Source of the DNA: an uncultured Planctomycetales bacterium
GTDB taxonomy: Bacteria > Omnitrophota > Gorgyraeia > Gygaellales > Profunditerraquicolaceae
NCBI GenBank assembly: GCA_964579435.1
Contig: CAZOGI010000001.1
Span: 157,907-221,906, forward strand
Reading direction: 5' to 3'
Length of the DNA stretch: 64,000 bases
In this document: piece by piece, positions 1 to 64,000 of the stretch
How positions within the stretch are numbered: position 1 is the first letter of the stretch
Layout of the letters: each line of letters starts with the position of its first letter
The notes under the pieces: generated by a model
What the model was told of the DNA's origin: nothing
Seen by the model: only the letters and a program-made list of their open reading frames with translations
Database searches by the model: none
Translations under genes and position numbers: made by a program

Positions 1-480
1 ATAGGGAATAAAGCGTTTGCAGTCAAACGACACCAGCCCCGAGAACTGCCAGTCATCGAGAACCGCTTTGTGCTTGACGACGCCGACATCGATCGAGTGC
101 GGATGGATACTGATGTGCTGAAAGCCGACGGTTGCTTTCAGGCGTTCGCCGGAAAAAGCGGCGTAGCGGAATCCGTAGCCTCCCCCCATATACGTCGGAT
201 AATCCAGTTCGTCCGCCGCCCCGGGGTGCTGCTTGATATATCCCGCCCCGCCCTTGAGGTCGACGCTGAATCGCTGCGTCAATCCGTACGAAAGCAGGAA
301 AAAATCCTGCCACGAGCGCAACTCGCCGGCAGAATGCTCCTGATAGCGGTTCAGGAGCGCATAGCTCTGCAGGCCGATCACGACCTGCCGCTTTTGCGGC
401 TGCGTCGGCCCCATGCAGGGCGCTGCCGTGGCAACCGCGGCCCAGGCCGTCAGAAGAAACCCGATCAGAAAAACCCTCAT
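1..480 (-). CDS. Partial CDS whose 3' end lies beyond the window start: signal-peptide protein, putative outer-membrane beta-barrel-like hypothetical
   Basis: Own translation of the minus strand from ATG at 478-480 gives MRVFLIGFLLTAWAAVATAAP... and stays open for 160 codons to position 1. The start overlaps the stop of the upstream gene as ATGA. It is absent from the ORF track because there is no stop inside the window. The Gly/Tyr/Phe-rich alternating pattern (YPTYMGGGYGFRYAAF) is beta-barrel-like. Confidence 0.5.
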   Translation of the reverse strand, partial: MRVFLIGFLLTAWAAVATAAPCMGPTQPQKRQVVIGLQSYALLNRYQEHSAGELRSWQDFFLLSYGLTQRFSVDLKGGAGYIKQHPGAADELDYPTYMGGGYGFRYAAFSGERLKATVGFQHISIHPHSIDVGVVKHKAVLDDWQFSGLVSFDCKRFIPY

Positions 481-1145
481 TGTCGCTTTCCTGCAGGAAA
501 CCCCCGCAGCGGACACTCCCCGCAGCGCGGATGCTGTTTATGGCAGTATTCTTTCGCGACCCTGACGAACAACGCGTGGTATTCGTTAAATAATTGTACC
601 TCTTTTTTCAGGTTTTTCATGAAAAATTTTTGCGCCTCCTCGTAGGAGACATCCTCCGGCAGCAGACGGTGACGCGCCAGAACGCGTTTCGTGTAGGCAT
701 CGACCACGAAAACCGGGCGGGCGAAGGCATAGAGAAGGATAGAGTCGGCGGTTTCCGGCCCCACGCCGTTGATCCGCAGCAACTCCTCCCGCAACTGCTC
801 CTGCGGCACCTGACGCAGTCGCGTCAGCCGGCCGCCGCAACGCCGCATCAGCCAGCCGAGTGTATTGCGCAGCCGTTGCGCCTTGAGCCGGTAATATCCC
901 GCGGGCCGGATCAACCGCTGCAATCTGCCGGTGCGTATGGATAAAACCCCCCGGAGAGAGAGTGCACGCGCCGCCCTGAGGTTACGGATCGCGCGCTCGA
1001 CGCTACCCCAGTTGGTGTTCTGGGTCAACACCGCTCCGACAATGACTTCGCAGGGGGTGCGCGCCGGCCACCACCCCTGCGGACCAAAATGCCGATAGAG
1101 CAGGCGAAAAAGGGAGCGCACCAGAACCTGTTCCGTGGCCGACAT
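477..1145 (-). CDS. HhH-GPD superfamily DNA glycosylase (endonuclease III-like)
   Basis: Motifs VIVGAVLTQNTNW, INGVGPETADSILLYAF and VFVVDAYTKRV. I prefer the internal ATG (MSATEQVL...) at 1145 over the track start at 1214. Confidence 0.7.
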   Translation of the reverse strand: MSATEQVLVRSLFRLLYRHFGPQGWWPARTPCEVIVGAVLTQNTNWGSVERAIRNLRAARALSLRGVLSIRTGRLQRLIRPAGYYRLKAQRLRNTLGWLMRRCGGRLTRLRQVPQEQLREELLRINGVGPETADSILLYAFARPVFVVDAYTKRVLARHRLLPEDVSYEEAQKFFMKNLKKEVQLFNEYHALFVRVAKEYCHKQHPRCGECPLRGFPAGKRQ

Positions 1146-1149
1146 ACGG

Positions 1150-3111
1150 TTATTCGGAGAACTGCAAGGGGTTATAGCCGTAATAGGCGAAGAGCGTGTA
1201 GGCGGTGCCGGCAACCGAACCAGTGGCTTTACCTTTGGGAGTCACCCAGCCATGGCCGGTATCAACCGACTGTTCCGAGGCATACGGCAGACAACCCTGC
1301 CCTTGTCCCGACGGAGAGGGACTGGAAATAACCATCTTTGCCAACTCATTGAGATAGGCGCTGGCCTTTTCTGCATAGAGCGCGGCCTTCGCGGCCTCGT
1401 TGCGCGAAGCAAAATAGCGCGAGAGGATCTGATACGAAACGACCATCTGGGCGGTCCATTCCGGGGAAACGATGCCGCCGCGGGCCAGGTGCCGCTGCGC
1501 CGCGAAATCAAACCCGCGCACGCGCACCGCCGCTCCCTCCGGGCGCACATAGGAAACCTCGACGCCGCACTGGGTCTCGGCGAACGCCATGATCTCCTGC
1601 GGATCCATGCCCAGCTCGCTGAGCTTTTCCGGTCCGATGCTGGCAATCGACCAGGCATAGGTATCGGTGGCCACCGTAGCATCGCCTTTGCCGCGCTGCA
1701 CCGGAACCTCGCCGCGGTCATAGGTATGCGCCTGGAGCCAGGAGAGCACCCGTTCCGCCGCCTGCTGGTATCGCTCGTGCCCGGTCATACGGCTCAGCAG
1801 ACGGTAAAAAGCGTAGGCATCCAGATTGTGCTCGGTAGCAAACCAGGAGACGTTGGGTCCGCCGCGGATACCGCCGCCGTCATCCTCCTGCTGCAACTGC
1901 AAGATGGCCGCGGCAATCTCCTGCGCCAGCGGCAGAAAGGTCTCGTCACCGGTCTGGCGGGTATACTGCAGCGCCGCGATTCCCAGCCAGATATTGGGTC
2001 CGGCATGCACGACGTATTCCGCAGGCGTCCCGTCGTTGAAATAATAGGCGTTGACGAAGCGGCCGTCGATGCGTTTTGCCCGCTGCGCGAAAAAGGCCAG
2101 GATATTCCGGGCGCGCGCCGCGTCGTTGAAGAGCAGGTACGCCTGCACCGCCAGCGCCTGGTCGTACACGAACGCCCAGCCGCCGACGGCATCGTCCCCT
2201 TCAAAACTCAAGACCAGGCCGGTGCGCGGATTCTGGTGCACCGCCAGCCACTGATACATTTTCTGGATATTGGCCTTCTCCAAGACCGCCTTACGGTGGA
2301 CCAGACGCGCTATCTGGGTGCTCGTCTGCGCCTCATTGGTCCGGACCCGCTGGAGGCGATGCTGCAGGATCGAGCGCTCCGTCAGGAGCTTGCCGATAAG
2401 CGTGTTGAGCTTGCTCAGGCGCTCTTCCTGGCGCAGGGACGAGGTACGCGCCGCCTCCAGATCGTTCAGATGTACCTCCAGCCGCTGCAACTTCTGTTGC
2501 AGATCCGCGCGCGCCGCGCTCAGGGAGTGGATCTGCTGCTCGGCCGCTGAGGTTTCCTGAGAGACTTTGACCAACTGGGAGATGAGCTGCTGGTTGCCGC
2601 TCACCAGCCGCGCGTTCCAAGCCGCGCTCAAAAGCAGACCGGCCCCCAGGAGAACGAAAATCCCGGCCACGATCGGCGCGGTCAACACGCGCGTCCAGGC
2701 AAAACGCAAAAGCATCCTGCCGTCCGCGGCATCGATCTGCTCATAGCGGACGCCGAAGAGATACCGGCCGACCCCGTCGGTATCCTGGCGCATCCAGGCC
2801 GCGGCGCCGCGGGCACTGACCAGGCGCTTGGTGAACGGAGTCTCGATCTCGAGGGAGAATTGTGCCTTCTGGGAAGCGAGCTTTTCTGCGGCGTCGGCGG
2901 AGAAACGGTTAACCGTCAGACAGATCCCGCCTTTACCTATATTGTTGGTGAAACCCTGGAACCACTCGGAGAGAAAATGTTTCCCGTCGCAGCTGACGAG
3001 CCTAAACTCAACCGGCAACACCGTATCCAGACGCAGGTATTGGCGGCGGTTCGACCGGTTGCCGGTGCCGGGCTGCCCCAAAGACTTATGGTCGCTGGCC
3101 GGGATCGTCAT
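1150..3111 (-). CDS. PilZ-domain protein with one TM helix, a coiled coil and a C-terminal (alpha/alpha)6 glycoside-hydrolase-like domain
   Basis: N-terminal PilZ-like motifs RRQYLR and NIGKGGICL. TM segment LTAPIVAGIFVLLGAGLLLSAAW, followed by a Gln/Leu-rich coiled coil. The C-terminal 350 aa resemble a six-hairpin glycosidase fold (WAFVYDQALAVQAYLLFND... NIWLGIAALQY... FATEHNLDAYAFYRLL). ATG at 3109-3111. Confidence 0.6.
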   Translation of the reverse strand: MTIPASDHKSLGQPGTGNRSNRRQYLRLDTVLPVEFRLVSCDGKHFLSEWFQGFTNNIGKGGICLTVNRFSADAAEKLASQKAQFSLEIETPFTKRLVSARGAAAWMRQDTDGVGRYLFGVRYEQIDAADGRMLLRFAWTRVLTAPIVAGIFVLLGAGLLLSAAWNARLVSGNQQLISQLVKVSQETSAAEQQIHSLSAARADLQQKLQRLEVHLNDLEAARTSSLRQEERLSKLNTLIGKLLTERSILQHRLQRVRTNEAQTSTQIARLVHRKAVLEKANIQKMYQWLAVHQNPRTGLVLSFEGDDAVGGWAFVYDQALAVQAYLLFNDAARARNILAFFAQRAKRIDGRFVNAYYFNDGTPAEYVVHAGPNIWLGIAALQYTRQTGDETFLPLAQEIAAAILQLQQEDDGGGIRGGPNVSWFATEHNLDAYAFYRLLSRMTGHERYQQAAERVLSWLQAHTYDRGEVPVQRGKGDATVATDTYAWSIASIGPEKLSELGMDPQEIMAFAETQCGVEVSYVRPEGAAVRVRGFDFAAQRHLARGGIVSPEWTAQMVVSYQILSRYFASRNEAAKAALYAEKASAYLNELAKMVISSPSPSGQGQGCLPYASEQSVDTGHGWVTPKGKATGSVAGTAYTLFAYYGYNPLQFSE

Positions 3112-3133
3112 CGAAAGAGGCCTCGCACGGCGT

Positions 3134-5563
3134 TCATTCCTTCTGACCCTGCGATAGTTTGTTCTGCCGCAGGACTATATGTTGTTTGCACCGGTATGCC
3201 AGGCGCTGCATAAATTCCCTGAATGCCGCGTACTCCGGAAGCGGAACCGTTGATTTCTTACGCACCAGCTCCTGCCTAAAAAATATTGTATTCTTTTTCT
3301 GGCGGTATGCAACCGTAAAAGACAGCCAGGGACTGTCTTCAAAGAAACTCTCCGGAAGCGAAAGGACGCTCAGGCTTGCAGGCAATTCGATCTGGAACTC
3401 ATTCTCCTTGGCTTCCAGGCATTCAAATTCAAGCGGATAGCTGCGCCTGGCCAGGGCGACCGCTGACACATCCAGGGAGGGAAGCTGCGGGATGATGCGC
3501 AGCGATCCGGCGCGCGCGAAATACTCCGGCCCGCGGAAAGAGTACCGCAGCAACGGCGTCTCTCCCAGCCCGGCGGCGTTCCTGGTCTCGTACCGGGACA
3601 GCTGCGCCCCGATAGAAAAATCCTGTATCCTGCCGGCCAGCTCCTGCTCGATGAGCTCCGGGGGCGTGAAGAGGAACCAGTGGCGCATGGCCTGCGCGTT
3701 CAGCCCGTAGGAAAGAACCGTCCGCTCCGCCAAAACCGATTCAGCATCAGCCTGTACCCACAGCTTCAGATCCTGCTTAAGCAGATTGTGGGCGGCCGCA
3801 AACGCCGGCGTCCGCAGGATCCGGTAGCCGTCGGGGCCGCAGAGCAGCACCGTGCGGTCCTGGTCGCCCAGCGGCAGATCCCCGAACGAGCAGGTCTGTG
3901 CCGTCGGATCGAGAAAAACCGTCTCCCCGTCGATCTCGGTGGCGGCGATACAATGGTTAAAGAGCACCGTCGAGAAATCGGCGCGCATGTCGGGCAGCTC
4001 CTTTGTCGGGATAAGCACCGGCCATCCCGGCAGCCCGGCGGCGCGCAGCATCGTCACCAAGAGAACCGCCTGATCTTTACAGTCGCCGTACTTGTTGCGG
4101 AAGATATCGGCGGCGGCGTGCGGCTCATACCCGGCCTCGCCGTATTCGACCGCGACATAGCGGATCTCCTGCGCACAATACTCGTAGAGCGCCTCTGCGC
4201 GTTCCCGCGGCGAACGCGCAGAACGCAGGAGCTCCCCGATTTTAGCCTGGATCGCCTCGTCCGCCCGGATCTTATCCTTCGCCAGATTCCACCACCACTC
4301 GTACACCTCCTGCCAGTCGTCAAACGTCGACAACAACACCGTCGGATTGATCCGGGCCTCCTCGGGCATGAGCGGCTCGGGAATGATCTGGGGGATATCC
4401 GCCATCACCCACTCATAGGCCGGCCCCCGCGCGGTCTCGGTTACGACCGGCTGCATCTTTACCCCGAAAGAGTTGTATTCCTCGTTGAGCAGGAGCGAAG
4501 AGAGCCTGCGTCCCGGAGGCAGGCTGACCTGAAGCGCCGCGCGCATGATCGGCTCACCCGACTGCACCGGATAGCGCAGCACAAAATCCTTGCCGTTGAT
4601 GAGCTCGTGCGAGACGATACGCGCCCGGTACTCGACGACCGAACCGACCGCCACTTCGGGGAAAGAGATGATGAGAACGCGCGCGTTGCTGTAGAGGGGG
4701 AAATTCAGGTACTTCGAAACGTCCCGCAGGTGCCTCGTCCCGACGTCGACGACCGTCCCGTCGGGCTTGATCGTGCGGGCATACTCCAGCTCTATCTTTT
4801 CGTACGTCGAATCGTACTCGAGGGGCAGCTCCGAGAATGCCTCTTTGCCGCGCTCGTTGAGGATCTTAATGACGTAATGCAGGCTCGTCTCCTGGCCGTT
4901 GCCGGGGCCGACGCTTAAACGTTCGTCACAGAGCAGGATGAGGGCGCCCGCCTGCGGGTACCGCTCTTTCCCCGGGGCTGCGGCGATCAAGGCGCTGATC
5001 TCGGGAGCGGCATCTCTGATATGAACCAGTCCCATTTGGCGTTCGATCGCGCCGATGCGCTCGGCGGCCCGGCCGGCAAATGCGGGTTGGGTGATCAAAC
5101 GGTAGTGCTGCAACGCCTGATCAAAGAGGTTCAGTTTCTCGGCGGTGAGGGCGCGGAAATATCGCATTTCTTCGTCAACGGGATCGTGCGTGCGCAACAC
5201 CTCCAGGGCATCGGTATACTGCCCGAGCCGATACAGCGTTATCCCCAGGTATTTGCGTGCCTCGGGCAGTGCGCTTTGACGCAGATGCTCCAGGGCTTTC
5301 TCGAACTCCGCGTGATCGAAATAGAGCCTCCCCAGCGCCGCATGCGTGCGGTCGGTATCGATGCCGCGGAGCAAACCTTCCTGATAGCCTGCAACCGCTT
5401 GACGGTAATAGGACGCCGAAACCTCCGCCAAACGAGCGGGAGAAGCGAGTCGTTCCTGACGGCAGCCGCCGGCGCAGCAGAAAAATGCCCCCAGCAGGAA
5501 CGCGCTCCCCAGAAGAACGCCCCGCTTTTTTCCCCCGAAGCGATTACGTAACGCGGTATTCAT
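3134..5563 (-). CDS. Transglutaminase-like (DUF3857-type) lipoprotein with N-terminal TPR repeats
   Basis: The internal ATG at 5561-5563 (MNTALRNRFGGKKRGVLLGSAFLLGAFFCCAGGC, a lipobox-like signal) is chosen over the 922-aa track ORF. TPR-like segment LGRLYFDHAEFEKALEHLRQ. Transglutaminase core Cys in YGDCKDQAVLLVTMLRAAGLPGWPVLIPT. Confidence 0.6.
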   Translation of the reverse strand: MNTALRNRFGGKKRGVLLGSAFLLGAFFCCAGGCRQERLASPARLAEVSASYYRQAVAGYQEGLLRGIDTDRTHAALGRLYFDHAEFEKALEHLRQSALPEARKYLGITLYRLGQYTDALEVLRTHDPVDEEMRYFRALTAEKLNLFDQALQHYRLITQPAFAGRAAERIGAIERQMGLVHIRDAAPEISALIAAAPGKERYPQAGALILLCDERLSVGPGNGQETSLHYVIKILNERGKEAFSELPLEYDSTYEKIELEYARTIKPDGTVVDVGTRHLRDVSKYLNFPLYSNARVLIISFPEVAVGSVVEYRARIVSHELINGKDFVLRYPVQSGEPIMRAALQVSLPPGRRLSSLLLNEEYNSFGVKMQPVVTETARGPAYEWVMADIPQIIPEPLMPEEARINPTVLLSTFDDWQEVYEWWWNLAKDKIRADEAIQAKIGELLRSARSPRERAEALYEYCAQEIRYVAVEYGEAGYEPHAAADIFRNKYGDCKDQAVLLVTMLRAAGLPGWPVLIPTKELPDMRADFSTVLFNHCIAATEIDGETVFLDPTAQTCSFGDLPLGDQDRTVLLCGPDGYRILRTPAFAAAHNLLKQDLKLWVQADAESVLAERTVLSYGLNAQAMRHWFLFTPPELIEQELAGRIQDFSIGAQLSRYETRNAAGLGETPLLRYSFRGPEYFARAGSLRIIPQLPSLDVSAVALARRSYPLEFECLEAKENEFQIELPASLSVLSLPESFFEDSPWLSFTVAYRQKKNTIFFRQELVRKKSTVPLPEYAAFREFMQRLAYRCKQHIVLRQNKLSQGQKE

Positions 5564-6638
5564 AGGAAATGGCACAACTCCCTTCCCGGGAGACCATACA
5601 CGGCCCCAGCGGAGACTGCGGCCTACAGCGGCGCGCGAACAACGGGCAGCGCGGCGGATCGAGCTTTCCCCGCAACACCGCAGCACAGCGACAGCCTTCC
5701 CGGGGAGAAACCGGCTGCCTCTGCCTCCGCAGCGCAACGGCATGCCGGGCATCAAAATGAGCGAATTGCGCCCGGAAAGAGAATCCGCTTTCCGCGATAG
5801 AGCCGAACCCGCGCCAGACCGCAGCTTTCGGTTCGAAGACGCGATCCAGGATGCGCTGGGCATGCACATTACCCTGTGGCCGCACGACCCGGCTATATCC
5901 ATTCTCGACCCGCGCGATGCCGCGGCGCAACTGCCGCAACAGCGTCAAGATCCCGCAGAGCATATCCGCAGGCTCAAACCCGGCCACACAACAGCCGATG
6001 CCGTACGTCCGGGCAAACGGCTCATACGCGCGCGTCCCGATAATAACCGACACATGCCCGGGACAGAGGATGCCGCTGATATCGACACCCTTGCCGCGCG
6101 CCAGGAACGAGAGGACCGGCGGGATACGCTTGAGCGCGTTGAGAAAAAAAAGGTTCCCGACCTTCTGGCGGCTGGCCTGCAAAACCGCCAGCGCCACTGC
6201 CGGGGCAGTTGTTTCGAATCCGACACCCAAAAAGACAATCTTTTGTCGCGGATTCTCCCGCGCCAGGGAGAGAGCCTCCAGCGGCGAATAGACCGTGCGA
6301 ATCCGGGCACCGGCTGCACGCGCCGCGGCAAGACTGCCAAAACTGCCCGGGACCAGCAGCATGTCCGCGAAGGTCGCCACCTGAACCCCGGGCGAGCGGG
6401 CATAGGCGATCGCCGTATCGATATAGCGTTGGTCGCTGACGCAGATCGGACAGCCGGGACCGGAGACCAGGCGGACCGTCTTCGGCAGATACCGGTTCAG
6501 GCCGAAGCGGTGGAAGGCGCGGGTATGCGTCCCGCAGACCTCCATCAGGACCGCCGGTTCCCGCGGCGCAAAGCGCTGCAGAAGCCCTCCGAGCCGTTCC
6601 AGATGCCGCGGGGAGCGGAACTCGTCAACAAATCTCAC
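5544..6638 (-). CDS. hypD: Hydrogenase maturation factor HypD
   Basis: N-terminus MRFVDEFR..., then LMEVCGTHT, GPGCPICV, and a C-terminal Cys cluster. GTG start at 6636-6638. Overlaps the hypC stop. Confidence 0.85.
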   Translation of the reverse strand: MRFVDEFRSPRHLERLGGLLQRFAPREPAVLMEVCGTHTRAFHRFGLNRYLPKTVRLVSGPGCPICVSDQRYIDTAIAYARSPGVQVATFADMLLVPGSFGSLAAARAAGARIRTVYSPLEALSLARENPRQKIVFLGVGFETTAPAVALAVLQASRQKVGNLFFLNALKRIPPVLSFLARGKGVDISGILCPGHVSVIIGTRAYEPFARTYGIGCCVAGFEPADMLCGILTLLRQLRRGIARVENGYSRVVRPQGNVHAQRILDRVFEPKAAVWRGFGSIAESGFSFRAQFAHFDARHAVALRRQRQPVSPREGCRCAAVLRGKLDPPRCPLFARRCRPQSPLGPCMVSREGSCAISYEYRVT

Positions 6639-6834
6639 GTAACACCCTCAGGGTCTCGGCGGCCCGCCGGGGATCGATCTTCTCGATGGCGAAACCGGCA
6701 TGGACCAGAACATACTCCCCGACCGCGACGCCCGGGACCATGGCGATGTTTATCCGTCGCTGCAGCCGCCCGGCAGCGACCGTGGCAAACGAGCCCTCTT
6801 TACTGACGATCTTCAACGGAACGGCAAGGCACAT
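6625..6834 (-). CDS. hypC: Hydrogenase assembly chaperone HypC/HupF
   Basis: N-terminal MCLAVP motif, 69 aa, directly upstream of hypD. Confidence 0.85.
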   Translation of the reverse strand: MCLAVPLKIVSKEGSFATVAAGRLQRRINIAMVPGVAVGEYVLVHAGFAIEKIDPRRAAETLRVLREIC

Positions 6835-6837
6835 ATC

Positions 6838-7983
6838 TTAACCCTGGAAAGAAGAAAACCGGCTCTTCGGTGAACAGGAAGCGATGACCGCCTGCCCGAG
6901 GGAGACCGACGCGTCCCCCGCGGGAAGCCGGCGATGCACCCGCACGCAAAACCCCGCTTTATATAGTAACGCACCCAGGTGCTCCCGCACAAGGGTATTG
7001 TGCATGACCCCGCCCGCAGCCACCACCGTGTTGATTCCCGTTCTGGCGCGCAGGCGCACGCATACCGCCGCAGCAAGGTGCGCCACGGAATAGTGCAGCG
7101 CGGCCGCAATATCCGCGCGGCTTTGTTTGGCCTTCAGGTCAACGACGATCCCGCGCACGATCCCACCGAGGGCAACCTCCAGGCATCCTGCACGTTCCCG
7201 CAGGCGGTACGGATACAGCCGCGGCGGGTTCCGGCTGCGGCGGGCCAGCGCTTCGAGTGCCCGCGGCAGCTGCGCCTCGGCGCACGAATCCCGGCAACAC
7301 AGGATGATGCTCGCCGCGGCATCAAAAAGACGCCCGGCGCTGCTGGAGAGCGGCGACGCAAATCCGCTGGCAGCCAGCGCCAGAACCGCCCGTGCTTTTT
7401 TGCGGGGAAGGCCTTTTAAAAAACTCAAGCCCTGCCGCCACAGACGCTCGCCGTAGAGACGCTGCAGCCATACCAAAGCCACCCGCCACGGCTCCCGGAT
7501 CGCCGCTTCTCCTCCGGGCAGAACAACAGTCTCAAGGTGCCCGGCGCGGATATAGCTGCGGTAATCGCAGATCAAAAACTCTCCTCCCCACAGCGTGCCG
7601 TCGCTGCCGTACCCGGTGCCGTCAAAAGCGATGCCGATCACCCGGCGGTTAGGCAGGCCGCTTTCGGCCATAGCCGCAGCGATATGCGCGTGGTGATGCT
7701 GGACGCGGACCAGGGCCACCCGGCGCCGGGCCGCCACCTCCTGCGCGTACCGGGACACGCTATAGCCTGGATGCAAATCCGCCGCCAGAACGTGCGGCCC
7801 CCTCTGCATCCACCGACGGACCGCTTCCCTGAAGCGCACGCGCTGGCGATACTCGCTGCAGTCGCCGTGGAGACGCGAGAAAGAGGCGGACCGGCCGGAG
7901 GCGAAACAGAGGGTATTTTTCGTTTCGGTGCCGAAGGCCAAAACCGGGGTCGGAACCGGGAAAGGCAGCGCAAGCCTATGCAT
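6838..7983 (-). CDS. HypF-like carbamoyltransferase, Kae1/TsaD-like C-terminal domain only (no acylphosphatase, Zn-finger or YrdC domains)
   Basis: AFGTETKNTLCFASG matches the start of the HypF Kae1-like domain. Histidine-rich HHHAHIAAA and GGVMHN motifs. The start was moved to the internal ATG (MHRLALPF) at 7983. Adjacent to hypC and hypD. Confidence 0.6.
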   Translation of the reverse strand: MHRLALPFPVPTPVLAFGTETKNTLCFASGRSASFSRLHGDCSEYRQRVRFREAVRRWMQRGPHVLAADLHPGYSVSRYAQEVAARRRVALVRVQHHHAHIAAAMAESGLPNRRVIGIAFDGTGYGSDGTLWGGEFLICDYRSYIRAGHLETVVLPGGEAAIREPWRVALVWLQRLYGERLWRQGLSFLKGLPRKKARAVLALAASGFASPLSSSAGRLFDAAASIILCCRDSCAEAQLPRALEALARRSRNPPRLYPYRLRERAGCLEVALGGIVRGIVVDLKAKQSRADIAAALHYSVAHLAAAVCVRLRARTGINTVVAAGGVMHNTLVREHLGALLYKAGFCVRVHRRLPAGDASVSLGQAVIASCSPKSRFSSFQG

Positions 7984-8818
7984 CGTTTCCCTCCGCAGCC
8001 ACCAGCTCCAACGAAACGATCGCATCGACCCGGAACGTCCGCTCGGCACCGCGCAGCAGGCAATGCCCGCGCACGTACGAAACGCCGTTTTCCTTGAGGA
8101 TCTGCTGCGGCACGATCAAACGTTGGCTGAGCGGGCCGCCGCTTTTCGCCAAGTAGCGAATCGCAAGGCGCGCCCCGTCGTCGATCGCCTCCTGGATGCG
8201 CGAGATCTTTTCCTGTTCGCGGGCAGCCAAAGCGCTGTGGGGAAGCGCACAAAGATCCAGGAACGTATCGGTATCCCTGATGCCTTTTGCCTGCAGCAGA
8301 CCAAGCAGGGCCAGAAAAACACGCGCGGTCAACTCCACATCCGCTCCGGCGCGGTGCGCCTGAGGAATGCCCAGGCCCAGCGCCTGCGCCACCGCCTGCA
8401 GCGAATAGCGCTCCTGTCCCGGCAAGAGCCGGCGCGCCAGCCGCAGGATATCCGCCACTATCATCTCTGCCGGTTCCGCCAACCCTGCCGCTGCAAGCTC
8501 GGCGCGCAAAAACGCCAGGTCAAAACGGGCGTTGTAGGCGCAGACGCAGCTGCCCTGGATAAAGCGCAGAAACTCCGGCAGCACCGCGCGGCAGACGGGC
8601 TTGCCCGCCAGCATTGCGTCGCTGATATGGTTGACCGCGAAGGCGGCCGGCGACACCGGGCGTTGCGGATCGATGAGTGTTTCAAAAACCGCCTCGGTCA
8701 CGTCCCCGCGCAGACGCAGTGCCGCCAACTCGACGATACGGTCTCCCGTCTCCGGATTCAGTCCGGTCGTCTCGGTATCGAATATGGTAAAAACGGTACG
8801 GTCAAGCGCCTGTCCCAT
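7976..8818 (-). CDS. DnaQ-like 3'-5' exonuclease (DEDDh) fused to a C-terminal WYL-like domain
   Basis: Exo I motif FDTETTGL, then YNARFDLAFL and HRAGADVELT. C-terminal LAIRYLAKSGGPLSQRLIVPQQILKENGVSYVRGHCLLRGAERTFRVDAIVSLELV matches the WYL consensus (the ...RtFrldRI.. motif). Confidence 0.6.
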   Translation of the reverse strand: MGQALDRTVFTIFDTETTGLNPETGDRIVELAALRLRGDVTEAVFETLIDPQRPVSPAAFAVNHISDAMLAGKPVCRAVLPEFLRFIQGSCVCAYNARFDLAFLRAELAAAGLAEPAEMIVADILRLARRLLPGQERYSLQAVAQALGLGIPQAHRAGADVELTARVFLALLGLLQAKGIRDTDTFLDLCALPHSALAAREQEKISRIQEAIDDGARLAIRYLAKSGGPLSQRLIVPQQILKENGVSYVRGHCLLRGAERTFRVDAIVSLELVAAEGNDA

Positions 8819-9710
8819 GCCCCGGATACGCTACAAACGCCGGAATTAAACGCAGCGGACGGTACGATCTCTTGACCGCTCGCAGGTTCTCCAGTCCGGA
8901 ATCGTCCATAACGTTGATAAACGGATACGCGCGGAGTTCCGCGCAGAGCTCGCGGAAGATATATTGGGCCGCCCCCTTCAACGCAAGGTCGGTGAATTCA
9001 AAGAGGACGCAGAATGTCCGGGGGCTCAAGGCCACCCCGAAGGTGAAGGCGCAGAGTATGCCGTCGGCCGTCGCCACCCGGCCGATGCCCCCGAGTTTTT
9101 CAAAACCATCCAGGAGCACCCGCAGGCAACTGAAGGTGTCCTCGAGCATGCCCCGGTAAAGCGGATCGCTGCTGCGCTCCCGGCGCTGGCACATCCACCG
9201 CTGAAAGAGGCGTACGCATTCCTGCCGGTCGCTGCCCCGGTACGGCCGGTACTGCGCCCGGCAGTGTTTGACGAAATAATTGTACGCGGCGCGCTTTGAT
9301 TTATAGGCGTTGCCCGTCAGCCGGGCAAGACAGGAGCGATCGCAGACGTACTCCCCGGATTTCTCGCTGCAAGAAAACCCGCCTTCGGCAAACAACGCAC
9401 GTTCCGGAGCTTCGATATTCTCGATCCGGGTAACGCCGCTTTCGCCGTTTATCCGGCGCAGGCGCTCACCCGCAGTACGCGCCGCCACGATCCTCTTGCC
9501 CTTACCCAGCGGTGGCAGAAAGAGGAACGCGCCGACGCGGTCCCGGAAAAACACGCACAGCTGTTCGTCGATGAGCTGCCATTCTATGCGATAGAGCTCT
9601 TGCCAGATAAAAATGGAAGCGAAGGCGTACGCGGACAATTCGTGTTCGCGCTCACCCAGAAACAAAGAAAAAGTCCGACGATGCGCATACTGCAGCTTAT
9701 GCAGGCTCAT
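8802..9710 (-). CDS. DUF2156 domain protein (homolog of the C-terminal aminoacyl-tRNA-dependent transferase domain of MprF/LysX)
   Basis: GNAYKSKRAAYNYF motif plus overall pattern. 302 aa, stand-alone. The family assignment is from memory, not a search. Confidence 0.5.
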   Translation of the reverse strand: MSLHKLQYAHRRTFSLFLGEREHELSAYAFASIFIWQELYRIEWQLIDEQLCVFFRDRVGAFLFLPPLGKGKRIVAARTAGERLRRINGESGVTRIENIEAPERALFAEGGFSCSEKSGEYVCDRSCLARLTGNAYKSKRAAYNYFVKHCRAQYRPYRGSDRQECVRLFQRWMCQRRERSSDPLYRGMLEDTFSCLRVLLDGFEKLGGIGRVATADGILCAFTFGVALSPRTFCVLFEFTDLALKGAAQYIFRELCAELRAYPFINVMDDSGLENLRAVKRSYRPLRLIPAFVAYPGHGTGA

Positions 9711-10203
9711 GCGGGATATCCAGCTCGATAAGCTCCAAAACGTCCTCGTACGCCTGGATGATCTGCGGATTTTCGCTCAGGAGCCTGCGGTAGGCGCGGG
9801 AATTGAGCAGTTCGGTCAGCGAGGAGACATGCGCCTTGAACGCCGGCTGCGCCAGCCGGGAGGCGACATACGGGCAATTCAGGTCGACCGTCAATACCAC
9901 GCGCTTCTTGCGTACATTCAGCAGAAACGGATACAACTGGCATTCAAATGGCCGGGTCGCGTAGACCTTGCATTTGTTCGAAGCGCGCTCAAGGAACGGA
10001 CACCAGAAATATCCCGCGCTCTCGTCGGGCACCAGGACCAGCCGCTTATCCGGCGAGATCGAAACGGCGGGGGCGGCGGCGTCGACAAAGGAGAGGATCT
10101 CCTCCTCCAGCAGACAGGGCGCCCATGCCGAATGCGCCTCCCGGAACCGACAGCATCCCTGGCAGGAAAGGCAGACCTGCGACGGAACGAATTGCGGGAT
10201 CAT
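9697..10203 (-). CDS. YkgJ-family Zn/Fe-S cysteine-cluster protein (UPF0153)
   Basis: CLSCQGCC and CPFL...C...C cysteine spacing. 168 aa. Overlaps both neighbours. Confidence 0.55.
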   Translation of the reverse strand: MIPQFVPSQVCLSCQGCCRFREAHSAWAPCLLEEEILSFVDAAAPAVSISPDKRLVLVPDESAGYFWCPFLERASNKCKVYATRPFECQLYPFLLNVRKKRVVLTVDLNCPYVASRLAQPAFKAHVSSLTELLNSRAYRRLLSENPQIIQAYEDVLELIELDIPHEPA

Positions 10204-10520
10204 TTAACCACGCTGCCGACGGCGACCTTCTTTTCCGGAGTCACGATAACCGGACCGCTCTCACCCGATGCAGCCAGGAGCATCCCCTGGCTTTCGACAC
10301 CTCGCAGCATCGCGGGCTCCAAATTGTCGACCAGCACGACCTGCCTGCCGATCAGGGAGTCCTTGTCATAGGCGTTGCGGATCCCCGCAACGACCTGTTT
10401 GCTGCGGCCGCCGACGTCCAACGTTATAACGTAAAGCCGGTCTGCGTTCGGATGCTCAGTGACCGCGGTAATCTCGGCAATACGCAGCTCAAGCTTTTTA
10501 AAATCATCGATCGTGATCAT
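10200..10520 (-). CDS. tRNA-binding protein (CsaA/Trbp111-like EMAP/OB-fold domain; MetG C-terminal-like)
   Basis: LRIAEITAVTEHPNADRLYVITLDVGG...QVVAGIRNAY, 106 aa. GGAGGGGGT sits upstream of the ATG. Confidence 0.65.
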   Translation of the reverse strand: MITIDDFKKLELRIAEITAVTEHPNADRLYVITLDVGGRSKQVVAGIRNAYDKDSLIGRQVVLVDNLEPAMLRGVESQGMLLAASGESGPVIVTPEKKVAVGSVVK

Positions 10521-10544
10521 ACCCCCTCCGGTGCCCCGCTGCCG

Positions 10545-12068
10545 TTAGAACGTCCATTCCAAAGACAACTCTACCTGGTAAGCCGCATCCGCCTTTGCGT
10601 CTCCCCGCACGAAAGGGGTCAAAAGGCTCCCGTCGACGTCATCGCGCCGCTCCCGGTAAAAATTCCCGGGGATAAAGTAACCGGCAAGCAGGCTTACCAG
10701 GGCGCGTTCGTTCATTTGATAATCGAGCGTCACATCCACTTCATAGCCCAGCTCTGCCGAGAGCGCGCGCGGCTCCCCTTCCCACATGCCGACCCCCCGG
10801 GCAAAACAACGAAGATAGTATCCCTGCACCGTCACCAACACCGCATCGGTGAGGGATACCTCACAGCCCAGAGAAGGCATCAGCAGATTATCGTAATCAG
10901 ACGCCCCGAAGGTCCCGGGACGGGGAACCCCGTAATTGAGACCCCACCCGCTGCCCATTGCCACCAGCGGCTTGGCATCGCAGCTCTCCTGGCCGATGGA
11001 GTCGCCCTGGGCCTGATTGAGCGACGAGAAGACGCTGAACGCCCGGTTTTTGCCGCGGGAGAGTGTCGCATCTTGCGCCAACACTTCCTCCTCGGTAACG
11101 GCGTTGCCGGAACAGACGAGGAATTCCCCGAACGGGACGACCCGTTCTTTCCCGTAGGCTACCCTGCCGTATACCAGATATCCCTGATGCTGAATATCCT
11201 TAAAGGAGGGGTCGCCGCTTTGGGCAACCCCGAAATTGCGGGCGCACTCCGCCTTGAACGCAAAAGGCGCAGCCTCATAGGTCAGGGCAAACCCTGCGGT
11301 GCCGAGGATATCGTGCTTTACCGGCGCGCCCCAGAGCGAATCGCGTTTGCCGGCCGCAGTATAATCGCTTAGTACCCCGCAGTACGGCTGCAGCCACAGC
11401 CGCTCCCTGCGCCAGGAGAGATCAGCTGCCCAGAAGTTGATCGCCCCCGGATGGTAATCAATCCCTTGCTCCTCGTCCTGACGGATACGCGCACCGAGAT
11501 GGTTTTTCAGGTGCGCGTCCGGCCGGCAGTAGTAGAGGTGCCAGGAGAACGGCTCCGCCTCGCGGTACAATTTCACGCCGATGTTCTCATAACTGCCGTT
11601 GAGGCTCATCCCCAGTCCGACGACATAGCTCGTCAGGCCGGCCTGGACCCGGAAACGGTCCCGCCAGGGCACATCCACCCACAACTCCTCCAACTGCGGG
11701 AGAAGCTCATCGTCACGGTACGCCTCGATGCGGCCGCCCGACGTCAAAAGAGCATTGCTTACCCACAGCGGCGCCGAATAATCGAACGGCCCGTTGCGTT
11801 CTATCTTCAGATATGCCCGCAGGCCATCGTCTTTGTGCGTATACCCCAACCCCAGGCTGTAATCAAACCCGATCGACGCGCTGCGGTCATCGGTGTTGCG
11901 ATGATCGAGGTCCACCGTATTCTCGAAAGTCACCGCATCCGTGCGTTGATACAGCTGCAGGGTCACCTCGGCCCGGGGCGTATCCATAACCGTCAAAGCC
12001 TGCGCGCCGCCTCCGCCGGCACACAGCACCCCCGCCAGACCAAAAACAAGAAAAACTGCCCGCCGCAT
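10545..12068 (-). CDS. Putative outer-membrane beta-barrel protein (alginate-export/porin-like)
   Basis: Signal peptide MRRAVFLVFGLAGVLCAGGGGAQA. Alternating aromatic/Gly beta-strand pattern. C-terminal ...LEWTF aromatic terminus. Confidence 0.4.
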   Translation of the reverse strand: MRRAVFLVFGLAGVLCAGGGGAQALTVMDTPRAEVTLQLYQRTDAVTFENTVDLDHRNTDDRSASIGFDYSLGLGYTHKDDGLRAYLKIERNGPFDYSAPLWVSNALLTSGGRIEAYRDDELLPQLEELWVDVPWRDRFRVQAGLTSYVVGLGMSLNGSYENIGVKLYREAEPFSWHLYYCRPDAHLKNHLGARIRQDEEQGIDYHPGAINFWAADLSWRRERLWLQPYCGVLSDYTAAGKRDSLWGAPVKHDILGTAGFALTYEAAPFAFKAECARNFGVAQSGDPSFKDIQHQGYLVYGRVAYGKERVVPFGEFLVCSGNAVTEEEVLAQDATLSRGKNRAFSVFSSLNQAQGDSIGQESCDAKPLVAMGSGWGLNYGVPRPGTFGASDYDNLLMPSLGCEVSLTDAVLVTVQGYYLRCFARGVGMWEGEPRALSAELGYEVDVTLDYQMNERALVSLLAGYFIPGNFYRERRDDVDGSLLTPFVRGDAKADAAYQVELSLEWTF

Positions 12069-12096
12069 ATCAGCCTCCCGTGAACGGGCTGCGTTC

Positions 12097-12468
12097 CTAT
12101 TGCAGATATTTGCGGATAAACCGGAAGAGCTCTTGCCACTGGAACGGCTTTATAAAGTAATCCTTGGCGCCGAAGGCCATCCCCTCCTCGATATACTGGG
12201 TCTGGCCTTTGGCCGTCACCATGATAACCGGGATCTCGTGGGTGGCATCATGGGCCTTGAGCTGCCGCAGGAGCGTCAATCCGTCCGGGTGCGGCATGAG
12301 GATATCCAGGAGGATGAGGTCCGGCCGCTCTTGGACCGCCAGGGCGAGCGCTTCGGAGGAGTTGGTGGCGCAGATCGCCCGGTACCCTTCGCGCTCCAGG
12401 CGTTCCCGCATGAGCGAGACCACCTCTGGTTCGTCGTCGATCACCAGCAGCGTGTACGGTTTCTTCAT
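12097..12468 (-). CDS. Stand-alone response-regulator receiver domain (CheY-like)
   Basis: The internal ATG gives MKKPYTLLVIDDEPEV...LILLDILMP...VIMVTAKG, 123 aa. The start overlaps the stop of the upstream radical SAM gene by 4 nt. Confidence 0.7.
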   Translation of the reverse strand: MKKPYTLLVIDDEPEVVSLMRERLEREGYRAICATNSSEALALAVQERPDLILLDILMPHPDGLTLLRQLKAHDATHEIPVIMVTAKGQTQYIEEGMAFGAKDYFIKPFQWQELFRFIRKYLQ

Positions 12469-13877
12469 CTGCCTCGCAACAGCATCTTGGCCAAACCCCA
12501 GGCTGCCTGCATATTGAGCCTGAACCGGTTGAGACTGCGCATGCGCAGGAACTCCCTGACGATCTTGGACGGACGCAGATAAAAAGAACGGTATGCCCGG
12601 TGCTGCCATGCCAGCAACTCCTCCGGAGTCAACCCCGGGAGACGATGGATCGGCGGCGTATGGATCCCGAAACGGCGGTAATCGCGGGTCAGGATCGCGT
12701 CTTTGCTCAGGAGGAAATCGTACACCTCGCTTCCGGGATAGGGCTTCAGGATATGGAATTTGGCGATGTCCGGATCGAGCTCTTGGGCAAAGGATATCGT
12801 CTGACGGATCGAATCGGGGGTCTCCGCAGGCAACCCGATCATAAAAAACCCCCACAGCTCCAGGCGTAATTCCCGCGCCAGCGCGAACACCTCTTTGAGC
12901 CGGGCGATGTGCGTTCCCTTATGCGCCGCGTCCAGAACCTCCTGGCTGCCGGATTCCACCCCGATAGCCAGACTGTAGGTCCCCATCTCCTTGAGCGCCG
13001 TTAATACCTCGCGCGAAAGAAAATCGGCGCGGATCCCGTTGGGAAAGGCGAAACAGACCTTGAGCTTGCGCCGCTGGATCTCGTCGCGGATGGCGAAGAC
13101 CCGTTGGCGGTCGGTCGTGAAATTGTCGTCCCAGACATGGATCTCGCGGATACCGTAGCGGCGCACCAACTGTTCGATTTCATCGGCAACCCGCAGCGCG
13201 CTGTGCGCCCGGAAGACCCGGCCGCAAACCCGGTGTGACATGCAGTAGCTGCACCGGCCGGGACAGCCGCGGCTGGTCATGATCGGCGCGGTCCGGCGGT
13301 AAAGCGCGTCGGGATACGTGTAGTGGGTGACCGAAAAAAGGTGCCGTGCCGGAAAGGGCAACCGGTCCAGATCCGTCAGAAGCGGACGCGCTTCATTTTC
13401 GACAATACCCCCGGTTTCGTCCTTGTATGAGAGCCCGCGCACGCCGGCATAAGAACCCCCGGCCTTCAGACAATCAACCAGCTCCCGCAGCGTCTCCTCC
13501 CCTTCCCCGCGCACGACCATATCGACCGCCGGATTCCGCAACACCTCCCGCGGCAGGATCGTCGGATGCGTTCCCCCGAAAACGACGCGGGTCTGCGGAC
13601 TGTATCGCTTGACCGCGGCAGCCAGGTCAAACGCGGTAAAGAGCAGCGGGGTCGTGACGGTGCAGCCGAAAAGGTCGAAACGTTCGGCGCGGATCAGCGC
13701 GACAAAATCGTCGAGCGTCAGGCGCTGGGCCTCCATATCCACCACGCGCACCTCTTCCTGCAGGAGCATCGCCGCCAGGTAGGCCAGTCCCATATGCAGC
13801 TGCACCGGGGAGCGCATCGGCCCGTAGATATCGCTGGCGGGGGGATTGACCAGCAGGATGCGTACGTTCTTTTTCAT
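12465..13877 (-). CDS. B12-binding-domain radical SAM protein
   Basis: N-terminal B12-binding-like MKKNVRILLVNPP... Radical SAM MTSRGCPGRCSYCMSH CxxxCxxC-type cluster. ATG at 13875-13877. Confidence 0.7.
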   Translation of the reverse strand: MKKNVRILLVNPPASDIYGPMRSPVQLHMGLAYLAAMLLQEEVRVVDMEAQRLTLDDFVALIRAERFDLFGCTVTTPLLFTAFDLAAAVKRYSPQTRVVFGGTHPTILPREVLRNPAVDMVVRGEGEETLRELVDCLKAGGSYAGVRGLSYKDETGGIVENEARPLLTDLDRLPFPARHLFSVTHYTYPDALYRRTAPIMTSRGCPGRCSYCMSHRVCGRVFRAHSALRVADEIEQLVRRYGIREIHVWDDNFTTDRQRVFAIRDEIQRRKLKVCFAFPNGIRADFLSREVLTALKEMGTYSLAIGVESGSQEVLDAAHKGTHIARLKEVFALARELRLELWGFFMIGLPAETPDSIRQTISFAQELDPDIAKFHILKPYPGSEVYDFLLSKDAILTRDYRRFGIHTPPIHRLPGLTPEELLAWQHRAYRSFYLRPSKIVREFLRMRSLNRFRLNMQAAWGLAKMLLRGR

Positions 13878-13897
13878 CGTGGCAGAGGAGGCGTCGT

Positions 13898-13935
13898 TAA
13901 AAAAAACTCCGCACAAAACGTGCGGAGTTTTTTGT
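13898..13935. terminator. Bidirectional rho-independent terminator
   Basis: Perfect 9-bp stem actccgcac/gtgcggagt with a 5-nt loop, flanked by an A8 run upstream and a T6 run downstream, so it functions on either strand. Lies between the entericidin-like gene and the radical SAM gene. Confidence 0.6.
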
Positions 13936-14014
13936 TCGGCTTGCGTTTACCCCGTAAAACCACAGCGGAATAGGCGTTTCCCGCGCGCGGCGCGGCGCGG
14001 GAAGAAAAACGGAC

Positions 14015-14173
14015 TTACCACAAATGTTCCCGCATCCAGGCGTCGGCCTCCTGCAGATTGACGTTGGTGTTCTCGATGTCCTTCGCGGCACCTTTCATTG
14101 TCTCGCAACCGGCAGACAAAAAGAGGCAGCCGAGCACAAACAAAAGCGCCAACCCTGTTGCCCTTCTTCTCAT
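14015..14173 (-). CDS. Small entericidin-like lipoprotein (EcnA/EcnB family), 52 aa
   Basis: Own translation: MRRRATGLALLFVLGCLFLSAGCETMKGAAKDIENTNVNLQEADAWMREHLW. The lipobox LSAGC followed by ETMKGAAKDIE matches the entericidin pattern. Its ATG overlaps the gltX TGA (ATGA). Below the ORF-track size cutoff. Confidence 0.45.
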   Translation of the reverse strand: MRRRATGLALLFVLGCLFLSAGCETMKGAAKDIENTNVNLQEADAWMREHLW

Positions 14174-15474
14174 ACGCCGCTCCTTTGTATCCATCGTTCG
14201 AGCCGCTCCTCGGTACGCGCCCTTCCCAGACAGGCAATGGTCTCAAACAGGCCCGGGCCAACCGTTTTTCCGGTCAGCACGACCCGCAAAGGATGAACCA
14301 GTTCCCGCGCCTCGATCTTCAGCTCACCCACGAGGCCCCGGAACGTCTCTTCGATCGAAATGGCATCCCAATGCGCCAGTCCGTTGAGGCGCTCGCGCAA
14401 CAGACTCAGCGCTTCGGACCAGTCTCTCTTTAGATACTTCTGCCGCGCCTGCTCCTCGATGGCGTAATCGTCGCGGAAGAAAAAATCGGCACGGCCGGGA
14501 AAATCGGTTAAACGGGTAAGCCGTTCTTTGAATAATTGTACCAAAGAAACCAGATAGTTTCTATCAAATTTATCGGGTGAGAGCAATCCCGCTCCTTCCA
14601 ACAGCGGCAGGAGCATCTCCGCCAGCTGCTGCGGATCAGCGGCGCGGATATACTGGTTGTTCATCCAGTCCAGCTTCTTCATATCGAAAGTCGCGGCGGT
14701 CTTGTTCACGGCACGGATATCGAAGAGGCGAACCGCCTCTTCGGGAACGATGATCTCCCGGTCGTCCTTGGGAGACCAGCTCAAAAGCAAAAGATAGTTG
14801 ACCAGGGCCGCCGCCAGATATCCCATCTGGCGGTATTCCGAGATCGCCGTCGCACCGGTGCGCTTGGAGAGGCGCCCCCCCTCGATACCCATGATCAGCG
14901 GCAGATGCGCAAACGCCGGGAGGTCGAAACCGAGAGCCTCATAGAGGAGCACCTGCTTGGGGGTGTTGGAGATGTGATCGTCTCCCCGGATGACATGGGT
15001 GATCCCCATGAGCGCGTCGTCGACGACACAGGCGAAATTGTAGGTCGGGGTGCCGTCGGACTTGATCAAGACCTGATCCTTGATCACGCCGGAGTCAAAC
15101 GAAATTTCGCCGCGGATCAGGTCTTTGACGACGATCGGGCGCGGGACGACCTTGAAGAAGATCGCCTCGCCTTTGCCTTCGGTCGTCTGAAGATACGCCG
15201 CGCCCTCCCGAAGGAGGCGTTCTGCCTGCTGGCGGTAGAACGCAACGCGCTGGCTCTGGAAAAACAGCTCGTCCCAGGAAAACCCCAGCCACGTCAGGCT
15301 CTGCAGGATCTCGTCGACATACTCCTGTTTGGAGCGCGCCTGGTCCGTATCCTCGATGCGCAGGATAAACGTTCCCTTCTGCGCGCGCGCATAGAGCCAG
15401 TTGAAGAGCGCAGTGCGCGCACCGCCGATATGCAGGAATCCGGTAGGGCTGGGAGCGAACCGAACGCGGGTCAT
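14170..15474 (-). CDS. gltX: Glutamate--tRNA ligase
   Basis: RFAPSPTGFLHIGGARTA (HIGH region), RLSKR (KMSKS-like), 434 aa. Confidence 0.85.
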   Translation of the reverse strand: MTRVRFAPSPTGFLHIGGARTALFNWLYARAQKGTFILRIEDTDQARSKQEYVDEILQSLTWLGFSWDELFFQSQRVAFYRQQAERLLREGAAYLQTTEGKGEAIFFKVVPRPIVVKDLIRGEISFDSGVIKDQVLIKSDGTPTYNFACVVDDALMGITHVIRGDDHISNTPKQVLLYEALGFDLPAFAHLPLIMGIEGGRLSKRTGATAISEYRQMGYLAAALVNYLLLLSWSPKDDREIIVPEEAVRLFDIRAVNKTAATFDMKKLDWMNNQYIRAADPQQLAEMLLPLLEGAGLLSPDKFDRNYLVSLVQLFKERLTRLTDFPGRADFFFRDDYAIEEQARQKYLKRDWSEALSLLRERLNGLAHWDAISIEETFRGLVGELKIEARELVHPLRVVLTGKTVGPGLFETIACLGRARTEERLERWIQRSGV

Positions 15475-15995
15475 GCCTGCGCCGCCTCCCTGCCGCGCTC
15501 AAAGGCGCGGCGGTTCAATTCCAGGAGCCCCCGCTTATCCGCGGGAGCGATCGATTCCATCGCCCGCACGATCGCCGCGGCAGCGACCACCGGCCGGCGC
15601 GCCAGATAATAACCGAGTGCTATCATATTCGCTACCTTGATATCCCCTATCTCCAGTGCCAGATCGGTAAACCGCTCCCCCGTTGCGCCCGGCGCGGCGG
15701 GGATCAACGAGCGGTTCAGGATCAGAAGACCTCCCCGGCAGACGCGACTTCGAAAACGCTCAAACGATGGCCCGTTCATGATGATCCCCGTATCCGCCTG
15801 CTCGATGTAGGGGAACCCGATCTCCCGATCGGAAATAATCGTCATGCAGTAGGCAGTCCCGCCGCGCACCTCCGCCCCGTAGGCGGGCAGCCAGGTCGTC
15901 GCCTTCCCCGTGATCATGGCGGCAGTGGCCAGGACCTTGCCCAGGACCATGATCCCCTGGCCGCCTGACCCGGCAATGATAATCTTTTCCTCCAT
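15471..15995 (-). CDS. 2-oxoacid:ferredoxin oxidoreductase gamma subunit
   Basis: MEEKIIIAGSGGQGIMVLGKVLA... typical Por/Kor gamma. ATGA overlap with gltX. Confidence 0.75.
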   Translation of the reverse strand: MEEKIIIAGSGGQGIMVLGKVLATAAMITGKATTWLPAYGAEVRGGTAYCMTIISDREIGFPYIEQADTGIIMNGPSFERFRSRVCRGGLLILNRSLIPAAPGATGERFTDLALEIGDIKVANMIALGYYLARRPVVAAAAIVRAMESIAPADKRGLLELNRRAFERGREAAQA

Positions 15996-16011
15996 GCATC
16001 TGCTCCTTCGC

Positions 16012-16755
16012 CTACTTCAGTTTGCCCAGCGGGTACGCCTTCAGGAGCGTCGATTCGATCCAATCAAGAGAAGCCGGCGCAGAAAGATGCCAGTAGGTCG
16101 GACAGGGGGAGAGAACCTCGACGAGGGAAAACCCACGCCCATCCAGTTGATTCTGGAATGCGCTGCGCAGCGCCCCATACGCCCGGCGCACCTGCTGCGG
16201 GGCGTGGAGAGAAACACGCTCGACCGAAAAAACGCCGGGGGACAACGCCAGCATCTCCGAAATCCGCAGCGGAAATCCGTGTTGACGCGCGTCCCGGCCG
16301 TGGGGGGAAGTCGCCGTGCGTTGTCCGCCGATCGTCGTCGGCGCCATCTGTCCGCCGGTCATGCCGTAGACGGCGTTGTTCACGAAGACCACCGTCAGGT
16401 TCTCCCCCCGGTTCGCCGCATGAATGGTCTCCGCCGTTCCGATCGCCGCCAGGTCCCCGTCCCCCTGATAGGTGAAGACCACCACCTCGGGACGCACGCG
16501 CTTTATCGCCGTTGCCACTGCCAGGGCCCTGCCGTGCGCGGCCTCAGAACAATCGAAGCGCCAGTAGTTGTAGGCGATTACCGCACACCCTACCGGGGCA
16601 ACCGCAACCACGCGCTCCCGCAGCCCCAACTCATCGATCACCTGGGCAACAAGACGATGTACGACCCCGTGGCCGCACCCGGGACAATAGTGGGTCGGCT
16701 CCTGCCGCAGGGCAGCGGGACGACAGAAGAGCGGCTGTTCTTTTTCTTTCCTCAT
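16012..16755 (-). CDS. 2-oxoacid:ferredoxin oxidoreductase beta subunit (TPP-binding)
   Basis: CPGCGHG...GDGD...NNAVYGMTGGQ. Internal ATG (MRKEKEQ) chosen at 16755. Confidence 0.75.
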   Translation of the reverse strand: MRKEKEQPLFCRPAALRQEPTHYCPGCGHGVVHRLVAQVIDELGLRERVVAVAPVGCAVIAYNYWRFDCSEAAHGRALAVATAIKRVRPEVVVFTYQGDGDLAAIGTAETIHAANRGENLTVVFVNNAVYGMTGGQMAPTTIGGQRTATSPHGRDARQHGFPLRISEMLALSPGVFSVERVSLHAPQQVRRAYGALRSAFQNQLDGRGFSLVEVLSPCPTYWHLSAPASLDWIESTLLKAYPLGKLK

Positions 16756-16799
16756 CGATCGTTTCTTTGTCTCTGCGCCCGCGCAAGGGCTTTTATTCT

Positions 16800-17870
16800 T
16801 CACAAGCCGCGCAGCGCCTTTTCGACCTGCGATTCGGACGGAATTCCTCCTCCGGCGCGCCCCAAAAAAGCAACCGCGGCCTTTCCGTTGACGGCCAGAC
16901 GTACATCCTCGACAAGCTGCCCGTATGACATCTCCACCACCAGAAAGCGGATCCGACGACGCCGGCGCAGCAGCGCAGAAAACGCCTGCTGCGGGAACGG
17001 CCAAAGCGTTTTCGGGCAGAACAGTCCCACGCGCGCGCCCCTTTCCCGGGCCGAGCGCACGACGTTCTGGGCAACGCGGGCCATGCTGCCGTAGGCGACA
17101 AGTACGATGTCGGCGTCCGGGAGCGAAAGGGCAACGCTGCGCTGCTCGCGCGCACAGACCATCCGGTATTTTGCCTGCAGGCGCTGATTAACCGTCTCCA
17201 GGGCGCCCTCTTGCAGATAAAAAGAACGCACGACGCGGGGGGCGCGGTTACGGCAACCGGTCAACGCCCATGCCGGGCTTTTTTCGCGCGCGTCGCATCT
17301 GCGCCGATACCCGTAGCGGACCGGCTCGCGCATCTGACCCAGCAGCCCGTCCGCCAGTACCAGCGCCGGCATGCGGTATCGATCGGCCAAATCAAACGCA
17401 AGGGGCATAAAGGCATACGCCTCCTGCACCGACGCAGGGGCCAGGACGATCGAATGGTAATCGCCGTGCCCGCCGCCGCGGGTCGCCTGGAAGTAATCCG
17501 ACTGGGCTGCGGCAATATTGCCCAGCCCCGGACCGCCGCGCATGACATTGACAACGACTGCCGGCAGCTCGGCGCCCGCGATATAGGAAAGCCCTTCCTG
17601 CATCAGGCTGATCCCGGGGCTTGAAGACGAGGTCATCGCCCGCACGCCTGCGGCTGCGGCGCCGAACACCATGTTGATCGCCGCCAGCTCCGATTCCGCC
17701 TGCAGAAAAACGCCGCCCTGCCCGGGCAGATGCTGCGCCATATGGGCGATCAGCTCGTTTTGGGGGGTAATCGGATAGCCAGCATAAAACCGGCAGCCGG
17801 CATGAAGGGCGCCGGTTGCGATCGCCTCATTGCCGCTTGCCAGTTCCCACGGAATCCGCTTCGCGCTCAA
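16800..17870 (-). CDS. 2-oxoacid:ferredoxin oxidoreductase alpha subunit
   Basis: GNEAIATGALHAGCRFYAGYPITP... TTG start at 17868-17870 with AAGGAAG upstream. Confidence 0.75.
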   Translation of the reverse strand: MSAKRIPWELASGNEAIATGALHAGCRFYAGYPITPQNELIAHMAQHLPGQGGVFLQAESELAAINMVFGAAAAGVRAMTSSSSPGISLMQEGLSYIAGAELPAVVVNVMRGGPGLGNIAAAQSDYFQATRGGGHGDYHSIVLAPASVQEAYAFMPLAFDLADRYRMPALVLADGLLGQMREPVRYGYRRRCDAREKSPAWALTGCRNRAPRVVRSFYLQEGALETVNQRLQAKYRMVCAREQRSVALSLPDADIVLVAYGSMARVAQNVVRSARERGARVGLFCPKTLWPFPQQAFSALLRRRRRIRFLVVEMSYGQLVEDVRLAVNGKAAVAFLGRAGGGIPSESQVEKALRGL

Positions 17871-18088
17871 CGTCGTCTTCCTTGCGTTCTATGAATCTCG
17901 ATGCAGGTCTCCGGGCAGATCAGAAAGCACTGCCCGCAGCCGCTGCAGGCGTCGCTTTTTTTCGGGACGACGAAACGCGTCCCTCTCTTATTAACCCCTT
18001 CGCCCGCCGCCAGTATTTTCTTCGGGCAAACCCGCAGACAGAGGAAACACCCTTTGCAGAATTCTTTATCGACGCGAACGACAGCCAT
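17867..18088 (-). CDS. 2-oxoacid:ferredoxin oxidoreductase delta subunit (2x[4Fe-4S] ferredoxin)
   Basis: CKGCFLCLRVCP and CSGCGQCFLICP motifs, 73 aa. Confidence 0.8.
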   Translation of the reverse strand: MAVVRVDKEFCKGCFLCLRVCPKKILAAGEGVNKRGTRFVVPKKSDACSGCGQCFLICPETCIEIHRTQGRRR

Positions 18089-18094
18089 CGCTTT

Positions 18095-19963
18095 TCACCG
18101 CCTCGACTCCTTGAGATGCCGTTTGATCTGTTCGGCCAACCCCGGCGCGGACAGTCCGAAAAGGTTCAAGAGCACCTCCCGGTTCCCGCAGGGCAGAAAA
18201 GCGTCCGGGAGCCCGAAGGCCGTCACCGGCCGCTGCAGCGCCTCCTGCAGCGCGCTGCCGAAGCCGCCGGCAACGACGCCGTCTTCGGCCGAAAAAAGAA
18301 TCGGCGCGTCGGCGGCGAGCGTCTTGAGTGCATCCGCATCCAGCGGTTTGACGAACCGGCCGTTGACCACCGTTCCCCGGATCCCCTCCTGGCGCAACGC
18401 CTCGGCAGCCTTAACGGCAGGCTCGACCATGCTGCCTGCCGCAAAAAGGCAATACTCCCTGCCCTGCGTCAACGCCTCGGCCTTGCCCAGTTCCAGGGGT
18501 TCCCCCCCGAAGGAGTCCTCCGGAACCGCTGCCTTGGGATACCGCAGCGCAACCGGTCTTTTCAGGGTGAACGCGAACGCCAACATCTGCTCCATTTCGG
18601 CGCCGCTGGAGGGGACCATGACGACCATGTGGGGGATGCTGCGCAGAAATGCCAGATCGAACGCACCCTGATGGGTCGCCCCGTCCTCGCCGACCACCCC
18701 GGCGCGGTCGATGACGAAAACGACCGGCACGTTCTGCAGGGCGACGCATTCGACGATGTGGTCGTATGCCCGCTGCAGGAACGTCGAGTAGATGGCAACC
18801 ACGGGCCGCATCCCCTGCCGGGCCAGACCGCCGGCGAACGAAACGGCGTGTCCTTCGGCGATGCCGACGTCAAAAAACCGTTTCGGAAAAGCGTCGCGAA
18901 AATCGCTCAAGCCCGTGCCTTCCGGCATCGCGGCTGTAATCGCGACGATGCGCTCATCGGATCGAGCCAGGGAAACCAGCTTCTTGCCGAAAACCGCGGT
19001 GTAGCTGGGCCGCGCATCCTTCTTCGGCGGACGGGGAGCTCCCGAGGCGATCTCAAACGGCGGGGCGCTGTGGAAACGAACGGGATCTTTCTCCGCCGGG
19101 ACGTAGCCCTTGCCCTTCTTGGTGACCGCATGAAAGAGCACCGGCCCTTTGGCGGTCGCCAGGATATTGCGCAGGGTCGCAATCATCGCTGACAGATTGT
19201 GCCCGTCGAACGGCCCGAAGTAGCGGAACCCCAGCTCTTCGAAAAACATCCCCGGCACGAAAAGCCCCTTGAGCCCTTCCTCGAATTTATTCGCCAGCGC
19301 CAGCAGCCGCGACCCGCGCGGGATGCGCGCCTCAATGAAGTGATCGAGCGAATTCTTGAACCGGTTATACAGCGGCTGCGAAATGATCTTGTTGAGGTAG
19401 GTGCTCAGGGCTCCGACGTTCGGCGCGATCGAAAGCTCGTTTGTATTGAGAACCACGAGCATGTCTTTTTTCAGGTGCCCGGCGTTGTTGAGCCCTTCAA
19501 AACACAGTCCGCCGCTCAAGGAACCGTCCCCGATCACCGCCGCGACGCGGAATGCCCCCTCCGGGGGGAGCAGATCACGCGCGCAGACCAGGCCCAGCGC
19601 CAGAGAGATCGCGGTCGAGCTGTGGCCGGTCGTGAACGGATCGAACTCCGATTCATCCTTGCAGGGAAAACCTGTCAACCCCTGGTACTGGCGCAGGTTT
19701 TCAAAAGAAACGTTGCGGCCGGTGAGGATCTTATGGGCGTAGGCCTGGTGACCGACATCCCAAATAATCTTATCCCGTGGGGTATTCAGGCAATAGTGCA
19801 GCGCGATCGCCAGCTCAACCACGCCCAGGCTTGAGGCGAGATGCCCTCCGGTGCGCGCGGTCACCTGGATAATGCGCGCACGGATTTCTTCGGCAAGCAC
19901 CGGCAGCTCTTCCGGAAGGAACCGCCGCAGATCTTCGGGACCTCGTATTTTCTCAAGTATCAC
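18095..19963 (-). CDS. dxs: 1-deoxy-D-xylulose-5-phosphate synthase
   Basis: GGHLASSLGVVEL, GDG TPP motif, 620+ aa. The track start at 20008 is TTG and overlaps xseB. I prefer the GTG at 19963 (MILEKIRGPEDLRR...) with AGGAG 10 nt upstream, but the start is uncertain. Confidence 0.8.
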   Translation of the reverse strand: MILEKIRGPEDLRRFLPEELPVLAEEIRARIIQVTARTGGHLASSLGVVELAIALHYCLNTPRDKIIWDVGHQAYAHKILTGRNVSFENLRQYQGLTGFPCKDESEFDPFTTGHSSTAISLALGLVCARDLLPPEGAFRVAAVIGDGSLSGGLCFEGLNNAGHLKKDMLVVLNTNELSIAPNVGALSTYLNKIISQPLYNRFKNSLDHFIEARIPRGSRLLALANKFEEGLKGLFVPGMFFEELGFRYFGPFDGHNLSAMIATLRNILATAKGPVLFHAVTKKGKGYVPAEKDPVRFHSAPPFEIASGAPRPPKKDARPSYTAVFGKKLVSLARSDERIVAITAAMPEGTGLSDFRDAFPKRFFDVGIAEGHAVSFAGGLARQGMRPVVAIYSTFLQRAYDHIVECVALQNVPVVFVIDRAGVVGEDGATHQGAFDLAFLRSIPHMVVMVPSSGAEMEQMLAFAFTLKRPVALRYPKAAVPEDSFGGEPLELGKAEALTQGREYCLFAAGSMVEPAVKAAEALRQEGIRGTVVNGRFVKPLDADALKTLAADAPILFSAEDGVVAGGFGSALQEALQRPVTAFGLPDAFLPCGNREVLLNLFGLSAPGLAEQIKRHLKESRR

Positions 19964-19982
19964 GGCGCACACGCTCCTGCGG

Positions 19983-20219
19983 TCAGGATTCGGTTTCCGG
20001 CTCTTCAAAAGGCGACAACTCGAACTCGCCCTTTTTATTCTTGGTCAAAACGTCGATCTTCTTGCGCGCGGCCTCCAGCTTCTGTCCGAGCTGGCGCGCC
20101 AAATCGACCCCCTCCTGATACCGCTTGAGCGCCTCATCGAGCGTCAGATCTCCCTTTTCCAAATCCTCGACGATACGCTCCAGTTTTTTGAGTGCCTCCT
20201 CGAACTTAAGCTCTGCCAT
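19983..20219 (-). CDS. xseB: Exodeoxyribonuclease VII small subunit
   Basis: FEEALKKLERIVEDLEKGDLTLDEALKRYQEG, 78 aa. Confidence 0.85.
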   Translation of the reverse strand: MAELKFEEALKKLERIVEDLEKGDLTLDEALKRYQEGVDLARQLGQKLEAARKKIDVLTKNKKGEFELSPFEEPETES

Positions 20220-20255
20220 GCCCTGCCTCGCTTTGCGCTGAACCGGTGCGCATTT

Positions 20256-21596
20256 TTAATTTCCCCCGGGCTCGATCCCGGTAACCGTGCTGATAACCTC
20301 TCCCCGGGAGAGCCGCGTTCGCAGCCGCTGTCCCGGAGCGAGCGTCGCGGCATCCTTCACCACCGCGCCGGAAGGATCCTCAAAGGTAATACTGTACCCC
20401 CGCGCCAAAACCGTCAGGGGGCTGAGGCTCTGGAGTTTCGCGGTCAGGGTGGAAAATGCGGCGGCGCGCAGCGCCACCAAATGCGCTGCCTCCTGTGTCA
20501 GGCGCGTCAGGCACTGCCGCAACTGCTCCCGCGAGCGCACGACGTGCGCGCGGGGATTGACCAAAAACAGCTTTTTGAACGCCGCCTCCGCGCTCTGCCG
20601 GCGTAAGGCAAGGGCATGTTCCGCCGTCACCCCCAGGCGCCGCTTCAGATCCTGGACATCCTGTGAGCAACGCTCTATCTCTTCCCGCAGCAGGCGCCGC
20701 AGGCCCTGCAGGGCAACCCCGAGGCGCCCCGACAGATCCTCCTTCCGGGGGATCACCAGCTCCGCGGCAACCGACGGCGTCGCCGCGCGGACATCGGCGA
20801 CCAGATCGGCAATCGTCCAATCGCTCTCGTGACCGACCGCCGAGACGACGGGGATCGTCGAATCGTAGATCGCGCGGGCCACCGCTTCTTCGTTAAACGC
20901 CCACAGATCTTCGATGCTGCCCCCGCCCCGCCCGACGATCAAAACCTCGACGCGCTCGGTCGCGGGAACGGCGCGATTGTAGTCATTGAAATCCTGAATC
21001 GCCCTGACAATATCCTCTTTCGCCCCCTCTCCCTGCACACGCACGGGAGCGATAAGGACCGGAACGCTGGCGTGACGGCGCGCGCAGACCTTCAGGATAT
21101 CCCGCAGCGCAGCACCCTGTGCGGAGGTAACTACCCCTACGCGACCGGGGAGTGCCGGCAAGGCCCGTTTATGCTCCAGCGCGAACAACCCTTGAGCCTG
21201 CAGTTTCTTCTTCAGCTGCTCCAAGGCTAGTTGCAGGCTCCCGATCCCTTGCGGCTCCATCTTGGCGATGACCAGCTGGTACCGGCCATGGGGCGGGTAC
21301 ACTTCGACGGATCCGAAACAGACCACCTTTTGCCCGTCCTGCAGCTTAAACGGGATGGCGGAGGCAGCGCGGTTGAAAACCACGGCCTGCAGGAGCGCCT
21401 CGCTGTCTTTCAAAGAAAAATACCAATGTCCGGCAGCCGAGCATTTGCAATTGGAAATCTCCCCCTCCACCCATACGTCGCAAAAGGTCTGCTCCAGGAT
21501 ACTGCGGATATCGCGGGTGATCTCCGCGACCGAGTAGACGCGGCGCTCTTCTGCCGCGGGCGCAGGGGATAAAGCGACATGAGAGCGTGGGCGCAT
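20256..21596 (-). CDS. xseA: Exodeoxyribonuclease VII large subunit
   Basis: N-terminal OB fold (YSVAEITRDIRSILE..VWVEGEISN) plus catalytic domain, 446 aa. Confidence 0.85.
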   Translation of the reverse strand: MRPRSHVALSPAPAAEERRVYSVAEITRDIRSILEQTFCDVWVEGEISNCKCSAAGHWYFSLKDSEALLQAVVFNRAASAIPFKLQDGQKVVCFGSVEVYPPHGRYQLVIAKMEPQGIGSLQLALEQLKKKLQAQGLFALEHKRALPALPGRVGVVTSAQGAALRDILKVCARRHASVPVLIAPVRVQGEGAKEDIVRAIQDFNDYNRAVPATERVEVLIVGRGGGSIEDLWAFNEEAVARAIYDSTIPVVSAVGHESDWTIADLVADVRAATPSVAAELVIPRKEDLSGRLGVALQGLRRLLREEIERCSQDVQDLKRRLGVTAEHALALRRQSAEAAFKKLFLVNPRAHVVRSREQLRQCLTRLTQEAAHLVALRAAAFSTLTAKLQSLSPLTVLARGYSITFEDPSGAVVKDAATLAPGQRLRTRLSRGEVISTVTGIEPGGN

Positions 21597-23383
21597 CAGG
21601 GGGTCTCCCCGGGCTCAACCGCCGGCGGCGCGGCGGGGATATCTTTTCGTAAGACCAAAAGCTGGAGCGAATAGGGCAAGAGCGGCAGGAGGAGTTCCGG
21701 CTCTTTCTCCGGCTCCAGCAGCCGCGTCTCCAGCGGCTCAAAGGCCTGTTCCTGATTGGCCCCGTCTATCGCGAAACGCTGGTACTGATACCTGCCGGGG
21801 GCATTGCGCAGGCGCACGCGCAGGTGCCGGGGGTGTTCCTTTGCCTGCTCTGCCGCAGCGCGCAATTCCTGCGCCTCCTGCACGACCGTGCGCAACCGCC
21901 GGGTGAGACGGACGGTGCGCGGATTGATCGAGCCTTTGAGTAAATCTTCAAACTGCCCCGTAGAGACGAGATTCAAGAGTATCCGCCGCTCCCCTTCGCG
22001 CAATCCGGCGATCATGCGCGAGAGCAAACTGCGCACGGGATCCGGATCGATATACTGCGCGATCAGGATCGCGAAACCGTCGGGGGTCCGGGTGGGGATG
22101 ACCGTGACGAAATCGTCGTTCGTGCGCACCCCGGAGACGATCCAATTCTTCCCGAGGCGGGAGAGCATCCGCAGCGCCCCGTAAACCGCTTTTCCCTGTC
22201 CCTTGTAATCGCGACTCTGTGCGTCGTAGGAAAAAGCCCCGACGTTACGCACGACGCCGGCGGGATTCGCCTTAAAATCCTCGAGGCAGAAAAAAAGGGC
22301 GTAATCGATCCCCGCCTCGTACATCCCCTTCAGGCGCGCCGGCAGATAGCTGGCGCTGATATGGGAGGCCCCGCCGCGTTCGGACGCATCGTTGGCGCCG
22401 GCGTCGAAATTCCATTCTGAGACAATGAGAGGGGTCGTATGGTCGAATTTGAAATACCGCAGCCAGTCGCGGATCAGATAGACGGCACTACGCCGCTTGT
22501 ACACGCTCTGTTCCTGCTCTACCTTCGGATCGGTCGCGTAGGCATGCCAACTGATAAAATCGAGCGGCAGCCGGTAATGGAAACAGAACCGGATCAGTTC
22601 GTACATGAGGCTGCGCTCGGGGTTCAGCGCGGTGTTTCCGTCTATCGTCTGGAACCACCAGCTGGTGCTGGGGCCCCCAACCGGGATCTGGAGGCCGTAT
22701 TGCGCTTCCAGCTCCTTGACCGCCTCTGCAACCGCACGGTACAGGTACAGATACTCTAACTTGCTGCCGAGAAAAAAGCCGTCCAAATCCGGCGCGCTCC
22801 AAACCTCATACCAAACGGCGTAGCGTTTTTCGCAGCTTAAAAGACGGATCAACTCTTTGACCAGCGCTTTGTACGCGCGCATATCGACCGGCGGGCTTTT
22901 GGGATCAAGCACCTTGCCCAGCCCGGCCGGCGTCCCGAAAAGGCTCAAGAGGACCGTTCCTCCTCCGTCGCTGATCTCCTTGATGATCGTCTCGTAATTG
23001 CGCAACAAGGCCTGCTGTTGAGCGGGGTCCTTGGCAAGCTCATGCACCTGCCAGAGGTTATAGCGCAGACGCAGCATCCCGGCGCGGCCGATCTCGGAAA
23101 ACCAGACGTCCAAGACATGCGGGTCGGCCACCGATTTCGGCCACGCCGGGTCGGCGTGGAAACCGCGTCCGCTGATGTCGATGTTCGGCTGGAAAATCTG
23201 CGGAAGGGGCACGGGGGGCGAGGCCAAGTCAAGGGTTACCTCAACGGTCTTGGCCGCAGCATCCGGCAGCGCAGCCAGCGGCTGCGAGCGCGCGCAACAG
23301 AAACACGCCGCAAAAAAAAGCGCGGCGCATCCGCTGCCGCGCAGGCGGCGGATCAGGCACAGGGCGAAAGGTTCATGCGGCAT
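21596..23383 (-). CDS. Secreted TIM-barrel glycoside hydrolase (GH-A clan-like) with Pro/Leu-rich C-terminal tail
   Basis: Internal ATG at 23383 gives signal peptide MPHEPFALCLIRRLRGSGCAALFFAACFCCARS. VSEWNFDAG is candidate nucleophile-region context. No precise family assignment is possible by eye. Confidence 0.5.
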   Translation of the reverse strand: MPHEPFALCLIRRLRGSGCAALFFAACFCCARSQPLAALPDAAAKTVEVTLDLASPPVPLPQIFQPNIDISGRGFHADPAWPKSVADPHVLDVWFSEIGRAGMLRLRYNLWQVHELAKDPAQQQALLRNYETIIKEISDGGGTVLLSLFGTPAGLGKVLDPKSPPVDMRAYKALVKELIRLLSCEKRYAVWYEVWSAPDLDGFFLGSKLEYLYLYRAVAEAVKELEAQYGLQIPVGGPSTSWWFQTIDGNTALNPERSLMYELIRFCFHYRLPLDFISWHAYATDPKVEQEQSVYKRRSAVYLIRDWLRYFKFDHTTPLIVSEWNFDAGANDASERGGASHISASYLPARLKGMYEAGIDYALFFCLEDFKANPAGVVRNVGAFSYDAQSRDYKGQGKAVYGALRMLSRLGKNWIVSGVRTNDDFVTVIPTRTPDGFAILIAQYIDPDPVRSLLSRMIAGLREGERRILLNLVSTGQFEDLLKGSINPRTVRLTRRLRTVVQEAQELRAAAEQAKEHPRHLRVRLRNAPGRYQYQRFAIDGANQEQAFEPLETRLLEPEKEPELLLPLLPYSLQLLVLRKDIPAAPPAVEPGETP

Positions 23384-24158
23384 ATTTTTCGTGGATGCGC
23401 CGGATCTGCGTGGCTCTTCCCGTCCGCTCATCGATATCGACGAGCGCCCCGCACAAACGGACATCCCCGCTGGCAACTTCGAACCGCTTGGGCACACTGT
23501 ACAGAAAACGTTCCAGCACATCTTCGGTCCGGCGCCCGATGACCGAATCATAGGGCCCGCTCATTCCCGCATCAGTCAGATAGGCGCAGCCGCCGGGCAG
23601 AATCGTCTCGTCGGCGGTCTGGATATGGGTATGCGTGCCGATCACCGCCGAAACGGTCCCGTCGAGGAAACGGCCGAAGGCGACCTTCTCAGAGGTCGCC
23701 TCGGCGTGGATATCGACGATAATGACCGGGGATTCCTCGCGCATCTTCGTGACCGCCTCGCGGGCGCTGCGGAAGGGACACTCGATCGGCTGCATGAAAA
23801 CGCGGCCCTGCACGTTCAAAACACCGATCTTGCTGCCGCCGGGCAGCGTATACAGGCCATACCCGCGCCCGGGGACTCCGGGAGGCAGGTTGAGCGGCCG
23901 CAGGATACGCACGTCCCGCTCGATACAGTCGAATATCTCGCGCTTCTTCCAGACGTGATCGCCGGCGGTGATGACCGAAACCCCGGCATCGAAGAGCTCC
24001 GCGGCGACGTGCGGGGTGATCCCCGAGCCGCCCGCGGCGTTCTCGGCATTGGCCACGACGAAGTCGATTCCTTCGCCCTCCCGCAGGCGCGGCACCAGGT
24101 GCCTGACCGCTTCCCGGCCGGGATTCCCGACGATATCCCCGATAAAAAGGATGCGCAT
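23373..24158 (-). CDS. ymdB: TIGR00282/YmdB-family metallophosphoesterase
   Basis: MRILFIGDIVG...VVANAENAAGG...GDH motifs. Conserved synteny directly downstream of rny. Confidence 0.75.
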   Translation of the reverse strand: MRILFIGDIVGNPGREAVRHLVPRLREGEGIDFVVANAENAAGGSGITPHVAAELFDAGVSVITAGDHVWKKREIFDCIERDVRILRPLNLPPGVPGRGYGLYTLPGGSKIGVLNVQGRVFMQPIECPFRSAREAVTKMREESPVIIVDIHAEATSEKVAFGRFLDGTVSAVIGTHTHIQTADETILPGGCAYLTDAGMSGPYDSVIGRRTEDVLERFLYSVPKRFEVASGDVRLCGALVDIDERTGRATQIRRIHEKYAA

Positions 24159-24168
24159 GGCCGCCCGT

Positions 24169-25725
24169 TTATTTTGCGTACTCGATCGAGCGCGTTTCGC
24201 GGATGACGCACACTTTTATCTGGCCCGGATACTCCATGCCTTCTTCGATCTTCTTGCGGATTTCCCGCGCCAGGTTCAGCGATTCCGCGTCGTTGAGTTT
24301 TTCCGGCTGCACGATCACCCTGATCTCGCGCCCGGCCTGAATGGCATAGGATTTCTCCACCCCTTTGAAGAGATTGGCGATCGATTCCAGTTTGTCGAGC
24401 CGCTTGATATAGGTCTCCAGCGTCTCGCGCCGCGCGCCCGGCCGGGTGGCGCTGATGGCATCCGCCGCTATCGCCAGCAAGGCAAAGATCCCCCGGCAAT
24501 CGGTCTCCTCATGATGCGCCTCGATCGCCTCGACGACTTGCGCAGGCTCGTTGTATTTGCGCGCCAGGTCCGCGCCCAGCTTCGCGTGCGTGCCTTCCAG
24601 CTGATGATCGACTGCTTTGCCGATGTCATGGAGCAGCCCGATGCGGTGCGCGATCTTGAAATCCAGGCCCAGCTCCGAGGCCATGACCCCCAGGAGGAAG
24701 GCAACTTCTTTTGAATGCTGCAGGGCGTTCTGGCCGAAACTGGTGCGGTACCTGAGCCTGCCCAACAGCTTGATCAGCTCCGGATGCAGGTTCGTCACGC
24801 CGGCTTCGAACGCCGCGCGCTCCCCTTCCTCGCGGATCTTCTCCTCCATCTCTTTCTTGGCCTTCTCGACGACTTCCTCGATGCGTCCGGGATGGATCCG
24901 CCCGTCCCCGATCAGCTTCTCCAGCGCCGTGCGCGCGATCTCGCGCCGCACCGTGTCGAACGCCGAAAGCGTCACCGCCTCAGGGGTATCGTCGATGATC
25001 ACGTCAACCCCCGTCGCCATCTCAAAGGCGCGGATATTGCGGCCTTCCCTCCCGATCACCCGTCCCTTCATTTCGTCATTCGGGAGGTTGACCACGCTGA
25101 CCGTCGACTCCACCGAATGTTCGGCAGCGCAGCGCTGGATGGCGAGGCTGATGGTCTCGCGCGCCTTCTTTTCCGCGATTTGGCGCAGCTCTTCCTCCTG
25201 GCGTTTGATCAGCACCGCTTTTTCGTTGTTCAGTTCCTCGTTGAGACGGTTCAGGAGTATCTGCTTGGCCTCCTCGGCGGAGAGAGAGGATATTTTTTGC
25301 AGGCGCTCCTTCTCTTCCCCGATCAAGGAATGCAGGTGCTGCTCTTTGGCGCGGGCCGATTCCTCCTGCTTCTTTACTTCCTCCTGCTTGACGGCAATCT
25401 CTTTTTCCTTGTTATCCAGCAAGTCCAGGCGCCGATCGATATTCTCCTCTTTCTGAGCCAGGCGACGCTCCAGGGAAGAGATTTCCTGGCGCCGCTCCTG
25501 CGTGGAACGTTCGAAGTCTTGGCGCAGCTTATAGAGGGCGTCTTTTGCCTCCAGCTCCGCCTCGCGGCGCCGGTCCTGTATTTCGCGCTTGGCCTGTTCC
25601 ATGATCTGCTGGGCCTGCGCTTCGGCATCCTTAACCTTTTTGGCTGCCACGGCCTTACGTAGAAGATATCCTCCGGCAAAGGCGGCGGCGGCAACAACGA
25701 GTGTTACCGGGATGAGATAAAGCAT
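24169..25725 (-). CDS. rny: Ribonuclease Y
   Basis: N-terminal TM helix, coiled coil, KH domain and HD domain (GLLHDIGK). ATG (MLYLIPV) chosen at 25725. Confidence 0.85.
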
Positions 25726-25824
25726 ATTGAACAAGAACCCCCTTTTTTCAAGATAGGCGTTTTTTGAACGCACAACGGCGTGATGATGCGACGACAGGGT
25801 CCTCGGCGGGGCGGAGGGTACGGT

Positions 25825-26406
25825 TTACGCCCAGATGACGCGGTTCACCCTGACGTCTCTGGCGGTGGTAGGGACAGAAGGAAGGATTTGAAAATCGTAA
25901 GCCAGGCCCACGGTCGGTGTATCCTGCGGCAGTCGGGACAAAAAAGAGTCGTAACATCCCCTGCCGCGCCCCAACCGGTTGCCGCGACGATCAAAGGCAA
26001 TGCCCGGCACGATCACTAAGTCTATATCGCGCATGCGTAAGAAGCGCTTGGCGCGGGGCTCGGGTATTCCGTAGAGCCCTTTATGCAGCCGCGCCGTCTC
26101 ATGAAAGACACACGGCCAGACCAGGTGCGGCGTGCGCGCAACCGGGACCGCAACCCGTTTTCCCCGCAGAAACGCTTCCCGTATCATGCTCCTTGTGTCC
26201 ACTTCGCCACCGAAAGAGAGGTAAAACATCACCGTTTTTGCTTTTCTAAACGCTGTTGTCCTGAACAGCTTACCTTTTATAGTACAACTCTTTTTGGTTC
26301 GCTCTTCCTCCTTCTGAGTTTTTAACAGCGCTATAATTCTACTACGCAGAGCCTGTTTTGTCAATGCTCTCCCCGGACAGGCGGCCGGAAACAATGTCTT
26401 TTTCAT
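25825..26406 (-). CDS. 5-formyltetrahydrofolate cyclo-ligase
   Basis: GRGRGCYD motif. Internal ATG (MKKTLFPAA...) at 26406. 193 aa. Confidence 0.7.
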   Translation of the reverse strand: MKKTLFPAACPGRALTKQALRSRIIALLKTQKEEERTKKSCTIKGKLFRTTAFRKAKTVMFYLSFGGEVDTRSMIREAFLRGKRVAVPVARTPHLVWPCVFHETARLHKGLYGIPEPRAKRFLRMRDIDLVIVPGIAFDRRGNRLGRGRGCYDSFLSRLPQDTPTVGLAYDFQILPSVPTTARDVRVNRVIWA

Positions 26407-26422
26407 GGAGAAAAGCCGCCTC

Positions 26423-27109
26423 TCAAGCGCTTGGGCGGGGCGCCGCTGATGCTGCGGCGCCGGCAAGATTCTTCCGGTGCGGTCGCCGCGCAACCGCATG
26501 GTCTTTCGGCGCACGAATCGCCCGGAAACGATCGAGCTTCTGTTGCCGCTGGGCCTCTTGATAAATGAGCACCCAGGCACAGTCCTGTTCTTTATCCACC
26601 TCGCACTTGCCTTTATTCATCCCCCCGCAAGGCCCGTTCAGGAGCCCCTTGGGGCAAAGGGTGACGGGACAGATCCCGCCGGTCTGCGCGAGAACGCAGG
26701 CTCCGCACAGGGAGCATTTTTCGAGGAAATTCCCCGCGGCATCGACGGTTGCCCCGAAAACGGTATCGCACCCGGGCAGTGTCGGGGCGCTGGTGCGCGC
26801 ATTGTCTTTGACCGACTGTACCCCGAGCCCGCAGGCCAGCACCAGAAGCGCCTCGGCCTGGCGCACCTGCCCCGCGGCGCGCGCCAACTCCGCTTTCACC
26901 TGGGCTGCCACGCAGGGCGCCTTGGGGATGCGCCAGCCGACCACCGTCTTTCCCGCTTTTTCAAGCTGTTCCTTCAGGAGGCGCACCGCTGCCTCGTCGC
27001 CGGTTTTACACGTGGTGGCGCACTCGCCGCACCCGACGATGAATACCCGGTCGAGACCGCGCAGCGATTCTTCAATTGCGCCAAAGGGTTGAGCGGTGGT
27101 TATTATCAT
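26423..27109 (-). CDS. Methylenetetrahydrofolate reductase C-terminal-domain-like protein (MTHFR_C, MetV-like), stand-alone
   Basis: CPKGLLNGPCGG plus the CGEC, CSLCGAC Cys pattern characteristic of MTHFR_C proteins. Confidence 0.55.
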   Translation of the reverse strand: MIITTAQPFGAIEESLRGLDRVFIVGCGECATTCKTGDEAAVRLLKEQLEKAGKTVVGWRIPKAPCVAAQVKAELARAAGQVRQAEALLVLACGLGVQSVKDNARTSAPTLPGCDTVFGATVDAAGNFLEKCSLCGACVLAQTGGICPVTLCPKGLLNGPCGGMNKGKCEVDKEQDCAWVLIYQEAQRQQKLDRFRAIRAPKDHAVARRPHRKNLAGAAASAAPRPSA

Positions 27110-27421
27110 GGGGGGGTCTTATCCGTAGGGGCATTGTAACACTTTTACCGGGGGGCGACAAGCAAAAACCGGGCAAAAAAAATCCCCGCCTGTGCCGTTG
27201 TAGCCTGGTGGGCTGTGAACCTTCCGGTTACACGTGGGTGCCCGCTCCGCAGGCACGCATGCGCCGCGGAAGAGAGGCTCCCTTTTTTTTGGTGTTGGCT
27301 CACCAATCACCAGGCTCTTGAACGAACACTGCAGGGACTCTTTTCTGCTGCACCTTTGAGTATACCACGGGGGCCCGCCTCTGTCAAACCCGCGCTCTCC
27401 CGAACACAAAGGCGCGCCGCA

Positions 27422-28945
27422 TCAGAGAACGATCCGATACCAGTCAATCTGAACGCCCGAGAGCTCCTGACGACGCAACAGCTCAAGATGCCCCTGGAAC
27501 GACTCGGGCAGGACAAACGGCTTGTTCAACGGCCGCACCAGCCAGAGGGAGCGGATGCCGCGCAATTGAAGCGGGTCGTGGATCACCTCGGTCATGGCCA
27601 GACACAACCAGCCCGAATCCAACTCCCGGCCCAGCTGCTCCATGCTGATCACCTGGCGGAAGGGACGATCCAGATAATGGAAGATGTTCAGGGTCTCGGA
27701 GACATCGGTCACCGCCACCATATCCGCCGGCCCCAGGCGCTCCCGCAGATAGTCGGCGATCACACGGGCATCGGCCTCGACGGTCAAAGAAGGCCGCCCG
27801 TAGAGCCCGACAAAACGCACGGCGTTGGCGACCAGAATGACTGCGGCGAACGCGACCAGCCAGCGCCGCGCCGGCGGCGGGTAGACACTGTGCGCCCAGG
27901 CGATCAGAAGATAAAAAAAAGCGAAGGCTGTTAAAAAATATGACGGATAGTGCAGGTAGGTGCGTCGCAAGAACGCACCCGCGACCGCAACCAGCACCGG
28001 AATGATCCCAGCCAGAACCATAAGCTGCCGCGGGCGCTGTGCGAGGGCCTGCAGGAAACGCAGCGCCCCGGAACCGGACCAGGCGATTCCCCGTAGCGCG
28101 GTACGCCTCAAAAAGAGCGCTCCTACAAAAACACCGATAAACCAAAGGCGCGTGGACCAATGGTTCGCATACAGAAGGAGCAGCTCCCAGAGGGCCGCGG
28201 CAGGACGTACCTCCTGCTGAAAGGCGCGGAAGACGTAGGGGTAAAAACGGTATTTCAGCGCCACCGCCGTCGTGATCCCCATGAGCCCGAAAAGCGAGAC
28301 GGCGATGAGCAGGCGCCGGAAGGGCCGGGAAACGGCGCCGGGGACCAAACAAACCCCCAGCTGTAGCAGCAGCAGGAAAACCCCGAAATAGTGCAGCCAA
28401 ACCGATAGCAGCAGGAAAAACGCGCAGAGATACCGGTAAACCCGCCGGGGATGAGAGAGCGAAAGGAAGAAATAATACATCGTCCCCAGGGACACAACGG
28501 TCCAGATGCTGTAGACGCGCGCCTCGCTCGATAAATAGATGAACCGTTCCGAGCAGGCGATCATCAGGCAGGTCAGGACCCCGACCGCAGGACTAAAAAG
28601 CCGGCTGCCGAGCCGGTAACTTACCCACATGATCCCCACGCCGCTCAGGAGAGAGAAGAACCGCGGCAGGAATTGCCAGAAGAGCGCCCCGCCCAGGAGC
28701 TTTAGGAGAATGAAGTACAGCGGGGGCATCATGTCGCAGGAAGAGAAGAACCGCTCGAACATCTCGAACCAGGGGAGGCGGATGAACGAGAAGGTAAGGG
28801 CCTCGTCGAAATTAAAAGGCCGCAGCAGCATAACGACGCAGCGCAGCGCAGTGCCGAAAACGATTATGGCGAGGGCAAGACGGGAGCAACGTGCAGCTAT
28901 CGTATCGGGGGGGCGAGGGGAAAAAGAAGCATCCCGGTTGTTCAT
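27422..28945 (-). CDS. GT-C fold membrane glycosyltransferase (family 39/ArnT/PMT-like)
   Basis: Twelve or more predicted TM helices. N-terminal loop motif region (FNFDEALTF). 507 aa. ATG overlaps the pheT TGA (ATGA). Confidence 0.5.
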   Translation of the reverse strand: MNNRDASFSPRPPDTIAARCSRLALAIIVFGTALRCVVMLLRPFNFDEALTFSFIRLPWFEMFERFFSSCDMMPPLYFILLKLLGGALFWQFLPRFFSLLSGVGIMWVSYRLGSRLFSPAVGVLTCLMIACSERFIYLSSEARVYSIWTVVSLGTMYYFFLSLSHPRRVYRYLCAFFLLLSVWLHYFGVFLLLLQLGVCLVPGAVSRPFRRLLIAVSLFGLMGITTAVALKYRFYPYVFRAFQQEVRPAAALWELLLLYANHWSTRLWFIGVFVGALFLRRTALRGIAWSGSGALRFLQALAQRPRQLMVLAGIIPVLVAVAGAFLRRTYLHYPSYFLTAFAFFYLLIAWAHSVYPPPARRWLVAFAAVILVANAVRFVGLYGRPSLTVEADARVIADYLRERLGPADMVAVTDVSETLNIFHYLDRPFRQVISMEQLGRELDSGWLCLAMTEVIHDPLQLRGIRSLWLVRPLNKPFVLPESFQGHLELLRRQELSGVQIDWYRIVL

Positions 28946-30984
28946 GTCGGCCGTTCGGTACGCACCTGCGCCCCAAACCGGTGCGTCAGAAACGCCTGAA
29001 CCTGCTGACAGAGCGGGGTGATTTCATCCTCGGTCAGGGTGCGCTCGCTGCTGCGGAATTCCAGCGAGAACGTAAGCGCCCGCATTCCCGCGGGAACCCA
29101 GCCCCCGGCAAAATGATCCGTGAGTCGCGCCTGCCGCAGGAGCGCGACGCGCTCTCCCATGAGCTCCCGGATCATCTCCTGAGCGCTGACCGACTCAGCG
29201 ACGCAGAGGGTAAGATCGCGCTGGATCGCGGGAAAACGCGGCAGGGGCTGGAACCGAACTGCGGCCGCGGCCCCGAGCAGCGGCTGCAGATTCAGTTCGG
29301 CCAAAAACACCTGCTGGGCCTTGATCGCATAGGCGGCCAGGACCTCCGGGGAAACCGCGCGCATGCTGCCGATGGCGCCCCCCTGCACCAGGATGGCGGC
29401 CTGGGGCTGCATCTGGTCGAAGGAAAACGCGTATTCCCGGACCCCCAGATGCCTGAACAATTCCTCGAGGATCCCCTTCAGATGCAGCACGCTCGCCGGC
29501 TCACGCATCGCGCCCCGGGGAGAAAAAAAACATTTCTGGCCACACAGCGCGATCCCCAAATGCAGCTCCTCAACACACCGGCGCTGGCGCACGAAAAAAG
29601 TCCGGGCGATTTCGAACAAACCGACAAAGGATTGCTGCTGATTCAGGTTTGCGCGGATGCTGCGCAAAAGCCCCGGCGCCAGAATCGGGCGCAGCACCTC
29701 CTGCTCCGCGCTCAAAGGGTTCTGCACCTCCAAAAGCGTTTCCCCGTCCGGCCACAGACCCGCCAAGGATTTCTTGTCGACGAGGCTGACGGTTATCGCC
29801 TCGGTCAAGCCAAGCCCGGCCAAGAGCTGCTTCGTGCGGCTGACTGCCGGGCGTATCCCCTGCGGCAAGAGGCGCGGGCGCGTCGCCGGTATCGTCGTCG
29901 GGATGCGTTCGTATCCGTAGATGCGCGCCACCTCTTCGATAATATCTGCCTCCTGGGAGACGTCGAGGCGGAACGCCGGGACGCGCACGCGCATATTCTT
30001 GCCCGCCCCGCGCACGGCAAACCCCAGCCGTTGCAGTATCCGCTGCGTCTGTGCACGCGCAACCGCAACTCCCAGCGCCTGGTCGACGTGTTGCGTCGAC
30101 ACGGGAATGCTTCTCCCCCGGCGGTGCCGAAGCGGCGTCAAGGAGCAGGAGGCCAGGCGCGCACCCGCCCATCGACACAGCAATCCCGCAGCCAGCCCGG
30201 CTGCCCAGCGCGCCGTTTCAACGGCAACGCCGCGCTCGAAACGGTAGGAGGCGTCGCTGTTCATACCGAGCCTCTGGCGGCCGCAGCGCACCAGCGCCGG
30301 ATTAAAAACCGCAGCCTCCAGAACGAGCGCGGTCGTCGCGGCGGTTATTTCGGTTTGCCTGCCGCCCATCACGCCGGCGACCGCTACCGGACGTGCGCGG
30401 TCAGCGATAACCAGGATCTCTGGCCCCAGCGCCCGCTCCTGTCCATCGATGGTCGTGAGACGCTCGCCGGGACGCGCCCGTCGCACGGCGATAGTGTCGG
30501 TCCCCAAGGCCGCGGCATCAAACGCATGCAGCGGGGCGCCCAGGCCAAAAAGGATATAGTTGGTGATGTCGACGATGTTGTTGATGCTGCGGCAGCCGAT
30601 GCGCTCCAGGCGCTCCTGCATCCAGGAAGGCGCCGGGCAGACTTTCGCGTCGAGGAAGACCTGGGCCGAATAAAACGGGCAATCGCGCACGCTCTCGATC
30701 GCCAGCCGCAACGGCTTGCCTGCGCGCGCCGTCTTTGCCAGCGGCCTGCCCGGCGCGCCGAAACGCAGCGGTTCTCCGGTCAGCGCCGAAACTTCGCGCG
30801 CGACGCCGCAGACGCTCAACCAGTCGGGCCGGTTAGACGTTATCTCGATCTCAAAGATCCAGTCCGTTCCGGCGCGCTCCAGCCCTTTGACCTCCAGCCC
30901 CGCCATGGTCAGGCGCTCGGCAAGCTCCTCGGGAGGCAGGGTCAGCCGCACAAATTCGCCAAGCCACTCGTAAGAGATCTTCAT
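28942..30984 (-). CDS. pheT: Phenylalanine--tRNA ligase beta subunit (short form lacking the N-terminal tRNA-binding domain)
   Basis: MKISYEWLGEFV..., B3/B4, B5 and FDX-ACB-like C-terminus. 680 aa versus about 800 typical. Confidence 0.85.
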   Translation of the reverse strand: MKISYEWLGEFVRLTLPPEELAERLTMAGLEVKGLERAGTDWIFEIEITSNRPDWLSVCGVAREVSALTGEPLRFGAPGRPLAKTARAGKPLRLAIESVRDCPFYSAQVFLDAKVCPAPSWMQERLERIGCRSINNIVDITNYILFGLGAPLHAFDAAALGTDTIAVRRARPGERLTTIDGQERALGPEILVIADRARPVAVAGVMGGRQTEITAATTALVLEAAVFNPALVRCGRQRLGMNSDASYRFERGVAVETARWAAGLAAGLLCRWAGARLASCSLTPLRHRRGRSIPVSTQHVDQALGVAVARAQTQRILQRLGFAVRGAGKNMRVRVPAFRLDVSQEADIIEEVARIYGYERIPTTIPATRPRLLPQGIRPAVSRTKQLLAGLGLTEAITVSLVDKKSLAGLWPDGETLLEVQNPLSAEQEVLRPILAPGLLRSIRANLNQQQSFVGLFEIARTFFVRQRRCVEELHLGIALCGQKCFFSPRGAMREPASVLHLKGILEELFRHLGVREYAFSFDQMQPQAAILVQGGAIGSMRAVSPEVLAAYAIKAQQVFLAELNLQPLLGAAAAVRFQPLPRFPAIQRDLTLCVAESVSAQEMIRELMGERVALLRQARLTDHFAGGWVPAGMRALTFSLEFRSSERTLTEDEITPLCQQVQAFLTHRFGAQVRTERPT

Positions 30985-31005
30985 CTGCCCGTTCGCGTAT
31001 CCCGT

Positions 31006-32046
31006 TTAGAATTGGTCAAGGAAACGAAGGTCATTCTCGAAAAAAAGACGGATATCGTCGATGCCGTATTTCAGCATAGCGATGCGCTCCACCCCCATCC
31101 CAAAGGCAAACCCGCTGAACTTCCCCCGGCCGTAGCCGACGGTCTCAAAGACTGCCGGATGAATCATGCCGGCGCCGAGGATCTCCAGCCACCCCTTGCG
31201 GCCGCAGACCGAACAGCCGCGCCCTTTGCAGATGATGCAGGAAATGTCGACTTCCGCAGACGGTTCGGTGAACGGGAAAAAATGCGGACGCAGCCGCATG
31301 CGTATGTCCTCCCCGAAAACCCCCTTTGCAAAAAGCTCCAGCACCCCCTTGAGATCGGCGAACGTGACGGCGCGGTCGACGAGAAACCCCTCGATCTGAT
31401 GGAACATGAACGAATGGCTCGCGTCCACCGCGTCCGGGCGGTAGACCCGCCCGGGAATGACGACGGCCAGAGGAGGCCGGAACTGTTTCATCATCCGCAC
31501 CTGGCCCGGGGAGGTATGACTGCGCAGGAGGAGTCGTTGCGTCTCTCCGGGGCATTTTTCCTGCTTCAGATAAAACGTGTCGAAGGCGTCGCGCGAAGGA
31601 TGCTCCAACGGGATATTCAGCCCGGTAAAATTATTGAATTCGGTTTCCACCTCCGGCGTGTCGGCGACCGAAAAACCCAAGCGTTCGAAAAGCGCGCAGA
31701 TTTCCTCGATCACGGCCGTAATCGGATGGAGTTTGCCGACGCTCGGGGAGACGCCCGGCAGCCCGGCGTATTCCGCAAAACCCCGCGGGGATCCGGCGGA
31801 ACCGGAAAGCGCCGCCGCCTTATGCTCAATCGCCTCCAGCACAAAACGCTTCAAGGCGTTGGTCCGCTGGCCGAACAATCCACGTTCTTCTTTCGGTAGC
31901 CCAGGAATGGCGCCGGTCAGCTCGGCAAGGACGCCTTTGCGCCCGGCATATCTGGCCTTATACGCCTCCAACTCTGCCGGCGTCTTTATGCGCTCGATCT
32001 CTTCGGTTGCGGTTTTTTGAAGAGCTTCAAAATCAACAGAAGACAT
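31006..32046 (-). CDS. pheS: Phenylalanine--tRNA ligase alpha subunit
   Basis: Class II motifs (FRPPLAVVIPGRVYR..., GAGMIHP). Internal ATG (MSSVDFEAL) at 32046. Confidence 0.85.
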   Translation of the reverse strand: MSSVDFEALQKTATEEIERIKTPAELEAYKARYAGRKGVLAELTGAIPGLPKEERGLFGQRTNALKRFVLEAIEHKAAALSGSAGSPRGFAEYAGLPGVSPSVGKLHPITAVIEEICALFERLGFSVADTPEVETEFNNFTGLNIPLEHPSRDAFDTFYLKQEKCPGETQRLLLRSHTSPGQVRMMKQFRPPLAVVIPGRVYRPDAVDASHSFMFHQIEGFLVDRAVTFADLKGVLELFAKGVFGEDIRMRLRPHFFPFTEPSAEVDISCIICKGRGCSVCGRKGWLEILGAGMIHPAVFETVGYGRGKFSGFAFGMGVERIAMLKYGIDDIRLFFENDLRFLDQF

Positions 32047-32489
32047 ATCCCTCCCGCTAAAACAAAAACCAATCGCTTCTTTTCTTCGCTCGGTTTTTCG
32101 TTGAACGGCCTGCCCGGACGCAGAAGCCGCAGGTGCGTCGCATGGATATCCAAATCCCCCCCGTGCTGCGGACAACTGCGCCTGAACGTCCCGGTCACGG
32201 TCACCCAATCGCCGCGCTGTCGGTAATTGCCCGCGCGGGAGACCGCCGCGGCAAAATCCCGGCTGAGCCAGCAGCCGATCGCGACAGTGCCGTCGTGTAC
32301 GTTGACCCAGGCGTGGTCTCCCCGGACCAGTACTTCGCCGACCACCTCCCCTTCGTAACAGACCGTGGCGCCGTCAAGCGAACGCGCCTCTTTAAGGAGC
32401 GACGCCCCGGTCACAGGCGTCTCAGCCGCAGACACCATGCCGACTCCCCACAGGCAGACCGCCATCAACACCATCCGGCCACGGCGCAT
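31986..32489 (-). CDS. Small secreted OB-fold-like (BOF/YgiW-like) protein with C-terminal TM anchor
   Basis: Signal peptide MRRGRMVLMAVCLWGVGMVSA. VCYEGEVVGEVLVRGDHAWVNVHDG is an OB-like pattern. C-terminal LVFVLAGGICLLLILKLF. Overlaps the pheS start by 61 nt. Confidence 0.35.
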   Translation of the reverse strand: MRRGRMVLMAVCLWGVGMVSAAETPVTGASLLKEARSLDGATVCYEGEVVGEVLVRGDHAWVNVHDGTVAIGCWLSRDFAAAVSRAGNYRQRGDWVTVTGTFRRSCPQHGGDLDIHATHLRLLRPGRPFNEKPSEEKKRLVFVLAGGICLLLILKLFKKPQPKRSSA

Positions 32490-32492
32490 ACG

Positions 32493-34061
32493 CTATTTAC
32501 CCCGCAGGAATGCCCACACCACGCCCAGGAGCGTGAAGACCGCCATGAACTCCAGCCTCCCTGCCCACATCTGCAGGATATACGTCAGTTTCAGGGCCGC
32601 CGGCATCCCCGGCTCGGTAATCCCCATGGAAAGACCGACGTTGGCGGCAGCCGAGGTCGACTCAAACAACGACGCAAGGAACGGATAGCCGCAGAGCATC
32701 CCGGCCAGGGCTCCGGCCGCGTACAGACACAGGTACGCGATCGTGATAATACCCGCAGCGCGGACCATTTTATCCTCAAGGAAAACGTCCTTGATATGAT
32801 GGATGCGCTCGGCGAAAATCGCGTGCTCGCTCAGGAGAATGCGTTTTATATCCTGTTTGAAGGCCTTGACCAGAACACCGATGCGCAGCATCTTGATCGC
32901 GCCCGTCGTCGAACAGAGGCCGCCGCCCAGGGCCATCGCCCCCACCAGTCCCACCAGCGCCAGATCCCCCCATTCATGGACGAACTGAGGAGAATAGACC
33001 GTAGAAAAACCGGTGCCGGTATGGCCGGAAAGGAGCTGGTAAAATCCTTTGCGGAACAAAAGCCCCGTCGCCGAATACGTTTGATCCATGCGCAACCCCG
33101 CGGTAACGACTGCGGCCAAAAACAGGACGGAAATGCCGAAGGCCACTGTTTCGATGTTGCGCCAGAGCTCGCGCCGGTCTCCGGTCCATACCTTATAATG
33201 GAGGCGGAAATTAAGCGCGCCCAAAATCATGATCACCGCCGTCGTCAACTCCATCCCCAGGCTGTGATAGTAGAGGACGCTCTGCGACTGCGGCGCAAAC
33301 CCGCCGGTATCGAACGCCGCCATAAAGAGACACGCCCCGTGAAAGAAGGCCAACGCCGGACGTTGCCCGCAGCGCATGCCGGCCACGGCAAGGGCCAGGG
33401 TCCCCAGGAGCAGAAAAACGAAACTGACCAGCCAGATGAACCGCGCGGTATGCAGGACATTCGGCAGCACCCGTTCGTCCCGGCCTTCCCCGACATACAT
33501 CTTGAATCCGCCGGCCATGCCTTTGACAAAAAGGGAGAGACCGATGATCGCGATCCCCTGCCCGCCGATGAACATGGTGAGATGTCGCCAGAGGTTATGG
33601 CTCAAGGAGAGGTGGTCCAAATCCTGGGCGAGCGATAACCCGGTGGTGGCAAACCCGGACATCGCCTCGAAGCAGGCATCCAGGAACGAACCGAAATGTC
33701 CGCTCAGATATAACGGGATCGCGCCAAAGATCATAGCCAGGATCCAGGCGAGCGCCACCACGACCATTCCCTGCATCCAGGACAGATCTCTCGAACGCCC
33801 GCATAAAACGGTCAGCAGGAGGCCGGCAAGAACGGCCGACTCGATGCCGACGCAAAAATCCATCGCCGGATTCGTCTCCCCGGCGGCGAGGGCAACGAAC
33901 AAGGGCACGGCCATCGAGACGCCGAGGGCCAGGAGCATCCTGCCCAGGAAGTAGCCGCACGTGCTCACCTCGGCCAGCTTCGGGCGCAGGATCACGGCAA
34001 CCACCTCAAGAGAATACAGACCGCCCATCCGCCGGCGATGAGCGCCAGGGCGTATGCGCAT
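32493..34061 (-). CDS. trkH: TrkH/KtrB-family potassium transporter membrane subunit
   Basis: Repeated M-P-M selectivity-filter-like segments (MSGFATTGLS, HTGTGFST, AAANVGLSMG). 522 aa. Confidence 0.8.
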   Translation of the reverse strand: MRIRPGAHRRRMGGLYSLEVVAVILRPKLAEVSTCGYFLGRMLLALGVSMAVPLFVALAAGETNPAMDFCVGIESAVLAGLLLTVLCGRSRDLSWMQGMVVVALAWILAMIFGAIPLYLSGHFGSFLDACFEAMSGFATTGLSLAQDLDHLSLSHNLWRHLTMFIGGQGIAIIGLSLFVKGMAGGFKMYVGEGRDERVLPNVLHTARFIWLVSFVFLLLGTLALAVAGMRCGQRPALAFFHGACLFMAAFDTGGFAPQSQSVLYYHSLGMELTTAVIMILGALNFRLHYKVWTGDRRELWRNIETVAFGISVLFLAAVVTAGLRMDQTYSATGLLFRKGFYQLLSGHTGTGFSTVYSPQFVHEWGDLALVGLVGAMALGGGLCSTTGAIKMLRIGVLVKAFKQDIKRILLSEHAIFAERIHHIKDVFLEDKMVRAAGIITIAYLCLYAAGALAGMLCGYPFLASLFESTSAAANVGLSMGITEPGMPAALKLTYILQMWAGRLEFMAVFTLLGVVWAFLRGK

Positions 34062-34104
34062 TCGGCCGCAATGCCCAAAAACGCCTGGGCCAGGGTCTGC
34101 TTTC

Positions 34105-34767
34105 TCATAGTTTCCCGACGAGAAGCTGCAGGAGCTGCGGCTCGTTGCCGATCAGGGTCAGGGCGATCACGTCGTCCCCGGGCTTGAAAACGGTGTTGCC
34201 TTTCGGCACAATAACCTCTTCGCCGCGCAGGATCGAAATCAGAACCGAATTCTCCGGCCAGCGGATCTCCTGGACCTGACGGTTAATGACCGCCGCCTCC
34301 AGAGGCAAATCGACGCGCACGATCGCCAGCTTACCGCGCTTGAAGCTCATCAAATTGACGAAATCGGAGAACGAAACCTCCTCCTCGATCACCTTGGCGA
34401 TGATCATGGTGGAGTCGACCGGAACGTCGATCCCCAGCTGGGAAAAGGTGTGCTCGTTATCGGGATCGTTGACCCTGCCGACGGTGCGCCGGATGCGGAA
34501 GCGCTCCTTGGCGAGCTGGCAGATGATCAGATTATCCTCGTCGTCACCGGTCACTGCCGCAAGAACATCCGCGCGCTCCGCCCCCGCCTGCTCCAGGATA
34601 TGCGGATCGCACCCGTCGCCCCGGATTACCGTCACCTCTAACTGGCGGGCGAGCTCTTCGCAAATCTTGCGGTCTTTGTCGACGAGAACGATGGTATGTT
34701 TGTGGGCGCAGAGGCGTTTGGCGAGGAAAAAACCGATCTTGCCTGCTCCGACGATTATCAGATACAT
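34105..34767 (-). CDS. trkA: TrkA-family K+ transport regulator (RCK N- and C-terminal domains)
   Basis: MYLIIVGAGKIGFFLAKRL Rossmann motif plus TrkA-C. Confidence 0.75.
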   Translation of the reverse strand: MYLIIVGAGKIGFFLAKRLCAHKHTIVLVDKDRKICEELARQLEVTVIRGDGCDPHILEQAGAERADVLAAVTGDDEDNLIICQLAKERFRIRRTVGRVNDPDNEHTFSQLGIDVPVDSTMIIAKVIEEEVSFSDFVNLMSFKRGKLAIVRVDLPLEAAVINRQVQEIRWPENSVLISILRGEEVIVPKGNTVFKPGDDVIALTLIGNEPQLLQLLVGKL

Positions 34768-34786
34768 ACGCGCCTTCTCCCCGAAG

Positions 34787-35431
34787 CTACAGATCGAACA
34801 GCTGTCTGATGCGCGGCAGGCTTGCCACCTTGACCGCGGCTAAAAGGACGTCTTTCTCCTTAAGGACCGAGGTGGGAGCGGGAAGGAAATCGCCCGACGG
34901 GCGGCGGATGGCCACGACCATCAACTCCTGCGGGAGGTTCAGCTCCTGCACCGCCTTGCCGATCAGGCCCTTTTTGACCTCGATCTCGATGACCCCCAGA
35001 TCCTTCGTTTCGATGAGCGAACTGGAAAAGCGGCTTTCGATGATCTTGTCGCGCAACATCGCGGCGAAAAGAACCGTCCCGCTGATGATGTCGAGCCCGA
35101 GAGCGGCATAGATGTGGGCGCGCTGCGGGTCATACACGCGCGCAATGACCTTGGGCACGCTGAAGATTTTCTTGGCGACCTGCGCCGAGATAAGGTTGGT
35201 GTTGTCGCCGTTGGTGACCGCGCAGAAGGCGTCCGCCTTTTCGATGCCGGCAAGCTTCAGCAGCTCAAGACTGAATCCGTTGCCGACGAACGTCAAGCCG
35301 TTGAATGCGCTGCCGAGCCGGTCGAAAGCGTCGGCGTTCTTGTCGATAACGACGACGTTATGCTCCTCGCTGGAGAGGAGTTTGGCCAGCTCCGACCCCA
35401 CCCGTCCACATCCGACGATGATGACGTACAT
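34787..35431 (-). CDS. trkA: TrkA-family K+ transport regulator (second paralog)
   Basis: MYVIIVGCGRVGSELAKLL plus TrkA-C. Confidence 0.75.
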   Translation of the reverse strand: MYVIIVGCGRVGSELAKLLSSEEHNVVVIDKNADAFDRLGSAFNGLTFVGNGFSLELLKLAGIEKADAFCAVTNGDNTNLISAQVAKKIFSVPKVIARVYDPQRAHIYAALGLDIISGTVLFAAMLRDKIIESRFSSSLIETKDLGVIEIEVKKGLIGKAVQELNLPQELMVVAIRRPSGDFLPAPTSVLKEKDVLLAAVKVASLPRIRQLFDL

Positions 35432-35445
35432 GCCCGCGCCTCTTT

Positions 35446-35805
35446 TTAGCGGCCTGCTCGCTTCCCGGTCAAAGCGATAATCTTGGCGAATACCTGCGGC
35501 TCGCGCACCGCCAGGTCTGCGAGCATCTTACGGTCGAGGGTCACCTGCGCTTTTTTCAAACCGCTCAGGAATGCGCTGTAGGTAATGCCGGCGGCGCGGC
35601 AGGCGGCATTGATACGCACCACCCAGAGAGAGCGCATATCGCGCTTCTTGACCTTGCGGTCGCGGTAGGCGTAGACCTGCGCATGCAGGAGCGCGCGGCG
35701 CGCCTGCTGGAACTGTTTGCTGCGGTCCCCCCAAAATCCCTTCGTCCGGCGCAACAATCGTTTTTTGCGCCGCCGTGTCGCTACACTATGCTTGATTTTT
35801 GCCAT
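35446..35805 (-). CDS. rplT: 50S ribosomal protein L20
   Basis: [18 protein letters not shown]... Confidence 0.9.
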
Positions 35806-35873
35806 GGAGAAACTCCTTATCCGCGCTCTCTGGTACCTGCCGTCGGTGATGGCGCGCGGTCGACACCGATCCT

Positions 35874-36074
35874 TTAGCCGTGCGGAAGCATCCGCCTCAG
35901 GAACTGTGCGGTCTTGGCCGCACGGACCGTTTTTCCGCGGCGCAGCCTCCGCAGCCGCTTCGTGGTCTTGCTCGAGAGCAAATGGCTCTTGCCGCAGGCG
36001 CCGTATTTAACCTTCCGCTTCTTTGTCAAACGGAACCGTTTTGCAACACCTTTTTTTGTCTTTAAGCCTGGCAT
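35874..36074 (-). CDS. rpmI: 50S ribosomal protein L35
   Basis: [22 protein letters not shown]... Confidence 0.9.
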
Positions 36075-36102
36075 ATCGTTCCCCTTGCGTACCGACCGTC
36101 CT

Positions 36103-36615
36103 CTATTTCGGCCCGATCACGAATGACATGATCCGGCCTTCCAGGGAAGGTTCTTTTTCGACCTGCCCGTGATTCTGCGTGTCCATGATGAATTTATCGA
36201 GAATCTTGCGCCCCAGATCCAGGTGTTCCATCTGGCGGCCGCGAAAGAAAAGGTTAACCTTGACCTTGTCTTTCTTCTCAAGAAACGTCAGCACGTGTTT
36301 CAGTTTCACCTGATAATCGTGCTCGTCGATATTGGGCTTTATACGGATCTCTTTCAGGCGAGTCTGGTGCTGGTGTCTCCGCGCCTCCCGTTCCTTCTTC
36401 TCCTGATCGTATTTGAATTTGCTGAAATCGATGATCCGGCACACCGGCGGCGTTGCCTGCGCGGCAACCTCCACCAGATCCAGCTCGTACTGGTTTGCCA
36501 GTTCCTGGGCCTTGTGCACCGGCATAATCCCCAGCTGATTGCCTTCGGGACCGATCAAGCGAACCTGCGAAGCACGAATGCGATCGTTGACGCGGATGAA
36601 CTTTTTTATAGCAAC
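36103..36615 (-). CDS. infC: Translation initiation factor IF-3
   Basis: IRVNDRIRASQVRLIGPEGNQLGIMPVHKAQELA... The start is unusual: the track ORF begins far upstream at an alternative codon. The likely true start is GTG (36615) or ATA (36609), just after a GGGAGGTGG Shine-Dalgarno. Atypical infC start codons are well known. Confidence 0.8.
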   Translation of the reverse strand, partial: VAIKKFIRVNDRIRASQVRLIGPEGNQLGIMPVHKAQELANQYELDLVEVAAQATPPVCRIIDFSKFKYDQEKKEREARRHQHQTRLKEIRIKPNIDEHDYQVKLKHVLTFLEKKDKVKVNLFFRGRQMEHLDLGRKILDKFIMDTQNHGQVEKEPSLEGRIMSFVIGPK

Positions 36616-36670
36616 CACCTCCCTCGCGCCGGAGCCTTCCGACGGCGTCGCCGCGGACGGCAAAGGCGCT

Positions 36671-38425
36671 TCACTGTTTCCTTGTCCGAATATCTTCCCG
36701 CAGCGCCGAAACAAAAGCTTCCAGGCTCATCGTTTCGCTCTTGCCGCTGCCCTTCTTGCGCACGGCAACGGCCTGGGCCGCGCGCTCCCTCTCCCCGACC
36801 ACCAGCAGGTAGGGGATCTTGTCCAACTCCGCCTGACGGATGCGCTTATTGAGCGTCTCGTTGCGCGCGTCCAGTTCGGCGCGGATCGCTCCCGCGCGCA
36901 GCACCTCAAGGACCTGGCGGGCGTAACTTTCGGCGCCGGCGTCCACCGGAATGACCTGTGCCTGTACCGGCGCCAGCCATACCGGAAACGTCCCGTTATA
37001 GTGCTCGATCAGCGCCCCGACGAAACGCTCGATGCTGCCGAGCAAGACCCGGTGCAGCATAACCGGCTGCCGCTGCGTACCGTCGGCGTCGACGTAGCTG
37101 AGATTAAATCGCTTCGGCAGGGCAAAATCACACTGGATCGTCGCGCATTGCCAGGTGCGTTTCAGCGCGTCTTTCAGTTTGATATCGATCTTGGGCCCGT
37201 AAAATGCCCCGTCCCCCTCGTTGATTTCATACGCAAGGGCGCGGCGCTTCAGCGCCGCTTCAAGCGCTCCGGTTGCGGCCTGCCAATCCTGATCCGAACC
37301 GATCGATTTTTCCGGCCGGGTGCTCAACTCAACGAGGGGATCCCGGAAACCGAAGACCGCCAGGGTGTCGAAGACAAAATCGATAACGCCGGCAATCTCC
37401 TCGGCCAGTTGATCGGGGAGACAAAAAATATGCGCATCGTCCTGGGTAAAACCGCGGACCCGCAGCAACCCGTGCAACACCCCCGCCTTCTCGTTGCGGT
37501 ACACCGTTCCCAACTCAAAGAGCCGCAGCGGCAGATCGCGGTAGCTGCGCTGGCGCGACTGGTAAATCAGAATGTGCCCCGGGCAATTCATGGGCTTGAG
37601 CACGAATTCCCGGCCCTCGACGGAGAGGGTATACATGTTGTCGCGGTAATAGTCGTAATGCCCCGAGGCCTTCCACAGCTCGGCCTGCATGATATGGGGT
37701 GTCACCACCATCTGGTAGCCGCGCCGCAGGTGCTCTTGTCTTTCGAAATCCTCAATCAACATGCGCAGGAGCGCGCCCTTGGGGTGGTAAAAAACAAGGC
37801 CCGCTCCCGCCTCTTCATGAAAAATAGAGAAAAGCCCCAGCGACGGGCCGAGCTTGCGGTGATCCCGCGCCTTCGCCTGATCAAGGGCGAAAAGATGCTG
37901 CGCCAGCTCTTTCTCCGTCTCAAAACACGTCCCGTAGATGCGCTGCAGCATCGGGTTCGTTTCGATCCCATGCCAGTACGCCCCGGCGACCGATAAGAGC
38001 TTAAAGGCCTTGACCGCGTCGGTCGTCTCGACATGCGGACCGCGGCACAGATCAAGAAACCCCGAACCGGTGCGATAGACGGTAACGGTCTCCACCGGCA
38101 GCCCGTCCAGCAACTCCACCTTGTATGACTCGCCGCGCTCCGCCAGAAGCGCGCGGGCGTCGGCCTTGGCCAGCTCCTGGCGCAGGAACGGCTGCGCCGA
38201 GGCGATGATCGCGCGCATGCGCTCTTCGATGCGCGCCAGATCGGCGTCGGTCAACGGCTGCGCAAGATCGAAGTCATAATAAAAACCGTCCTCGATCGCC
38301 GGACCGATGCCCAGCTTCGCCTCCGGCCAAAGCTCTTTTACCGCCTGCGCCATGATATGCGCGCAGGAGTGACGGACGATTTCCATATCCATACCGGGCA
38401 CTAATAATTGTGGCTCTTGGCTCAT
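36671..38425 (-). CDS. thrS: Threonine--tRNA ligase (lacking the N-terminal TGS domain)
   Basis: HSCAHIMAQA editing-domain motif only 14 aa from the N-terminus. Class II core and anticodon-binding domain follow. 584 aa. Confidence 0.85.
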   Translation of the reverse strand: MSQEPQLLVPGMDMEIVRHSCAHIMAQAVKELWPEAKLGIGPAIEDGFYYDFDLAQPLTDADLARIEERMRAIIASAQPFLRQELAKADARALLAERGESYKVELLDGLPVETVTVYRTGSGFLDLCRGPHVETTDAVKAFKLLSVAGAYWHGIETNPMLQRIYGTCFETEKELAQHLFALDQAKARDHRKLGPSLGLFSIFHEEAGAGLVFYHPKGALLRMLIEDFERQEHLRRGYQMVVTPHIMQAELWKASGHYDYYRDNMYTLSVEGREFVLKPMNCPGHILIYQSRQRSYRDLPLRLFELGTVYRNEKAGVLHGLLRVRGFTQDDAHIFCLPDQLAEEIAGVIDFVFDTLAVFGFRDPLVELSTRPEKSIGSDQDWQAATGALEAALKRRALAYEINEGDGAFYGPKIDIKLKDALKRTWQCATIQCDFALPKRFNLSYVDADGTQRQPVMLHRVLLGSIERFVGALIEHYNGTFPVWLAPVQAQVIPVDAGAESYARQVLEVLRAGAIRAELDARNETLNKRIRQAELDKIPYLLVVGERERAAQAVAVRKKGSGKSETMSLEAFVSALREDIRTRKQ

Positions 38426-38481
38426 CGCCCCCCGCCTACGGCGACGCGCGCCGGGGACTACGAACCATGAGCCAAAAGAAA

Positions 38482-38558
38482 TGGTGGGCCCATGAGGACT
38501 CGAACCTCAGACCTTCACGATGTCAACGTGACGCTCTAACCAACTGAGCTATGAGCCC
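38482..38558 (-). tRNA. tRNA-Val (anticodon GAC), CCA encoded
   Basis: Manual fold: acceptor GGGCTCA/TGGGCCC, anticodon loop TTGACAT, T-loop GGTTCGAGTCC. Confidence 0.8.
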
Positions 38559-38583
38559 AACAACCGCTTGATTCCGTCTCAAA

Positions 38584-38666
38584 TGGGCAAGGAGGGATTC
38601 GAACCCTCACAGCCGTGAGGCCAACAGATTTTAAGTCTGTCGTGTATGCCATTCCACCACTTGCCC
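38584..38666 (-). tRNA. tRNA-Leu (anticodon TAA), long variable arm, no CCA encoded
   Basis: Manual fold: acceptor GGGCAAG/CTTGCCC, anticodon loop CTTAAAA, variable-arm hairpin CCTCAC/GTGAGG, T-loop GGTTCGAATCC. Confidence 0.75.
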
Positions 38667-38729
38667 GCAGCTTTTCTTCGCACCCGTTAGCGCGCGCGCC
38701 CTCCCTGCCGGTGCGCACGGGAGTGGGAA

Positions 38730-38804
38730 TGGAGGCGGCAAGCGGAATCGAACCGCTGGATAACTGTTTTGCAGACAGTTGCCTTGCCACTTGGCTATGC
38801 CGCC
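38730..38804 (-). tRNA. tRNA-Cys (anticodon GCA), CCA encoded
   Basis: Manual fold: acceptor GGCGGCA/TGCCGCC, anticodon loop CTGCAAA, T-loop GGTTCGATTCC. Confidence 0.8.
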
Positions 38805-39373
38805 GTCTTAAGAACGTTGTCAACCGCGGCCAGGATCGTCTCGGTATCGGCAAGACATCCCGGCCCCACCGTCCCGCACGCAAGCTTGCCGACCCGCGGT
38901 TCGACGAAGACATACCCCAACGCGGCCAGTTTCCGGATATTGCCCTGCGTGATCGGATTGGTATACATCGCCGCGTTCATCGCCGGACAGAAAATCACCG
39001 GCGCTTTCGTCGCAGAAATAATACAGGAAAGGAGATCGTCGCAGAGCCCGCCGGCGACCTTGGCGATGCACTGCGCCGTTGCCGGCGCGATCAAAACCGC
39101 ACGGGCCCGTTCGGCCAGGGAGATATGTTCCACCTCCCAGGTTTCGGGCGAATCGAACAACCCCCGATACGCCCGTCGTCCCGTCAAGGCTTCCCAGAGC
39201 AGCGGCCGGATAAACTCTTCCGACTCCCGCGTCATAACGACATCGACCGAGCAGCCTCGATCCCGCAGGCGCCGGATCAGATCGCCCGCCTTATAGATCG
39301 CGACGCTGCCGGTCACGCCCAGGATAACAACCGGGGCGGCTGCGGCGATGCGGCGGGTTTCTTTAGGCGGCAC
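38795..39373 (-). CDS. coaC: Phosphopantothenoylcysteine decarboxylase (flavoprotein, CoaC half only)
   Basis: VVILGVTGSVAIYK...PAMN motifs. About 190 aa with no CoaB domain. The GTG start at 39373 (GAAGG upstream) is preferred over the ATG at 39415, which would overlap rpoZ by 53 nt. The 3' end overlaps tRNA-Cys by about 10 nt. Confidence 0.65.
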   Translation of the reverse strand: MPPKETRRIAAAAPVVILGVTGSVAIYKAGDLIRRLRDRGCSVDVVMTRESEEFIRPLLWEALTGRRAYRGLFDSPETWEVEHISLAERARAVLIAPATAQCIAKVAGGLCDDLLSCIISATKAPVIFCPAMNAAMYTNPITQGNIRKLAALGYVFVEPRVGKLACGTVGPGCLADTETILAAVDNVLKTAA

Positions 39374-39578
39374 CTTTTGCCTTCTTACAGCTGACTTTGC
39401 CTTCAGCAATTTCATGCAGGGCGATAGTGGAGGGCTTGGTGGTGCTATTGATTTCAACCAGCTTCGGTTGCCCTTCCGCAATCTCCAATGCGCGCTTGGA
39501 GGCGAGTACCACTAATTTATAAATCGAATCGTTGCTTCTGTCCAACAGCCTCTCAAGCGGAACATAATTTATAAGCAT
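39363..39578 (-). CDS. rpoZ: DNA-directed RNA polymerase omega subunit
   Basis: YKLVVLASKRALEI...TIALHEIAEGKV, 71 aa. Confidence 0.7.
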   Translation of the reverse strand: MLINYVPLERLLDRSNDSIYKLVVLASKRALEIAEGQPKLVEINSTTKPSTIALHEIAEGKVSCKKAKGAA

Positions 39579-39599
39579 GTCTCTCCCTAAAATGTAACC

Positions 39600-40202
39600 C
39601 TATGTCTTAAAATGCGATACATTGCTGCGAATAATTTTTTTGAGCTCTTGGATAGCCAGCGCCAAGCGGTCATTAATCAGAAGGTAGTCAAATTTCCTGG
39701 CGCGACGCATCTCCTGCCTGGCCAATGCCAGCCGCTGGCCGATCTCGCGCGCCGCCGTTTCCCGTTTACGCGCGCCAATGCGCTTCGCCAAAACCTCCTC
39801 TGAAGGCGCGCCCACCAATATCGAAACGGTCTCCCGGGGAAAAGCTCGCTTAACCTGCCGAACCCCCCGATAATCGAGACAAAGGATCAGGTTGCGGCCG
39901 CGCGCCAGCTGCTGCTGCACAAACGCGCGCGGAGTTCCGTAATAATACCCCAAATACCTGGTCCATTCAAGAATTTTTTTCGCTTTCTGCAGAGCGCGGA
40001 AGCGTTGCGCAGAGACAAAAAAATAATCCCTCCCTTCGCGCTCGCCCGCCCGCCGCGGCCGCGTGGTGCACGAAACCGAACGCCTGAGGCATTTTTTCGC
40101 CTGCGGATCCCGCAGGATACGCCGCGCCAGGGTCGTCTTGCCTGACCCTGAAGGGCCGGAAAGGATGAAAAGTCGTCCGCTCAGGGGTACGGGGGATTTC
40201 AC
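39600..40202 (-). CDS. gmk: Guanylate kinase
   Basis: LFILSGPSGSGKTTL P-loop. GTG start. Confidence 0.85.
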   Translation of the reverse strand: MKSPVPLSGRLFILSGPSGSGKTTLARRILRDPQAKKCLRRSVSCTTRPRRAGEREGRDYFFVSAQRFRALQKAKKILEWTRYLGYYYGTPRAFVQQQLARGRNLILCLDYRGVRQVKRAFPRETVSILVGAPSEEVLAKRIGARKRETAAREIGQRLALARQEMRRARKFDYLLINDRLALAIQELKKIIRSNVSHFKT

Positions 40203-41026
40203 TCGATGTTCTGGACCTGCTCGCGCAACTTCTCTATTTTACTCTTGAGCCCGACCACGATCGCCGAGATCGGCCCGTCGCAGGATTTGGCGCCCATGGT
40301 ATTGGTCTCGCGCTGCATCTCCTGGGCGATAAAATCGAGCTCTTTGCCTACCGGACTGTTCCCCGCGCATTTTTCCAGGAAGGTACGCAGAAAGAAATCC
40401 AGGCGATCGAGCTCCTCGGCAATATCGATATTCTTTAAAAAGCTGGCGCGCTCATCGGGTGTCGAGAGCTGCGCCGCCTTCTCCTTGGCGACGACGCAAA
40501 ACCGGGCGCGGATCCGCCCCACCTCTGTCTGCATGGTGCGGGCATACTGGCGCAGTATCCGCTGCAAAGCGCGCCCCTCTTTTTGGCGCATGCGCAGCAG
40601 TTGCGTCAACGCCCGCGCCAGCAAACGCTCCAGCTGCGGCCACAAGGTCTCCCGCGAAGTCCGCCGCTCGACCAGCGAAACCACGCCGGGCAAATGCAGC
40701 AGCGTTTCCAGCGAAGGCGCCCCCGCGAGGCGATAGCGCCTTTGGACGTGGGCAATCTCTTCCAGGTAGCGGCCCAGGAGCGCGGTGTCGAGACGCACAT
40801 CCGCCGGCATTGCCGCGGCGACCTTGAAGACGCACACCACTCGCCCGCGGCAAAGCTTCTTTTCGACCTCCTTCTTGATCCGGTCCTCAAACGCCAAAAA
40901 ACCTTCGGGCAAATGCAGGACCGTCTCGAGGAATTTATGGTTGGTGCTGCGCAGCTCTATCGAACAGCTGCCCCCCTGCGCAAGCGAACCTTCGGCGATG
41001 CCGAACCCCGTCATGCTGCGAATCAT
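40199..41026 (-). CDS. yicC: YicC/YloC-family protein
   Basis: MIRSMTGFG N-terminus (identical to the E. coli YicC start). The internal ATG at 41026 is preferred over the GTG at 41032. Confidence 0.75.
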   Translation of the reverse strand: MIRSMTGFGIAEGSLAQGGSCSIELRSTNHKFLETVLHLPEGFLAFEDRIKKEVEKKLCRGRVVCVFKVAAAMPADVRLDTALLGRYLEEIAHVQRRYRLAGAPSLETLLHLPGVVSLVERRTSRETLWPQLERLLARALTQLLRMRQKEGRALQRILRQYARTMQTEVGRIRARFCVVAKEKAAQLSTPDERASFLKNIDIAEELDRLDFFLRTFLEKCAGNSPVGKELDFIAQEMQRETNTMGAKSCDGPISAIVVGLKSKIEKLREQVQNIE

Positions 41027-41526
41027 TCCCACGTCTCCACGGTTCGCTCGCGCTCAACCGCCTTTTTCGTCCGGTACAGTGGCACGATAATCTCCTCCGG
41101 CGAAAACCAGAGTTTGATCTCCCGCTCCGCCTCTTTCTCGTCCGAAGAAACATGAATGACGTTTTCGTATACCCCCGAGGTGGTAATCCGGCCATAAGAG
41201 CCGCGGATACTGGTTGACTCCGCCTCCTCCGGATTCGTGGCGCCGGCCAGCTCTCGGCACTTGCGGATCGCCTCTTTCCCCCAATACACCAGCGCCATAA
41301 CCTTACGGCGATCGTGCAGCTCCCCCTGCAAATACCGCAGCAGCTCTTCGAAAAACGGCTTATCCCGCAGATGACAGTAGTGCGCCGAGGCCAACTCCCG
41401 GGAGACGCGGACCATTTTTGCGCCGACGATCTCCAGTTTCGTCTCCGAAAGACGGGTGAGAATATTGCCCGTCAACGATTTTTTGAGCCCGTCGGGCTTG
41501 ATGAGAATAAGGACCGCCTGATTCAT
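41023..41526 (-). CDS. ndk: Nucleoside diphosphate kinase (with about 25-aa C-terminal extension)
   Basis: ILIKPDG...NVIHVSSD (His active site)... Confidence 0.85.
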   Translation of the reverse strand: MNQAVLILIKPDGLKKSLTGNILTRLSETKLEIVGAKMVRVSRELASAHYCHLRDKPFFEELLRYLQGELHDRRKVMALVYWGKEAIRKCRELAGATNPEEAESTSIRGSYGRITTSGVYENVIHVSSDEKEAEREIKLWFSPEEIIVPLYRTKKAVERERTVETWE

Positions 41527-41530
41527 TGCA

Positions 41531-42385
41531 TTACCCCCCTGCCATTTTGTCGACGAGCCGAGACAGGTCGTCGGGAGAGTAGAATTCTATCGCGATCTCC
41601 CCCCTCTTTTTACGTCTCGTAATGCGGACCTTGGTTCCCAATGCCTGCTGAAGCCGCTCCTCCGCCGCAACCAGCGACGGATCCTTGCCGGCGAGGGAGC
41701 GTATGCGCTGCCGGACCGCGCGCGGCGAGCGCCGGCGCAGGAGCGTCTCGAGCTCCCGCACCGACAACGCCTTGATGACCGCCTCGTGTGCAAGACGCCG
41801 CTGCAGGTGCGGATCATCCAGTTCCAGGAGTGCCCTGCCATGCGCAAAACTCAGGCGGCCGCCGCGGATATCCTCCTGCACCTCTGCGGGCAGATTCAAC
41901 AGCCGCAGGGTATTGGCAACGCTCGCGCGCGCCTTGCCCAGCACCACACTGATACGTTCCTGAGTGATCTGGAACTTATCGATGAGGTATTGGTACGCGC
42001 GCGCCTCTTCGATCGCGTTGAGATCCTGACGCTGGATGTTTTCGATAAGCGCGATCTCCAGCGCTTCCTGGTCGTTTGCCTCTTTCAAAAGAACCGGGAT
42101 TTCGCTCAATTGCAGATGCTGTGCGGCGCGGAACCGTCGTTCACCGGCGATCAACTCGAATATATCGCCCTTCTTGCGCGCGACAACCGGTTGGATAACT
42201 CCCTTTTCTTTGATCGACTGTATCAATTCCTGCATCCGCACCGGATCAAAATCCTCCCGCGGCTGCAGCGGATTCGGCCGCACCTGCTCGATCTTGGCAA
42301 GGATAACCGCTCCGCTTTCTTCTTGCAAAGATGCCCGCTCAGGTAACAACGCACTCAATCCCTTTCCTAAAGCTCGTTTTTCCAT
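41531..42385 (-). CDS. parB: Chromosome partitioning protein ParB/Spo0J
   Basis: MEKRALGKGLSALLP; ParB box GERRFRAA. The second ATG (42385) has GAGGA at -10 and is preferred over 42391. Confidence 0.85.
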   Translation of the reverse strand: MEKRALGKGLSALLPERASLQEESGAVILAKIEQVRPNPLQPREDFDPVRMQELIQSIKEKGVIQPVVARKKGDIFELIAGERRFRAAQHLQLSEIPVLLKEANDQEALEIALIENIQRQDLNAIEEARAYQYLIDKFQITQERISVVLGKARASVANTLRLLNLPAEVQEDIRGGRLSFAHGRALLELDDPHLQRRLAHEAVIKALSVRELETLLRRRSPRAVRQRIRSLAGKDPSLVAAEERLQQALGTKVRITRRKKRGEIAIEFYSPDDLSRLVDKMAGG

Positions 42386-42393
42386 CCGCATCC

Positions 42394-43200
42394 TCAGCTA
42401 TTTATGGTTCCCGAAGAATTATCCAGACTGAAATCTGGCTTGGGTATTCCTAAAATCTCGCAGGCAAGCTCTTCATACTTTTGAGCGCCTAATGAATCCT
42501 TGTCATACAAAGAGATTGGTTTGCCGTAACTCGGTGCCTCTGTTAATCTTATGTTTCTTGGAATGACTGTTTTATAAACTTTTTCTCTAAAATACCCTCG
42601 CACCTCTTGAATAACTTCTTTGGTAAGATTTGTCCGGAAATCGGCCATAGTTAAAAGGACCCCTTCAATTTCCAGTCCGGGGTTGAGTGTTTCACGAACC
42701 AGCTTGACGGTATTCATCAGCTGCGTCAATCCTTCTAACGCATAATATTCGCACTGAACGGGAATGATAAGCGAGTCTGCCGCACAGAGCGCATTGATCG
42801 TCAGTAACCCCAGCGATGGCGGCGAATCGATGATCACGAAATCGAAATTGTTCTTTTCCTCGACAAGCGAGCGCTTCAGCTTATACTCGCGCCCCAGAGC
42901 TCCGACGAGCTCAACCTCTGCGCCGGTCAGGTCAAGATTTGCCGGCGCCACAAAGAAATTCGGGACCGCGGTTTCAACAACAACCCCCGCCAGCTTCTCC
43001 TCCTCCAAGAGAATATGGTATGTACTCTTCTTTACATCGTGCCGATTAATGCCTGCGCCGCTCGTTGCATTTGCCTGGGGGTCAAGGTCGATCAACAGAA
43101 CCCGCTTTTGCGCGCGCGCCAGATAGGCGGAAAGATTGATTGAAGTTGTCGTTTTCCCTGTTCCACCCTTCTGGTTGCAGATTGAAATTACCTTACCCAT
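42394..43200 (-). CDS. parA: Chromosome partitioning ATPase ParA/Soj
   Basis: ICNQKGGTGKTT deviant Walker A. Note the low GC (about 43%). Confidence 0.85.
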   Translation of the reverse strand: MGKVISICNQKGGTGKTTTSINLSAYLARAQKRVLLIDLDPQANATSGAGINRHDVKKSTYHILLEEEKLAGVVVETAVPNFFVAPANLDLTGAEVELVGALGREYKLKRSLVEEKNNFDFVIIDSPPSLGLLTINALCAADSLIIPVQCEYYALEGLTQLMNTVKLVRETLNPGLEIEGVLLTMADFRTNLTKEVIQEVRGYFREKVYKTVIPRNIRLTEAPSYGKPISLYDKDSLGAQKYEELACEILGIPKPDFSLDNSSGTINS

Positions 43201-43273
43201 TTAATTTCAAATAGTTACAAATTGTTCCACGCGGAACATTTTGATTGCCCTTGATTCTTTATCTATTGTCCTT

Positions 43274-43501
43274 TTATTTTGCCGGCTTGTCAAGTTTTTT
43301 GTCTGCTGCCGGAACTACGCTTACCCTTACCTTGGCTGGCTTTGCCCCCGCCATACCAAATAGCCCTCTTTCTTCCTCGCTAAGCACTTCTATCTTCACT
43401 TGCTTACGCGGGACCTTGAGCGCAACCAGGGCTTTATTAATAGCGTCCTCGAGATTTTTACCCTCAACCTCGATACTTTGAAATTCTTTATGCGGGGACA
43501 T
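43274..43501 (-). CDS. Jag/KhpB N-terminal-domain-only protein (Jag_N, no KH or R3H domains)
   Basis: Internal ATG gives MSPHKEFQSIEVEGKNLEDAINKALVALKVPRKQVKIEVLSEEERGLFGMAGAKPAKVRV, which matches the Jag_N pattern (GKTVEEAI..AL..LGV...V.VEVL.E...GFLG). Sits in the canonical jag position after yidC. Confidence 0.5.
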   Translation of the reverse strand: MSPHKEFQSIEVEGKNLEDAINKALVALKVPRKQVKIEVLSEEERGLFGMAGAKPAKVRVSVVPAADKKLDKPAK

Positions 43502-45023
43502 TCTTGTACACTCTCGCTTGATAAATAAGCATGAGAAGGCTATTCGTGATCCAGTACAAAACAAGTCCGGAGGGAACGCGGTAAAACGCCATTCCAAAAA
43601 TTATCGGCATTAAGAAAAGCATCATCTTCTGCTGTTCATTGGCTCCAGCGGTTTTACTCATGGATATCTTCTGTTGAAAGAACATCGCAAGAGCCATGAG
43701 GATTGGTAATAAATTAATTTCGTTGCCTAAAAGCGGGAGGTGATTGGGCAAAAGCGCAATCCGGTCAGGCTCGGAAAGATCCTTAATCCAGAAAAACTCC
43801 GCACCTTTTAACGCAATAGAGCGAGGAAGCAGTTGAAGGAAGGCAACAAAAACGGGCATTTGCAATAACAGCGGCAAGCAGCCGCCCAAGGGATTGACTT
43901 TATGCTCCCGAAATAACTTCATTTGTTCTTGCTGAAATTTCTGGGGATTATCCTTATACAACTTCCTTAACTCTTCGAGTCGAGGTTGAATCATTTGCAT
44001 CTCTTTCATCGACTTTGTTTGCTTTATGGTCAATGGAAATAGCGCTATAAAAATTGTGCATGAAACGCCAATGATGGCCCATCCCCAGTTATTGAATAAC
44101 CTGTGGAAAAACTCAAGCAATTGAAGCAAAATTTGTGATATAAAATCAAAGGTTCCAAAATGAATAATCGACGCATACTCGGGATCAGCTTCTGAAAGCA
44201 GCTTTATAATCTGTGGGCCGGCAAATAATTTCAAATTTAACGCCTTCTTTTCTCCTGGTTTTAGCTCCATCAACGACTGCGGACTAAACGTCACCACAGA
44301 AACATTTTTATCCGGACGCGAGATTGATCCGTTAATTTTTACTGAATCATCAGATTGGACAATTAAAGCATAATATCTTGTTTTGAAAGCAATGAAGTCA
44401 ACATCTTTAAAGTCTGCCTTCTTTGAAGGAGCATAGGTAGTTGTATTATTTTTTTCCCTACTCACCACAACACTACTATATTGTAAATCGCTTGCCCCCT
44501 GCTTCAAATCAAAACTTCCCAGAACAACTGGAAAATTTACCGTACGAACATTACTTCCAATATTCTCAACTTCAAATTTAAGATTTCCTTGAACACTATT
44601 CTTAAAAGATAGAATCCTTTTAATTCTAAATTCTCTATCTTCACTAACCGAAATAATGGAATTATTAATTAAATTAGATTCACTAATAATAAAATTATTA
44701 TTAAACCCAACTATTTCTAAGGCATTAAATAACAACATGTTACCACCACCAAAAACTTTTCCAAACTTCAACTCAAACAATGACCCGGTTAAGCCATTAA
44801 ATACCGCCTTAAAATGTCCAAAGTTAAATTCCTTTTTGGACATTTCTTTAACATTTTGCAGATCGTTCTTTTTTATTTCTGGCGGGAGGATTTCTTTTGA
44901 AGACAGCGGCTCTTGTTCAGATCGCAGAAGGAGCGGGGACGGCTGTTGCTTTGGCAAAACGGACGACCAAATAAACAATACCACCGCTGACAAGAAAATA
45001 GCCAAAATCAGTCTTTTTTCCAT
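43488..45023 (-). CDS. yidC: Membrane protein insertase YidC
   Basis: N-terminal TM, large periplasmic domain and C-terminal five-TM core (MPIIFGMAFYRVPSGLVLYWITNSLL). The periplasmic-domain coding region is extremely AT-rich (about 25-35% GC). Confidence 0.85.
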   Translation of the reverse strand: MEKRLILAIFLSAVVLFIWSSVLPKQQPSPLLLRSEQEPLSSKEILPPEIKKNDLQNVKEMSKKEFNFGHFKAVFNGLTGSLFELKFGKVFGGGNMLLFNALEIVGFNNNFIISESNLINNSIISVSEDREFRIKRILSFKNSVQGNLKFEVENIGSNVRTVNFPVVLGSFDLKQGASDLQYSSVVVSREKNNTTTYAPSKKADFKDVDFIAFKTRYYALIVQSDDSVKINGSISRPDKNVSVVTFSPQSLMELKPGEKKALNLKLFAGPQIIKLLSEADPEYASIIHFGTFDFISQILLQLLEFFHRLFNNWGWAIIGVSCTIFIALFPLTIKQTKSMKEMQMIQPRLEELRKLYKDNPQKFQQEQMKLFREHKVNPLGGCLPLLLQMPVFVAFLQLLPRSIALKGAEFFWIKDLSEPDRIALLPNHLPLLGNEINLLPILMALAMFFQQKISMSKTAGANEQQKMMLFLMPIIFGMAFYRVPSGLVLYWITNSLLMLIYQARVYKNVPA

Positions 45024-45039
45024 TGTTTGCCTTTATGCG

Positions 45040-45255
45040 CTAATGAGGCGGATCATAGAGTGGGCCGCGGGTAAAAGGATGGCACCGCAAAATGCGCCGG
45101 CAGGCTTTTAAGCCGCCACACCAAAAACCCCACCGGGAAATCGATTCCTTCGCATACTCCGAACAACTGGGGATATAACGACAGCTGGGCGGCAGGAGCC
45201 CGCGGAAAAACCGCTGATACGTCGCAAGGAACAAAAGCGCTATCCGTCGGCCCAT
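45040..45255 (-). CDS. yidD: Membrane protein insertion efficiency factor YidD
   Basis: YQRFF...CRYIPSCSEYA motif, 71 aa. Confidence 0.8.
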   Translation of the reverse strand: MGRRIALLFLATYQRFFRGLLPPSCRYIPSCSEYAKESISRWGFWCGGLKACRRILRCHPFTRGPLYDPPH

Positions 45256-45393
45256 TTAAGCCGCCAGGCGCTTTCTGCCCTTTTTCCGACGACGGGCGAT
45301 CAATTGCCTCCCGGTGCGCGTGCTCATCCTCGCCCGAAAACCATGCTTGCGTTTTGCGACGATCTTGGTCGGCGTCTTCAGATTTTTTTTCAT
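45256..45393 (-). CDS. rpmH: 50S ribosomal protein L34
   Basis: Own translation: [45 protein letters not shown] (45 aa). The HGFRARM core is diagnostic. Not in the ORF track (below 60 aa); the overlapping track ORF 45053-45418 is a wrong-frame artefact. Confidence 0.8.
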
Positions 45394-45419
45394 TTTGCTC
45401 TCCCTCGGTAAGTGGCAAC

Positions 45420-45688
45420 TCCGTCGAATTGGGATAAATTATAACACATTGTTATCTCAAGTCAACACTAAATGTTTCGACTCTAGAAAAATCTGCAAAG
45501 CAAAACCCCGATGGGATTTTCTCGGGCGGCGCAAAACACAGAAGGGACTGTCGTTTCAATTTTATGTTGACTTCCCGAAAAGGGGCTGTATAATAATCAA
45601 ACGATTTTAAAATACCTGTCCTTTTTAGCCTGACAAAATCTTTCCACAGAGTTATTCAGTTTGTTGATAAACTGTGGATTCTGTGCAC
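45420..45688. other. Putative oriC segment with dnaA promoter region: AT-rich stretch with degenerate DnaA boxes
   Basis: AT-rich 45425-45500 (gggataaattataacacattgttatctcaagtcaacactaaatg). Near-consensus DnaA boxes (TTATCCACA/TGTGGATAA): ttgttgataa (1 mismatch), tgtggattc, ctttccaca, tgggataaa, ttatctcaa. TATAAT at about 45590. The gene strand switch occurs here. Confidence 0.45.
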
Positions 45689-47038
45689 ATGAACACACAA
45701 GACCTTTCTCTTATATGGAATACCGTCCGGGATACGCTGCGGGAAAAGCTCGGCGAGACGGTCTTTGAAACCTGGATAGCGCCCCTCCAGTGCAAAAACC
45801 AGTCGAAAGAGACGGTAACCATTGAAGCCCCCGATATATTTTTCTGCGAATGGATAGAGAAACACTACAAACTTGCTCTTTCACAAGCCTTCGGAAGCGT
45901 CACCAAAAGCCAACCTTCGGTCCTCCTGGAGGTAAGCGGGCAGACGCCACGACCGACCATCCCAGCGCCGGAAACCGCGCCGGCACCTCCAGAGAGCGCC
46001 TTCGAGCCGCATGAACGCGCCGGGCTGAACCCCCGCTATACATTCGACAATTTCGTGATCGGACCTTCCAACCGCCATGCACACGCCTATTCCCTCGCCG
46101 TCGCCGAATCCCCGGCAAAGTCGTACAACCCCCTTTTCATCTACGGGGGAGTGGGGTTGGGCAAAACGCACCTGATGCAGGCGATCTGCCACCACATCCG
46201 GCAAAAAAACGGGCCGCAGACAAAGATCTGCTATACCTCATCGGAAAAATTCATGAATGAGTTGATTTTGGCGATCAAGGACCGCTCGACGCACGAGTTC
46301 CGGCAAAAGTATCGCGGCCTTGACGTGCTCGTGATCGACGACGTACATTTCTTTGCCGGCCGGGAGGCAACCCAGGAAGAGTTCTTTCACACCTTCAACG
46401 CGCTCTACGACGAACACAAACAGATCATCATGTCTTCCGACCGTCCACCCCGGGAAATCGCCAACTTACAGGATCGCCTGGTATCTCGTTTCGGTTGGGG
46501 GCTGGCCACGGATATCCAGCCGCCCGACATGGAAACGCGCGTGGCGATACTCAAGAAAAAGATCGAGCGCGAACCCGTCCAGGTCCCCGACGATGTTTTG
46601 TTCTTTATCGCTCAACTTATCCGCACCAATATCCGCGAACTGGAAGGTGCCCTGGTCCGTACGATCGCGTATGCGCTGCTCGAAGAAGAGCCGATCACGC
46701 TGGGGTTGGCAAAACATGTTTTAAAGGATCTCCTCAAAGAACCCAAAAAATTGATCACTGTCGACTTTATTCAACGCTGTGTCGCCGAAGAATTCGGGAT
46801 ATCTCTCTACGACCTCAAAACGAAGCGCCGCACCCGCACCATTGTATTGCCGCGACAGATCGCCATGTATTTGAGCCGGGAGTTGACCGATTTATCTTTT
46901 CCGGAAATTGGCGGTTTTTTTGGGGGGAAAGACCATACGACGGTTTTGCATGCGTGTAACAAAATCAAGGAAGTGGTACGTACGGATGAGGTTTTACAAA
47001 GGCAAATTGAACACATTATCACGGTTATTAAACAATGA
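45689..47038 (+). CDS. dnaA: Chromosomal replication initiator DnaA
   Basis: Walker A GGVGLGKTHL, box VII, C-terminal HTH (DHTTVLHA). The ATG at 45689 (MNTQDLSLIWN) is preferred over the GTG at 45674. Confidence 0.9.
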   Translation: MNTQDLSLIWNTVRDTLREKLGETVFETWIAPLQCKNQSKETVTIEAPDIFFCEWIEKHYKLALSQAFGSVTKSQPSVLLEVSGQTPRPTIPAPETAPAPPESAFEPHERAGLNPRYTFDNFVIGPSNRHAHAYSLAVAESPAKSYNPLFIYGGVGLGKTHLMQAICHHIRQKNGPQTKICYTSSEKFMNELILAIKDRSTHEFRQKYRGLDVLVIDDVHFFAGREATQEEFFHTFNALYDEHKQIIMSSDRPPREIANLQDRLVSRFGWGLATDIQPPDMETRVAILKKKIEREPVQVPDDVLFFIAQLIRTNIRELEGALVRTIAYALLEEEPITLGLAKHVLKDLLKEPKKLITVDFIQRCVAEEFGISLYDLKTKRRTRTIVLPRQIAMYLSRELTDLSFPEIGGFFGGKDHTTVLHACNKIKEVVRTDEVLQRQIEHIITVIKQ

Positions 47039-47185
47039 TTGCAGGGGGTATACACAGTCCTTTTTTGTGGTAACTTTTTTAATAGGTGTGAGATCGGAGG
47101 TTTTAAACAGGAATGTAACCGCATTACTATAATACGATTACTATTTTTTTAAAATTACTTATTAATAGTAGAAAAGGAGTGGTTG

Positions 47186-48277
47186 ATGAAAATTAAGGCG
47201 AACAAAGAACAATTACTAACCGGAATTCAAACGGTATTAAATGTCATCAGTCCAAAATCTGCTTTACCAATTCTTTCTAATATACTCTTGGAGACGCAAA
47301 CCGATACACTGCGTTTAACCGCCACAGATCTTGATATTGGTATAAGCTGTGAAATAGCGGTGAATAACCAGGAGTCAGGGTCAATAACCGTTCCGGCCAA
47401 GCGATTTTATGAAATTATCCGGGAGTTGCCTGCGGATGAGGCAGTTATTACCTCGAAAAAGAATAATCAGGTCCATATAGAAACGACGACCTGTCAATTT
47501 AAAATTATGGGCCTGGCGCGGGAAGAATTCCCCCGACTCCCGGAATTTAAAGACCGCAATGTTGTTTCTTTGGATCAGGATTTAATGAAACACATGCTTC
47601 ACCTGACCGCTTTTGCCGTATCAAACGATGAGTCGCGGTATATCCTCAATGGGATCTTGGTGCAACTTTCAAAAAACACCGTGAGTATGGTGGCAACCGA
47701 CGGAAAGCGGCTGGCGGTGATTGAGCAAAAGACAAAGAAGGGGAGCGAAAAACCCATTTCTTTTATCGTTCCCAGCAAAACCATTCAGGAGCTCAACCGT
47801 AATTTGGGTGACACCGGGGAGGTATCGTTTATTTTGGGGAACAACCAGGTGCTGTTCGACCTGGGCAAGGTGATCATTATTTCCCGCCTCATAGAAGGGG
47901 AATTCCCCGATTATAAACAGGTTATGCCGCCGGCATCGGAGCAGAAGATTAAGGTGGATCGCGAGGCGCTTCTCTTGGCGGTACGCCGCGCGGCGCTCTT
48001 GTCGACGGTCGATTACCAGGCGGTGAAGTGGGAGGTGTTCAAGAATAAACTGGTTATTTCCAAGTCGACCCCGGATATCGGGGAGTCGCGGGAAGAGTTG
48101 GCCGTCGACTATGCCGGGAAGGAGATGATCATCGGTTTTAATCCGAATTATCTGACCGATGTTTTGAAGAATCTGCAGCATCAACTCGTCGAATTCGAGG
48201 TGACGGACAGCGAAAAACCGGGCGTGGTGCGGACCGACGGGTATACGTATATCGTTCTACCGATGCGTCTCGGATAG
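47186..48277 (+). CDS. dnaN: DNA polymerase III beta sliding clamp
   Basis: MKIKANKEQLL...; three-domain clamp length. AGGAG at -9. The ATG at 47186 follows the track's TTG. Confidence 0.9.
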   Translation: MKIKANKEQLLTGIQTVLNVISPKSALPILSNILLETQTDTLRLTATDLDIGISCEIAVNNQESGSITVPAKRFYEIIRELPADEAVITSKKNNQVHIETTTCQFKIMGLAREEFPRLPEFKDRNVVSLDQDLMKHMLHLTAFAVSNDESRYILNGILVQLSKNTVSMVATDGKRLAVIEQKTKKGSEKPISFIVPSKTIQELNRNLGDTGEVSFILGNNQVLFDLGKVIIISRLIEGEFPDYKQVMPPASEQKIKVDREALLLAVRRAALLSTVDYQAVKWEVFKNKLVISKSTPDIGESREELAVDYAGKEMIIGFNPNYLTDVLKNLQHQLVEFEVTDSEKPGVVRTDGYTYIVLPMRLG

Positions 48278-48285
48278 GGCGTCGC

Positions 48286-51025
<2,740 letters not shown>

Positions 51026-51028
51026 CCC

Positions 51029-53461
51029 ATGTATACACGCAACGAGAAGACCGTTCCGGTTTATATCGAAGACGAGGTTAAGGATTCGTATTTGAATTAT
51101 GCCATGAGCGTCATCGTGGGGCGCGCATTGCCCGATGTACGCGACGGCCTCAAGCCGGTCCACCGCCGGATTCTCTTTGCGATGCAGGACCTGGGGCTGG
51201 AGCACTCCAAGCCCTACAAGAAATGCGCCCGCATCGTCGGTGAAGTGCTGGGCAAGTACCACCCGCACGGCGATGTTGCCGTGTACGATACCCTGGTGCG
51301 GCTCGCCCAGGATTTCTCCCTGCGCTATCCGCTCGTGGAAGGGCAGGGGAACTTCGGCTCACTCGACGGAGACGCGGCCGCGGCGATGCGCTATACCGAG
51401 GCGCGCCTGGCGGCGATCGCCGACGAAATGCTGGGGGATATCGATAAAGAGACGGTGAATTTCGGGCCGAACTTCGATGCCTCCCTGAAAGAGCCGCTCC
51501 TGCTTCCGGCCGCCCTGCCCAATCTCCTGGTCAACGGCTCCAGCGGTATTGCCGTCGGGATGGCCACCAACATCCCTCCCCACAACCTCAACGAAGTTGC
51601 GGAGGCGGTCGTCCATCTCCTGGACCATCCTGAAGCCGACGTCAAAGAGCTGATGCGTCTCCTTAAGGGGCCTGATTTTCCGACGGGCGGCATTATCTGC
51701 GGCAAGGAGGGTATCCGCGACGCCTACACCACCGGCAGGGGAAAGCTGACGGTCCGCGCGCGCGCGACGGTTGAGCATCAGAAGAACGGCAAAGACCTGA
51801 TCGTGGTCACCGAAATTCCGTACCAGGTTCAGAAGTCCTCGATCATCGAGGCGATCGCGCAACTGGTGGATGACAAGAAGGTCGAAGGCATATCCGACCT
51901 GCGGGATGAGTCGGATAAGGACGGCATGCGCATCGTCGTGGAGCTCAAGCGCGACGTCGACTCCCAAATCGTGCTCAACCAGCTTTTCAAGCACACCCAG
52001 CTGGAGACGACGTTCGGCATTATCCTCCTGGCGCTGGTCGATAACCGCCCGCGGGTGCTGACCGTGCGCCAGATCCTGGAGCATTATATCGCGCACCGCA
52101 AGGTCATTATCCGCCGGCGCACGCAGTTTGAGCTCGACAAGGCGCTGCGGCGAGCGCATATCTTGGAGGGTCTCAAGATCGCCCTTCAGTTTATCGACCG
52201 CATCATTAAGACGATCAAGACCTCCAAAAATACGGAAGAGGCGCGGGTGCGGCTGATGAAGGAGTTCGGGCTCTCCGAGATTCAAGCCCAGGCGATCCTG
52301 GAGATGCAATTGCAGCGTCTGACCGCGCTTGAGCGCGACAAAATAGACGCGGAGTACGCGGAACTCCTGAAGAAGATCGAGTGGTGCCGCGCGATTTTGG
52401 CTTCGGAGAAGCGGGTTGAGGGCATCATTAAGGAAGAGCTGGAGAATCTGAAGAAAAAGTACGGCGACCAGCGCCGCACCGACATCGTCGCAGCGGTGGC
52501 CGATCTGGAGATCGAGGATTTGATCGCCGAGGAAGACGTCGTCGTGACCATCAGCCACGGCGGCTACATCAAGCGCCTGCCGGTCAGTTCCTACCGCAAA
52601 CAGAAACGGGGCGGGCGGGGGGTGATGGGGGCAGAGGTGCGGGACGAGGATTTTGTCGAGCACCTGTTTGTGGCCTCGACCAAGGATTACCTGTTGATCT
52701 TTACCGACAAAGGCAAGGTGCATTGGCTGAAGGTGTACGAGATCCCCCAGGCGGCTCGCGCCTCCAAGGGCAAGGCGATCGTGAATCTGGTCGCCATGGA
52801 GGCCGGGGCCAAGATCAGCTCGACGATCCCGGTGAAGGAGTTCGCGCAAGACCGGTTTCTGGTCATGGTGACCCGTCAGGGGCTGGTCAAAAAGACGCAG
52901 TTGTCGGCGTACAGCAATCCCCGCAAAGGCGGGATCATCAGCATGACCCTGGAGGCGGATGACGAATTGATCGGCGTGCAGCTGACCGACGGCCAGCAGG
53001 AGCTTTTGATCGGGACCGCCCAGGGCAAGGCCATTCATTTCCCCGAGGCGAAGGTGCGCGATATGGGCCGCGGGGCACGCGGGGTGCGCGCGATTTCGCT
53101 GGAAAAGAAAGACGCGGTTATCGACCTGGTCCTGGCCCAGCCGCAGACGACGATCCTGACGGTGACCGATCTGGGGTTTGCCAAACGAACTCCCGTCGAG
53201 GAGTACCGGTTGACGAGCCGCGGCGGCAAGGGTATCATCAACCTGCGCGTGACCGATAAGAACGGGAACGCCGTAAGCCTCAAGACCGTCTCCGATAAAG
53301 ACGAGTTGATGGTCATCACCCAGAACGGTATTTTCCTGCGCTGTGCCGTCAAGGATATTCGAACCACCGGCCGTTCCTCGTTAGGGGTGCGCCTGATTAA
53401 GCTGCAAGACAAAGACCGCGTTTCCTGTATTGCGCCGGTTATCGCGGAAGACGAAGAATAG
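51029..53461 (+). CDS. gyrA: DNA gyrase subunit A
   Basis: Active-site Tyr region [24 protein letters not shown]-terminal beta-pinwheel repeats. 810 aa. Confidence 0.9.
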
Positions 53462-53466
53462 ATCGC

Positions 53467-53541
53467 GTCCCCATCGTCTAGCCTGGTCTAGGACAAGAGC
53501 TTTTCAAGCTCTCGACCGGGGTTCAAATCCCCGTGGGGACA
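53467..53541 (+). tRNA. tRNA-Glu (anticodon TTC), no CCA encoded
   Basis: Manual fold: acceptor GTCCCCA/TGGGGAC, anticodon stem AGAGC/GCTCT with loop TTTTCAA, T-loop GGTTCAAATCC. Confidence 0.8.
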
Positions 53542-53590
53542 GGAATTGTTTTGCCGCCGGCCCGGCATTCTGGCCAAGAAAGGTGTTGGC

Positions 53591-55429
53591 GTGTGCGGAA
53601 TAATCGGATATAGCGGGAAACGCCCTGCTCAGCCGATACTCCTCAGCGGGCTGAAGCGGCTTGAATACCGCGGGTACGATTCAAGCGGCATGGCGCTGGT
53701 GACGCCGCTGCCGGCGCCGCACATCTGCATGCGCAAGGCCGCAGGTAAAATCGCCGCACTGGAAGAGGCGCTGCACAAAAAACCGCTCCACGGCACCGCC
53801 GGGATAGCCCACACCCGCTGGGCAACCCACGGTGCGCCGACGTACGCCAACGCCCATCCCCACGCCGATTGTTCCGGATCCCTCGCCCTGGTCCATAACG
53901 GCATCATCGAGAATCACGAAGAGCTGAAGGCGCGCCTGATCAAGGCCGGGCACCGTTTCACCAGCCAGACCGATACGGAAGTGATCGCGCATCTCATCGA
54001 ATCGTTCTACGCTCCCCGGGTCTGCCTCGCCGAGGCGGTACGCAAGGCAAGCCTGCTTTTGCACGGGTCGTTTGCCCTGGGGGTTATCTCGGCGCGCGAG
54101 CCCGGGGTTATCGTCGGGATGCGTGCGGGCAGTCCGTTGATCGTCGGCGTCGGCAAGGGGGAGAATTTTATCGCCTCCGACGTGCCGGCGGTGTTAGAGG
54201 CGACGCGGGAGATTATTTTTCTGGAAGAGAACGAATCGGTGGTCTTGACGGCTCAGGAGATCCGCATCTGCGAGCGCACGGGCAAACCGCTGCGTAAGCG
54301 CACGACCCGGATCGACTGGAACAGCGCGCAGGCCCAGAAGGGCGGGTACCGCCATTTCATGCTCAAGGAGATAAACGAGCAGCCCCGGATCCTTTCCGAT
54401 CTCATTCGCCTGCATTGCGCAAAACGCGGCGTTGTCTTTGAGCGGCTCAATATCGCCGAGTCGCGCTTGCGCTCGATCCGCTCAATTGCCATCGTTGCCT
54501 GCGGCACGGCGTATCATGCGGGTGTCGTCGGGAAGTATGCCCTCGAGTCGCTCTGTCGGCTGCCGACGGCGGTCGATGTATCGAGCGAGTTCCGCTATCG
54601 AACGCTCCTGATTGGCCCGCAGACACTCGTCCTGGCGGTCTCCCAGTCGGGAGAAACGGCTGATACGCTGGCGGGGGTCAGGGAGGCCAAGCGGCTCGGG
54701 GCGCCGGTTGTCGCCATCTGTAACGTCCTGGGCTCGACCCTGACGCGCGAAGCCGACGGGGTAATTTATACTCACGCCGGCCCCGAGATCGGCGTCGCAT
54801 CGACGAAGGCCTATACCGCTCAGCTTGTCGCGTTTTATCTGTTCACGCTCTACCTGGCGCACCTGCGCGGCGGCATGCGCGCTTCCCGGATGGCGCTGCT
54901 TTTGCAGAAGCTCCGGCAGATACCGGAGCTGCAGCGGCACATCCTTAAGGATCAGGAGCGCATCGCCCGCCTGGCGCGCAGCCATTCGCACTTCGGGTCA
55001 TTCCTTTTCCTGGGGCGCAACATCAATTTCCCCTCTGCCCTCGAGGGCGCCCTGAAGCTTAAGGAGATATCCTACATCCCCGCGGAAGGGTATGCGGCCG
55101 GGGAGATGAAGCACGGGCCGATCGCGCTGATTGACGAATACCGTGCCGTTGTCTGCATTGCCCCCGCAGCAGAAACGTACGAAAAGATGATCTCCAATAT
55201 CCAGGAAATTCGCAGCCGTAAAGGCAAGATCATTGCCATTGCCACTGCCCGCGACACGGCGATCACCGCCCTTACCGAGGAGATCATTTCCCTCCCCGCA
55301 ACCGAAGAGCTTTTTTCGCCGCTGCTGGTGGCGCTTCCGCTGCAGCTGTTGGCGTACCATATCGCCGTGAAGCGCGGCTGCGATGTCGACCAGCCGCGTA
55401 ATCTTGCCAAGTCAGTTACCGTCGAATAA
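53591..55429 (+). CDS. glmS: Glutamine--fructose-6-phosphate aminotransferase
   Basis: GTG start directly followed by the catalytic Cys (MCGIIGY). Two SIS domains. C-terminal ...AKSVTVE. Confidence 0.9.
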   Translation: MCGIIGYSGKRPAQPILLSGLKRLEYRGYDSSGMALVTPLPAPHICMRKAAGKIAALEEALHKKPLHGTAGIAHTRWATHGAPTYANAHPHADCSGSLALVHNGIIENHEELKARLIKAGHRFTSQTDTEVIAHLIESFYAPRVCLAEAVRKASLLLHGSFALGVISAREPGVIVGMRAGSPLIVGVGKGENFIASDVPAVLEATREIIFLEENESVVLTAQEIRICERTGKPLRKRTTRIDWNSAQAQKGGYRHFMLKEINEQPRILSDLIRLHCAKRGVVFERLNIAESRLRSIRSIAIVACGTAYHAGVVGKYALESLCRLPTAVDVSSEFRYRTLLIGPQTLVLAVSQSGETADTLAGVREAKRLGAPVVAICNVLGSTLTREADGVIYTHAGPEIGVASTKAYTAQLVAFYLFTLYLAHLRGGMRASRMALLLQKLRQIPELQRHILKDQERIARLARSHSHFGSFLFLGRNINFPSALEGALKLKEISYIPAEGYAAGEMKHGPIALIDEYRAVVCIAPAAETYEKMISNIQEIRSRKGKIIAIATARDTAITALTEEIISLPATEELFSPLLVALPLQLLAYHIAVKRGCDVDQPRNLAKSVTVE

Positions 55430-55440
55430 GGCCCGTCGAG

Positions 55441-56097
55441 ATGCTGTATATCGTCTCCACCCCCATAGGCAACCTGAAGGATCTTTCCCTGCGCGCGCAG
55501 TCGGTTTTGCGAGCGGTGTTCCTGATCGCCTGTGAGGATACCCGCCACAGCCGGATCCTGCTGGAGGAATACGGTATCACGACGCCGACGACGAGTTATT
55601 TTCAGCACAACCGTTTCTCCAAGGGCGCGTATCTGCTGGATCTCTTAAAAGGGGGGAAGGATATCGCCCTGATCGCAGACGCCGGTACCCCGGGGATTCT
55701 CGATCCCGGATACCATCTGATCAATCTGGCGATCGACGCAGGCATTCCGGTAACGGCGATCCCCGGGCCGGTGGCATTGATCTGCGCGCTCGTGCTCTCC
55801 GGAAAACCGGCGCACCGTTTCTTGTTTGAAGGGTTCCTGCCGGTCAAGCAGGCAGCGCGGCGCAACCGGCTGATCGCGCTCAAAGGCATGGATACCACCA
55901 TCGTCTGTTACGAATCCTGCCACCGGATCCTCAAGACCCTCGATGACCTGGCGGCGGTATTTCCCGACCGCACGCTCGTCCTCTGCCGCGAGCTCACCAA
56001 GAAGTTCGAGGAAGTGCTGCGCGCAAAACCGCAGGAACTTTCCCGCCTCCTTCGGGAACGGCCGCGCCCCAAGGGAGAGTTTGTTCTGGTCATTTAA
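55441..56097 (+). CDS. rsmI: 16S rRNA (cytidine1402-2'-O)-methyltransferase
   Basis: MLYIVSTPIGNLKDLSLRA..CEDTRHS...TPGISDPG-like tetrapyrrole-methylase fold motifs. 218 aa (short form). Confidence 0.8.
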   Translation: MLYIVSTPIGNLKDLSLRAQSVLRAVFLIACEDTRHSRILLEEYGITTPTTSYFQHNRFSKGAYLLDLLKGGKDIALIADAGTPGILDPGYHLINLAIDAGIPVTAIPGPVALICALVLSGKPAHRFLFEGFLPVKQAARRNRLIALKGMDTTIVCYESCHRILKTLDDLAAVFPDRTLVLCRELTKKFEEVLRAKPQELSRLLRERPRPKGEFVLVI

Positions 56098-56290
56098 GCG
56101 CCAGAAACCGTTTTCGTTTTGCCGCCGTCGAGCCCTTGCATTTGCGCCTTCCCCGAGATACATTTTAAGTGCCATTTATACGGGTTGTTTTAGACAATGA
56201 TTCCTTCCGGCGTGGAGGGCGCCGGAGGGGGAGCCGGTTTGTGCCGGATCTGCCTTATGCAAAGGGTCAGGTCCGGCTTTCTTTTTGCCT

Positions 56291-59200
56291 ATGCACACGA
56301 CCAGCGTGAAAAAGACAGCAACGTTCATCCTCGCAGGTATCCTGCTCTTTGCGCACTCCCTTGGTCCGCGCGCGCTCGAAGCGGCTGCTCTGTCTCCTGT
56401 GAGCGCCGAAACTGCCTGGTTGCCTCCAGGGAATGCCAGCGCCTCTTTGCGGGGACTTTCGTATGAGCAAGGGCAAAACTGCTTCCGTCTCCTGTTCGAG
56501 CGCGCCGCGATCGCGGGCATCGGCCCCGCTGAACTGGATTCCCTGACACGCCGGTTTCTGAATTATTTTTTCATCGCCCTGGCGCTTCCCGAAGAGTCGT
56601 TCTGGGTGAATCTGCGGCCGGATAAACCCGACGGCATTATCGATCCCGCGCTTGCGCAGACAGCGGTCGGCGCCATTCTCCTGGAGACCGACCTGTTGCT
56701 TAAACAGGATACTGCCCGCGCCACCGCGCCGGATACGGCATCGGGGAGGCTGTATTGGGAAAAGCTCTATCGCAAGGCGCAGGAGTTGTATGGTTCGGCG
56801 CAGGTCAGTATCCCCACGCTGTGCCGCCCTTGGATCGTGCCGGAGGAGATCGTCATGCGCATGACGGCGGGCAACGCGTACGTGTACAAGGCGACTTTGA
56901 AGGTGATGCTGGAGGAGGATTATATACAAGACACAAGTCACCTGTCACCAGACACCGGTGTGATGAGGCAGTATGCGTTCGCGGATGAGCGGGCGAAAGA
57001 GTTGAATGAGTACGCCGCACAACTGATGCGCGAACTGGTCGTGCCGGAGCTGACGCGCAAGGTGAACAACGGACGGGAGTACGCCGCCCTGCGGCAGGTC
57101 TATCAGGCGCTGATTCTGGCGCAGTGGTTCAAGCGGACGGTCCGTTCTGGCGGCGCGTTCGCGCCGCTGGTCAACGGCGGGGCCCCTTCGTCGTTGCGGC
57201 TGCGGTCGCCGCCGGATGTGCGCGGGTACTTCCGTGCGTACCAGCGGCTCGTCCGGCAGGGTGCGTATGATATGCGGGCCGGCGGTTATGCCGGGGGGGA
57301 GCGAGTGGCGCGCCGCTATTTTTCCGGGGGCATTGTCCTGCGCGCCGGACCCGCGATCGACGCGGGAGGCTTTTCCGGCACCAGCGCAACTTTTCCTCCC
57401 GCAGGAACCGCCGCCTTGACCGTCGAAGTGGAAGCGAGTATGTCCGCGCGGGAGGTCGGGCAACCGCAACGCATCGTTGCCGCTGTTGTCCAGCCGCAGG
57501 CCGATGCGGGGATAGCCAGCGACCACCATGCCGGCACGACGCGCGCGCAGCACCTGGCATTTCATCGCGGCGGAGATTTTGCCACGGTTTTGCGCTGGAT
57601 CGCACAAGAAGATCTGGGTCTGGTTGCCGGCAGCGACGGGTGGTTCGATCTGCGCCGGCGGTTACAGGAGGAGCCCCAGAGGCGCCTCGTTTTTGACGGT
57701 CTTGATCGGCGCGGGCAGAAACGGCATACCGAGCTGCGCCTGGAATCTGACGGCGCGCTGGTAGTGGTAGACAGCCGCCTGCGCAAGGACCATGCCGGGA
57801 GAGGCCAATTTGCAGTCTATGCGCGCAACGAAGGCAAGGTGGTGCATGAGCTCTCGGAGCTGCGGTCATGGGCGGCATATGCCCGGGATGAGCTGGGGAT
57901 CATCACTGCTGCCGAGATCAGGGACGGGAAGCTGGGGATACGGCTGCGCCGCTGGATGAACGGACTGGGCGAAGACGAAGCACGGGATTTTTCCGTCGGG
58001 TCGTTTGAGATCAGCCGCAGACAAAAGCGGATCCGGGAAAAAGCCGATACGTTCCATCGCGACGCGCTTATCGAAGAGTTCGTCTTTTGGGCAAAACGGC
58101 AGAGATTACTGGGCACGGCCCAGACGGCATGGGAGCAGCTCCAAGAGGTCTGCGCGCAGGCGGGCACGCGGCCGCAGGAGCTGTTCCGCAGGTACCGCGC
58201 GCAGGAAGGGGTTTTCGAAATCTCGCCCCTCATGCAGGCGCTCTTAACACAGACGGACTTGGCGAAGTACAACTTTTTCGGCCTCCTTTTTGTCACCCGC
58301 CAAAATCTGCTGTCGCCGCTTGCGGTGCGCATCGCCGCGAAAATGAGCACCTATCCTTTGGTCTATGATCCCGACGGGCTCATCGATATTGAGGTGCGCC
58401 TCGTGGAGTATCTGCGCGCGGCTTTGGCGGCAAACCAGGAGCTGTTGGGGCCAGAGGGGGTGCGGGAGTGTCTTGCCACCGCCGCTCCCGTGCTGAGCGG
58501 ATTCTATCCGCACATGCATCAGCATCCGCTGGCTTGGGTAAGCCGGTATACCCAGGCCGAAATGCGTATCCGCGTGCTGCTGGCGGTGCGTTCTCTTGAG
58601 GATCTGATTACGGACGGGCGGCTTCCCGAGGAGCTGATCGCTTATCTGCAGGAGATCGGCTCGCTTGATCCGCTCATCGCCTTGGCCGACGAAAAGCTCC
58701 TCGCCGATTTTGGGATGTCCCTCCCGGTCCGCATGCGCGCGTTGCGTCAGGAGTATCCGGATTTCGTGCGGCGGTACCGGCAGCGGCAGGCGCTGCTTCC
58801 GGAGCCGGAAGAGGCAGAGGAGGAATTTGATTTCATCATCGCTTCCTCTGGAGGCGCGCCGGAGGGGGAAGCCGCAGCATCAGCCGCTGCGCTGCGCAGC
58901 ATCCTTGCGCCGCATCTGCTGGTGCCCGTTGACCTGGAGTTGGTCCTGCAGGCTGTCGAGCGCTCTCCTCGCCGAGAGGCTGCGCTTCAGGCGGTCACCG
59001 TTCTGTGCCGGGAGTTCGTGCGCAATAAGGTTACCCCGATAGACAGCGCGTTGCTCTTGCGCAGCTGCGCCAAATCTTCCTCGTTGAGCGAGGCGGCGCG
59101 GCTCTTTGCCCAGCACCAGCGGTACCTGCGCGTACTGCGGCTGGACCCGCAGCAGCAGCCGGCGATCGTGCGCGCGATCGCCCTTTCGGCGCAACCGGCC

Positions 59201-61489
59201 GAAGCGGCCCGGCGCGCACTGGGGTTTATGGCCGGCAACGCCGGATGGCTGCGCGAGCACAGTCGTCAGCTGCCCTTTGAAACGGTCCGCCTCCTGTTTT
59301 CGGGGACGCTGCAGGAACCGCTTCCGGCATTCGTTTGCGCGACCGCGCCGGTCGGCCATTTGGCGGAGCGCGGCGCACTGGCGGTGCAGCTCAATACCCT
59401 GCCCCGCGCCGTTACGGAATACATCATCGCCTATCTGCAAACCGTCCCGCCGGAAAAACAGTTTTCCTCTGTGCGCGGAATTAAAGAGATGGTGCGCAAC
59501 GGCGGCATGCTTCCCGAGGATACCCTGCAGGACTGGGAGCTGCTCTTGAACCGCTATATTGCGGATTTCGCCTTCCTTGCCTGCCGGCCGCTGATCCTCC
59601 TGCAGCGGCGGCTCTTTCGCGCCGAAGCCTTGCCCGAAGATGGGCTGCTCTCGATCGCTGCGACGGGAGAGGAGGGGGTTGCCCTCCTGGCCGCCCGGGT
59701 TGCGGCGATTAAAGAGGAGCTGTTCCTGCGCAGACAGATCCGCGAGCAGGACCTGCGACATCCGGCTTTTAAGGCGCTTGTTGCCTGGATAACCGGGTTT
59801 TCCAGCGCCAGTTGGGGCCACGGTAAGAACGAAGGGATGGAGTTGGATTATTTCCTTGAGCGGTTCAGGGCCACCGCGGCTCCTCCCCTTGATGCCGCGT
59901 TAACACAGGCGCCGCCTTCGTCTTTCAGCGTCCGCCCGGAAAGGATCGAGTTTACCGAGGATGAACGGCAGATGTATTCCCGCTATCAGCGTATTTTCTC
60001 TCGGGCGCTCTTGTTGTACCATCAGGCCGGATCCGCCGAAGCGACTCTTATCGTTCTGAAAGAGGAGGCGCGCAAAGAGCTCCTGCGGGCAACACGGGAG
60101 CTTGAGCGCTCACGCAAAGAGAGAGGGGCCGGCGCCGTTCTGGAGCATCTGGCCCGCCGGCAGCGGGCCTTCGAGCGCGCGCAGGCTGGCGTCGCCGCGG
60201 CCGCGACCCTCGAATCGTTCTGCTGGGAGATCGTCTCCGGCGTGCCCGAGGTTCTGGAGCACAGTCCGCTCCTGCAGGAACAGGTGATCGTCGCGCTCCT
60301 GCAGGAGGCTTTCCGTCAGGATCCCGCAGCCCTGGAGCGCATTGCCGAGATCGAGCAGGAAGAGCTCAGTATGCGTTCGCTTGACAAGATCCTTGCCTTC
60401 AAAAACGACTATTTCAATAAGATCGAACCGCCCAACTCGATCTTAAACGAACGGCCGCCCCAGGAGGCCAAGCAGATACTGCGGGTCTTTCGCGTGTCGA
60501 TTTTCGAACAGGTGTATGCGCGCACCAAAACCGTCTCACCGCCCGAAGAGGAGCCGTTGGTGCTGCGCGGATTTCTCACCCGGGATATCCTGGGTGAGCT
60601 GGCCGGGGACATCGGCGACGCCTGCTATACGGCGTTGCCGCACATCATGAATTACCCGGCGATGGTCGGAGCGCTCATCTTCACGACCGGGCAAGGGCTG
60701 GATGCGCGTTTTGCCGGGTCGGTCCTTGTCCTGAAGAATTCCGTTGCGGGAAAGCCGGTGTGGATCCTGCGCGGCATCAATCCGCAGGAAGATGTCGTCG
60801 CCGATTACAGCGCCGCGGATTTCCTGGACGGGGTTCTGCGCACCTGCGTGGAGCTGGCGCAGGCGTATAATGCCGCCCGCCCGCCGCAGGAGCAGGTACA
60901 CCGGATCCTGACCCCGGCTCTCGACGAAGGAGCTCTCAGCAATCAGCGCAAGATCAATTCCGTCGTCAAACAGCGGATTGGGCGCAGCCGGGCAGTTATT
61001 CTCGACCACAAAGAGACGTTTAATTTTCACGACATCACCGCTGCCTGTAAAGAATTGGCGACGATCGTCCCTGCTGCCCCGGAGGCGCGTGCGCAGGTCC
61101 CGGGGCCGCTCGTTGCGCAGTCGATTGCCTCATCCCCCGCGCCGGCGCCTCAAGGGCCTGAGACGCAGGTGGGGGGGATAGATCTTCGTTCATTGCCGAT
61201 GTTATCTGAGACGGGCTGGACGGCTGCGCCTGTTCCGGGGCGGGGAGGCGTAGATCTGGAACAGGAGTGGCGGCGTCTGCACCACCTGCTTTCTGCGGGG
61301 ATCGCGCCCTCCGCGCGCAGGATAGCGGATTGTGCCGCCGCCTGCAGCCGCAGCCCGGCGTTTCGCCAGGAATTCAGAGAGCGTCTTCTCGGCTGTATCA
61401 GTCAGACCTTGCTCATCCAGGAGCGGCGCGGGTGCGCTACCGAACCGCTCCTGCAGCGGGCGCTGATCCTTCTGGACAACGCCGAGTGA
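56291..61489 (+). CDS. Giant (about 1730 aa) signal-peptide protein of unknown function, mostly alpha-helical (Ala/Leu/Arg/Glu-rich); paralog A
   Basis: A single uninterrupted ORF. The ATG at 56291 (MHTTSVKKTATFILAGILLFAHSLGPRALEAAA) follows the track's TTG and gives a signal-peptide-like N-terminus. I recognise no catalytic motif. The N-terminal 250 aa are homologous to the next gene. Confidence 0.6.
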   Translation: MHTTSVKKTATFILAGILLFAHSLGPRALEAAALSPVSAETAWLPPGNASASLRGLSYEQGQNCFRLLFERAAIAGIGPAELDSLTRRFLNYFFIALALPEESFWVNLRPDKPDGIIDPALAQTAVGAILLETDLLLKQDTARATAPDTASGRLYWEKLYRKAQELYGSAQVSIPTLCRPWIVPEEIVMRMTAGNAYVYKATLKVMLEEDYIQDTSHLSPDTGVMRQYAFADERAKELNEYAAQLMRELVVPELTRKVNNGREYAALRQVYQALILAQWFKRTVRSGGAFAPLVNGGAPSSLRLRSPPDVRGYFRAYQRLVRQGAYDMRAGGYAGGERVARRYFSGGIVLRAGPAIDAGGFSGTSATFPPAGTAALTVEVEASMSAREVGQPQRIVAAVVQPQADAGIASDHHAGTTRAQHLAFHRGGDFATVLRWIAQEDLGLVAGSDGWFDLRRRLQEEPQRRLVFDGLDRRGQKRHTELRLESDGALVVVDSRLRKDHAGRGQFAVYARNEGKVVHELSELRSWAAYARDELGIITAAEIRDGKLGIRLRRWMNGLGEDEARDFSVGSFEISRRQKRIREKADTFHRDALIEEFVFWAKRQRLLGTAQTAWEQLQEVCAQAGTRPQELFRRYRAQEGVFEISPLMQALLTQTDLAKYNFFGLLFVTRQNLLSPLAVRIAAKMSTYPLVYDPDGLIDIEVRLVEYLRAALAANQELLGPEGVRECLATAAPVLSGFYPHMHQHPLAWVSRYTQAEMRIRVLLAVRSLEDLITDGRLPEELIAYLQEIGSLDPLIALADEKLLADFGMSLPVRMRALRQEYPDFVRRYRQRQALLPEPEEAEEEFDFIIASSGGAPEGEAAASAAALRSILAPHLLVPVDLELVLQAVERSPRREAALQAVTVLCREFVRNKVTPIDSALLLRSCAKSSSLSEAARLFAQHQRYLRVLRLDPQQQPAIVRAIALSAQPAEAARRALGFMAGNAGWLREHSRQLPFETVRLLFSGTLQEPLPAFVCATAPVGHLAERGALAVQLNTLPRAVTEYIIAYLQTVPPEKQFSSVRGIKEMVRNGGMLPEDTLQDWELLLNRYIADFAFLACRPLILLQRRLFRAEALPEDGLLSIAATGEEGVALLAARVAAIKEELFLRRQIREQDLRHPAFKALVAWITGFSSASWGHGKNEGMELDYFLERFRATAAPPLDAALTQAPPSSFSVRPERIEFTEDERQMYSRYQRIFSRALLLYHQAGSAEATLIVLKEEARKELLRATRELERSRKERGAGAVLEHLARRQRAFERAQAGVAAAATLESFCWEIVSGVPEVLEHSPLLQEQVIVALLQEAFRQDPAALERIAEIEQEELSMRSLDKILAFKNDYFNKIEPPNSILNERPPQEAKQILRVFRVSIFEQVYARTKTVSPPEEEPLVLRGFLTRDILGELAGDIGDACYTALPHIMNYPAMVGALIFTTGQGLDARFAGSVLVLKNSVAGKPVWILRGINPQEDVVADYSAADFLDGVLRTCVELAQAYNAARPPQEQVHRILTPALDEGALSNQRKINSVVKQRIGRSRAVILDHKETFNFHDITAACKELATIVPAAPEARAQVPGPLVAQSIASSPAPAPQGPETQVGGIDLRSLPMLSETGWTAAPVPGRGGVDLEQEWRRLHHLLSAGIAPSARRIADCAAACSRSPAFRQEFRERLLGCISQTLLIQERRGCATEPLLQRALILLDNAE

Positions 61490-61645
61490 GCCTGCTTTGG
61501 AGCAAGCGCTTTCCGTAAAACCCGCCCCGCGTCTTGTATCACTTCTCCCAACGGCTATATTTATTATTGGCTGATAACCACCTTTTTCCGGAACGCTGCG
61601 CCTGCGCTGATTTGGTACGGCTGTTTCGGGATACGTCCTTTCCTT

Positions 61646-64000
61646 ATGGCTCGAAAAGCAATCTGTCTAGGGCTCTGCTGTATCCTGCTCCTGCAGCAAT
61701 CCGGGTTTACGCAAGCTGTGGCGCCGGCAAAGGCACCGGTGTTGCCGTTGCCGTCGAGCGCCTCGGGGGAACGGTTCAGGCCTGCGCACCTGCGGTCTCT
61801 GGGCTATGATGAGCGCCAAACGCACCTGGAGCTTATCGTTGACCGGGGAGATCAGAAACAGCCGGGCTCATCCGAAGCAACAGAAACGACCCGCCGCCTT
61901 CTTTCATTTTTCCTCATCGGCATCAGCCTGCCCGAGAGATCCTTCTGGGTGAACCTGCGTCCCGATACCCCGCAAGAGATCATTGATCCGCTTCTGGCCC
62001 AGACCGACGTCGGCAAGATCATGCTGGAGGCGGACCTGCAGCTCAAAAAAGATACGGCAGCCGCGACCTCTCCACAGACCCCGGGGGGGAAGGCGTATTG
62101 GGATAAACTGTACCGCAGGGCAGAAGAGCTTTTCGGCGGCAGCCGGATGTCCTTTCCCACTCTCTCTCGGCCCTGGATTGTCCCGGGGGAGATCATTGTG
62201 CGCGAGACTTCCCGGAACGCATACGTCTATAAAGCGACGCTGAAGGTGATGCTGGAGGAGGATTATATACGAGACACAAGTCACCTGTCACCGGACACCA
62301 GTGTGATGAGGCAGTATGCGTTCGCGGATGAGCGGCTCAGGCAGCTCAATGCCTACGCCGCGCAGCTGATGCGCGAGCTGATTATTCCGGAGCTGACGCG
62401 CAAAGTCAATACCGAGCGTTCGTATGCCCCGCTTCGCCAGGTGTATTATGCGCTGATCCTGGCGCAATGGTTTAAGCGGCGCTTCCGCGGCGCCGGCGGC
62501 CTTTACGCGGAAAGGATCGACAGCGCCGATCTGCTCGGTTTGCGCTCAGCGCAGACTGCCGACGTTCAGGAGTACTATAGGCGGTATCAACAATCGTTCC
62601 GGGACGGGGAATATCGTTTGCAGGCCCCTGCCTATTCGCTGTCCGGAAAAAGCGTGCGCCACTATTTTTCCGGGGGCATTCAGCCGCTCCCGTCCCAACT
62701 GCCGGCGCCCGGAAAATCCGAAACGCTTCCGGGCGGGGGGCTTTATTCCTCGGTTGATGCCAGCGCCCACAGGCGCTTGCCGCAGGACCCTGATCGCGGC
62801 CTGCGTTTTAGCGTCGGGGTGAGTCAAGCGCTGGCTCCTGTTCCGGGCCTGGAGCCGTCGGTTCCCGCAGCGGTCCCCGGGGCGCTGCTTGTCACCGCCG
62901 GGAGCACATACGCCCCAACGGCTTCTCCTCAAGAGAATGCGGAGGCGCTTGTGCGGCTGTTCCTGGGGATCGGTGCCGGCGAGGACCTCGCCGCAGCCCT
63001 CGAAGCGCAGTTTAAGGCCGATCCCACCGAGCTCCTCAACGCCGCGCGTGAAATGCAAGCGGCGCGCGCACTGCCATCTCTTTTTCAGGGCCGCAGGCAT
63101 TTCATCTCTTCGTTCTTTGCGGAAAACGACGCCGCAGGTGCCGCGGGCAAAGAGGTGCTGCAGGCGGCCGCCGAACGCCTTTTTGTTTTTCTTGTCGAAC
63201 ACATAGCCCAAGAAGATCATCAGCCGCCGGCTCCCGAAGCATCCCCAGAGGCGCTGATCCGCGCCGGCAACAAGGTGGTTCTTGAAGACGGAAGCAGCGT
63301 CCTCATAACCCACGCGATCAGCGTCGGCGAATCTCGCCCCGGGGAGCAGTCGCAAGACGGTCGCACTACGCGGCCTCAGGCGCACGCCTTCGGCGCCGAA
63401 GGCGTTTTTTACGGTCTCTACGTGCGCGACCGCGGCACCCGAACGATTTATCTGGATCGCGCCGGCCTTGCCGAACGCTTGCAGGATCCGCACCAGCGAC
63501 GGGCTTTTGCCCGCGTCCTGGGAAGGGAGTCATTCAGCATCGAAGATGCGGCGCGTTTCCTTGACGGACACGAGACGTTCCATGCCCTGGTTGATGAACT
63601 GCGTCTGCGGGAAGAGTTGCCCGAGATGAGCCAGGAGCAGGAGGAGGCATTGGCGGACCTGTTCGGCAGGGATTTTGCTTTCGGCGAGGTGACGCTGGAT
63701 ATTCGCCTGCAATCCTTGCTGACGAAGATGAGCAGGCTGCTGCGGGTGGATGTCGCGCGGGTGCTGCGCAAGAGAGGAACGATCGAAGAGGCGCTCGGCT
63801 ATCTGGGCATCTTTGTTTCCCTGGAGTGGTCGGTCTCCGGCAGCGAGCTTGCCCGCCTTGCCCGGGCGCCTGCGCCGGCGGGAGAGCGGCTGGTACGGCC
63901 TTTCCTGGTGACCGAGCGTACGGCCCTGACCCCTACGCCTAACCGCCGCGATAACGCTTTTGAAGACATGATCGCCCGCTCCAGCTCGCGTTCGCGCGCG
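61646..64000 (+). CDS. Partial CDS (runs off the window end): second large signal-peptide protein; paralog B of 56291-61489
   Basis: Own translation from ATG at 61646 (MARKAICLGLCCILLLQQSGFTQAVAPAKAP...) remains open for 785 codons to the window end. Shares the conserved domain ...FWVNLRPD..IIDP.LAQT..G.I.LE.DL.LK.DTA.AT.P.T..G..YW.KLYR.A.EL.G......PTL.RPWIVP.EI......NAYVYKATLKVMLEEDYI.DTSHLSPDT.VMRQYAFADER... with paralog A. Not in the ORF track because there is no stop within the window. Confidence 0.55.
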   Translation, partial: MARKAICLGLCCILLLQQSGFTQAVAPAKAPVLPLPSSASGERFRPAHLRSLGYDERQTHLELIVDRGDQKQPGSSEATETTRRLLSFFLIGISLPERSFWVNLRPDTPQEIIDPLLAQTDVGKIMLEADLQLKKDTAAATSPQTPGGKAYWDKLYRRAEELFGGSRMSFPTLSRPWIVPGEIIVRETSRNAYVYKATLKVMLEEDYIRDTSHLSPDTSVMRQYAFADERLRQLNAYAAQLMRELIIPELTRKVNTERSYAPLRQVYYALILAQWFKRRFRGAGGLYAERIDSADLLGLRSAQTADVQEYYRRYQQSFRDGEYRLQAPAYSLSGKSVRHYFSGGIQPLPSQLPAPGKSETLPGGGLYSSVDASAHRRLPQDPDRGLRFSVGVSQALAPVPGLEPSVPAAVPGALLVTAGSTYAPTASPQENAEALVRLFLGIGAGEDLAAALEAQFKADPTELLNAAREMQAARALPSLFQGRRHFISSFFAENDAAGAAGKEVLQAAAERLFVFLVEHIAQEDHQPPAPEASPEALIRAGNKVVLEDGSSVLITHAISVGESRPGEQSQDGRTTRPQAHAFGAEGVFYGLYVRDRGTRTIYLDRAGLAERLQDPHQRRAFARVLGRESFSIEDAARFLDGHETFHALVDELRLREELPEMSQEQEEALADLFGRDFAFGEVTLDIRLQSLLTKMSRLLRVDVARVLRKRGTIEEALGYLGIFVSLEWSVSGSELARLARAPAPAGERLVRPFLVTERTALTPTPNRRDNAFEDMIARSSSRSRA

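Follow-up and report, generated by a model that had tools for sequence, protein, structure and literature searches.

Known relatives of the components

To our knowledge, all characterised DUF2156 enzymes take aminoacyl-tRNA away from translation and use it on lipids, sterols or antibiotics. We know of no aminoacyl-tRNA transferase that requires a metal-cluster domain, and of no DUF2156 enzyme that requires either such a domain or an OB fold of the Trbp type. Some of these enzymes are provided with tRNA-handling partners. In LysX (an MprF–LysRS fusion) and in the fungal ErdS (an AspRS–DUF2156 fusion) the DUF2156 domain is joined to a module that binds tRNA and presumably channels it in its charged form (PMC6103681, PMC7334510), while the valanimycin enzyme VlmA, a soluble and free-standing PF09924 protein without a flippase, has a dedicated partner in the SerRS VlmL from the same cluster and uses a small-molecule acceptor (PMC9379638, PMC6103681). 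The fungal ergosteryl-glycine synthase ErgS is also free-standing and takes its aminoacyl-tRNA from the cellular pool (PMC8913301).

The Omnitrophota locus described here resembles VlmA in having a soluble DUF2156 protein that stands alone without a flippase. Its putative tRNA-handling partner is, however, a 106-aa OB fold, whereas VlmL is a complete aminoacyl-tRNA synthetase, and this separate Trbp-type fold, predicted to grip only the 3'-CA end, replaces the covalent synthetase fusion of LysX and ErdS. VlmA/VlmL and the azodyrecin enzyme Ady7 lack a YkgJ domain and belong to actinobacterial secondary metabolism rather than to a phylum-wide core operon, and the Omnitrophota protein, unlike VlmA and Ady7, falls in the branch of 2HQY. 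ErgS differs in being eukaryotic, in its sterol acceptor and in having neither a metal-cluster nor an OB-fold partner. A sequence-only reading of this DNA took a soluble system of this kind to be undescribed, but soluble free-standing DUF2156 aminoacyl-tRNA transferases are known in VlmA, Ady7 and ErgS (PMC9379638, PMC8913301).

The 2HQY branch has a literature of its own. The structure 2HQY (BT_3689) was reported with acetyl-CoA in the active site, and deletion of the free-standing DUF2156 gene HPB8_1270 of Helicobacter pylori led to less acetylation of RNase J lysines (PMC10700544). Neither of these genes has a YkgJ or tRNA_bind neighbour, unlike those of Omnitrophota. The cysteine-cluster domain of the YkgJ protein is shared with FliB, which binds a [4Fe-4S] cluster (PMC8598068), and with DpdM, described as a YkgJ homologue (bioRxiv 10.1101/2023.04.13.536721). 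These two are stand-alone methyltransferases of primary amines (flagellin lysines and preQ1, respectively), with no DUF2156 pairing or fusion.

Organisation of the locus

The ORFs of the three overlapping minus-strand genes were recovered exactly where the sequence-only reading had placed them in the window (the whole stretch of 64,000 nucleotides that was analysed), and its tRNA-binding, YkgJ and DUF2156 domain assignments all have Pfam matches above gathering scores (Table 1).

Table 1. Genes and gene junctions of the module and its downstream neighbour, in window coordinates
Feature	Position	Strand	Size and basis
tRNA_bind OB-fold gene	10200..10520	minus	106 aa; ORF and PF01588
YkgJ-type cysteine-cluster gene	9697..10203	minus	168 aa; ORF and PF03692; obligate partner of the DUF2156 protein
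Free-standing DUF2156 tandem-GNAT transferase gene	8802..9710	minus	302 aa; PF09924; 2HQY-like subfamily
DEDDh 3'-5' exonuclease-WYL gene	7976..8818	minus	280 aa; PF00929 and PF13280
ATGA stop/start overlap, tRNA_bind/YkgJ	10200..10203	minus	4 nt; from sequence
YkgJ stop/DUF2156 start overlap	9697..9710	minus	14 nt; from sequence

The first ATG, that of the tRNA_bind gene, is preceded by a Shine-Dalgarno sequence (GGAGGGGG, 10522–10529). At the other end of the module the DUF2156 gene shares 17 nt with the exonuclease/WYL gene, which is probably overlapped in turn, by 8 nt, by a gene for a HypF C-terminal part with its start ATG at 7983. Because this chain of overlaps continues downstream, and because all genes from about 477 to 13916 are co-directional with overlaps or gaps of no more than 28 nt, overlap within the window is not special in itself, and the junctions take their weight from the comparison with other genomes. 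Rfam and ARAGORN found no RNA elements and no tRNA genes in the 5–16 kb part of the window, and promoter and terminator scans of the locus stayed at chance level.

Conservation of gene order in Omnitrophota

Synteny was assessed in 80 other GTDB species of Omnitrophota. The order tRNA_bind–YkgJ–DUF2156 occurs in about 75 of them, usually with the exonuclease/WYL gene next, and both flanks are variable: depending on lineage, an outer-membrane protein gene, V-ATPase-like genes or others lie upstream, and HypF, pabBC-like genes or others downstream. The YkgJ and DUF2156 genes are adjacent in 78 species, and tRNA_bind immediately precedes YkgJ in 73 of the 80 loci; at three loci it is missing next to the module. 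Overlaps occur at the tRNA_bind/YkgJ junction in 55 of 73 species (with the identical 4-nt ATGA in 52), at the YkgJ/DUF2156 junction in 48 of 78 (with the same 14-nt overlap in 31) and at the DUF2156/exonuclease junction in 39 of 74.

A reverse scan of metagenome loci with tRNA_bind as the seed found YkgJ and DUF2156 directly downstream in 46 of 50 cases (92%), and in four a tRNA_bind orthologue lies beside a TadA-like gene without the module. In about 200 species the module lies within conserved core-genome surroundings and not on a variable island. YkgJ and DUF2156 thus form a tight core, and tRNA_bind, though very often next to it, is dispensable, so that the 'trio' proposed as a unit is better described as this core with a separable tRNA_bind gene and a frequent fourth gene, that of the exonuclease.

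The YkgJ–DUF2156 enzyme

The YkgJ protein matches PF03692 (CxxCxxCC) at 31.2 bits (cut-off 23), and the eight Cys of its domain are invariant across 79 orthologues and 42 fusion proteins. The fusions were drawn from NCBI, JGI, ENA and Logan assemblies; in an enzyme family of 516 clusters at E <= 1e-30, 61 of the best 150 cluster representatives (50% identity) are YkgJ::DUF2156 single polypeptides, of 420–545 aa. Since they form one polypeptide in so many representatives, YkgJ (Cys8, a predicted metal-cluster domain) and DUF2156 are two parts of one enzyme, encoded here by separate, translationally coupled genes, and the 14-nt overlap lies at the position of the continuous fused ORF in sister lineages. 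That the split is a frameshift artefact was ruled out, as it is found in 78 species, 31 of which share the 14-nt overlap.

Of nine fusion loci, five still have tRNA_bind immediately upstream, with different flanks in each, and in the other four it is not beside the fusion gene; neither tRNA_bind nor the exonuclease is fused to the enzyme in any of the best 150 representatives. The sequence-only reading had named beforehand the co-occurrence of the genes in other genomes as its refutation test, and within Omnitrophota this co-occurrence is strong, with the fusions as independent support. The association is lacking at the Bacteroides 2HQY orthologue and, for tRNA_bind, in the four fusion loci.

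The DUF2156 protein matches PF09924 (LPG_synthase_C) at 80.7 bits (cut-off 27.5), over profile positions 8–298 of 298. It consists of a tandem GNAT only, with no membrane helix and no flippase domain, in agreement with the stand-alone form first proposed, and its most hydrophobic 19-residue window falls in core beta strands. It is similar to 2HQY, the subfamily's only close relative of solved structure, over its full length in both sequence and fold, and among the structural neighbours of the whole protein 2HQY comes first and is followed only by aminoacyl-tRNA transferases, with acetyl-CoA tandem GNATs lower. A homologue search with 2HQY returned, among the matches listed, only near-identical Bacteroides proteins, and at the one Bacteroides locus inspected the orthologue has neither YkgJ nor tRNA_bind in its neighbourhood; it adjoins another GNAT gene, near pta-ackA.

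As the family profile A1, run against the PDB, reached none of the MprF chains at E <= 10, MprF was compared by manual motifs only, with the sequences of 4V36, 7F47 and 6LV0 set by hand against the orthologue alignment. By eye and without superposition, V279-K280-x-S-Y283-x-P285 corresponds to F-K-x-K-Y-x-P of MprF, and D241-L242, also by eye, to the D-L of its DLMR motif. The Arg of DLMR, which we tentatively take to be the catalytic Arg contacting the alpha-carbonyl in aaPGS, is not kept in the orthologues, the equivalent position being L244, which is variable, with K245 next to it. A catalytic Arg has been described in aaPGS (PMC6103681). The beta4-alpha3 loop of GNAT lobe II (D241-L-x-x-K-G246-x-A248) is short, with the canonical length of CoA-binding GNATs, whereas it is longer in MprF; its G246 is invariant and the loop is compatible with acetyl-CoA. 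The helix between the lobes (residues 134–149, NAYKSKRAAYNYFVKH) has a net charge of +4. K137, R140 and N144 are kept by at least 95% of the 81 orthologues, and K139 by at least 90% of the 32 members of alignment A1, and a basic helix in this place is common to aminoacyl-tRNA transferases (PMC6103681, PMC7334510).

The identification of the protein as an aminoacyl-tRNA transferase, carried over from MprF in the sequence-only reading, is therefore unsafe for the 2HQY-like subfamily, given the acetyl-CoA reported and the distance of MprF from the profile. Aminoacyl-tRNA is a plausible donor, and is put no higher because of the ligand of 2HQY and the link of the H. pylori homologue to protein acetylation.

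The tRNA-binding protein

The OB protein matches PF01588 (tRNA_bind) at 98.1 bits (3.2e-28), above the gathering score. Among PDB structures its closest matches are the MetRS C-domain 1MKH (5.5e-27) and Trbp111 (1PYB), and CsaA structures are far weaker matches (about 1e-8, against 1e-27 to 1e-20 for the MetRS C-domain and Trbp111). It scores 111.2 bits with TIGR00399 (metG_C_term; cut-off 116.65) and 50.4 bits with TIGR02222 (CsaA; cut-off 119.65). Judged by these profile and structure matches, the protein is of the Trbp111/MetRS-C type and not, as had been suggested, of the CsaA type. Neither the window nor 1.56 Mb of further loci contained a metG gene.

Trbp-type OB folds bind the 3'-terminal CA of tRNA and may accommodate aminoacyl-tRNA (PMC11286949). 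The Arg, Ser and Met residues that contact the 3'-CA have been defined (PMC11286949, PMC12021450), and those of Trbp111, the MetRS C-domain, Arc1p and MCP1, all EMAPII-like OB folds, are also present in the OB protein (PMC11286949), where R73, S77 and M80 are invariant across 71 orthologues. The Lys required for the deacylase activity of Arc1p (K269) and MCP1 (K326) (PMC12021450) is, in contrast, replaced by Glu or Asp in an alignment made by motif spacing and by eye; position 68 is acidic throughout the 71 orthologues (Glu in 45, Asp in 25). EMAPII-like OB folds are otherwise solitary or fused to aminoacyl-tRNA synthetases, whereas the OB gene here is operon-linked to a GNAT enzyme. Because four loci have an orthologue beside a TadA-like gene, the OB protein may have a general tRNA role.

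Possible functions of the module

We tentatively favour, with a probability of roughly 0.4, the reading that the locus forms the core of an operon, present throughout Omnitrophota, for a tRNA-linked acyl-transfer enzyme. The OB-fold dimer would take hold of (aminoacyl-)tRNA by its single-stranded 3'-CA and pass this end to the GNAT active site, the basic inter-lobe helix would dock the acceptor stem, and a conserved core of Asp241, Asn266, Lys280 and Tyr283 would transfer the tRNA-esterified aminoacyl group to an acceptor, which may be a lipid, a small molecule or a protein, with chemistry as in MprF, Fem and VlmA. YkgJ would contribute a metal centre with a structural or redox role, or carry out a follow-up step. 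The tRNA-handling partners of LysX, ErdS and VlmA offer precedents (PMC6103681, PMC7334510, PMC9379638), and the fusions, the synteny, the reverse scan, the basic helix, the C-terminal Lys motif and the contact residues of the OB fold together suggest tRNA-linked transfer. Several features argue against it: the short CoA-type loop, the loss of the DLMR Arg, the position of MprF beyond profile reach, the non-obligatory tRNA_bind, the lack of both partners at the Bacteroides 2HQY orthologue, the want of a known aminoacyl-tRNA transferase that depends on a metal cluster, the lowered RNase J acetylation in the H. pylori mutant and the fact that unrelated genes in compact co-directional genomes overlap too. 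An aminoacyl-tRNA donor in particular is indirectly contradicted by the acetyl-CoA reported in 2HQY, by far the closest relative.

The module points to an undescribed tRNA-linked acyl-transfer system, and its fusions and synteny define a large uncharacterised enzyme family that combines a Cys8 domain with a tandem GNAT and, likely, a tRNA 3'-end-binding accessory. It is a cloneable system in which to ask which donor, aminoacyl-tRNA or acetyl-CoA, serves the free-standing DUF2156 proteins of the 2HQY-like branch, and a handle both on the function of YkgJ-family cysteine-cluster domains and on the physiological role of free-standing Trbp111-like proteins, a question as old as the proteins' discovery. 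Study of the module may also bring to light a modification of the envelope or of a metabolite that nearly all members of Omnitrophota, a poorly understood candidate phylum, have in common.

A possible, if doubtful, alternative to tRNA-linked transfer is that YkgJ and DUF2156 form an acyl-CoA (acetyl-CoA)-dependent N-acyltransferase, of the kind suggested for the 2HQY/HPB8_1270 subfamily, which would acetylate a protein substrate or a small molecule. The 2HQY ligand, the contribution of the H. pylori homologue to lysine acetylation, the loop with its invariant G246, the GNAT and pta-ackA neighbours in Bacteroides and the failure of the profile to reach MprF are all in keeping with this, and if the OB partner is functional, such an enzyme could acylate a tRNA-borne substrate (the amine of aminoacyl-tRNA or the tRNA itself), in which case the metal-cluster domain would be comparable to the Fe-S domain of Elp3. 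We know, however, of no DUF2156 protein biochemically shown to use acetyl-CoA; the H. pylori result is a partial in vivo effect without an in vitro assay, the structural neighbours after 2HQY are all aminoacyl-tRNA transferases, and the basic helix and Fem/MprF-type C-terminal Lys motif are conserved. The linkage to tRNA_bind bears on a further explanation, which we consider unlikely, in which only YkgJ and DUF2156 work together, tRNA_bind being either a housekeeping chaperone for tRNA, similar to Trbp111, or the beta subunit of MetRS in detached form. The exonuclease would be a housekeeping DnaQ-family enzyme, and operon inertia in streamlined genomes would hold both genes in place beside the enzyme. 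The generic Trbp/MetRS-C character of the OB protein, just below the TIGR00399 cut-off, would fit, as would the lack of tRNA_bind fusions among the best 150 representatives, the module without tRNA_bind in four of nine fusion loci and a few split loci, the tRNA_bind genes beside TadA-like genes in four of 50 loci and the frequent synteny and overlap of functionally unrelated hyp and outer-membrane genes. Yet the linkage has outlasted rearrangement, with at least three upstream and at least three downstream contexts and gene fission and fusion; it is kept despite insertion of a YjbQ or lipoprotein gene between the two linked genes, the ATGA coupling is identical in 52 of 73 species and the reciprocal linkage reaches 92%.

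The exonuclease/WYL protein, with matches to PF00929 (7e-33) and PF13280 (WYL; 2.7e-13), enters two further readings. In one, which we hold to be quite improbable, the module is a three-component enzyme on the tRNA 3' end: the OB fold would deliver the terminal CA, or the aminoacyl group attached to it, to the metal-cluster-dependent GNAT, which would modify aminoacyl-tRNA or A76, by N-acylation or another modification with acetyl-CoA, possibly with SAM and Fe-S chemistry, in a logic analogous to the rSAM and GNAT of Elp3, while the DEDDh exonuclease would trim the processed ends. Were this true, it would be a new 3'-end modification or quality-control pathway rather than lipid or metabolite aminoacylation. 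The other, an anti-phage defence or stress module, is disfavoured and we give it hardly any weight. DEDDh and WYL domains often occur close to CRISPR and other defence loci, and the exonuclease/WYL protein matches generic DEDDh and WYL models of PADLOC, but PADLOC has no match for the other three proteins, the setting is core-genome as described above, and the exonuclease is dispensable in several lineages. The exonuclease gene is absent or displaced in five Omnitrophota loci and absent from three of the fusion loci; it follows DUF2156 in 74 of 80 species, in 59 of these within 30 nt or overlapping. It is thus a frequent but dispensable fourth gene whose link to the module is uncertain. Its Exo I–III acidic residues and His (D14, E16, D100, H155 and D160) are conserved.

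The YkgJ–DUF2156 enzyme in split and fused forms

The YkgJ and DUF2156 proteins constitute one enzyme, encoded here by two genes and in fusion lineages by a single one. An OB-fold gene of the tRNA 3'-end-binding type is linked to it in over 90 % of the closest lineages and, among the fused lineages sampled, in about half. The three overlapping minus-strand ORFs lie exactly where the sequence-only reading had placed them, each protein has a Pfam match above the gathering cut-off, and the DUF2156 assignment made in that reading is borne out over the full length of the profile.

Genes of the block and other located features in the window
Feature	Position	Strand	Product and match	Remark
tRNA_bind OB-fold gene	10200-10520	minus	106 aa; PF01588, 3.2e-28	
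YkgJ gene	9697-10203	minus	168 aa; PF03692 CxxCxxCC, 3.6e-7	
DUF2156 gene	8802-9710	minus	302 aa; PF09924 LPG_synthase_C/DUF2156, 1.3e-22, full profile length	
DEDDh-exonuclease/WYL gene	7976-8818	minus		17-nt overlap with DUF2156 gene
HypF gene	6838-8049, likely start ATG 7983	minus	~380 aa; PF17788 and PF22521	
6S RNA	27179-27340	minus	Rfam RF00013, 61.4 bits	
tRNA-Val(GAC), tRNA-Leu(UAA), tRNA-Cys(GCA) cluster	38482-38804	minus		adjoins likely thrS (36671-38425); not near block
tRNA-Glu(UUC)	53467-53541	plus		lone gene, not near block

When the DUF2156 orthologues were made into a profile and compared with 1.84 billion cluster representatives, 516 proteins matched at E<=1e-30. Among the best 150 representatives, 61 are 420-545 aa long with the DUF2156 match lying in the C-terminal 300 residues, and an HMM built on YkgJ orthologues from Omnitrophota matches the N-termini of these long proteins (1e-15 to 1e-51); both PF03692 and PF09924 were found by Pfam in eight of the ten fusion proteins tested. 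The fusions are drawn from independent NCBI, JGI, ENA and Logan assemblies, the named ones being Omnitrophota MAGs; in one cluster, eleven of the thirteen members are 501 aa long. All eight YkgJ cysteines are invariant in both split and fused forms. Such fusion into one polypeptide is classical evidence that YkgJ and DUF2156 act together. No fusion of tRNA_bind or the exonuclease to YkgJ/DUF2156 occurs among the same 150 representatives. A tRNA_bind gene (106-108 aa) nevertheless lies upstream of the fusion gene, amid unrelated flanks, in five of the nine loci inspected (directly in L092, L093 and L094, with a YjbQ gene intervening in L090 and L091), and in the other four the fusion gene is solitary.

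The YkgJ protein is modelled confidently by AF2 (pLDDT 89), and two relatives in its family have been characterised: FliB methylates lysine with a [4Fe-4S] cluster and SAM (PMC8598068), and DpdM is proposed to methylate preQ1.

Conservation of gene order across Omnitrophota

In the window the tRNA_bind/YkgJ junction is an ATGA stop/start overlap, the YkgJ/DUF2156 junction overlaps by 14 nt, and a Shine-Dalgarno sequence, GGAGGGGG, precedes tRNA_bind, the first of the three genes. The exonuclease/WYL gene in turn overlaps the downstream HypF C-terminal-domain gene by 8 nt, if the likely start of the latter is taken. Overlap here tells little by itself, since all genes from about 477 to 13916 are co-directional, with gaps of at most 28 nt.

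Comparison between genomes is more telling. Its homologues place the source organism in Candidatus Omnitrophota. When GTDB species representatives were scanned by pattern, 198 species proved to carry a DUF2156 orthologue, and the best 80, all Omnitrophota-type MAGs at 41-49 % identity, were fetched. The order tRNA_bind–YkgJ–DUF2156–exonuclease/WYL is kept on a single strand in nearly all of these 80. Among them the tRNA_bind/YkgJ junction overlaps in 55 of 73 species (52 with the same ATGA), the YkgJ/DUF2156 junction in 48 of 78 (31 with the identical 14 nt) and the DUF2156/exonuclease junction in 39 of 74. The flanks vary by lineage: upstream lies an outer-membrane protein gene (22/51 loci), or V-ATPase-like subunits or others, and downstream a short HypF gene (36/64), a pabB-like/pabC-like pair (25-31/64) or others. 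Rearrangement has therefore occurred around the block and rarely within it. Exceptions among the 80 loci are the absence of tRNA_bind (three), an intervening gene between tRNA_bind and YkgJ (two) and an absent or displaced exonuclease gene (five). In two species the DUF2156 gene is immediately preceded not by YkgJ and tRNA_bind but by a 434-aa ORF, integrase- or recombinase-like by eye (L027, 2619-3923; L062, 4595-5899), which suggests that insertion of a mobile element broke the block.

In the reciprocal direction, tRNA_bind orthologues from metagenomes served as seeds, and 46 of the 50 loci with sufficient flank carry YkgJ and DUF2156 directly downstream; the remaining four (L125, L139, L152, L169) have alongside an ORF identified by eye, from its N-terminal sequence, as a TadA-like deaminase. 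A YjbQ/UPF0047 (PF01894) gene was seen between tRNA_bind and the YkgJ or fusion gene in L067 (5032-5457), L090 (5585-6004) and L091 (5559-5975).

The OB-fold protein

The OB-fold protein had been called CsaA-like, an identity that has to be given up: its closest relatives are MetRS C-terminal domains (1MKH, 5.5e-27) and Trbp111 (1PYB), and CsaA is distant. Neither the window nor the 1.56 Mb of loci fetched contains a metG gene. According to a 2024 co-crystal study, recognition of tRNA by such an OB fold is limited to the single-stranded 3'-terminal CA, and an attached aminoacyl group may be tolerated (PMC11286949). The residues corresponding to its Arg, Ser and Met contacts, namely R73, S77 and M80, are invariant in the orthologues (n=71). 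MCP1 and Arc1p were shown in a 2025 study to deacylate Ala-tRNA, an activity dependent on a Lys, an Arg and a Ser (PMC12021450); whereas those proteins need the Lys, residue 68, aligned to it by motif spacing, is Glu/Asp in 70 of the 71 Omnitrophota orthologues.

Acyl donor and possible function

The DUF2156 protein (model pLDDT 92.3) has features pointing in two directions. A basic helix (134-149, net +4) lies between its lobes, as described for aminoacyl-tRNA transferases in general (PMC6103681, PMC7334510), and comparison of conserved residues shows that MprF sequences and the DUF2156 family share the D-L of DLMR, a loop Gly and an Asn, together with a C-terminal hK-x-x-Y-x-P (K280, Y283, P285). 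In contrast to MprF, the family does not conserve the DLMR Arg and lacks an insert of ~30 residues. Its profile did not detect MprF domains in sequence searches, which places the window protein in the branch of PF09924 typified by 2HQY, the structure of Bacteroides BT_3689. The active site of 2HQY is reported to hold acetyl-CoA, and deletion of the free-standing H. pylori homologue HPB8_1270 partly lowered acetylation of four RNase J lysines (2023; PMC10700544). In the family of the window protein the beta4-alpha3 loop of lobe II is short, of canonical CoA-binding GNAT length. In Bacteroides (L082/L083) the 2HQY orthologue is flanked by lrgAB on one side and a gene for a 338-aa Acetyltransf_9 GNAT on the other, with neither YkgJ nor tRNA_bind nearby. 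The candidate donor is accordingly either aminoacyl-tRNA or acyl-CoA. Immediately upstream in these Bacteroides loci, on the opposite strand, are pta and ackA.

We favour, at a probability of roughly 40 %, a tRNA-linked transfer in which an OB-fold dimer would recruit the 3' end of (aminoacyl-)tRNA, the tandem GNAT would pass the aminoacyl group to an acceptor by Fem/MprF-type chemistry, and YkgJ might contribute a metal centre or carry out a subsequent modification. It seems somewhat less likely that YkgJ and DUF2156 instead form an acyltransferase dependent on acetyl-CoA, perhaps with a substrate carried on tRNA, as the 2HQY and H. pylori precedents might suggest against the MprF-like residues. 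We consider it unlikely that the OB-fold and exonuclease genes are housekeeping genes kept beside the enzyme by operon inertia; solitary fusion genes stand on one side of that question, and an inner order kept while flanks vary on the other. A defence module is very improbable, the only matches of that kind being generic DEDDh and WYL ones.

Soluble, free-standing DUF2156 enzymes that use aminoacyl-tRNA are already known, namely VlmA, with its dedicated SerRS VlmL, Ady7 and fungal ErgS (PMC9379638, PMC8913301), and DUF2156 domains are coupled to tRNA-handling modules in LysX and ErdS (PMC6103681, PMC7334510). The sequence-only reading took such a system to be undescribed, which was too broad for the soluble enzymes but stands for the linkage: literature searches on DUF2156/PF09924, YkgJ/PF03692, 2HQY, Trbp111 and Omnitrophota turned up neither a YkgJ–DUF2156 enzyme nor its association with a Trbp-type OB fold.

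Neighbouring genes and the origin region

The window HypF comprises the C-terminal Kae1-like part only, without acylphosphatase, zinc-finger and YrdC-like domains. The short form (median 373 aa) adjoins hypC and hypD across the Omnitrophota loci that carry it, and close by in L051 there is a separate ORF of 93 aa that resembles acylphosphatase. The pabB-like chorismate-binding (~456 aa) and pabC-like class-IV aminotransferase (~274 aa) genes, none of which is in the window, often follow the YkgJ–DUF2156 module or the exonuclease gene, as in L091-L094, L036, L041 and L067. Positions 42000-48000 form a replication-origin neighbourhood with parB, parA, yidC, dnaA (45674, plus strand), dnaN, gyrB and gyrA, named by eye from N-terminal sequences; G+C drops there from ~0.61 to 0.43-0.48, and the minimum of the cumulative GC skew falls near 46 kb.

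Follow-up and report, generated by a model that had tools for sequence, protein, structure and literature searches.

What do two giant, consecutive genes encode that lie beside the housekeeping genes of an Omnitrophota bacterium, carry signal peptide-like N-termini and match no known domain? In the stretch of DNA analyzed here (64,000 nucleotides in its entirety, hereafter the window), gene A occupies positions 56291-61489 and codes for 1732 aa, as judged from the ORF and its translation. Gene B (61646-64000) follows after a gap of 156 bp; the window holds the first 785 of its 3905 codons, and the frame is open to the window edge, with a predicted end at ~73363 in window coordinates. Both genes, and all features given with coordinates below, are located on the plus strand. 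The original prediction had proposed two such genes, the second running off the edge, and the ORFs and translations agree with it. Full-length B (3905 aa) was recovered as P0122 from a representative library and is identical in 785/785 window residues. Gene A starts with the ATG at 56291 (an alternative TTG is present at 56285); a scan for promoters and terminators around the genes was uninformative. The housekeeping block that had also been predicted was confirmed with Pfam for dnaA, dnaN, gyrB, gyrA, glmS and others; it further comprises yidC (on the minus strand), tRNA-Glu and a TP_methylase-family gene, and the GC-skew minimum in the window is found at ~46 kb. glmS and the TP_methylase-family (RsmI-like) gene (53546-56097, assigned with Pfam) lie directly upstream of A and constitute a conserved syntenic anchor: in the loci L001, L003, L005, L012 and L025, too, a family member comes after glmS and/or the rsmI-like gene.

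In this region, with 62% GC, long shadow ORFs are frequent, the GC content is patchy elsewhere in the window, and a Logan assembly of the same organism is interrupted precisely where gene A starts; there, a 4.5-kb contig carrying the upstream methylase gene comes to an end. The two genes might on these grounds be spurious long frames in GC-rich DNA, or products of misassembly. Yet short-read assemblies break at genes of this family because the conserved ends are repeated, and A, over 1732 uninterrupted codons, shows the family domains at its two ends in the right order and frame. Moreover, the centre modules have homologues at the protein level, three separate regions are folded confidently by AF2, and A and B are both intact in one NCBI assembly; NCBI has a 241,497-bp contig that encodes a protein identical to A and also a third family member (P0010). 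An artefact is thus effectively refuted and deserves hardly any residual weight.

A and B both belong to an unnamed protein family of very large size, nearly confined to Omnitrophota. A search with the N-domain of B finds 7,335 representatives of clusters formed at 50% identity when the cutoff is E<=1e-3, which is a minimum for the size of the family, and 5,019 when it is E<=1e-30; in the 7,335 representatives the N-domain is always single copy and N-terminal, starting at aa ~46-60. At least 371 matches, nearly all of them over the N-domain only, show 40-51% identity in proteins of 970-3020 aa, and their named sources are nearly all Omnitrophota; the N-domain of A is 41-53% identical to family matches (E down to 1e-100). 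Neither Pfam nor NCBIfam contains the family, and A and the window part of B yielded no sequence match in Pfam, NCBIfam or PDB, in line with the earlier remark that no domain is recognisable. The frame of the family consists of a Sec-type signal peptide peculiar to it, an N-domain of ~300 aa, a hypervariable centre and a C-terminal unit of ~105 aa, and gene A, a complete member, shows precisely this layout. Family members also occur in tandem arrays.

A and B are 53% identical over 368 aa (A33-394 / B24-384, E 5e-111), and BLASTP of A against the window part of B revealed no further similarity; the notion of tandem paralogs with a common N-terminal module and unrelated sequences downstream is therefore borne out. 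The two genes are old paralogs; a recent duplication or gene conversion was ruled out by a nucleotide identity of 60% and near-saturated third positions. The common region was expected to be a domain of ~250 aa, but corresponds to the signal peptide plus a folded domain of ~300 aa, such that the sharing stands and the size does not. The N-domain extends over 56438-57331 in A (aa ~50-347) and over 61769-62683 in B (aa ~42-346). Its predicted model is confident and of the alpha+beta type, with no known fold: the model has no fold relative in PDB, and a profile of the family alignment A1 retrieved from PDB sequences only coiled-coil noise in the centre. All of the N-terminal motifs quoted in the original prediction are present, although R.YFSGGI, there regarded as part of a linker, is the invariant last hairpin of the N-domain (R306/Y308/G311/G312 in alignment A1).

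The C-termini, described earlier as divergent, in fact harbour a second conserved domain, which makes up the last ~105 aa of every complete member. In A, this unit opens with the motif GGIDLRSLP (61172-61198, aa 1628), a variant of the family consensus GGIDFRxLP that is found once per complete family protein at 100-140 aa from the end, and full-length B likewise ends with GGIDLRALP and the sequence following it. The helices of the C-domain of A (61256-61480, aa ~1656-1730) form a four-helix bundle predicted by AF2 with a pLDDT of ~90. The C-domain lies at the extreme C-terminus in 120/120 best matches; of 236 family sequences, 198 carry it at this position as well, and the remainder look truncated. 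A disulfide or a zinc site was considered as its defining feature and rejected, since the cysteines are not universal.

The N-termini of A and B look like signal peptides, as had been stated: upon inspection, both comprise a basic n-region, a hydrophobic core of 12-13 residues and subsequent small residues. In B (61646-61717, ending in CCILLLQQSGFTQA) the sequence LQQSGFTQA represents the family motif, the consensus of which is LLCFLLIF[EQ]Q[ST]GFAQ, preceded by further residues. The looser pattern [FL][EQ]Q.G[FL].[QE], with its end near aa 26, occurs in 170 of 228 members. Conserved positions are Lys at -15 and -12 as well as Cys at -5, and the hydrophobic core is short. The N-terminus of A (56291-56389, aa 1-33, MHTTSVKKTATFILAGILLFAHSLGPRALEAAA) has diverged from the family motif in its c-region, FAHSLGPRALEAAA, an observation that speaks against export. 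Other signal classes were rejected: no lipobox is present (the conserved Cys is located mid-core, with Leu at -1), the twin-arginine (RR) motif of Tat substrates is absent, and the hydrophobic stretch precedes G-F instead of following it as in prepilins. Unusually conserved signal peptides on very long exported proteins are also known from ESPR (autotransporters/TpsA), YSIRK-G/S and KxYKxGKxW proteins, but the family motif is unrelated to any of these.

The two ends are inherited together. N-domain and C-domain identities correlate with a Spearman coefficient of 0.57, against a permutation maximum of 0.15. Pairs of proteins that agree to 90-94% in the N-domain and to 70-90% in the C-domain often have completely unrelated centres, and therefore, the middle is swapped between the conserved ends. 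The breakpoints fall immediately behind FSGG and immediately ahead of GGIDF; in near-identical relatives the similarity restarts 0-35 aa ahead of GGIDFRxLP. In other genomes, the counterparts in synteny downstream of glmS/rsmI have only the two ends in common. These comparisons of related proteins show that the centre is replaced by recombination between the conserved ends, and the polymorphic cassette behaviour envisaged in the original prediction is in this sense upheld.

The centres themselves are interchangeable and assembled from shuffled modules, for the most part domains with enzymatic or signalling roles that depend on nucleotides or cofactors. Module 1 of A (57494-58090, aa 402-600) bears the invariant motifs H..FH, DHAGRG and HEL.E and is common to P0003 (two copies), P0004, P0005 and P0121 at 39-45% identity; searches of Pfam and PDB, profile searches included, returned nothing. 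Module 2 (59090-61102, aa 934-1604) is rich in Ala, Leu, Arg and Glu and is common to two other family members, with BLASTP identities of 32% to P0001 (686 aa aligned) and 30% to P0002 (583 aa aligned). It includes a divergent domain with the alpha/beta fold of GNAT proteins (60548-61075, aa ~1420-1595). A has no Pfam GNAT match at E<=1, and the acetyl-CoA pyrophosphate-binding signature (motif A, Q/R-x-x-G-x-G/A) is unrecognisable; the corresponding loop reads ILRGINPQE, and LR(G/A)(I/V)NP is conserved among four homologues. The centre module of B within the window (63386-63826, aa 581-727) features a conserved HExxH (HETFH, aa 642-646) and has no Pfam match, but is 43% identical to P0010 (aa 1690-1841), RFLDGHETxHA being conserved. 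Past the window, Pfam identified in full-length B Peptidase_M48, ABC1, HEAT_2 and Acetyltransf_1, followed by the C-domain. A word-indexed search, the index of which is swamped by low-information words, gave one match for the centre of A and none for B aa 369-785. In the family as a whole, precomputed Pfam annotations of the cargo include HATPase_c, methyltransferases, FHA+metallophosphatase, GGDEF, DnaJ, NDK, radical SAM, NUDIX, ABC1, M48 and M23.

Enzyme domains of this kind bear on the idea of a structural coat, S-layer or adhesin, where the N- and C-domains would attach to a lattice or the envelope and the centre would form a variable exposed surface serving antigenic or host-range variation. 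A signal peptide, conserved attachment-like terminal domains, a variable, partly helical and Ala/Leu-rich centre in A and the tandem arrays all fit, and a "coat" role was proposed for giant proteins of V. archaeovorus (PMC10066038). Still, the centres are kinases, GNAT domains, peptidases, GGDEF and radical SAM domains rather than Ig, cadherin or beta-helix adhesin repeats, and neither A nor B (full-length B included) has an SLH, S-layer or adhesin match in Pfam. A regular lattice is also improbable because each genome encodes many paralogs with unrelated centres. The S-layer or scaffold idea of the original prediction may hold, but we consider a coat or adhesin unlikely.

Conserved ends, varying cargo and tandem genes also recall polymorphic toxins, a concept reportedly introduced by Zhang and colleagues in 2012. 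In MARTX toxins, conserved N- and C-terminal regions flank variable effector domains. The family resembles these systems by its delivery-type conserved ends, the recombination-swapped cargo and the tandem paralogs, and some members contain M23 or SLT-like lytic domains. A classical polymorphic toxin of the CDI, Rhs or MARTX type, however, combines a C-terminal toxin with a cognate immunity gene, and here the extreme C-terminus is conserved and the variable part is internal, leaving no toxin tip. Pfam and NCBIfam revealed in A and B, including full-length B, no TPS, PAAR, LXG, RHS, RTX repeats or CPD, nor any known trafficking domain, and there was no Pfam match to RTX or Peptidase_C80. The Sec-type signal, which is present in place of the T1SS, T5SS, T6SS or T7SS signals of toxin systems, is incompatible with T1SS-secreted MARTX. 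Regarding a T5SS, the C-domain consists of four helices and not of a beta-barrel, and neither a Pfam match nor a conserved partner gene was found. Moreover, the cargo belongs to regulatory and metabolic enzyme types and not to the nucleases, deaminases and ADP-ribosyltransferases of toxin systems, and PADLOC produced nothing meaningful apart from a weak match to the kinase region.

The 156-bp gap between A and B contains no immunity-sized gene, no small neighbour recurs in 30 loci, and neighbour clustering of these loci uncovered only the glmS/rsmI synteny and unrelated Rnf/Nqr-like genes. Given the lack of a known trafficking or toxin domain, of an immunity ORF between A and B, and given the helical C-domain, the toxin, adhesin or autotransporter interpretation offered originally is not sustained, and a classical polymorphic toxin appears very improbable. 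Nor do the 30 loci share a conserved neighbouring gene for secretion, a chaperone or immunity, which is an observation against export as well. T9SS cargo proteins resemble the family in possessing a small conserved C-terminal domain after variable functional domains, but a Por_Secre_tail-type match was not obtained with Pfam or NCBIfam, and the C-domain is helical rather than a beta-sandwich. Likewise, the family C-terminus lacks the sortase-type arrangement of motif, TM segment and basic tail.

Where, then, does the cargo reside? Beyond the signal peptide, no hydrophobic segment exceeds KD 1.8 in family members with GGDEF, DnaJ, NDK or FHA+metallophosphatase domains, and the same is true for most radical SAM members. 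A lacks any TM-like segment after the signal peptide; B has one strong segment at aa 3153-3171. Approximately 21% of the members contain at least one hydrophobic segment after the N-domain without consistent parity, and hence, the C-domain would not always be on one side of the membrane. These later segments count against an export model.

The reading that we favour, with a probability of roughly 45%, is that the family represents exported carriers of interchangeable enzyme cargo acting at the host/prey interface, perhaps as tools with which host cells are attacked or exploited. Judged by the sequences, the proteins would first be exported through Sec and cleaved after GFA, as suggested by the n-h-c layout and the -3/-1 rule. 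The N- and C-domains would serve as common handling modules, which a single apparatus (of the envelope, or for export or delivery) would recognise or on which they would assemble; such a role is proposed because both domains are invariant and co-inherited. The centre would be the cargo, and the comparison of relatives shows that it is replaced by recombination between the conserved ends. In the case of A it would comprise the His-rich module, the helical region and the divergent GNAT-fold domain, and in the case of B the HExxH module and, outside the window, the M48 peptidase, ABC1 kinase, HEAT and GNAT domains. Finally, the cargo might act at or inside the host or prey cell, given that kinase, GNAT, GGDEF, J-domain, NDK and radical SAM domains need cytoplasmic cofactors and are located behind a signal peptide without a stop-transfer helix. 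Cofactor-dependent cargo is equally compatible with an intracellular location in the producer.

The strongest competitor assumes that nothing is delivered at all, and that the proteins are own-cell multi-enzyme or signalling scaffolds tethered to the producer envelope, as reduced-size counterparts of the giant proteins of Omnitrophota. They would be anchored at the inner membrane or in the periplasm through the N-terminal hydrophobic segment together with the N-domain, and the cargo would function in envelope synthesis and signalling. The Pfam repertoire matches that of the giant "multi-enzyme" proteins, which have been described as membrane-anchored, and the producer cytoplasm suits cofactor-dependent domains. 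The later hydrophobic segments often follow the N-domain immediately (aa 370-480), a position that would leave the cargo cytoplasmic; the strong segment of B and the stable chromosomal place beside glmS/rsmI fit as well. Yet most members, including A and the carriers of GGDEF, DnaJ and NDK, possess only a short core of the signal-peptide type, and basic residues preceding such a core predict translocation of everything downstream. The fast, wholesale replacement of centres, furthermore, is typical of genes engaged in conflict or interaction and uncommon among housekeeping scaffolds. A tethered scaffold is therefore plausible, though doubtful.

Omnitrophota have been inferred to be predators or parasites (PMC10066038), and predator RNA was observed within dead prey cells (PMC13153191). 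The giant proteins of this phylum exhibit the same domain repertoire as the family (bioRxiv 10.1101/2023.11.21.568195). These giants ("Archaeovorins"; West-Roberts et al. 2023, bioRxiv 10.1101/2023.11.21.568195; Nielsen & Lui 2026, bioRxiv 10.64898/2026.06.07.730766) stem from the same phylum as the family and share with it an N-terminal signal peptide, poorly conserved centres, a presumed interaction with host or prey and a mosaic of HATPase_c, methyltransferase, GNAT, HAD, NUDIX, GGDEF, radical SAM, PPDK_N, HEAT/TPR and peptidase domains. The giants, however, reach >10-30 kaa as compared to 1.7 kaa for A and 3.9 kaa for B, and A and B are devoid of SecA-like (SecA-DEAD-like) and C39 domains according to Pfam and of tens of TM helices. 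The frame of N-domain and C-domain is not described in the giant-protein papers.

A more specific version of the exported-carrier reading, which we put forward as a speculation, holds that the signal peptide, the N-domain and the C-domain might be the recognition and translocation elements of an undescribed, Omnitrophota-specific route for protein delivery into prey or host cells. If this were true, ultra-small cells would export interchangeable cytoplasm-type enzymes (kinases, acetyltransferases, cyclases, J-domains, peptidases), the family would be a new class of secretion substrates, with an N-domain whose fold would be new and serve translocation or attachment. Omnitrophota are widespread, uncultured and ultra-small bacteria with enormous, poorly conserved proteins. 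With thousands of members and a conserved signal peptide, N-domain and C-domain, the family provides a handle on how they attack hosts and on what their giant proteins do: the conserved ends can be used for modelling, antibodies, metaproteome searches and reporter fusions, and the swapped centres amount to a catalogue of candidate effector activities. Pfam and NCBIfam lack both conserved domains as well as several centre modules, and defining these would annotate thousands of giant proteins currently termed "hypothetical".

Gene A (56291-61489, plus strand, 1732 aa) and gene B (plus strand, from 61646 past the window edge, with 785 codons inside the window) lie in tandem and are old paralogs. 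BLASTP aligns 368 residues of the two proteins at 53% identity (A33-394 with B24-384, E 5e-111) and finds nothing alike outside this stretch, which confirms, far beyond chance, the original prediction of two consecutive plus-strand ORFs with a common N-terminal region. Their N-domains are 55% identical at the amino-acid and 60% at the nucleotide level, with third positions near saturation, and the N-domain of B is closer to proteins of other genomes (62-65%) than to that of A. Also as predicted, neither A nor the window part of B has a match in Pfam-A, NCBIfam or PDB sequences. The full second gene, proposed as a check, was retrieved as the 3905-aa protein P0122, whose residues 1-785 are identical to the window ORF. 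A third family member, P0010 (2659 aa), stems from the same 241,497-bp NCBI contig as A and B. Upstream of A are located yidC (minus strand), dnaA, dnaN, gyrB, gyrA, tRNA-Glu, glmS and a TP_methylase-family gene, and the cumulative GC skew turns at ~46 kb in the window; the housekeeping block had rightly been placed near the origin.

An alignment of 49 members delineates three conserved parts that frame a variable centre: a signal peptide, an N-domain and a C-terminal unit. The signal peptide follows the consensus MKKKxxKIxSLLLCFLLIF(E/Q)Q(S/T)GFAQVA; 170 of 228 members have the motif ending at about residue 26. Conserved positions are Lys -15, Lys -12 and Cys -5, and the hydrophobic core spans only 12-13 residues (median 19-residue Kyte-Doolittle score 1.65). 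B carries the family motif (LLLQQSGFTQA), and the version in A is signal-peptide-like but diverged. Gly -3 and Ala -1 would fit cleavage by signal peptidase I after GFA. The N-domain comprises ~300 aa with 62 invariant columns in the family alignment A1, and its last hairpin contains the R.YFSGGI motif, formerly assigned to a linker. The C-terminal unit (~105 aa) opens with the motif GGIDFRxLP, followed by a variable spacer and then by a helical segment (…EWxxIxxMxxAGIxPSxxRIKEY…CIADILRxEEE…). The C-termini had been described as divergent, which holds for the protein middles and fails for the ends: the unit forms the extreme C-terminus in 120/120 of the matches listed and after jackhmmer is carried by 198 of the 236 family sequences, the other 38 resembling contig-end fragments. 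GGIDF occurs once per protein, 100-140 aa before the end (aa 1628 in A), and B (P0122) likewise ends with the motif of the unit. In 83 of the 198 members an [S/A/G]SP[V/I/A/L] motif lies 5-20 aa upstream of GGIDFR (IASSPAP at aa ~1610 in A), in a region that is disordered in the AF2 model; the motif may serve in processing or recognition.

The family is large and almost confined to Omnitrophota. With A as query, more than 371 matching proteins of 970-3020 aa were found, nearly all matches being limited to the first ~20% of A (40-51% identity), and wherever a source names the organism, the name is Candidatus Omnitrophota/Omnitrophica or plain "bacterium". An exhaustive HMMER search with the N-domain of B yielded 7,335 representatives of clusters at 50% identity at E<=1e-3 and 5,019 at E<=1e-30, always with a single N-domain starting at about residue 46-60. 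Among the GTDB species genomes scanned, 28 of 30 loci reside in Omnitrophota MAGs; the bins of the other two carry the labels Planctomycetales and Methanosarcinales. Some genomes contribute several loci (six in one MAG, copy numbers being lower bounds), and members frequently stand in tandem, two or three in a row. An artefact is, for practical purposes, excluded: the ORFs have homologues, are intact and are modelled with confident folds.

In L001, the contig from the "Planctomycetales" MAG, an rsmI-like gene adjoins the family gene as in the window, and a glmS fragment lies ~8.6 kb upstream; owing to this shared adjacency, L001 is likely mis-binned. L023, a family-gene contig binned to a MAG labelled "Methanosarcinales archaeon", is a curious case: V. 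archaeovorus, a predatory Omnitrophota organism, reportedly preys on Methanothrix, and predator and prey would be expected to co-occur. Two near-identical IMG/VR contigs classed as viral (L032/L033) encode a 1590-aa distant relative (4743-9515, plus strand). Among eight neighbouring ORFs, the only PHROG matches are a radical-SAM gene and an ORF with hits to two families of unknown function; Pfam yields no match. The relative suggests a wider superfamily or transport on a mobile element. L031 (Logan contig SRR12133403_179674), which comes from a separate short-read assembly of the window organism and has identical gyrA-end, glmS and methylase genes, ends at window position ~56230, just short of gene A, and the cluster of A includes contig-end fragments of 40 aa. 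Assemblies are probably broken by the conserved ends of the family.

The centre of A is modular. Residues 402-600 (window 57494-58090) form a module with invariant H..FH, D-G, DHAGRG and HEL.E motifs, which recurs at 39-45% identity in the related proteins P0003 (two copies), P0004, P0005 and P0121 and has no relative in Pfam or PDB; it is a candidate for a new metal-dependent enzyme domain. Residues 934-1604 are common to P0001 and P0002 (~30% identity), and the GNAT-fold part of A is also found in P0006 and P0011. In B, the portion inside the window includes an HExxH module (HETFH, aa 642-646), 43% identical to a stretch of P0010, which is encoded on the same contig. Past the window, B matches Peptidase_M48, ABC1 kinase, HEAT and GNAT in Pfam and has one strongly hydrophobic segment (aa 3153-3171). 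Precomputed Pfam matches across the family range from HATPase_c, several methyltransferases, FHA plus metallophosphatase, GGDEF, DnaJ, NDK plus CheR and radical SAM plus B12-binding to NUDIX, PPDK_N, HAD, ABC1, M48, M23, GNAT, TPR/HEAT and sugar-nucleotide enzymes, some of these names being provisional. A structural coat or adhesin role accords poorly with this enzyme content and is improbable. The same repertoire has been reported for the giant multi-enzyme proteins of Omnitrophota; these differ in scale (>10-20 kaa) and lack the frame, and the papers on giant genes do not describe a signal peptide/N-domain/C-domain arrangement.

The two ends of the proteins evolve together. Pairwise identities of N-domain and C-domain correlate among 197 complete members (Spearman 0.57; maximum of 300 permutations 0.15). 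Many pairs have N-domains 90-94% and C-domains 70-90% identical, yet centres without detectable similarity (e.g., P0059/P0101, P0007/P0008 and P0016/P0100); likeness ends shortly past FSGG, where the N-domain closes, and restarts 0-35 residues ahead of GGIDF. The window gene order, with glmS and/or an rsmI-like gene ahead of a family member, is found in five other genomes (GlmS 61-74%, RsmI-like 60-63% identical), where the positional counterparts have only the two ends in common with A, B and one another. The same applies to the close pair of loci L005/L012, with 74% identity over the N-terminal 380 aa (signal peptide and N-domain) and 90% over the last 50 aa. The centre is therefore swapped like a cassette, while the ends on either side are conserved and inherited together, which lends real support to the earlier idea of polymorphic cassettes. 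Polymorphic effector or MARTX-type architectures follow the same logic, but the family lacks all of their defining parts. A classical toxin/immunity system is very unlikely, as all defining features tested fail. The 30 loci have no conserved secretion, chaperone or immunity gene as neighbour. At L012, an apparently decayed member (6816-8652) lies between glmS and the intact family gene; its first ~216 aa (signal peptide and start of the N-domain) are 84% identical to the intact neighbour, and a partial C-domain follows ~1 kb on. This remnant suggests gene birth and death within family arrays.

The short signal-type hydrophobic core after basic residues predicts Sec export of everything downstream. 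Domains of the GGDEF, J-domain, NDK, FHA-phosphatase and radical SAM type require GTP, ATP, SAM, acetyl-CoA or Hsp70, which are confined to a cytoplasm. Members with GGDEF, J-domain, NDK or FHA-phosphatase, and most with radical SAM, have no hydrophobic segment above KD 1.8 past the signal. As a predicted export signal precedes cargo that requires cytoplasmic cofactors, the simplest reconciliation, to which we tentatively assign a probability of about 0.45, is that the proteins are exported carriers: a common envelope or delivery apparatus would handle the invariant ends, and the cargo would act on or in another cell. The main rival, which we consider possible at lower odds, holds that they are envelope-tethered multi-enzyme scaffolds of the producer itself, small versions of the giants; in its favour, ~21% of members have hydrophobic segments, often directly past the N-domain. 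The exported-carrier reading fits the predatory or parasitic lifestyle inferred for Omnitrophota (PMC10066038) and the predator RNA observed in dead prey cells of V. archaeovorus (PMC13153191).

Large surface proteins with conserved signal peptides or C-terminal sorting domains embody the same idea, but the sequences and folds of these elements are unrelated. A literature search for the family motif strings found none in this context, and in Pfam (2025) and NCBIfam (June 2026) neither the N-domain nor the C-domain nor the module at A aa 402-600 is represented by a model. Family proteins are already deposited, as hypothetical proteins or under the name of an internal domain. Judged from sequence, they would constitute a phylum-specific, recombining and putatively exported multi-domain family whose two conserved domains have not been described before, one apparently being of a new fold.

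Within the window, GC content is patchy at 42000-51000 in conserved housekeeping genes and ~0.61 elsewhere. The low-GC patches cover yidC (0.34-0.43, 43500-45000), the start of dnaN (0.37, 47000-47500) and part of gyrB (0.42, 50000-50500), and could stem from chimerism of the metagenome consensus, from recombination with relatives of low GC content or from the composition of the origin region. The window also encodes a 6S/SsrS RNA (27179-27340, minus strand; Rfam 61.4 bits versus a gathering score of 46.4), a tRNA-Val/Leu/Cys cluster (38482-38804, minus strand) and the tRNA-Glu (53467-53541, plus strand).

Follow-up and report, generated by a model that had tools for sequence, protein, structure and literature searches.

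Two tandem paralogs at the end of the window

The window, i.e. the whole stretch of 64,000 nucleotides that was analysed, ends with two tandem paralogs on the + strand. Paralog A (56285–61489, + strand) is an open reading frame of 1,734 codons whose likely ATG start lies at position 56291; paralog B (61646–64000, + strand), which starts with MARKAICL, is truncated by the window end. Paralog A is composed of a signal peptide, a conserved N-domain (residues ~85–350), a variable middle part and a conserved C-terminal domain (61160–61486, + strand; residues ~1626–1734). The latter, which contains the motif GGIDLRSLP, is common to most family members: in a tblastn search with the C-terminus of A as the query, more than 35 loci had it at a distance of 3–7 kb downstream from the N-domain. 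The homology of B to A is restricted to the N-terminal ~350 residues of B, and the homologous N-domains (~270 codons; 56537–57334 in A and 61889–62680 in B) are in direct orientation. Besides a signal peptide, both proteins carry the aligned motifs FWVNLRPD, RPWIVP, YKATLKV, LRQVY..LI...WFK and YFSGG.

The homologues of A and B come almost exclusively from Candidatus Omnitrophota, with more than 430 loci in the GTDB species representatives and at least 600 matched stretches, 524 of them confirmed, in JGI metagenomes, many of the homologues being located at contig ends. In the GTDB genomes and the JGI metagenomes, the relatives found are at 51% identity or less. An identical copy of rsmI is carried by a 4.5-kb Logan contig from SRR12133403, which ends short of gene A. 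Sequence searches with paralog A returned no match in Pfam, NCBIfam or the PDB, no PDB fold matched the family, and the exact product of paralog A was absent from protein records; likewise, the literature contained nothing describing this family and nothing tying Omnitrophota to gene conversion. Judging from their sequences, A and B belong to an Omnitrophota-specific family of unnamed and uncharacterised secreted proteins that are often encoded in tandem arrays. The family is abundant and has conserved N- and C-terminal domains, but no Pfam model.

A 95-nt tract of near identity within diverged N-domains

Within the N-domains, a block of 95 nt is nearly identical in the two paralogs. The copy in paralog A (56898–56992, + strand; codons 205/206–236, LKVMLEEDYIQDTSHLSPDTGVMRQYAFADER) and the copy in paralog B (62241–62335, + strand; LKVMLEEDYIRDTSHLSPDTSVMRQYAFADER) share 92 of their 95 bases when the sequences are compared directly. 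The sole mismatches are three A/G transitions, at positions 56928, 56950 and 56957 of the A copy, where paralog A reads A, A and G, and paralog B reads G, G and A. Two of these substitutions are non-synonymous and one is synonymous, and all three fall within the loop described below. The two copies have the same orientation, their starts are separated by 5,343 nt, and the block occupies homologous codons in both genes. A sequence-only reading of this DNA had already pointed out the 95 nt of near identity and the three transitions, both of which are confirmed here; the interval that it gave for the A copy, 56899–56993, locates the block properly, except that its 3′ end is off by one base (56993, G vs C), which amounts to a trivial shift.

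The surrounding N-domains are 73% identical over 597 nt according to blastn, and 66.7% identical over the 798 nt of their codon alignment. The divergence of the flanks extends to synonymous sites, as the sequence-only reading had claimed: a codon alignment analysed by the Nei–Gojobori method yielded a dS of 0.053 for the block, vs a saturated left flank (pS = 0.75) and a right flank with a pS of 0.58–0.64 and a dS of 1.1–1.4, so that the synonymous divergence of the block is far below, and not comparable to, that of its surroundings. More specifically, among the codons that specify the same amino acid in A and B, 26 out of 27 are identical in the block, vs 50% outside (binomial P = 1.7e-7). 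None of 20,000 shuffles of the codon columns reached the observed nucleotide segment score (p ≤ 5e-5), and, with silent codons alone, 21 of 100,000 permutations did (p ~2e-4). By a GENECONV-type criterion, the divergence of the segment, silent sites included, is therefore significantly lower than that of its flanks. The edges of the tract are sharp, with identity dropping within one to two codons on either side.

Many blocks of this kind would have implied a generally recent duplication, as the sequence-only reading noted; no other comparable block exists between A and B, whose next-longest identical runs measure 19 and 17 nt. Of the 11,367 family pairs whose overall nucleotide identity is 60–75%, the A/B pair displays the highest local identity over 30 codons (0.967, the 99.9th percentile being 0.90). 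Apart from A and B, the 64 kb contain no third copy of the N-domain or of the block; further copies of the block with up to three mismatches were found neither in the window nor in viral contigs, and the 43-residue block peptide had zero matches in the protein index. TRF detected no tandem repeat in the block. By eye, a heptamer periodicity can be perceived (GACACAA, GTCACCT, GTCACCA, GACACCG), which is too weak for scoring. A second short stretch shared by the paralogs (57310–57334 in A and 62656–62680 in B, + strand; 24 of 25 nt) encodes the motif R[RH]YFSGGI. It is not significant alone, the best segment of an unrelated pair (L016) consists of this motif too, and the stretch probably reflects a conserved motif plus chance.

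In a neighbor-joining tree built with the block masked, A and B came out as sisters in 30 out of 30 bootstraps, on long branches, with GC-driven attraction being possible. The idea that A and B are ancient paralogs, B being nearer to foreign homologues than to A, was dropped after this result. On the basis of these sequence comparisons, and with the same caveat of a possible GC-driven attraction, paralog A is a fast-evolving protein.

The tract spans a hypervariable surface loop

The central part of the tract encodes a hypervariable loop (56924–56971 in A, codons 214–229, I-QDTSHLSPDTGVMRQ; 62267–62314 in B; + strand). In 112 of 157 homologues this loop comprises 5 residues, and the remaining 45 display diverse insertions. 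It is 15 residues long in A and B, which corresponds to a lineage-specific insertion of ~10 codons relative to the common form; the 15-residue form is exclusive to A and B, nothing similar being present among the 157 homologues. Because the block spans a hypervariable loop that is shared by A and B alone, its identity is not explicable by protein-level constraint.

The codon adaptation of the loop is the second lowest of the 1,718 windows of 16 codons in gene A, and the confidence of the predicted structure is low at residues 211–234. The loop of L107 and of other homologues harbours, in frame, copies of the palindromic repeat GTCATTGCGAG...CTCGCAATGAC, which several loci also have elsewhere; small dispersed palindromic repeats are present in-frame in the same loop in L107, L142 and L045. 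The picture given by the aligned sequences is that of a permissive surface loop that repeatedly takes insertions across the family, including dispersed palindromic repeats.

Recent gene conversion as the probable origin of the tract

We consider it probable that the block was left by a recent ectopic (interlocus) gene conversion with a short tract, the partners being tandem, directly oriented paralogs lying 5.3 kb apart. The sequence-only reading had favoured the same explanation, which is upheld by the collapse of silent divergence in a sharply bounded 95-nt tract and by the presence of a loop exclusive to A and B. According to this explanation, (i) the N-domains of A and B would have diverged long ago, to the point where their silent sites became saturated; (ii) later, ~95 nt from one paralog would have replaced the homologous stretch in the other, probably through RecA-type recombination or through template switching, with the most strongly conserved codons of the domain (YKATLKVMLEEDY to the left, Y.F.D.R to the right) as the seeds; (iii) the tract would have brought along the ~10-codon insertion located in the insertion-tolerant surface loop; and (iv) the three transitions would have accrued after the event, all in the loop. 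The near-consensus antisense promoter motif described below would then be a passenger of the AT-rich insertion. The confinement of the three changes, two non-synonymous and one synonymous, to the loop is consistent with near-neutral drift.

The sequence-only reading had put forward two other interpretations that the data do not support. The first one, a nucleotide-level element, if taken as family-wide, finds no support in the identity of silent codons, which is 0.44 in the block columns vs 0.43 elsewhere (4,000 inter-genome pairs); accordingly, there is no extra silent-site conservation at the block across 155 other family members. The second one, a hotspot for cassette shuffling, does not fit a tract that is internal to a conserved N-domain and divergent on both flanks.

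The behaviour of other members of the family was also considered. The tandem pair at L107 is a mosaic of equal strength, in which a tract of 122 nt with 2 mismatches and a tract of 96 nt with 4 mismatches flank a wholly different loop (p < 2e-4 on silent codons), at positions that differ from that of the A/B tract. A comparable local identity peak was found in none of ~15 same-genome pairs, 13 of which have their members on different contigs or at distances of tens of kb. Ectopic conversion would be expected to depend on proximity in just this manner. The tandem pair at L104, significant at the nucleotide level, gave p = 0.13 on silent codons and was not counted as a conversion case.

Read in this way, the A/B tract would be a clean, textbook instance of an ordinary phenomenon, and tandem members of the family would swap short patches. 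This calls for caution when the members of this multi-copy Omnitrophota family are assembled from short reads, placed in phylogenies or used for dS estimates.

A predicted antisense promoter within the tract

Both copies of the tract contain a sigma-70-type promoter-like site on the antisense strand. In copy A (56919–56948, − strand), a −35 element GTGACA (56948–56943) and a −10 element TATAAT (56924–56919) are separated by an 18-nt spacer; copy B (62262–62291, − strand) displays the same GTGACA and TATAAT hexamers with the same 18-nt spacer. Both sites match the sigma-70 consensus at 11 of 12 positions and, going by the motif, transcription from copy A would start on the minus strand near 56910–56913. 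Of the regulatory site that the sequence-only reading had envisaged, the near-consensus predicted motif is thus present in both copies, and its role is that of a candidate. The conserved antisense pseudo-ORFs turn out to be by-products of the block, as had been supposed.

Sites of 11/12 quality are scarce: only six were found on both strands of the 64 kb (128 kb of strand). The other four, which include the divergent dnaA and rpmH-side promoters, comprise three intergenic sites upstream of genes and one site where the gene for 5-FTHF cyclo-ligase begins. The occurrence of such sites at the dnaA and rpmH-side promoters implies that the consensus is used in this genome and that the scan is specific. 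A score of 11/12 was reached by 73 of 200,000 composition-matched shuffles of the block (3.7e-4) and by 1.2% of the synonymous recodings of the block peptide. The −35 element sits within the lineage-specific insertion, a rare ATA codon completes the −10 element, and direct reading of the sequences places all three A/B substitutions outside both hexamers. Finally, the tract spans approximately positions −80 to +14 relative to the inferred antisense start.

These features speak for an alternative in which the block would be, or contain, a functional element within the coding sequence, namely a putative sigma-70-type promoter on the antisense strand that fires toward the 5′ ends of the paralogs, and in which its spread and retention in both paralogs would have been favoured by selection. 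Its output would be transcriptional interference or an antisense RNA. The copying would still have occurred by conversion, but the tract would not be a neutral accident. We regard this alternative as rather unlikely. The motif was found post hoc, after several other motif tests, and a promoter constrains ~12–30 positions, not every silent site in 95 nt, so that it cannot alone explain the identity. The probability that three substitutions would spare the 12 hexamer positions by chance is 66%. An antisense match of at least 11/12 is found in none of the 155 other family members, nine of which have a weak 9/12 match at the same column, and neither an antisense terminator nor a credible antisense gene is present downstream of the site. 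In addition, neither the 18-nt length of the spacer nor the C-rich sequence of the start region is optimal, and spurious promoters are known to arise from AT-rich insertions when the genome is GC-rich.

As far as the sequence can tell, the predicted site may have come about as a side effect of the AT-rich insertion, or it may be a genuine antisense promoter, and the near-exact coincidence of the tract with the region from approximately −80 to +14 of the motif leaves room for selection favouring or preserving the tract. A bolder version, which we hold to be quite improbable, is that the tract is a portable cis-regulatory module, the loop insertion having made a strong antisense promoter that conversion then installed in the neighbouring paralog. 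If so, both tandem genes would be under a shared antisense or transcriptional-interference control, and conversion would spread regulation through a multigene family in an uncultivated phylum. An active promoter would, in any case, provide an example of a regulatory sequence moving between paralogs via conversion.

Other possible origins of the block

The permissive loop could also have received the same small mobile or palindromic element independently in both paralogs, the identity then being that of the shared insert. The fact that the loop is an insertion hotspot, the palindromic repeats of L107 and other homologues, and the strongly atypical codon usage of the A/B loop would fit such a scenario, which is nonetheless very unlikely: beyond the insert, the identity continues for another 27 nt on the left side and 21 nt on the right side, where the codons are conserved in the family, and all 16 of these flanking codons are identical, vs ~50% expected. 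Furthermore, neither the insert nor its 21-nt core recurs elsewhere in the 64 kb, with 3 mismatches allowed, or in viral contigs, and the insert lacks long inverted arms, the only palindrome being one of 10 bp in copy A. As regards dispersed RPE- or MITE-like repeats, the window contains two homologous copies only, and the block contains no significant inverted repeat.

An assembly or polishing artefact, in which reads of one paralog were mis-placed into the other, is suggested by the evidently metagenomic source and by the many homologues at contig ends, which mark the family as hard to assemble. Against it, there are three differences between the copies, and the divergent flanks on either side of each copy are its own, whereas an artefact would yield identical sequences and need long shared k-mers at both edges, where only 21–24 nt are shared. 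Since, moreover, the reading frame and the family motifs are intact in A and B, we think it highly improbable that the block arose in this way.

Programmed diversification (a DGR template/variable repeat pair or cassette-based antigenic variation) and a conserved cis-regulatory RNA structure have next to no likelihood. The likeness of a ~95-nt repeat in a variable region of secreted proteins to such systems is superficial: two of the differences are A to G and the third is G to A, and hence they are not adenine-specific to one copy; each copy lies in-frame in a full-length gene, at the homologous position; the 22 ORFs scanned, a scan that is not exhaustive for small ORFs, included no reverse transcriptase, and no third copy is present in the 64 kb; a silent cassette array is absent. 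DGR and cassette systems were rejected on the mismatch pattern and the context. As for an RNA structure, which the sequence-only reading had mentioned, each strand of the two copies was folded alone and together with 25-nt flanks, and the folds were no better than those of shuffled sequences (z-scores −0.69 to +0.59), and Rfam returned no match at E ≤ 1 for the region 55000–64000.

Comparison with known systems

Ectopic gene conversion is known between bacterial paralogs such as tufA and tufB in Salmonella and E. coli, babA and babB in Helicobacter pylori, and other outer-membrane-protein paralogs. As in the tufA/tufB and babA/babB cases, the A/B tract is a short, presumably non-reciprocal patch of near identity in diverged paralogs of the same genome, visible as a local collapse of silent divergence and favoured by proximity and conserved flanking codons, and it affects a multi-copy secreted or surface family with conserved ends and a variable middle. 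Unlike those cases, the A/B family is uncharacterised and restricted to Omnitrophota, and the tract is very short (95 nt) and apparently reflects a single event and not an ongoing homogenisation, because the rest of the A/B N-domain is saturated.

Segmental gene conversion also underlies antigenic variation, as exemplified by Neisseria pilE/pilS, Borrelia vlsE and Anaplasma msp2. There too, small segments encoding exposed variable loops are copied between related sequences; however, A and B, which are just two full-length genes, do not have the expression-site/silent-cassette layout of these systems, and high-frequency switching is unsupported. Rickettsia palindromic elements provide a precedent for in-frame insertions of palindromic repeats, to which the dispersed repeats held in-frame by the L107, L142 and L045 loops are similar. 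The A/B insert differs from them in that it is not dispersed in the 64 kb and has no long inverted arms, and in that the A/B identity reaches past the insert into conserved codons.

Finally, intragenic antisense promoters, whether spurious or functional, are known in AT-rich segments of bacterial genes. The A/B site is similar in that near-consensus −35 and −10 elements lie on the antisense strand of an AT-richer, codon-atypical segment. It stands apart from these promoters in that the predicted site is duplicated in two paralogs, probably via conversion, with a match quality equal to that of the dnaA-region promoters.

Two tandem members of a secreted-protein family

The window comes from the origin-proximal region of a bacterial chromosome, with the gene order yidC (43488–45023, minus strand), a divergent AT-rich spacer, dnaA, dnaN (47183–48277), a DciA-domain ORF, gyrB, gyrA, glmS, rsmI and the two co-oriented paralogs, A and B. 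The DciA-domain ORF (48286–48600, plus strand; 104 residues, domain E = 1e-8) lies between dnaN and gyrB, a position where recF is frequent. Paralog A spans 56285–61489 (1,734 codons, likely ATG start at 56291), and paralog B starts at 61646 and continues past the window end. Homology between the two proteins is confined to the N-terminal ~350 residues (53–55% amino-acid identity), and no third copy of this domain or of the block described below is present within the 64 kb.

Neither protein has a match in Pfam, NCBIfam or PDB sequences. Homologues of the N-domain number in the hundreds (40–55% identity), nearly all from Candidatus Omnitrophota MAGs: at least 244 proteins, 432 loci in GTDB species representatives and at least 524 confirmed loci in JGI metagenomes. 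Family members consist of a signal peptide, an N-domain of ~270 residues with invariant motifs (FWVNLRPD, RPWIVP, YKATLKV, LRQVY and YFSGG), a middle of varying length and a C-terminal domain. The latter, for which there is no Pfam model, covers residues ~1626–1734 of A (61160–61486; ~110 residues, GGIDxRxLP ... LRxEE ... L+DIL) and follows the N-domain at a distance of 3–7 kb in more than 35 loci; since it closes most members (e.g. at 9498–9824 and 16577–16909 of locus L107), the ends of the family are conserved and the middle is non-homologous. Tandem members are common (loci L016, L096, L104, L107, L113/L158 and the window). An AF2 model of the N-domain (m551780f7077c, window 56285–57484) displays a β-hairpin and long helices and matches nothing in the PDB above noise; the top Foldseek matches to ClyA/Nhe/Mak-type α-pore-forming toxins are weak (E ~0.1–0.3, TM ~0.1) and provide no evidence of a relationship. 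Note that the sole public contig encoding an identical rsmI product (L159, Logan SRR12133403, 4,516 nt) stops 134 nt past rsmI, just before gene A, and that many database homologues are "partial" and located at contig ends, which suggests that this multi-copy family breaks short-read assemblies.

A 95-nt tract with collapsed synonymous divergence

A and B share a block of 95 nt (56898–56992 and 62241–62335) with three differences (56928 A/G, 56950 A/G and 56957 G/A), located in frame at homologous codons of the two ORFs. Both copies of the stretch quoted in the sequence-only reading are indeed present, its end being placed one base too far, as position 56993 already differs between the copies. 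The edges are sharp: the codons directly to the left (A/B) are GCG/GCA, GTG/GTC, TAC/TAT, AAG/AAA, ACT/ACG and TTG/CTG, and those directly to the right GCG/CTC, AAA/AGG, GAG/CAG and TTG/CTC.

Aligned codon by codon, the two domains match at 66.7% over 798 nt; identity rises to 97% over the 30 codons that have the block at their centre, against 43–80% elsewhere. Where both genes encode the same, degenerate amino acid, the codon is identical in 26 of 27 cases within the block, versus 50% outside (binomial P = 1.7e-7). As anticipated from the sequence, synonymous divergence collapses in the block (Nei–Gojobori dS = 0.053; one synonymous and two non-synonymous changes), compared with a saturated left flank (106 codons, pS 0.75) and a right flank with dS ~1.1 (54 codons, pS 0.58). 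The observed segment score was reached in 0 of 20,000 permutations of codon columns and in 21 of 100,000 permutations of silent codons alone. The many further blocks that a generally recent duplication would leave are absent, since the next longest shared runs are only 19 and 17 nt. Separately, 57310–57334 and 62656–62680 share 24 of 25 nt (R[RH]YFSGGI) amid an otherwise 35%-identical region, a match that is not significant alone.

Outside the block, B is closer in raw identity to a foreign homologue (L126, 67%) than to A (59%). Despite this, when the block was masked, neighbour joining grouped the two paralogs in 30 of 30 bootstraps, which makes A a fast-evolving sister of B, with the proviso that the high G+C common to both could draw them together in the tree. 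Whichever relationship holds, saturation at silent sites means an old duplication, while the block is young. Orthologues of A or B closer than 51% identity were not found in GTDB species representatives, among the JGI metagenome matches listed or in the protein index.

The tract contains a lineage-specific loop

In the family alignment, the block comprises a very conserved KVMLE[EQ]DY motif, a hypervariable loop and a conserved Y-x-F-x-D-x-R motif. The loop is five residues long in 112 of 157 homologues (e.g. KD-SAT) and contains mutually unrelated insertions of 10–39 residues in the other 45; the version QDTSHLSPDTGVMRQ / RDTSHLSPDTSVMRQ is carried by A and B only. Because the loop is hypervariable and this sequence is restricted to A and B, protein-level selection cannot explain the nucleotide identity of the block. 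Within the modelled core, confidence is lowest at residues 211–234, as would be expected of an exposed loop. The codons of the loop segment (ATA, ACA, AGT, TCA, CCA, GGT, AGG) are very atypical for this 60% G+C genome, the segment being the second lowest of 1,718 16-codon windows in gene A, and therefore suggest a relatively young, un-ameliorated insertion. Possibly, this insertion predates the duplication and was re-homogenised, or it arose in one copy and was then transferred.

The loop DNA (56930–56964) shows a rough 7-nt periodicity (GACACAA, GTCACCT, GTCACCA, GACACCG), and copy A also contains the palindrome ACACCGGTGT (10 bp). Where A has CCAG...CCGG, B has CCGG...CCAG, a swap that accounts for two of the three substitutions. 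In other genomes, the same loop contains an in-frame dispersed palindromic repeat (GTCATTGCGAG...GAAGCAATC...GATTGCTTCG...CTCGCAATGAC), which translates as ...SLRGAAGDEAIS...ARNDA and is also present outside family genes (L107 5286–5384, 10646–10729 and 9884–9938; L015 1704–1739; L076 6113–6147; L045 5668–5702; L089 6218–6253; L142 831–864). MITE-like elements use this loop as a landing site.

Alternative explanations for the shared tract

A consensus scan revealed a near-perfect σ70-type promoter match (11/12) on the minus strand of both copies (56919–56948 in A, 62262–62291 in B), with a −35 GTGACA (56948–56943; 62291–62286), an 18-nt spacer and a −10 TATAAT (56924–56919; 62267–62262). One could envisage that this site works as an antisense promoter and that selection promoted its spread, although we regard this as unlikely. 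In its favour, only six sites scoring 11/12 or better exist in the window on either strand, and three of the four outside the block are intergenic and upstream of genes: two divergent TTGACT-16-TATAAT matches (11/12) in the AT-rich dnaA spacer (45438–45465 and 45567–45594), one aimed at dnaA (45674) and the other at the rpmH/rnpA/yidC side, and one at 27359–27387, upstream of the gene at 26423–27109. The fourth (26336–26364) lies where the 5-FTHF cyclo-ligase gene begins and is therefore ambiguous in position. The score is unlikely by composition (73 of 200,000 block shuffles) and uncommon among synonymous recodings of the peptide (1.2%). Relative to the inferred start, the tract would span about −80 to +14, and the three substitutions miss both hexamers, an outcome that chance alone would give in 66% of cases. 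The −35 falls within the insertion specific to this lineage, and GAT-TAT-A(TA) is the sense-strand counterpart of the −10; no other family member has an antisense site of 11/12 or better. However, the promoter test was post hoc, a promoter alone could not hold 95 nt identical, both an antisense terminator and a credible gene are absent downstream, and insertions rich in AT are known to give rise to spurious promoters; we therefore treat the site as a passenger of the tract.

The other nucleotide-level roles raised in the sequence-only reading fared less well. A family-wide element at this position is contradicted by silent-codon identity, which is the same in block columns (0.44) as in the rest of the domain (0.43) over 4,000 inter-genome pairs. 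An RNA structure finds no support in minimum free energies (z from −0.69 to +0.59 versus shuffles, both strands of both copies) or in Rfam, where there was no match. A cassette-shuffling junction does not fit a tract internal to the N-domain and divergent on either side. Among further explanations, independent insertions of a mobile element appear very unlikely, as identity runs through nine conserved codons to the left and seven to the right of the insert, which is not dispersed in the 64 kb and has no copy in viral contigs. A DGR was rejected: the A/G mismatches run both ways, the two copies are homologous coding sequences with no third one in the 64 kb, and the 22 ORFs scanned included no reverse transcriptase. 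An assembly artefact also appears unlikely: three substitutions distinguish the two copies, and each copy is embedded in its own flanks.

Patchy exchange between adjacent family members

Among 157 distinct, codon-aligned domain copies, A/B has the top 30-codon local identity of the 11,367 pairs at 60–75% overall identity. One other of the eight single-locus tandem pairs, in L107 (4896–5700 versus 10256–11100), displays an equally strong mosaic: near-identical tracts of 122 nt (two mismatches) and 96 nt (four mismatches) flank a loop wholly unlike between the two copies, and none of 5,000 permutations matched it at either the nucleotide or the silent-codon level. This pair independently supports conversion within the family. 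L104, significant at the nucleotide level only, was left out of the count. None of ~15 same-genome pairs, of which 13 are on different contigs or separated by tens of kb, had a comparable peak of local identity (one was permutation-tested).

Altogether, the low dS of the block against saturated flanks, the permutations and the sharp edges support gene conversion between the paralogs, the primary interpretation of the earlier reading. The tract, which carries the lineage-specific loop insertion, would best be explained by a recent, short (95-nt) ectopic gene conversion between two tandem, anciently diverged members of an uncharacterised Omnitrophota secreted-protein family. With L107 as a second case, patches are exchanged repeatedly between neighbouring family members and at varying positions, which is the behaviour of ectopic gene conversion rather than of a fixed functional site, and the tract represents a new example of this well-known process.
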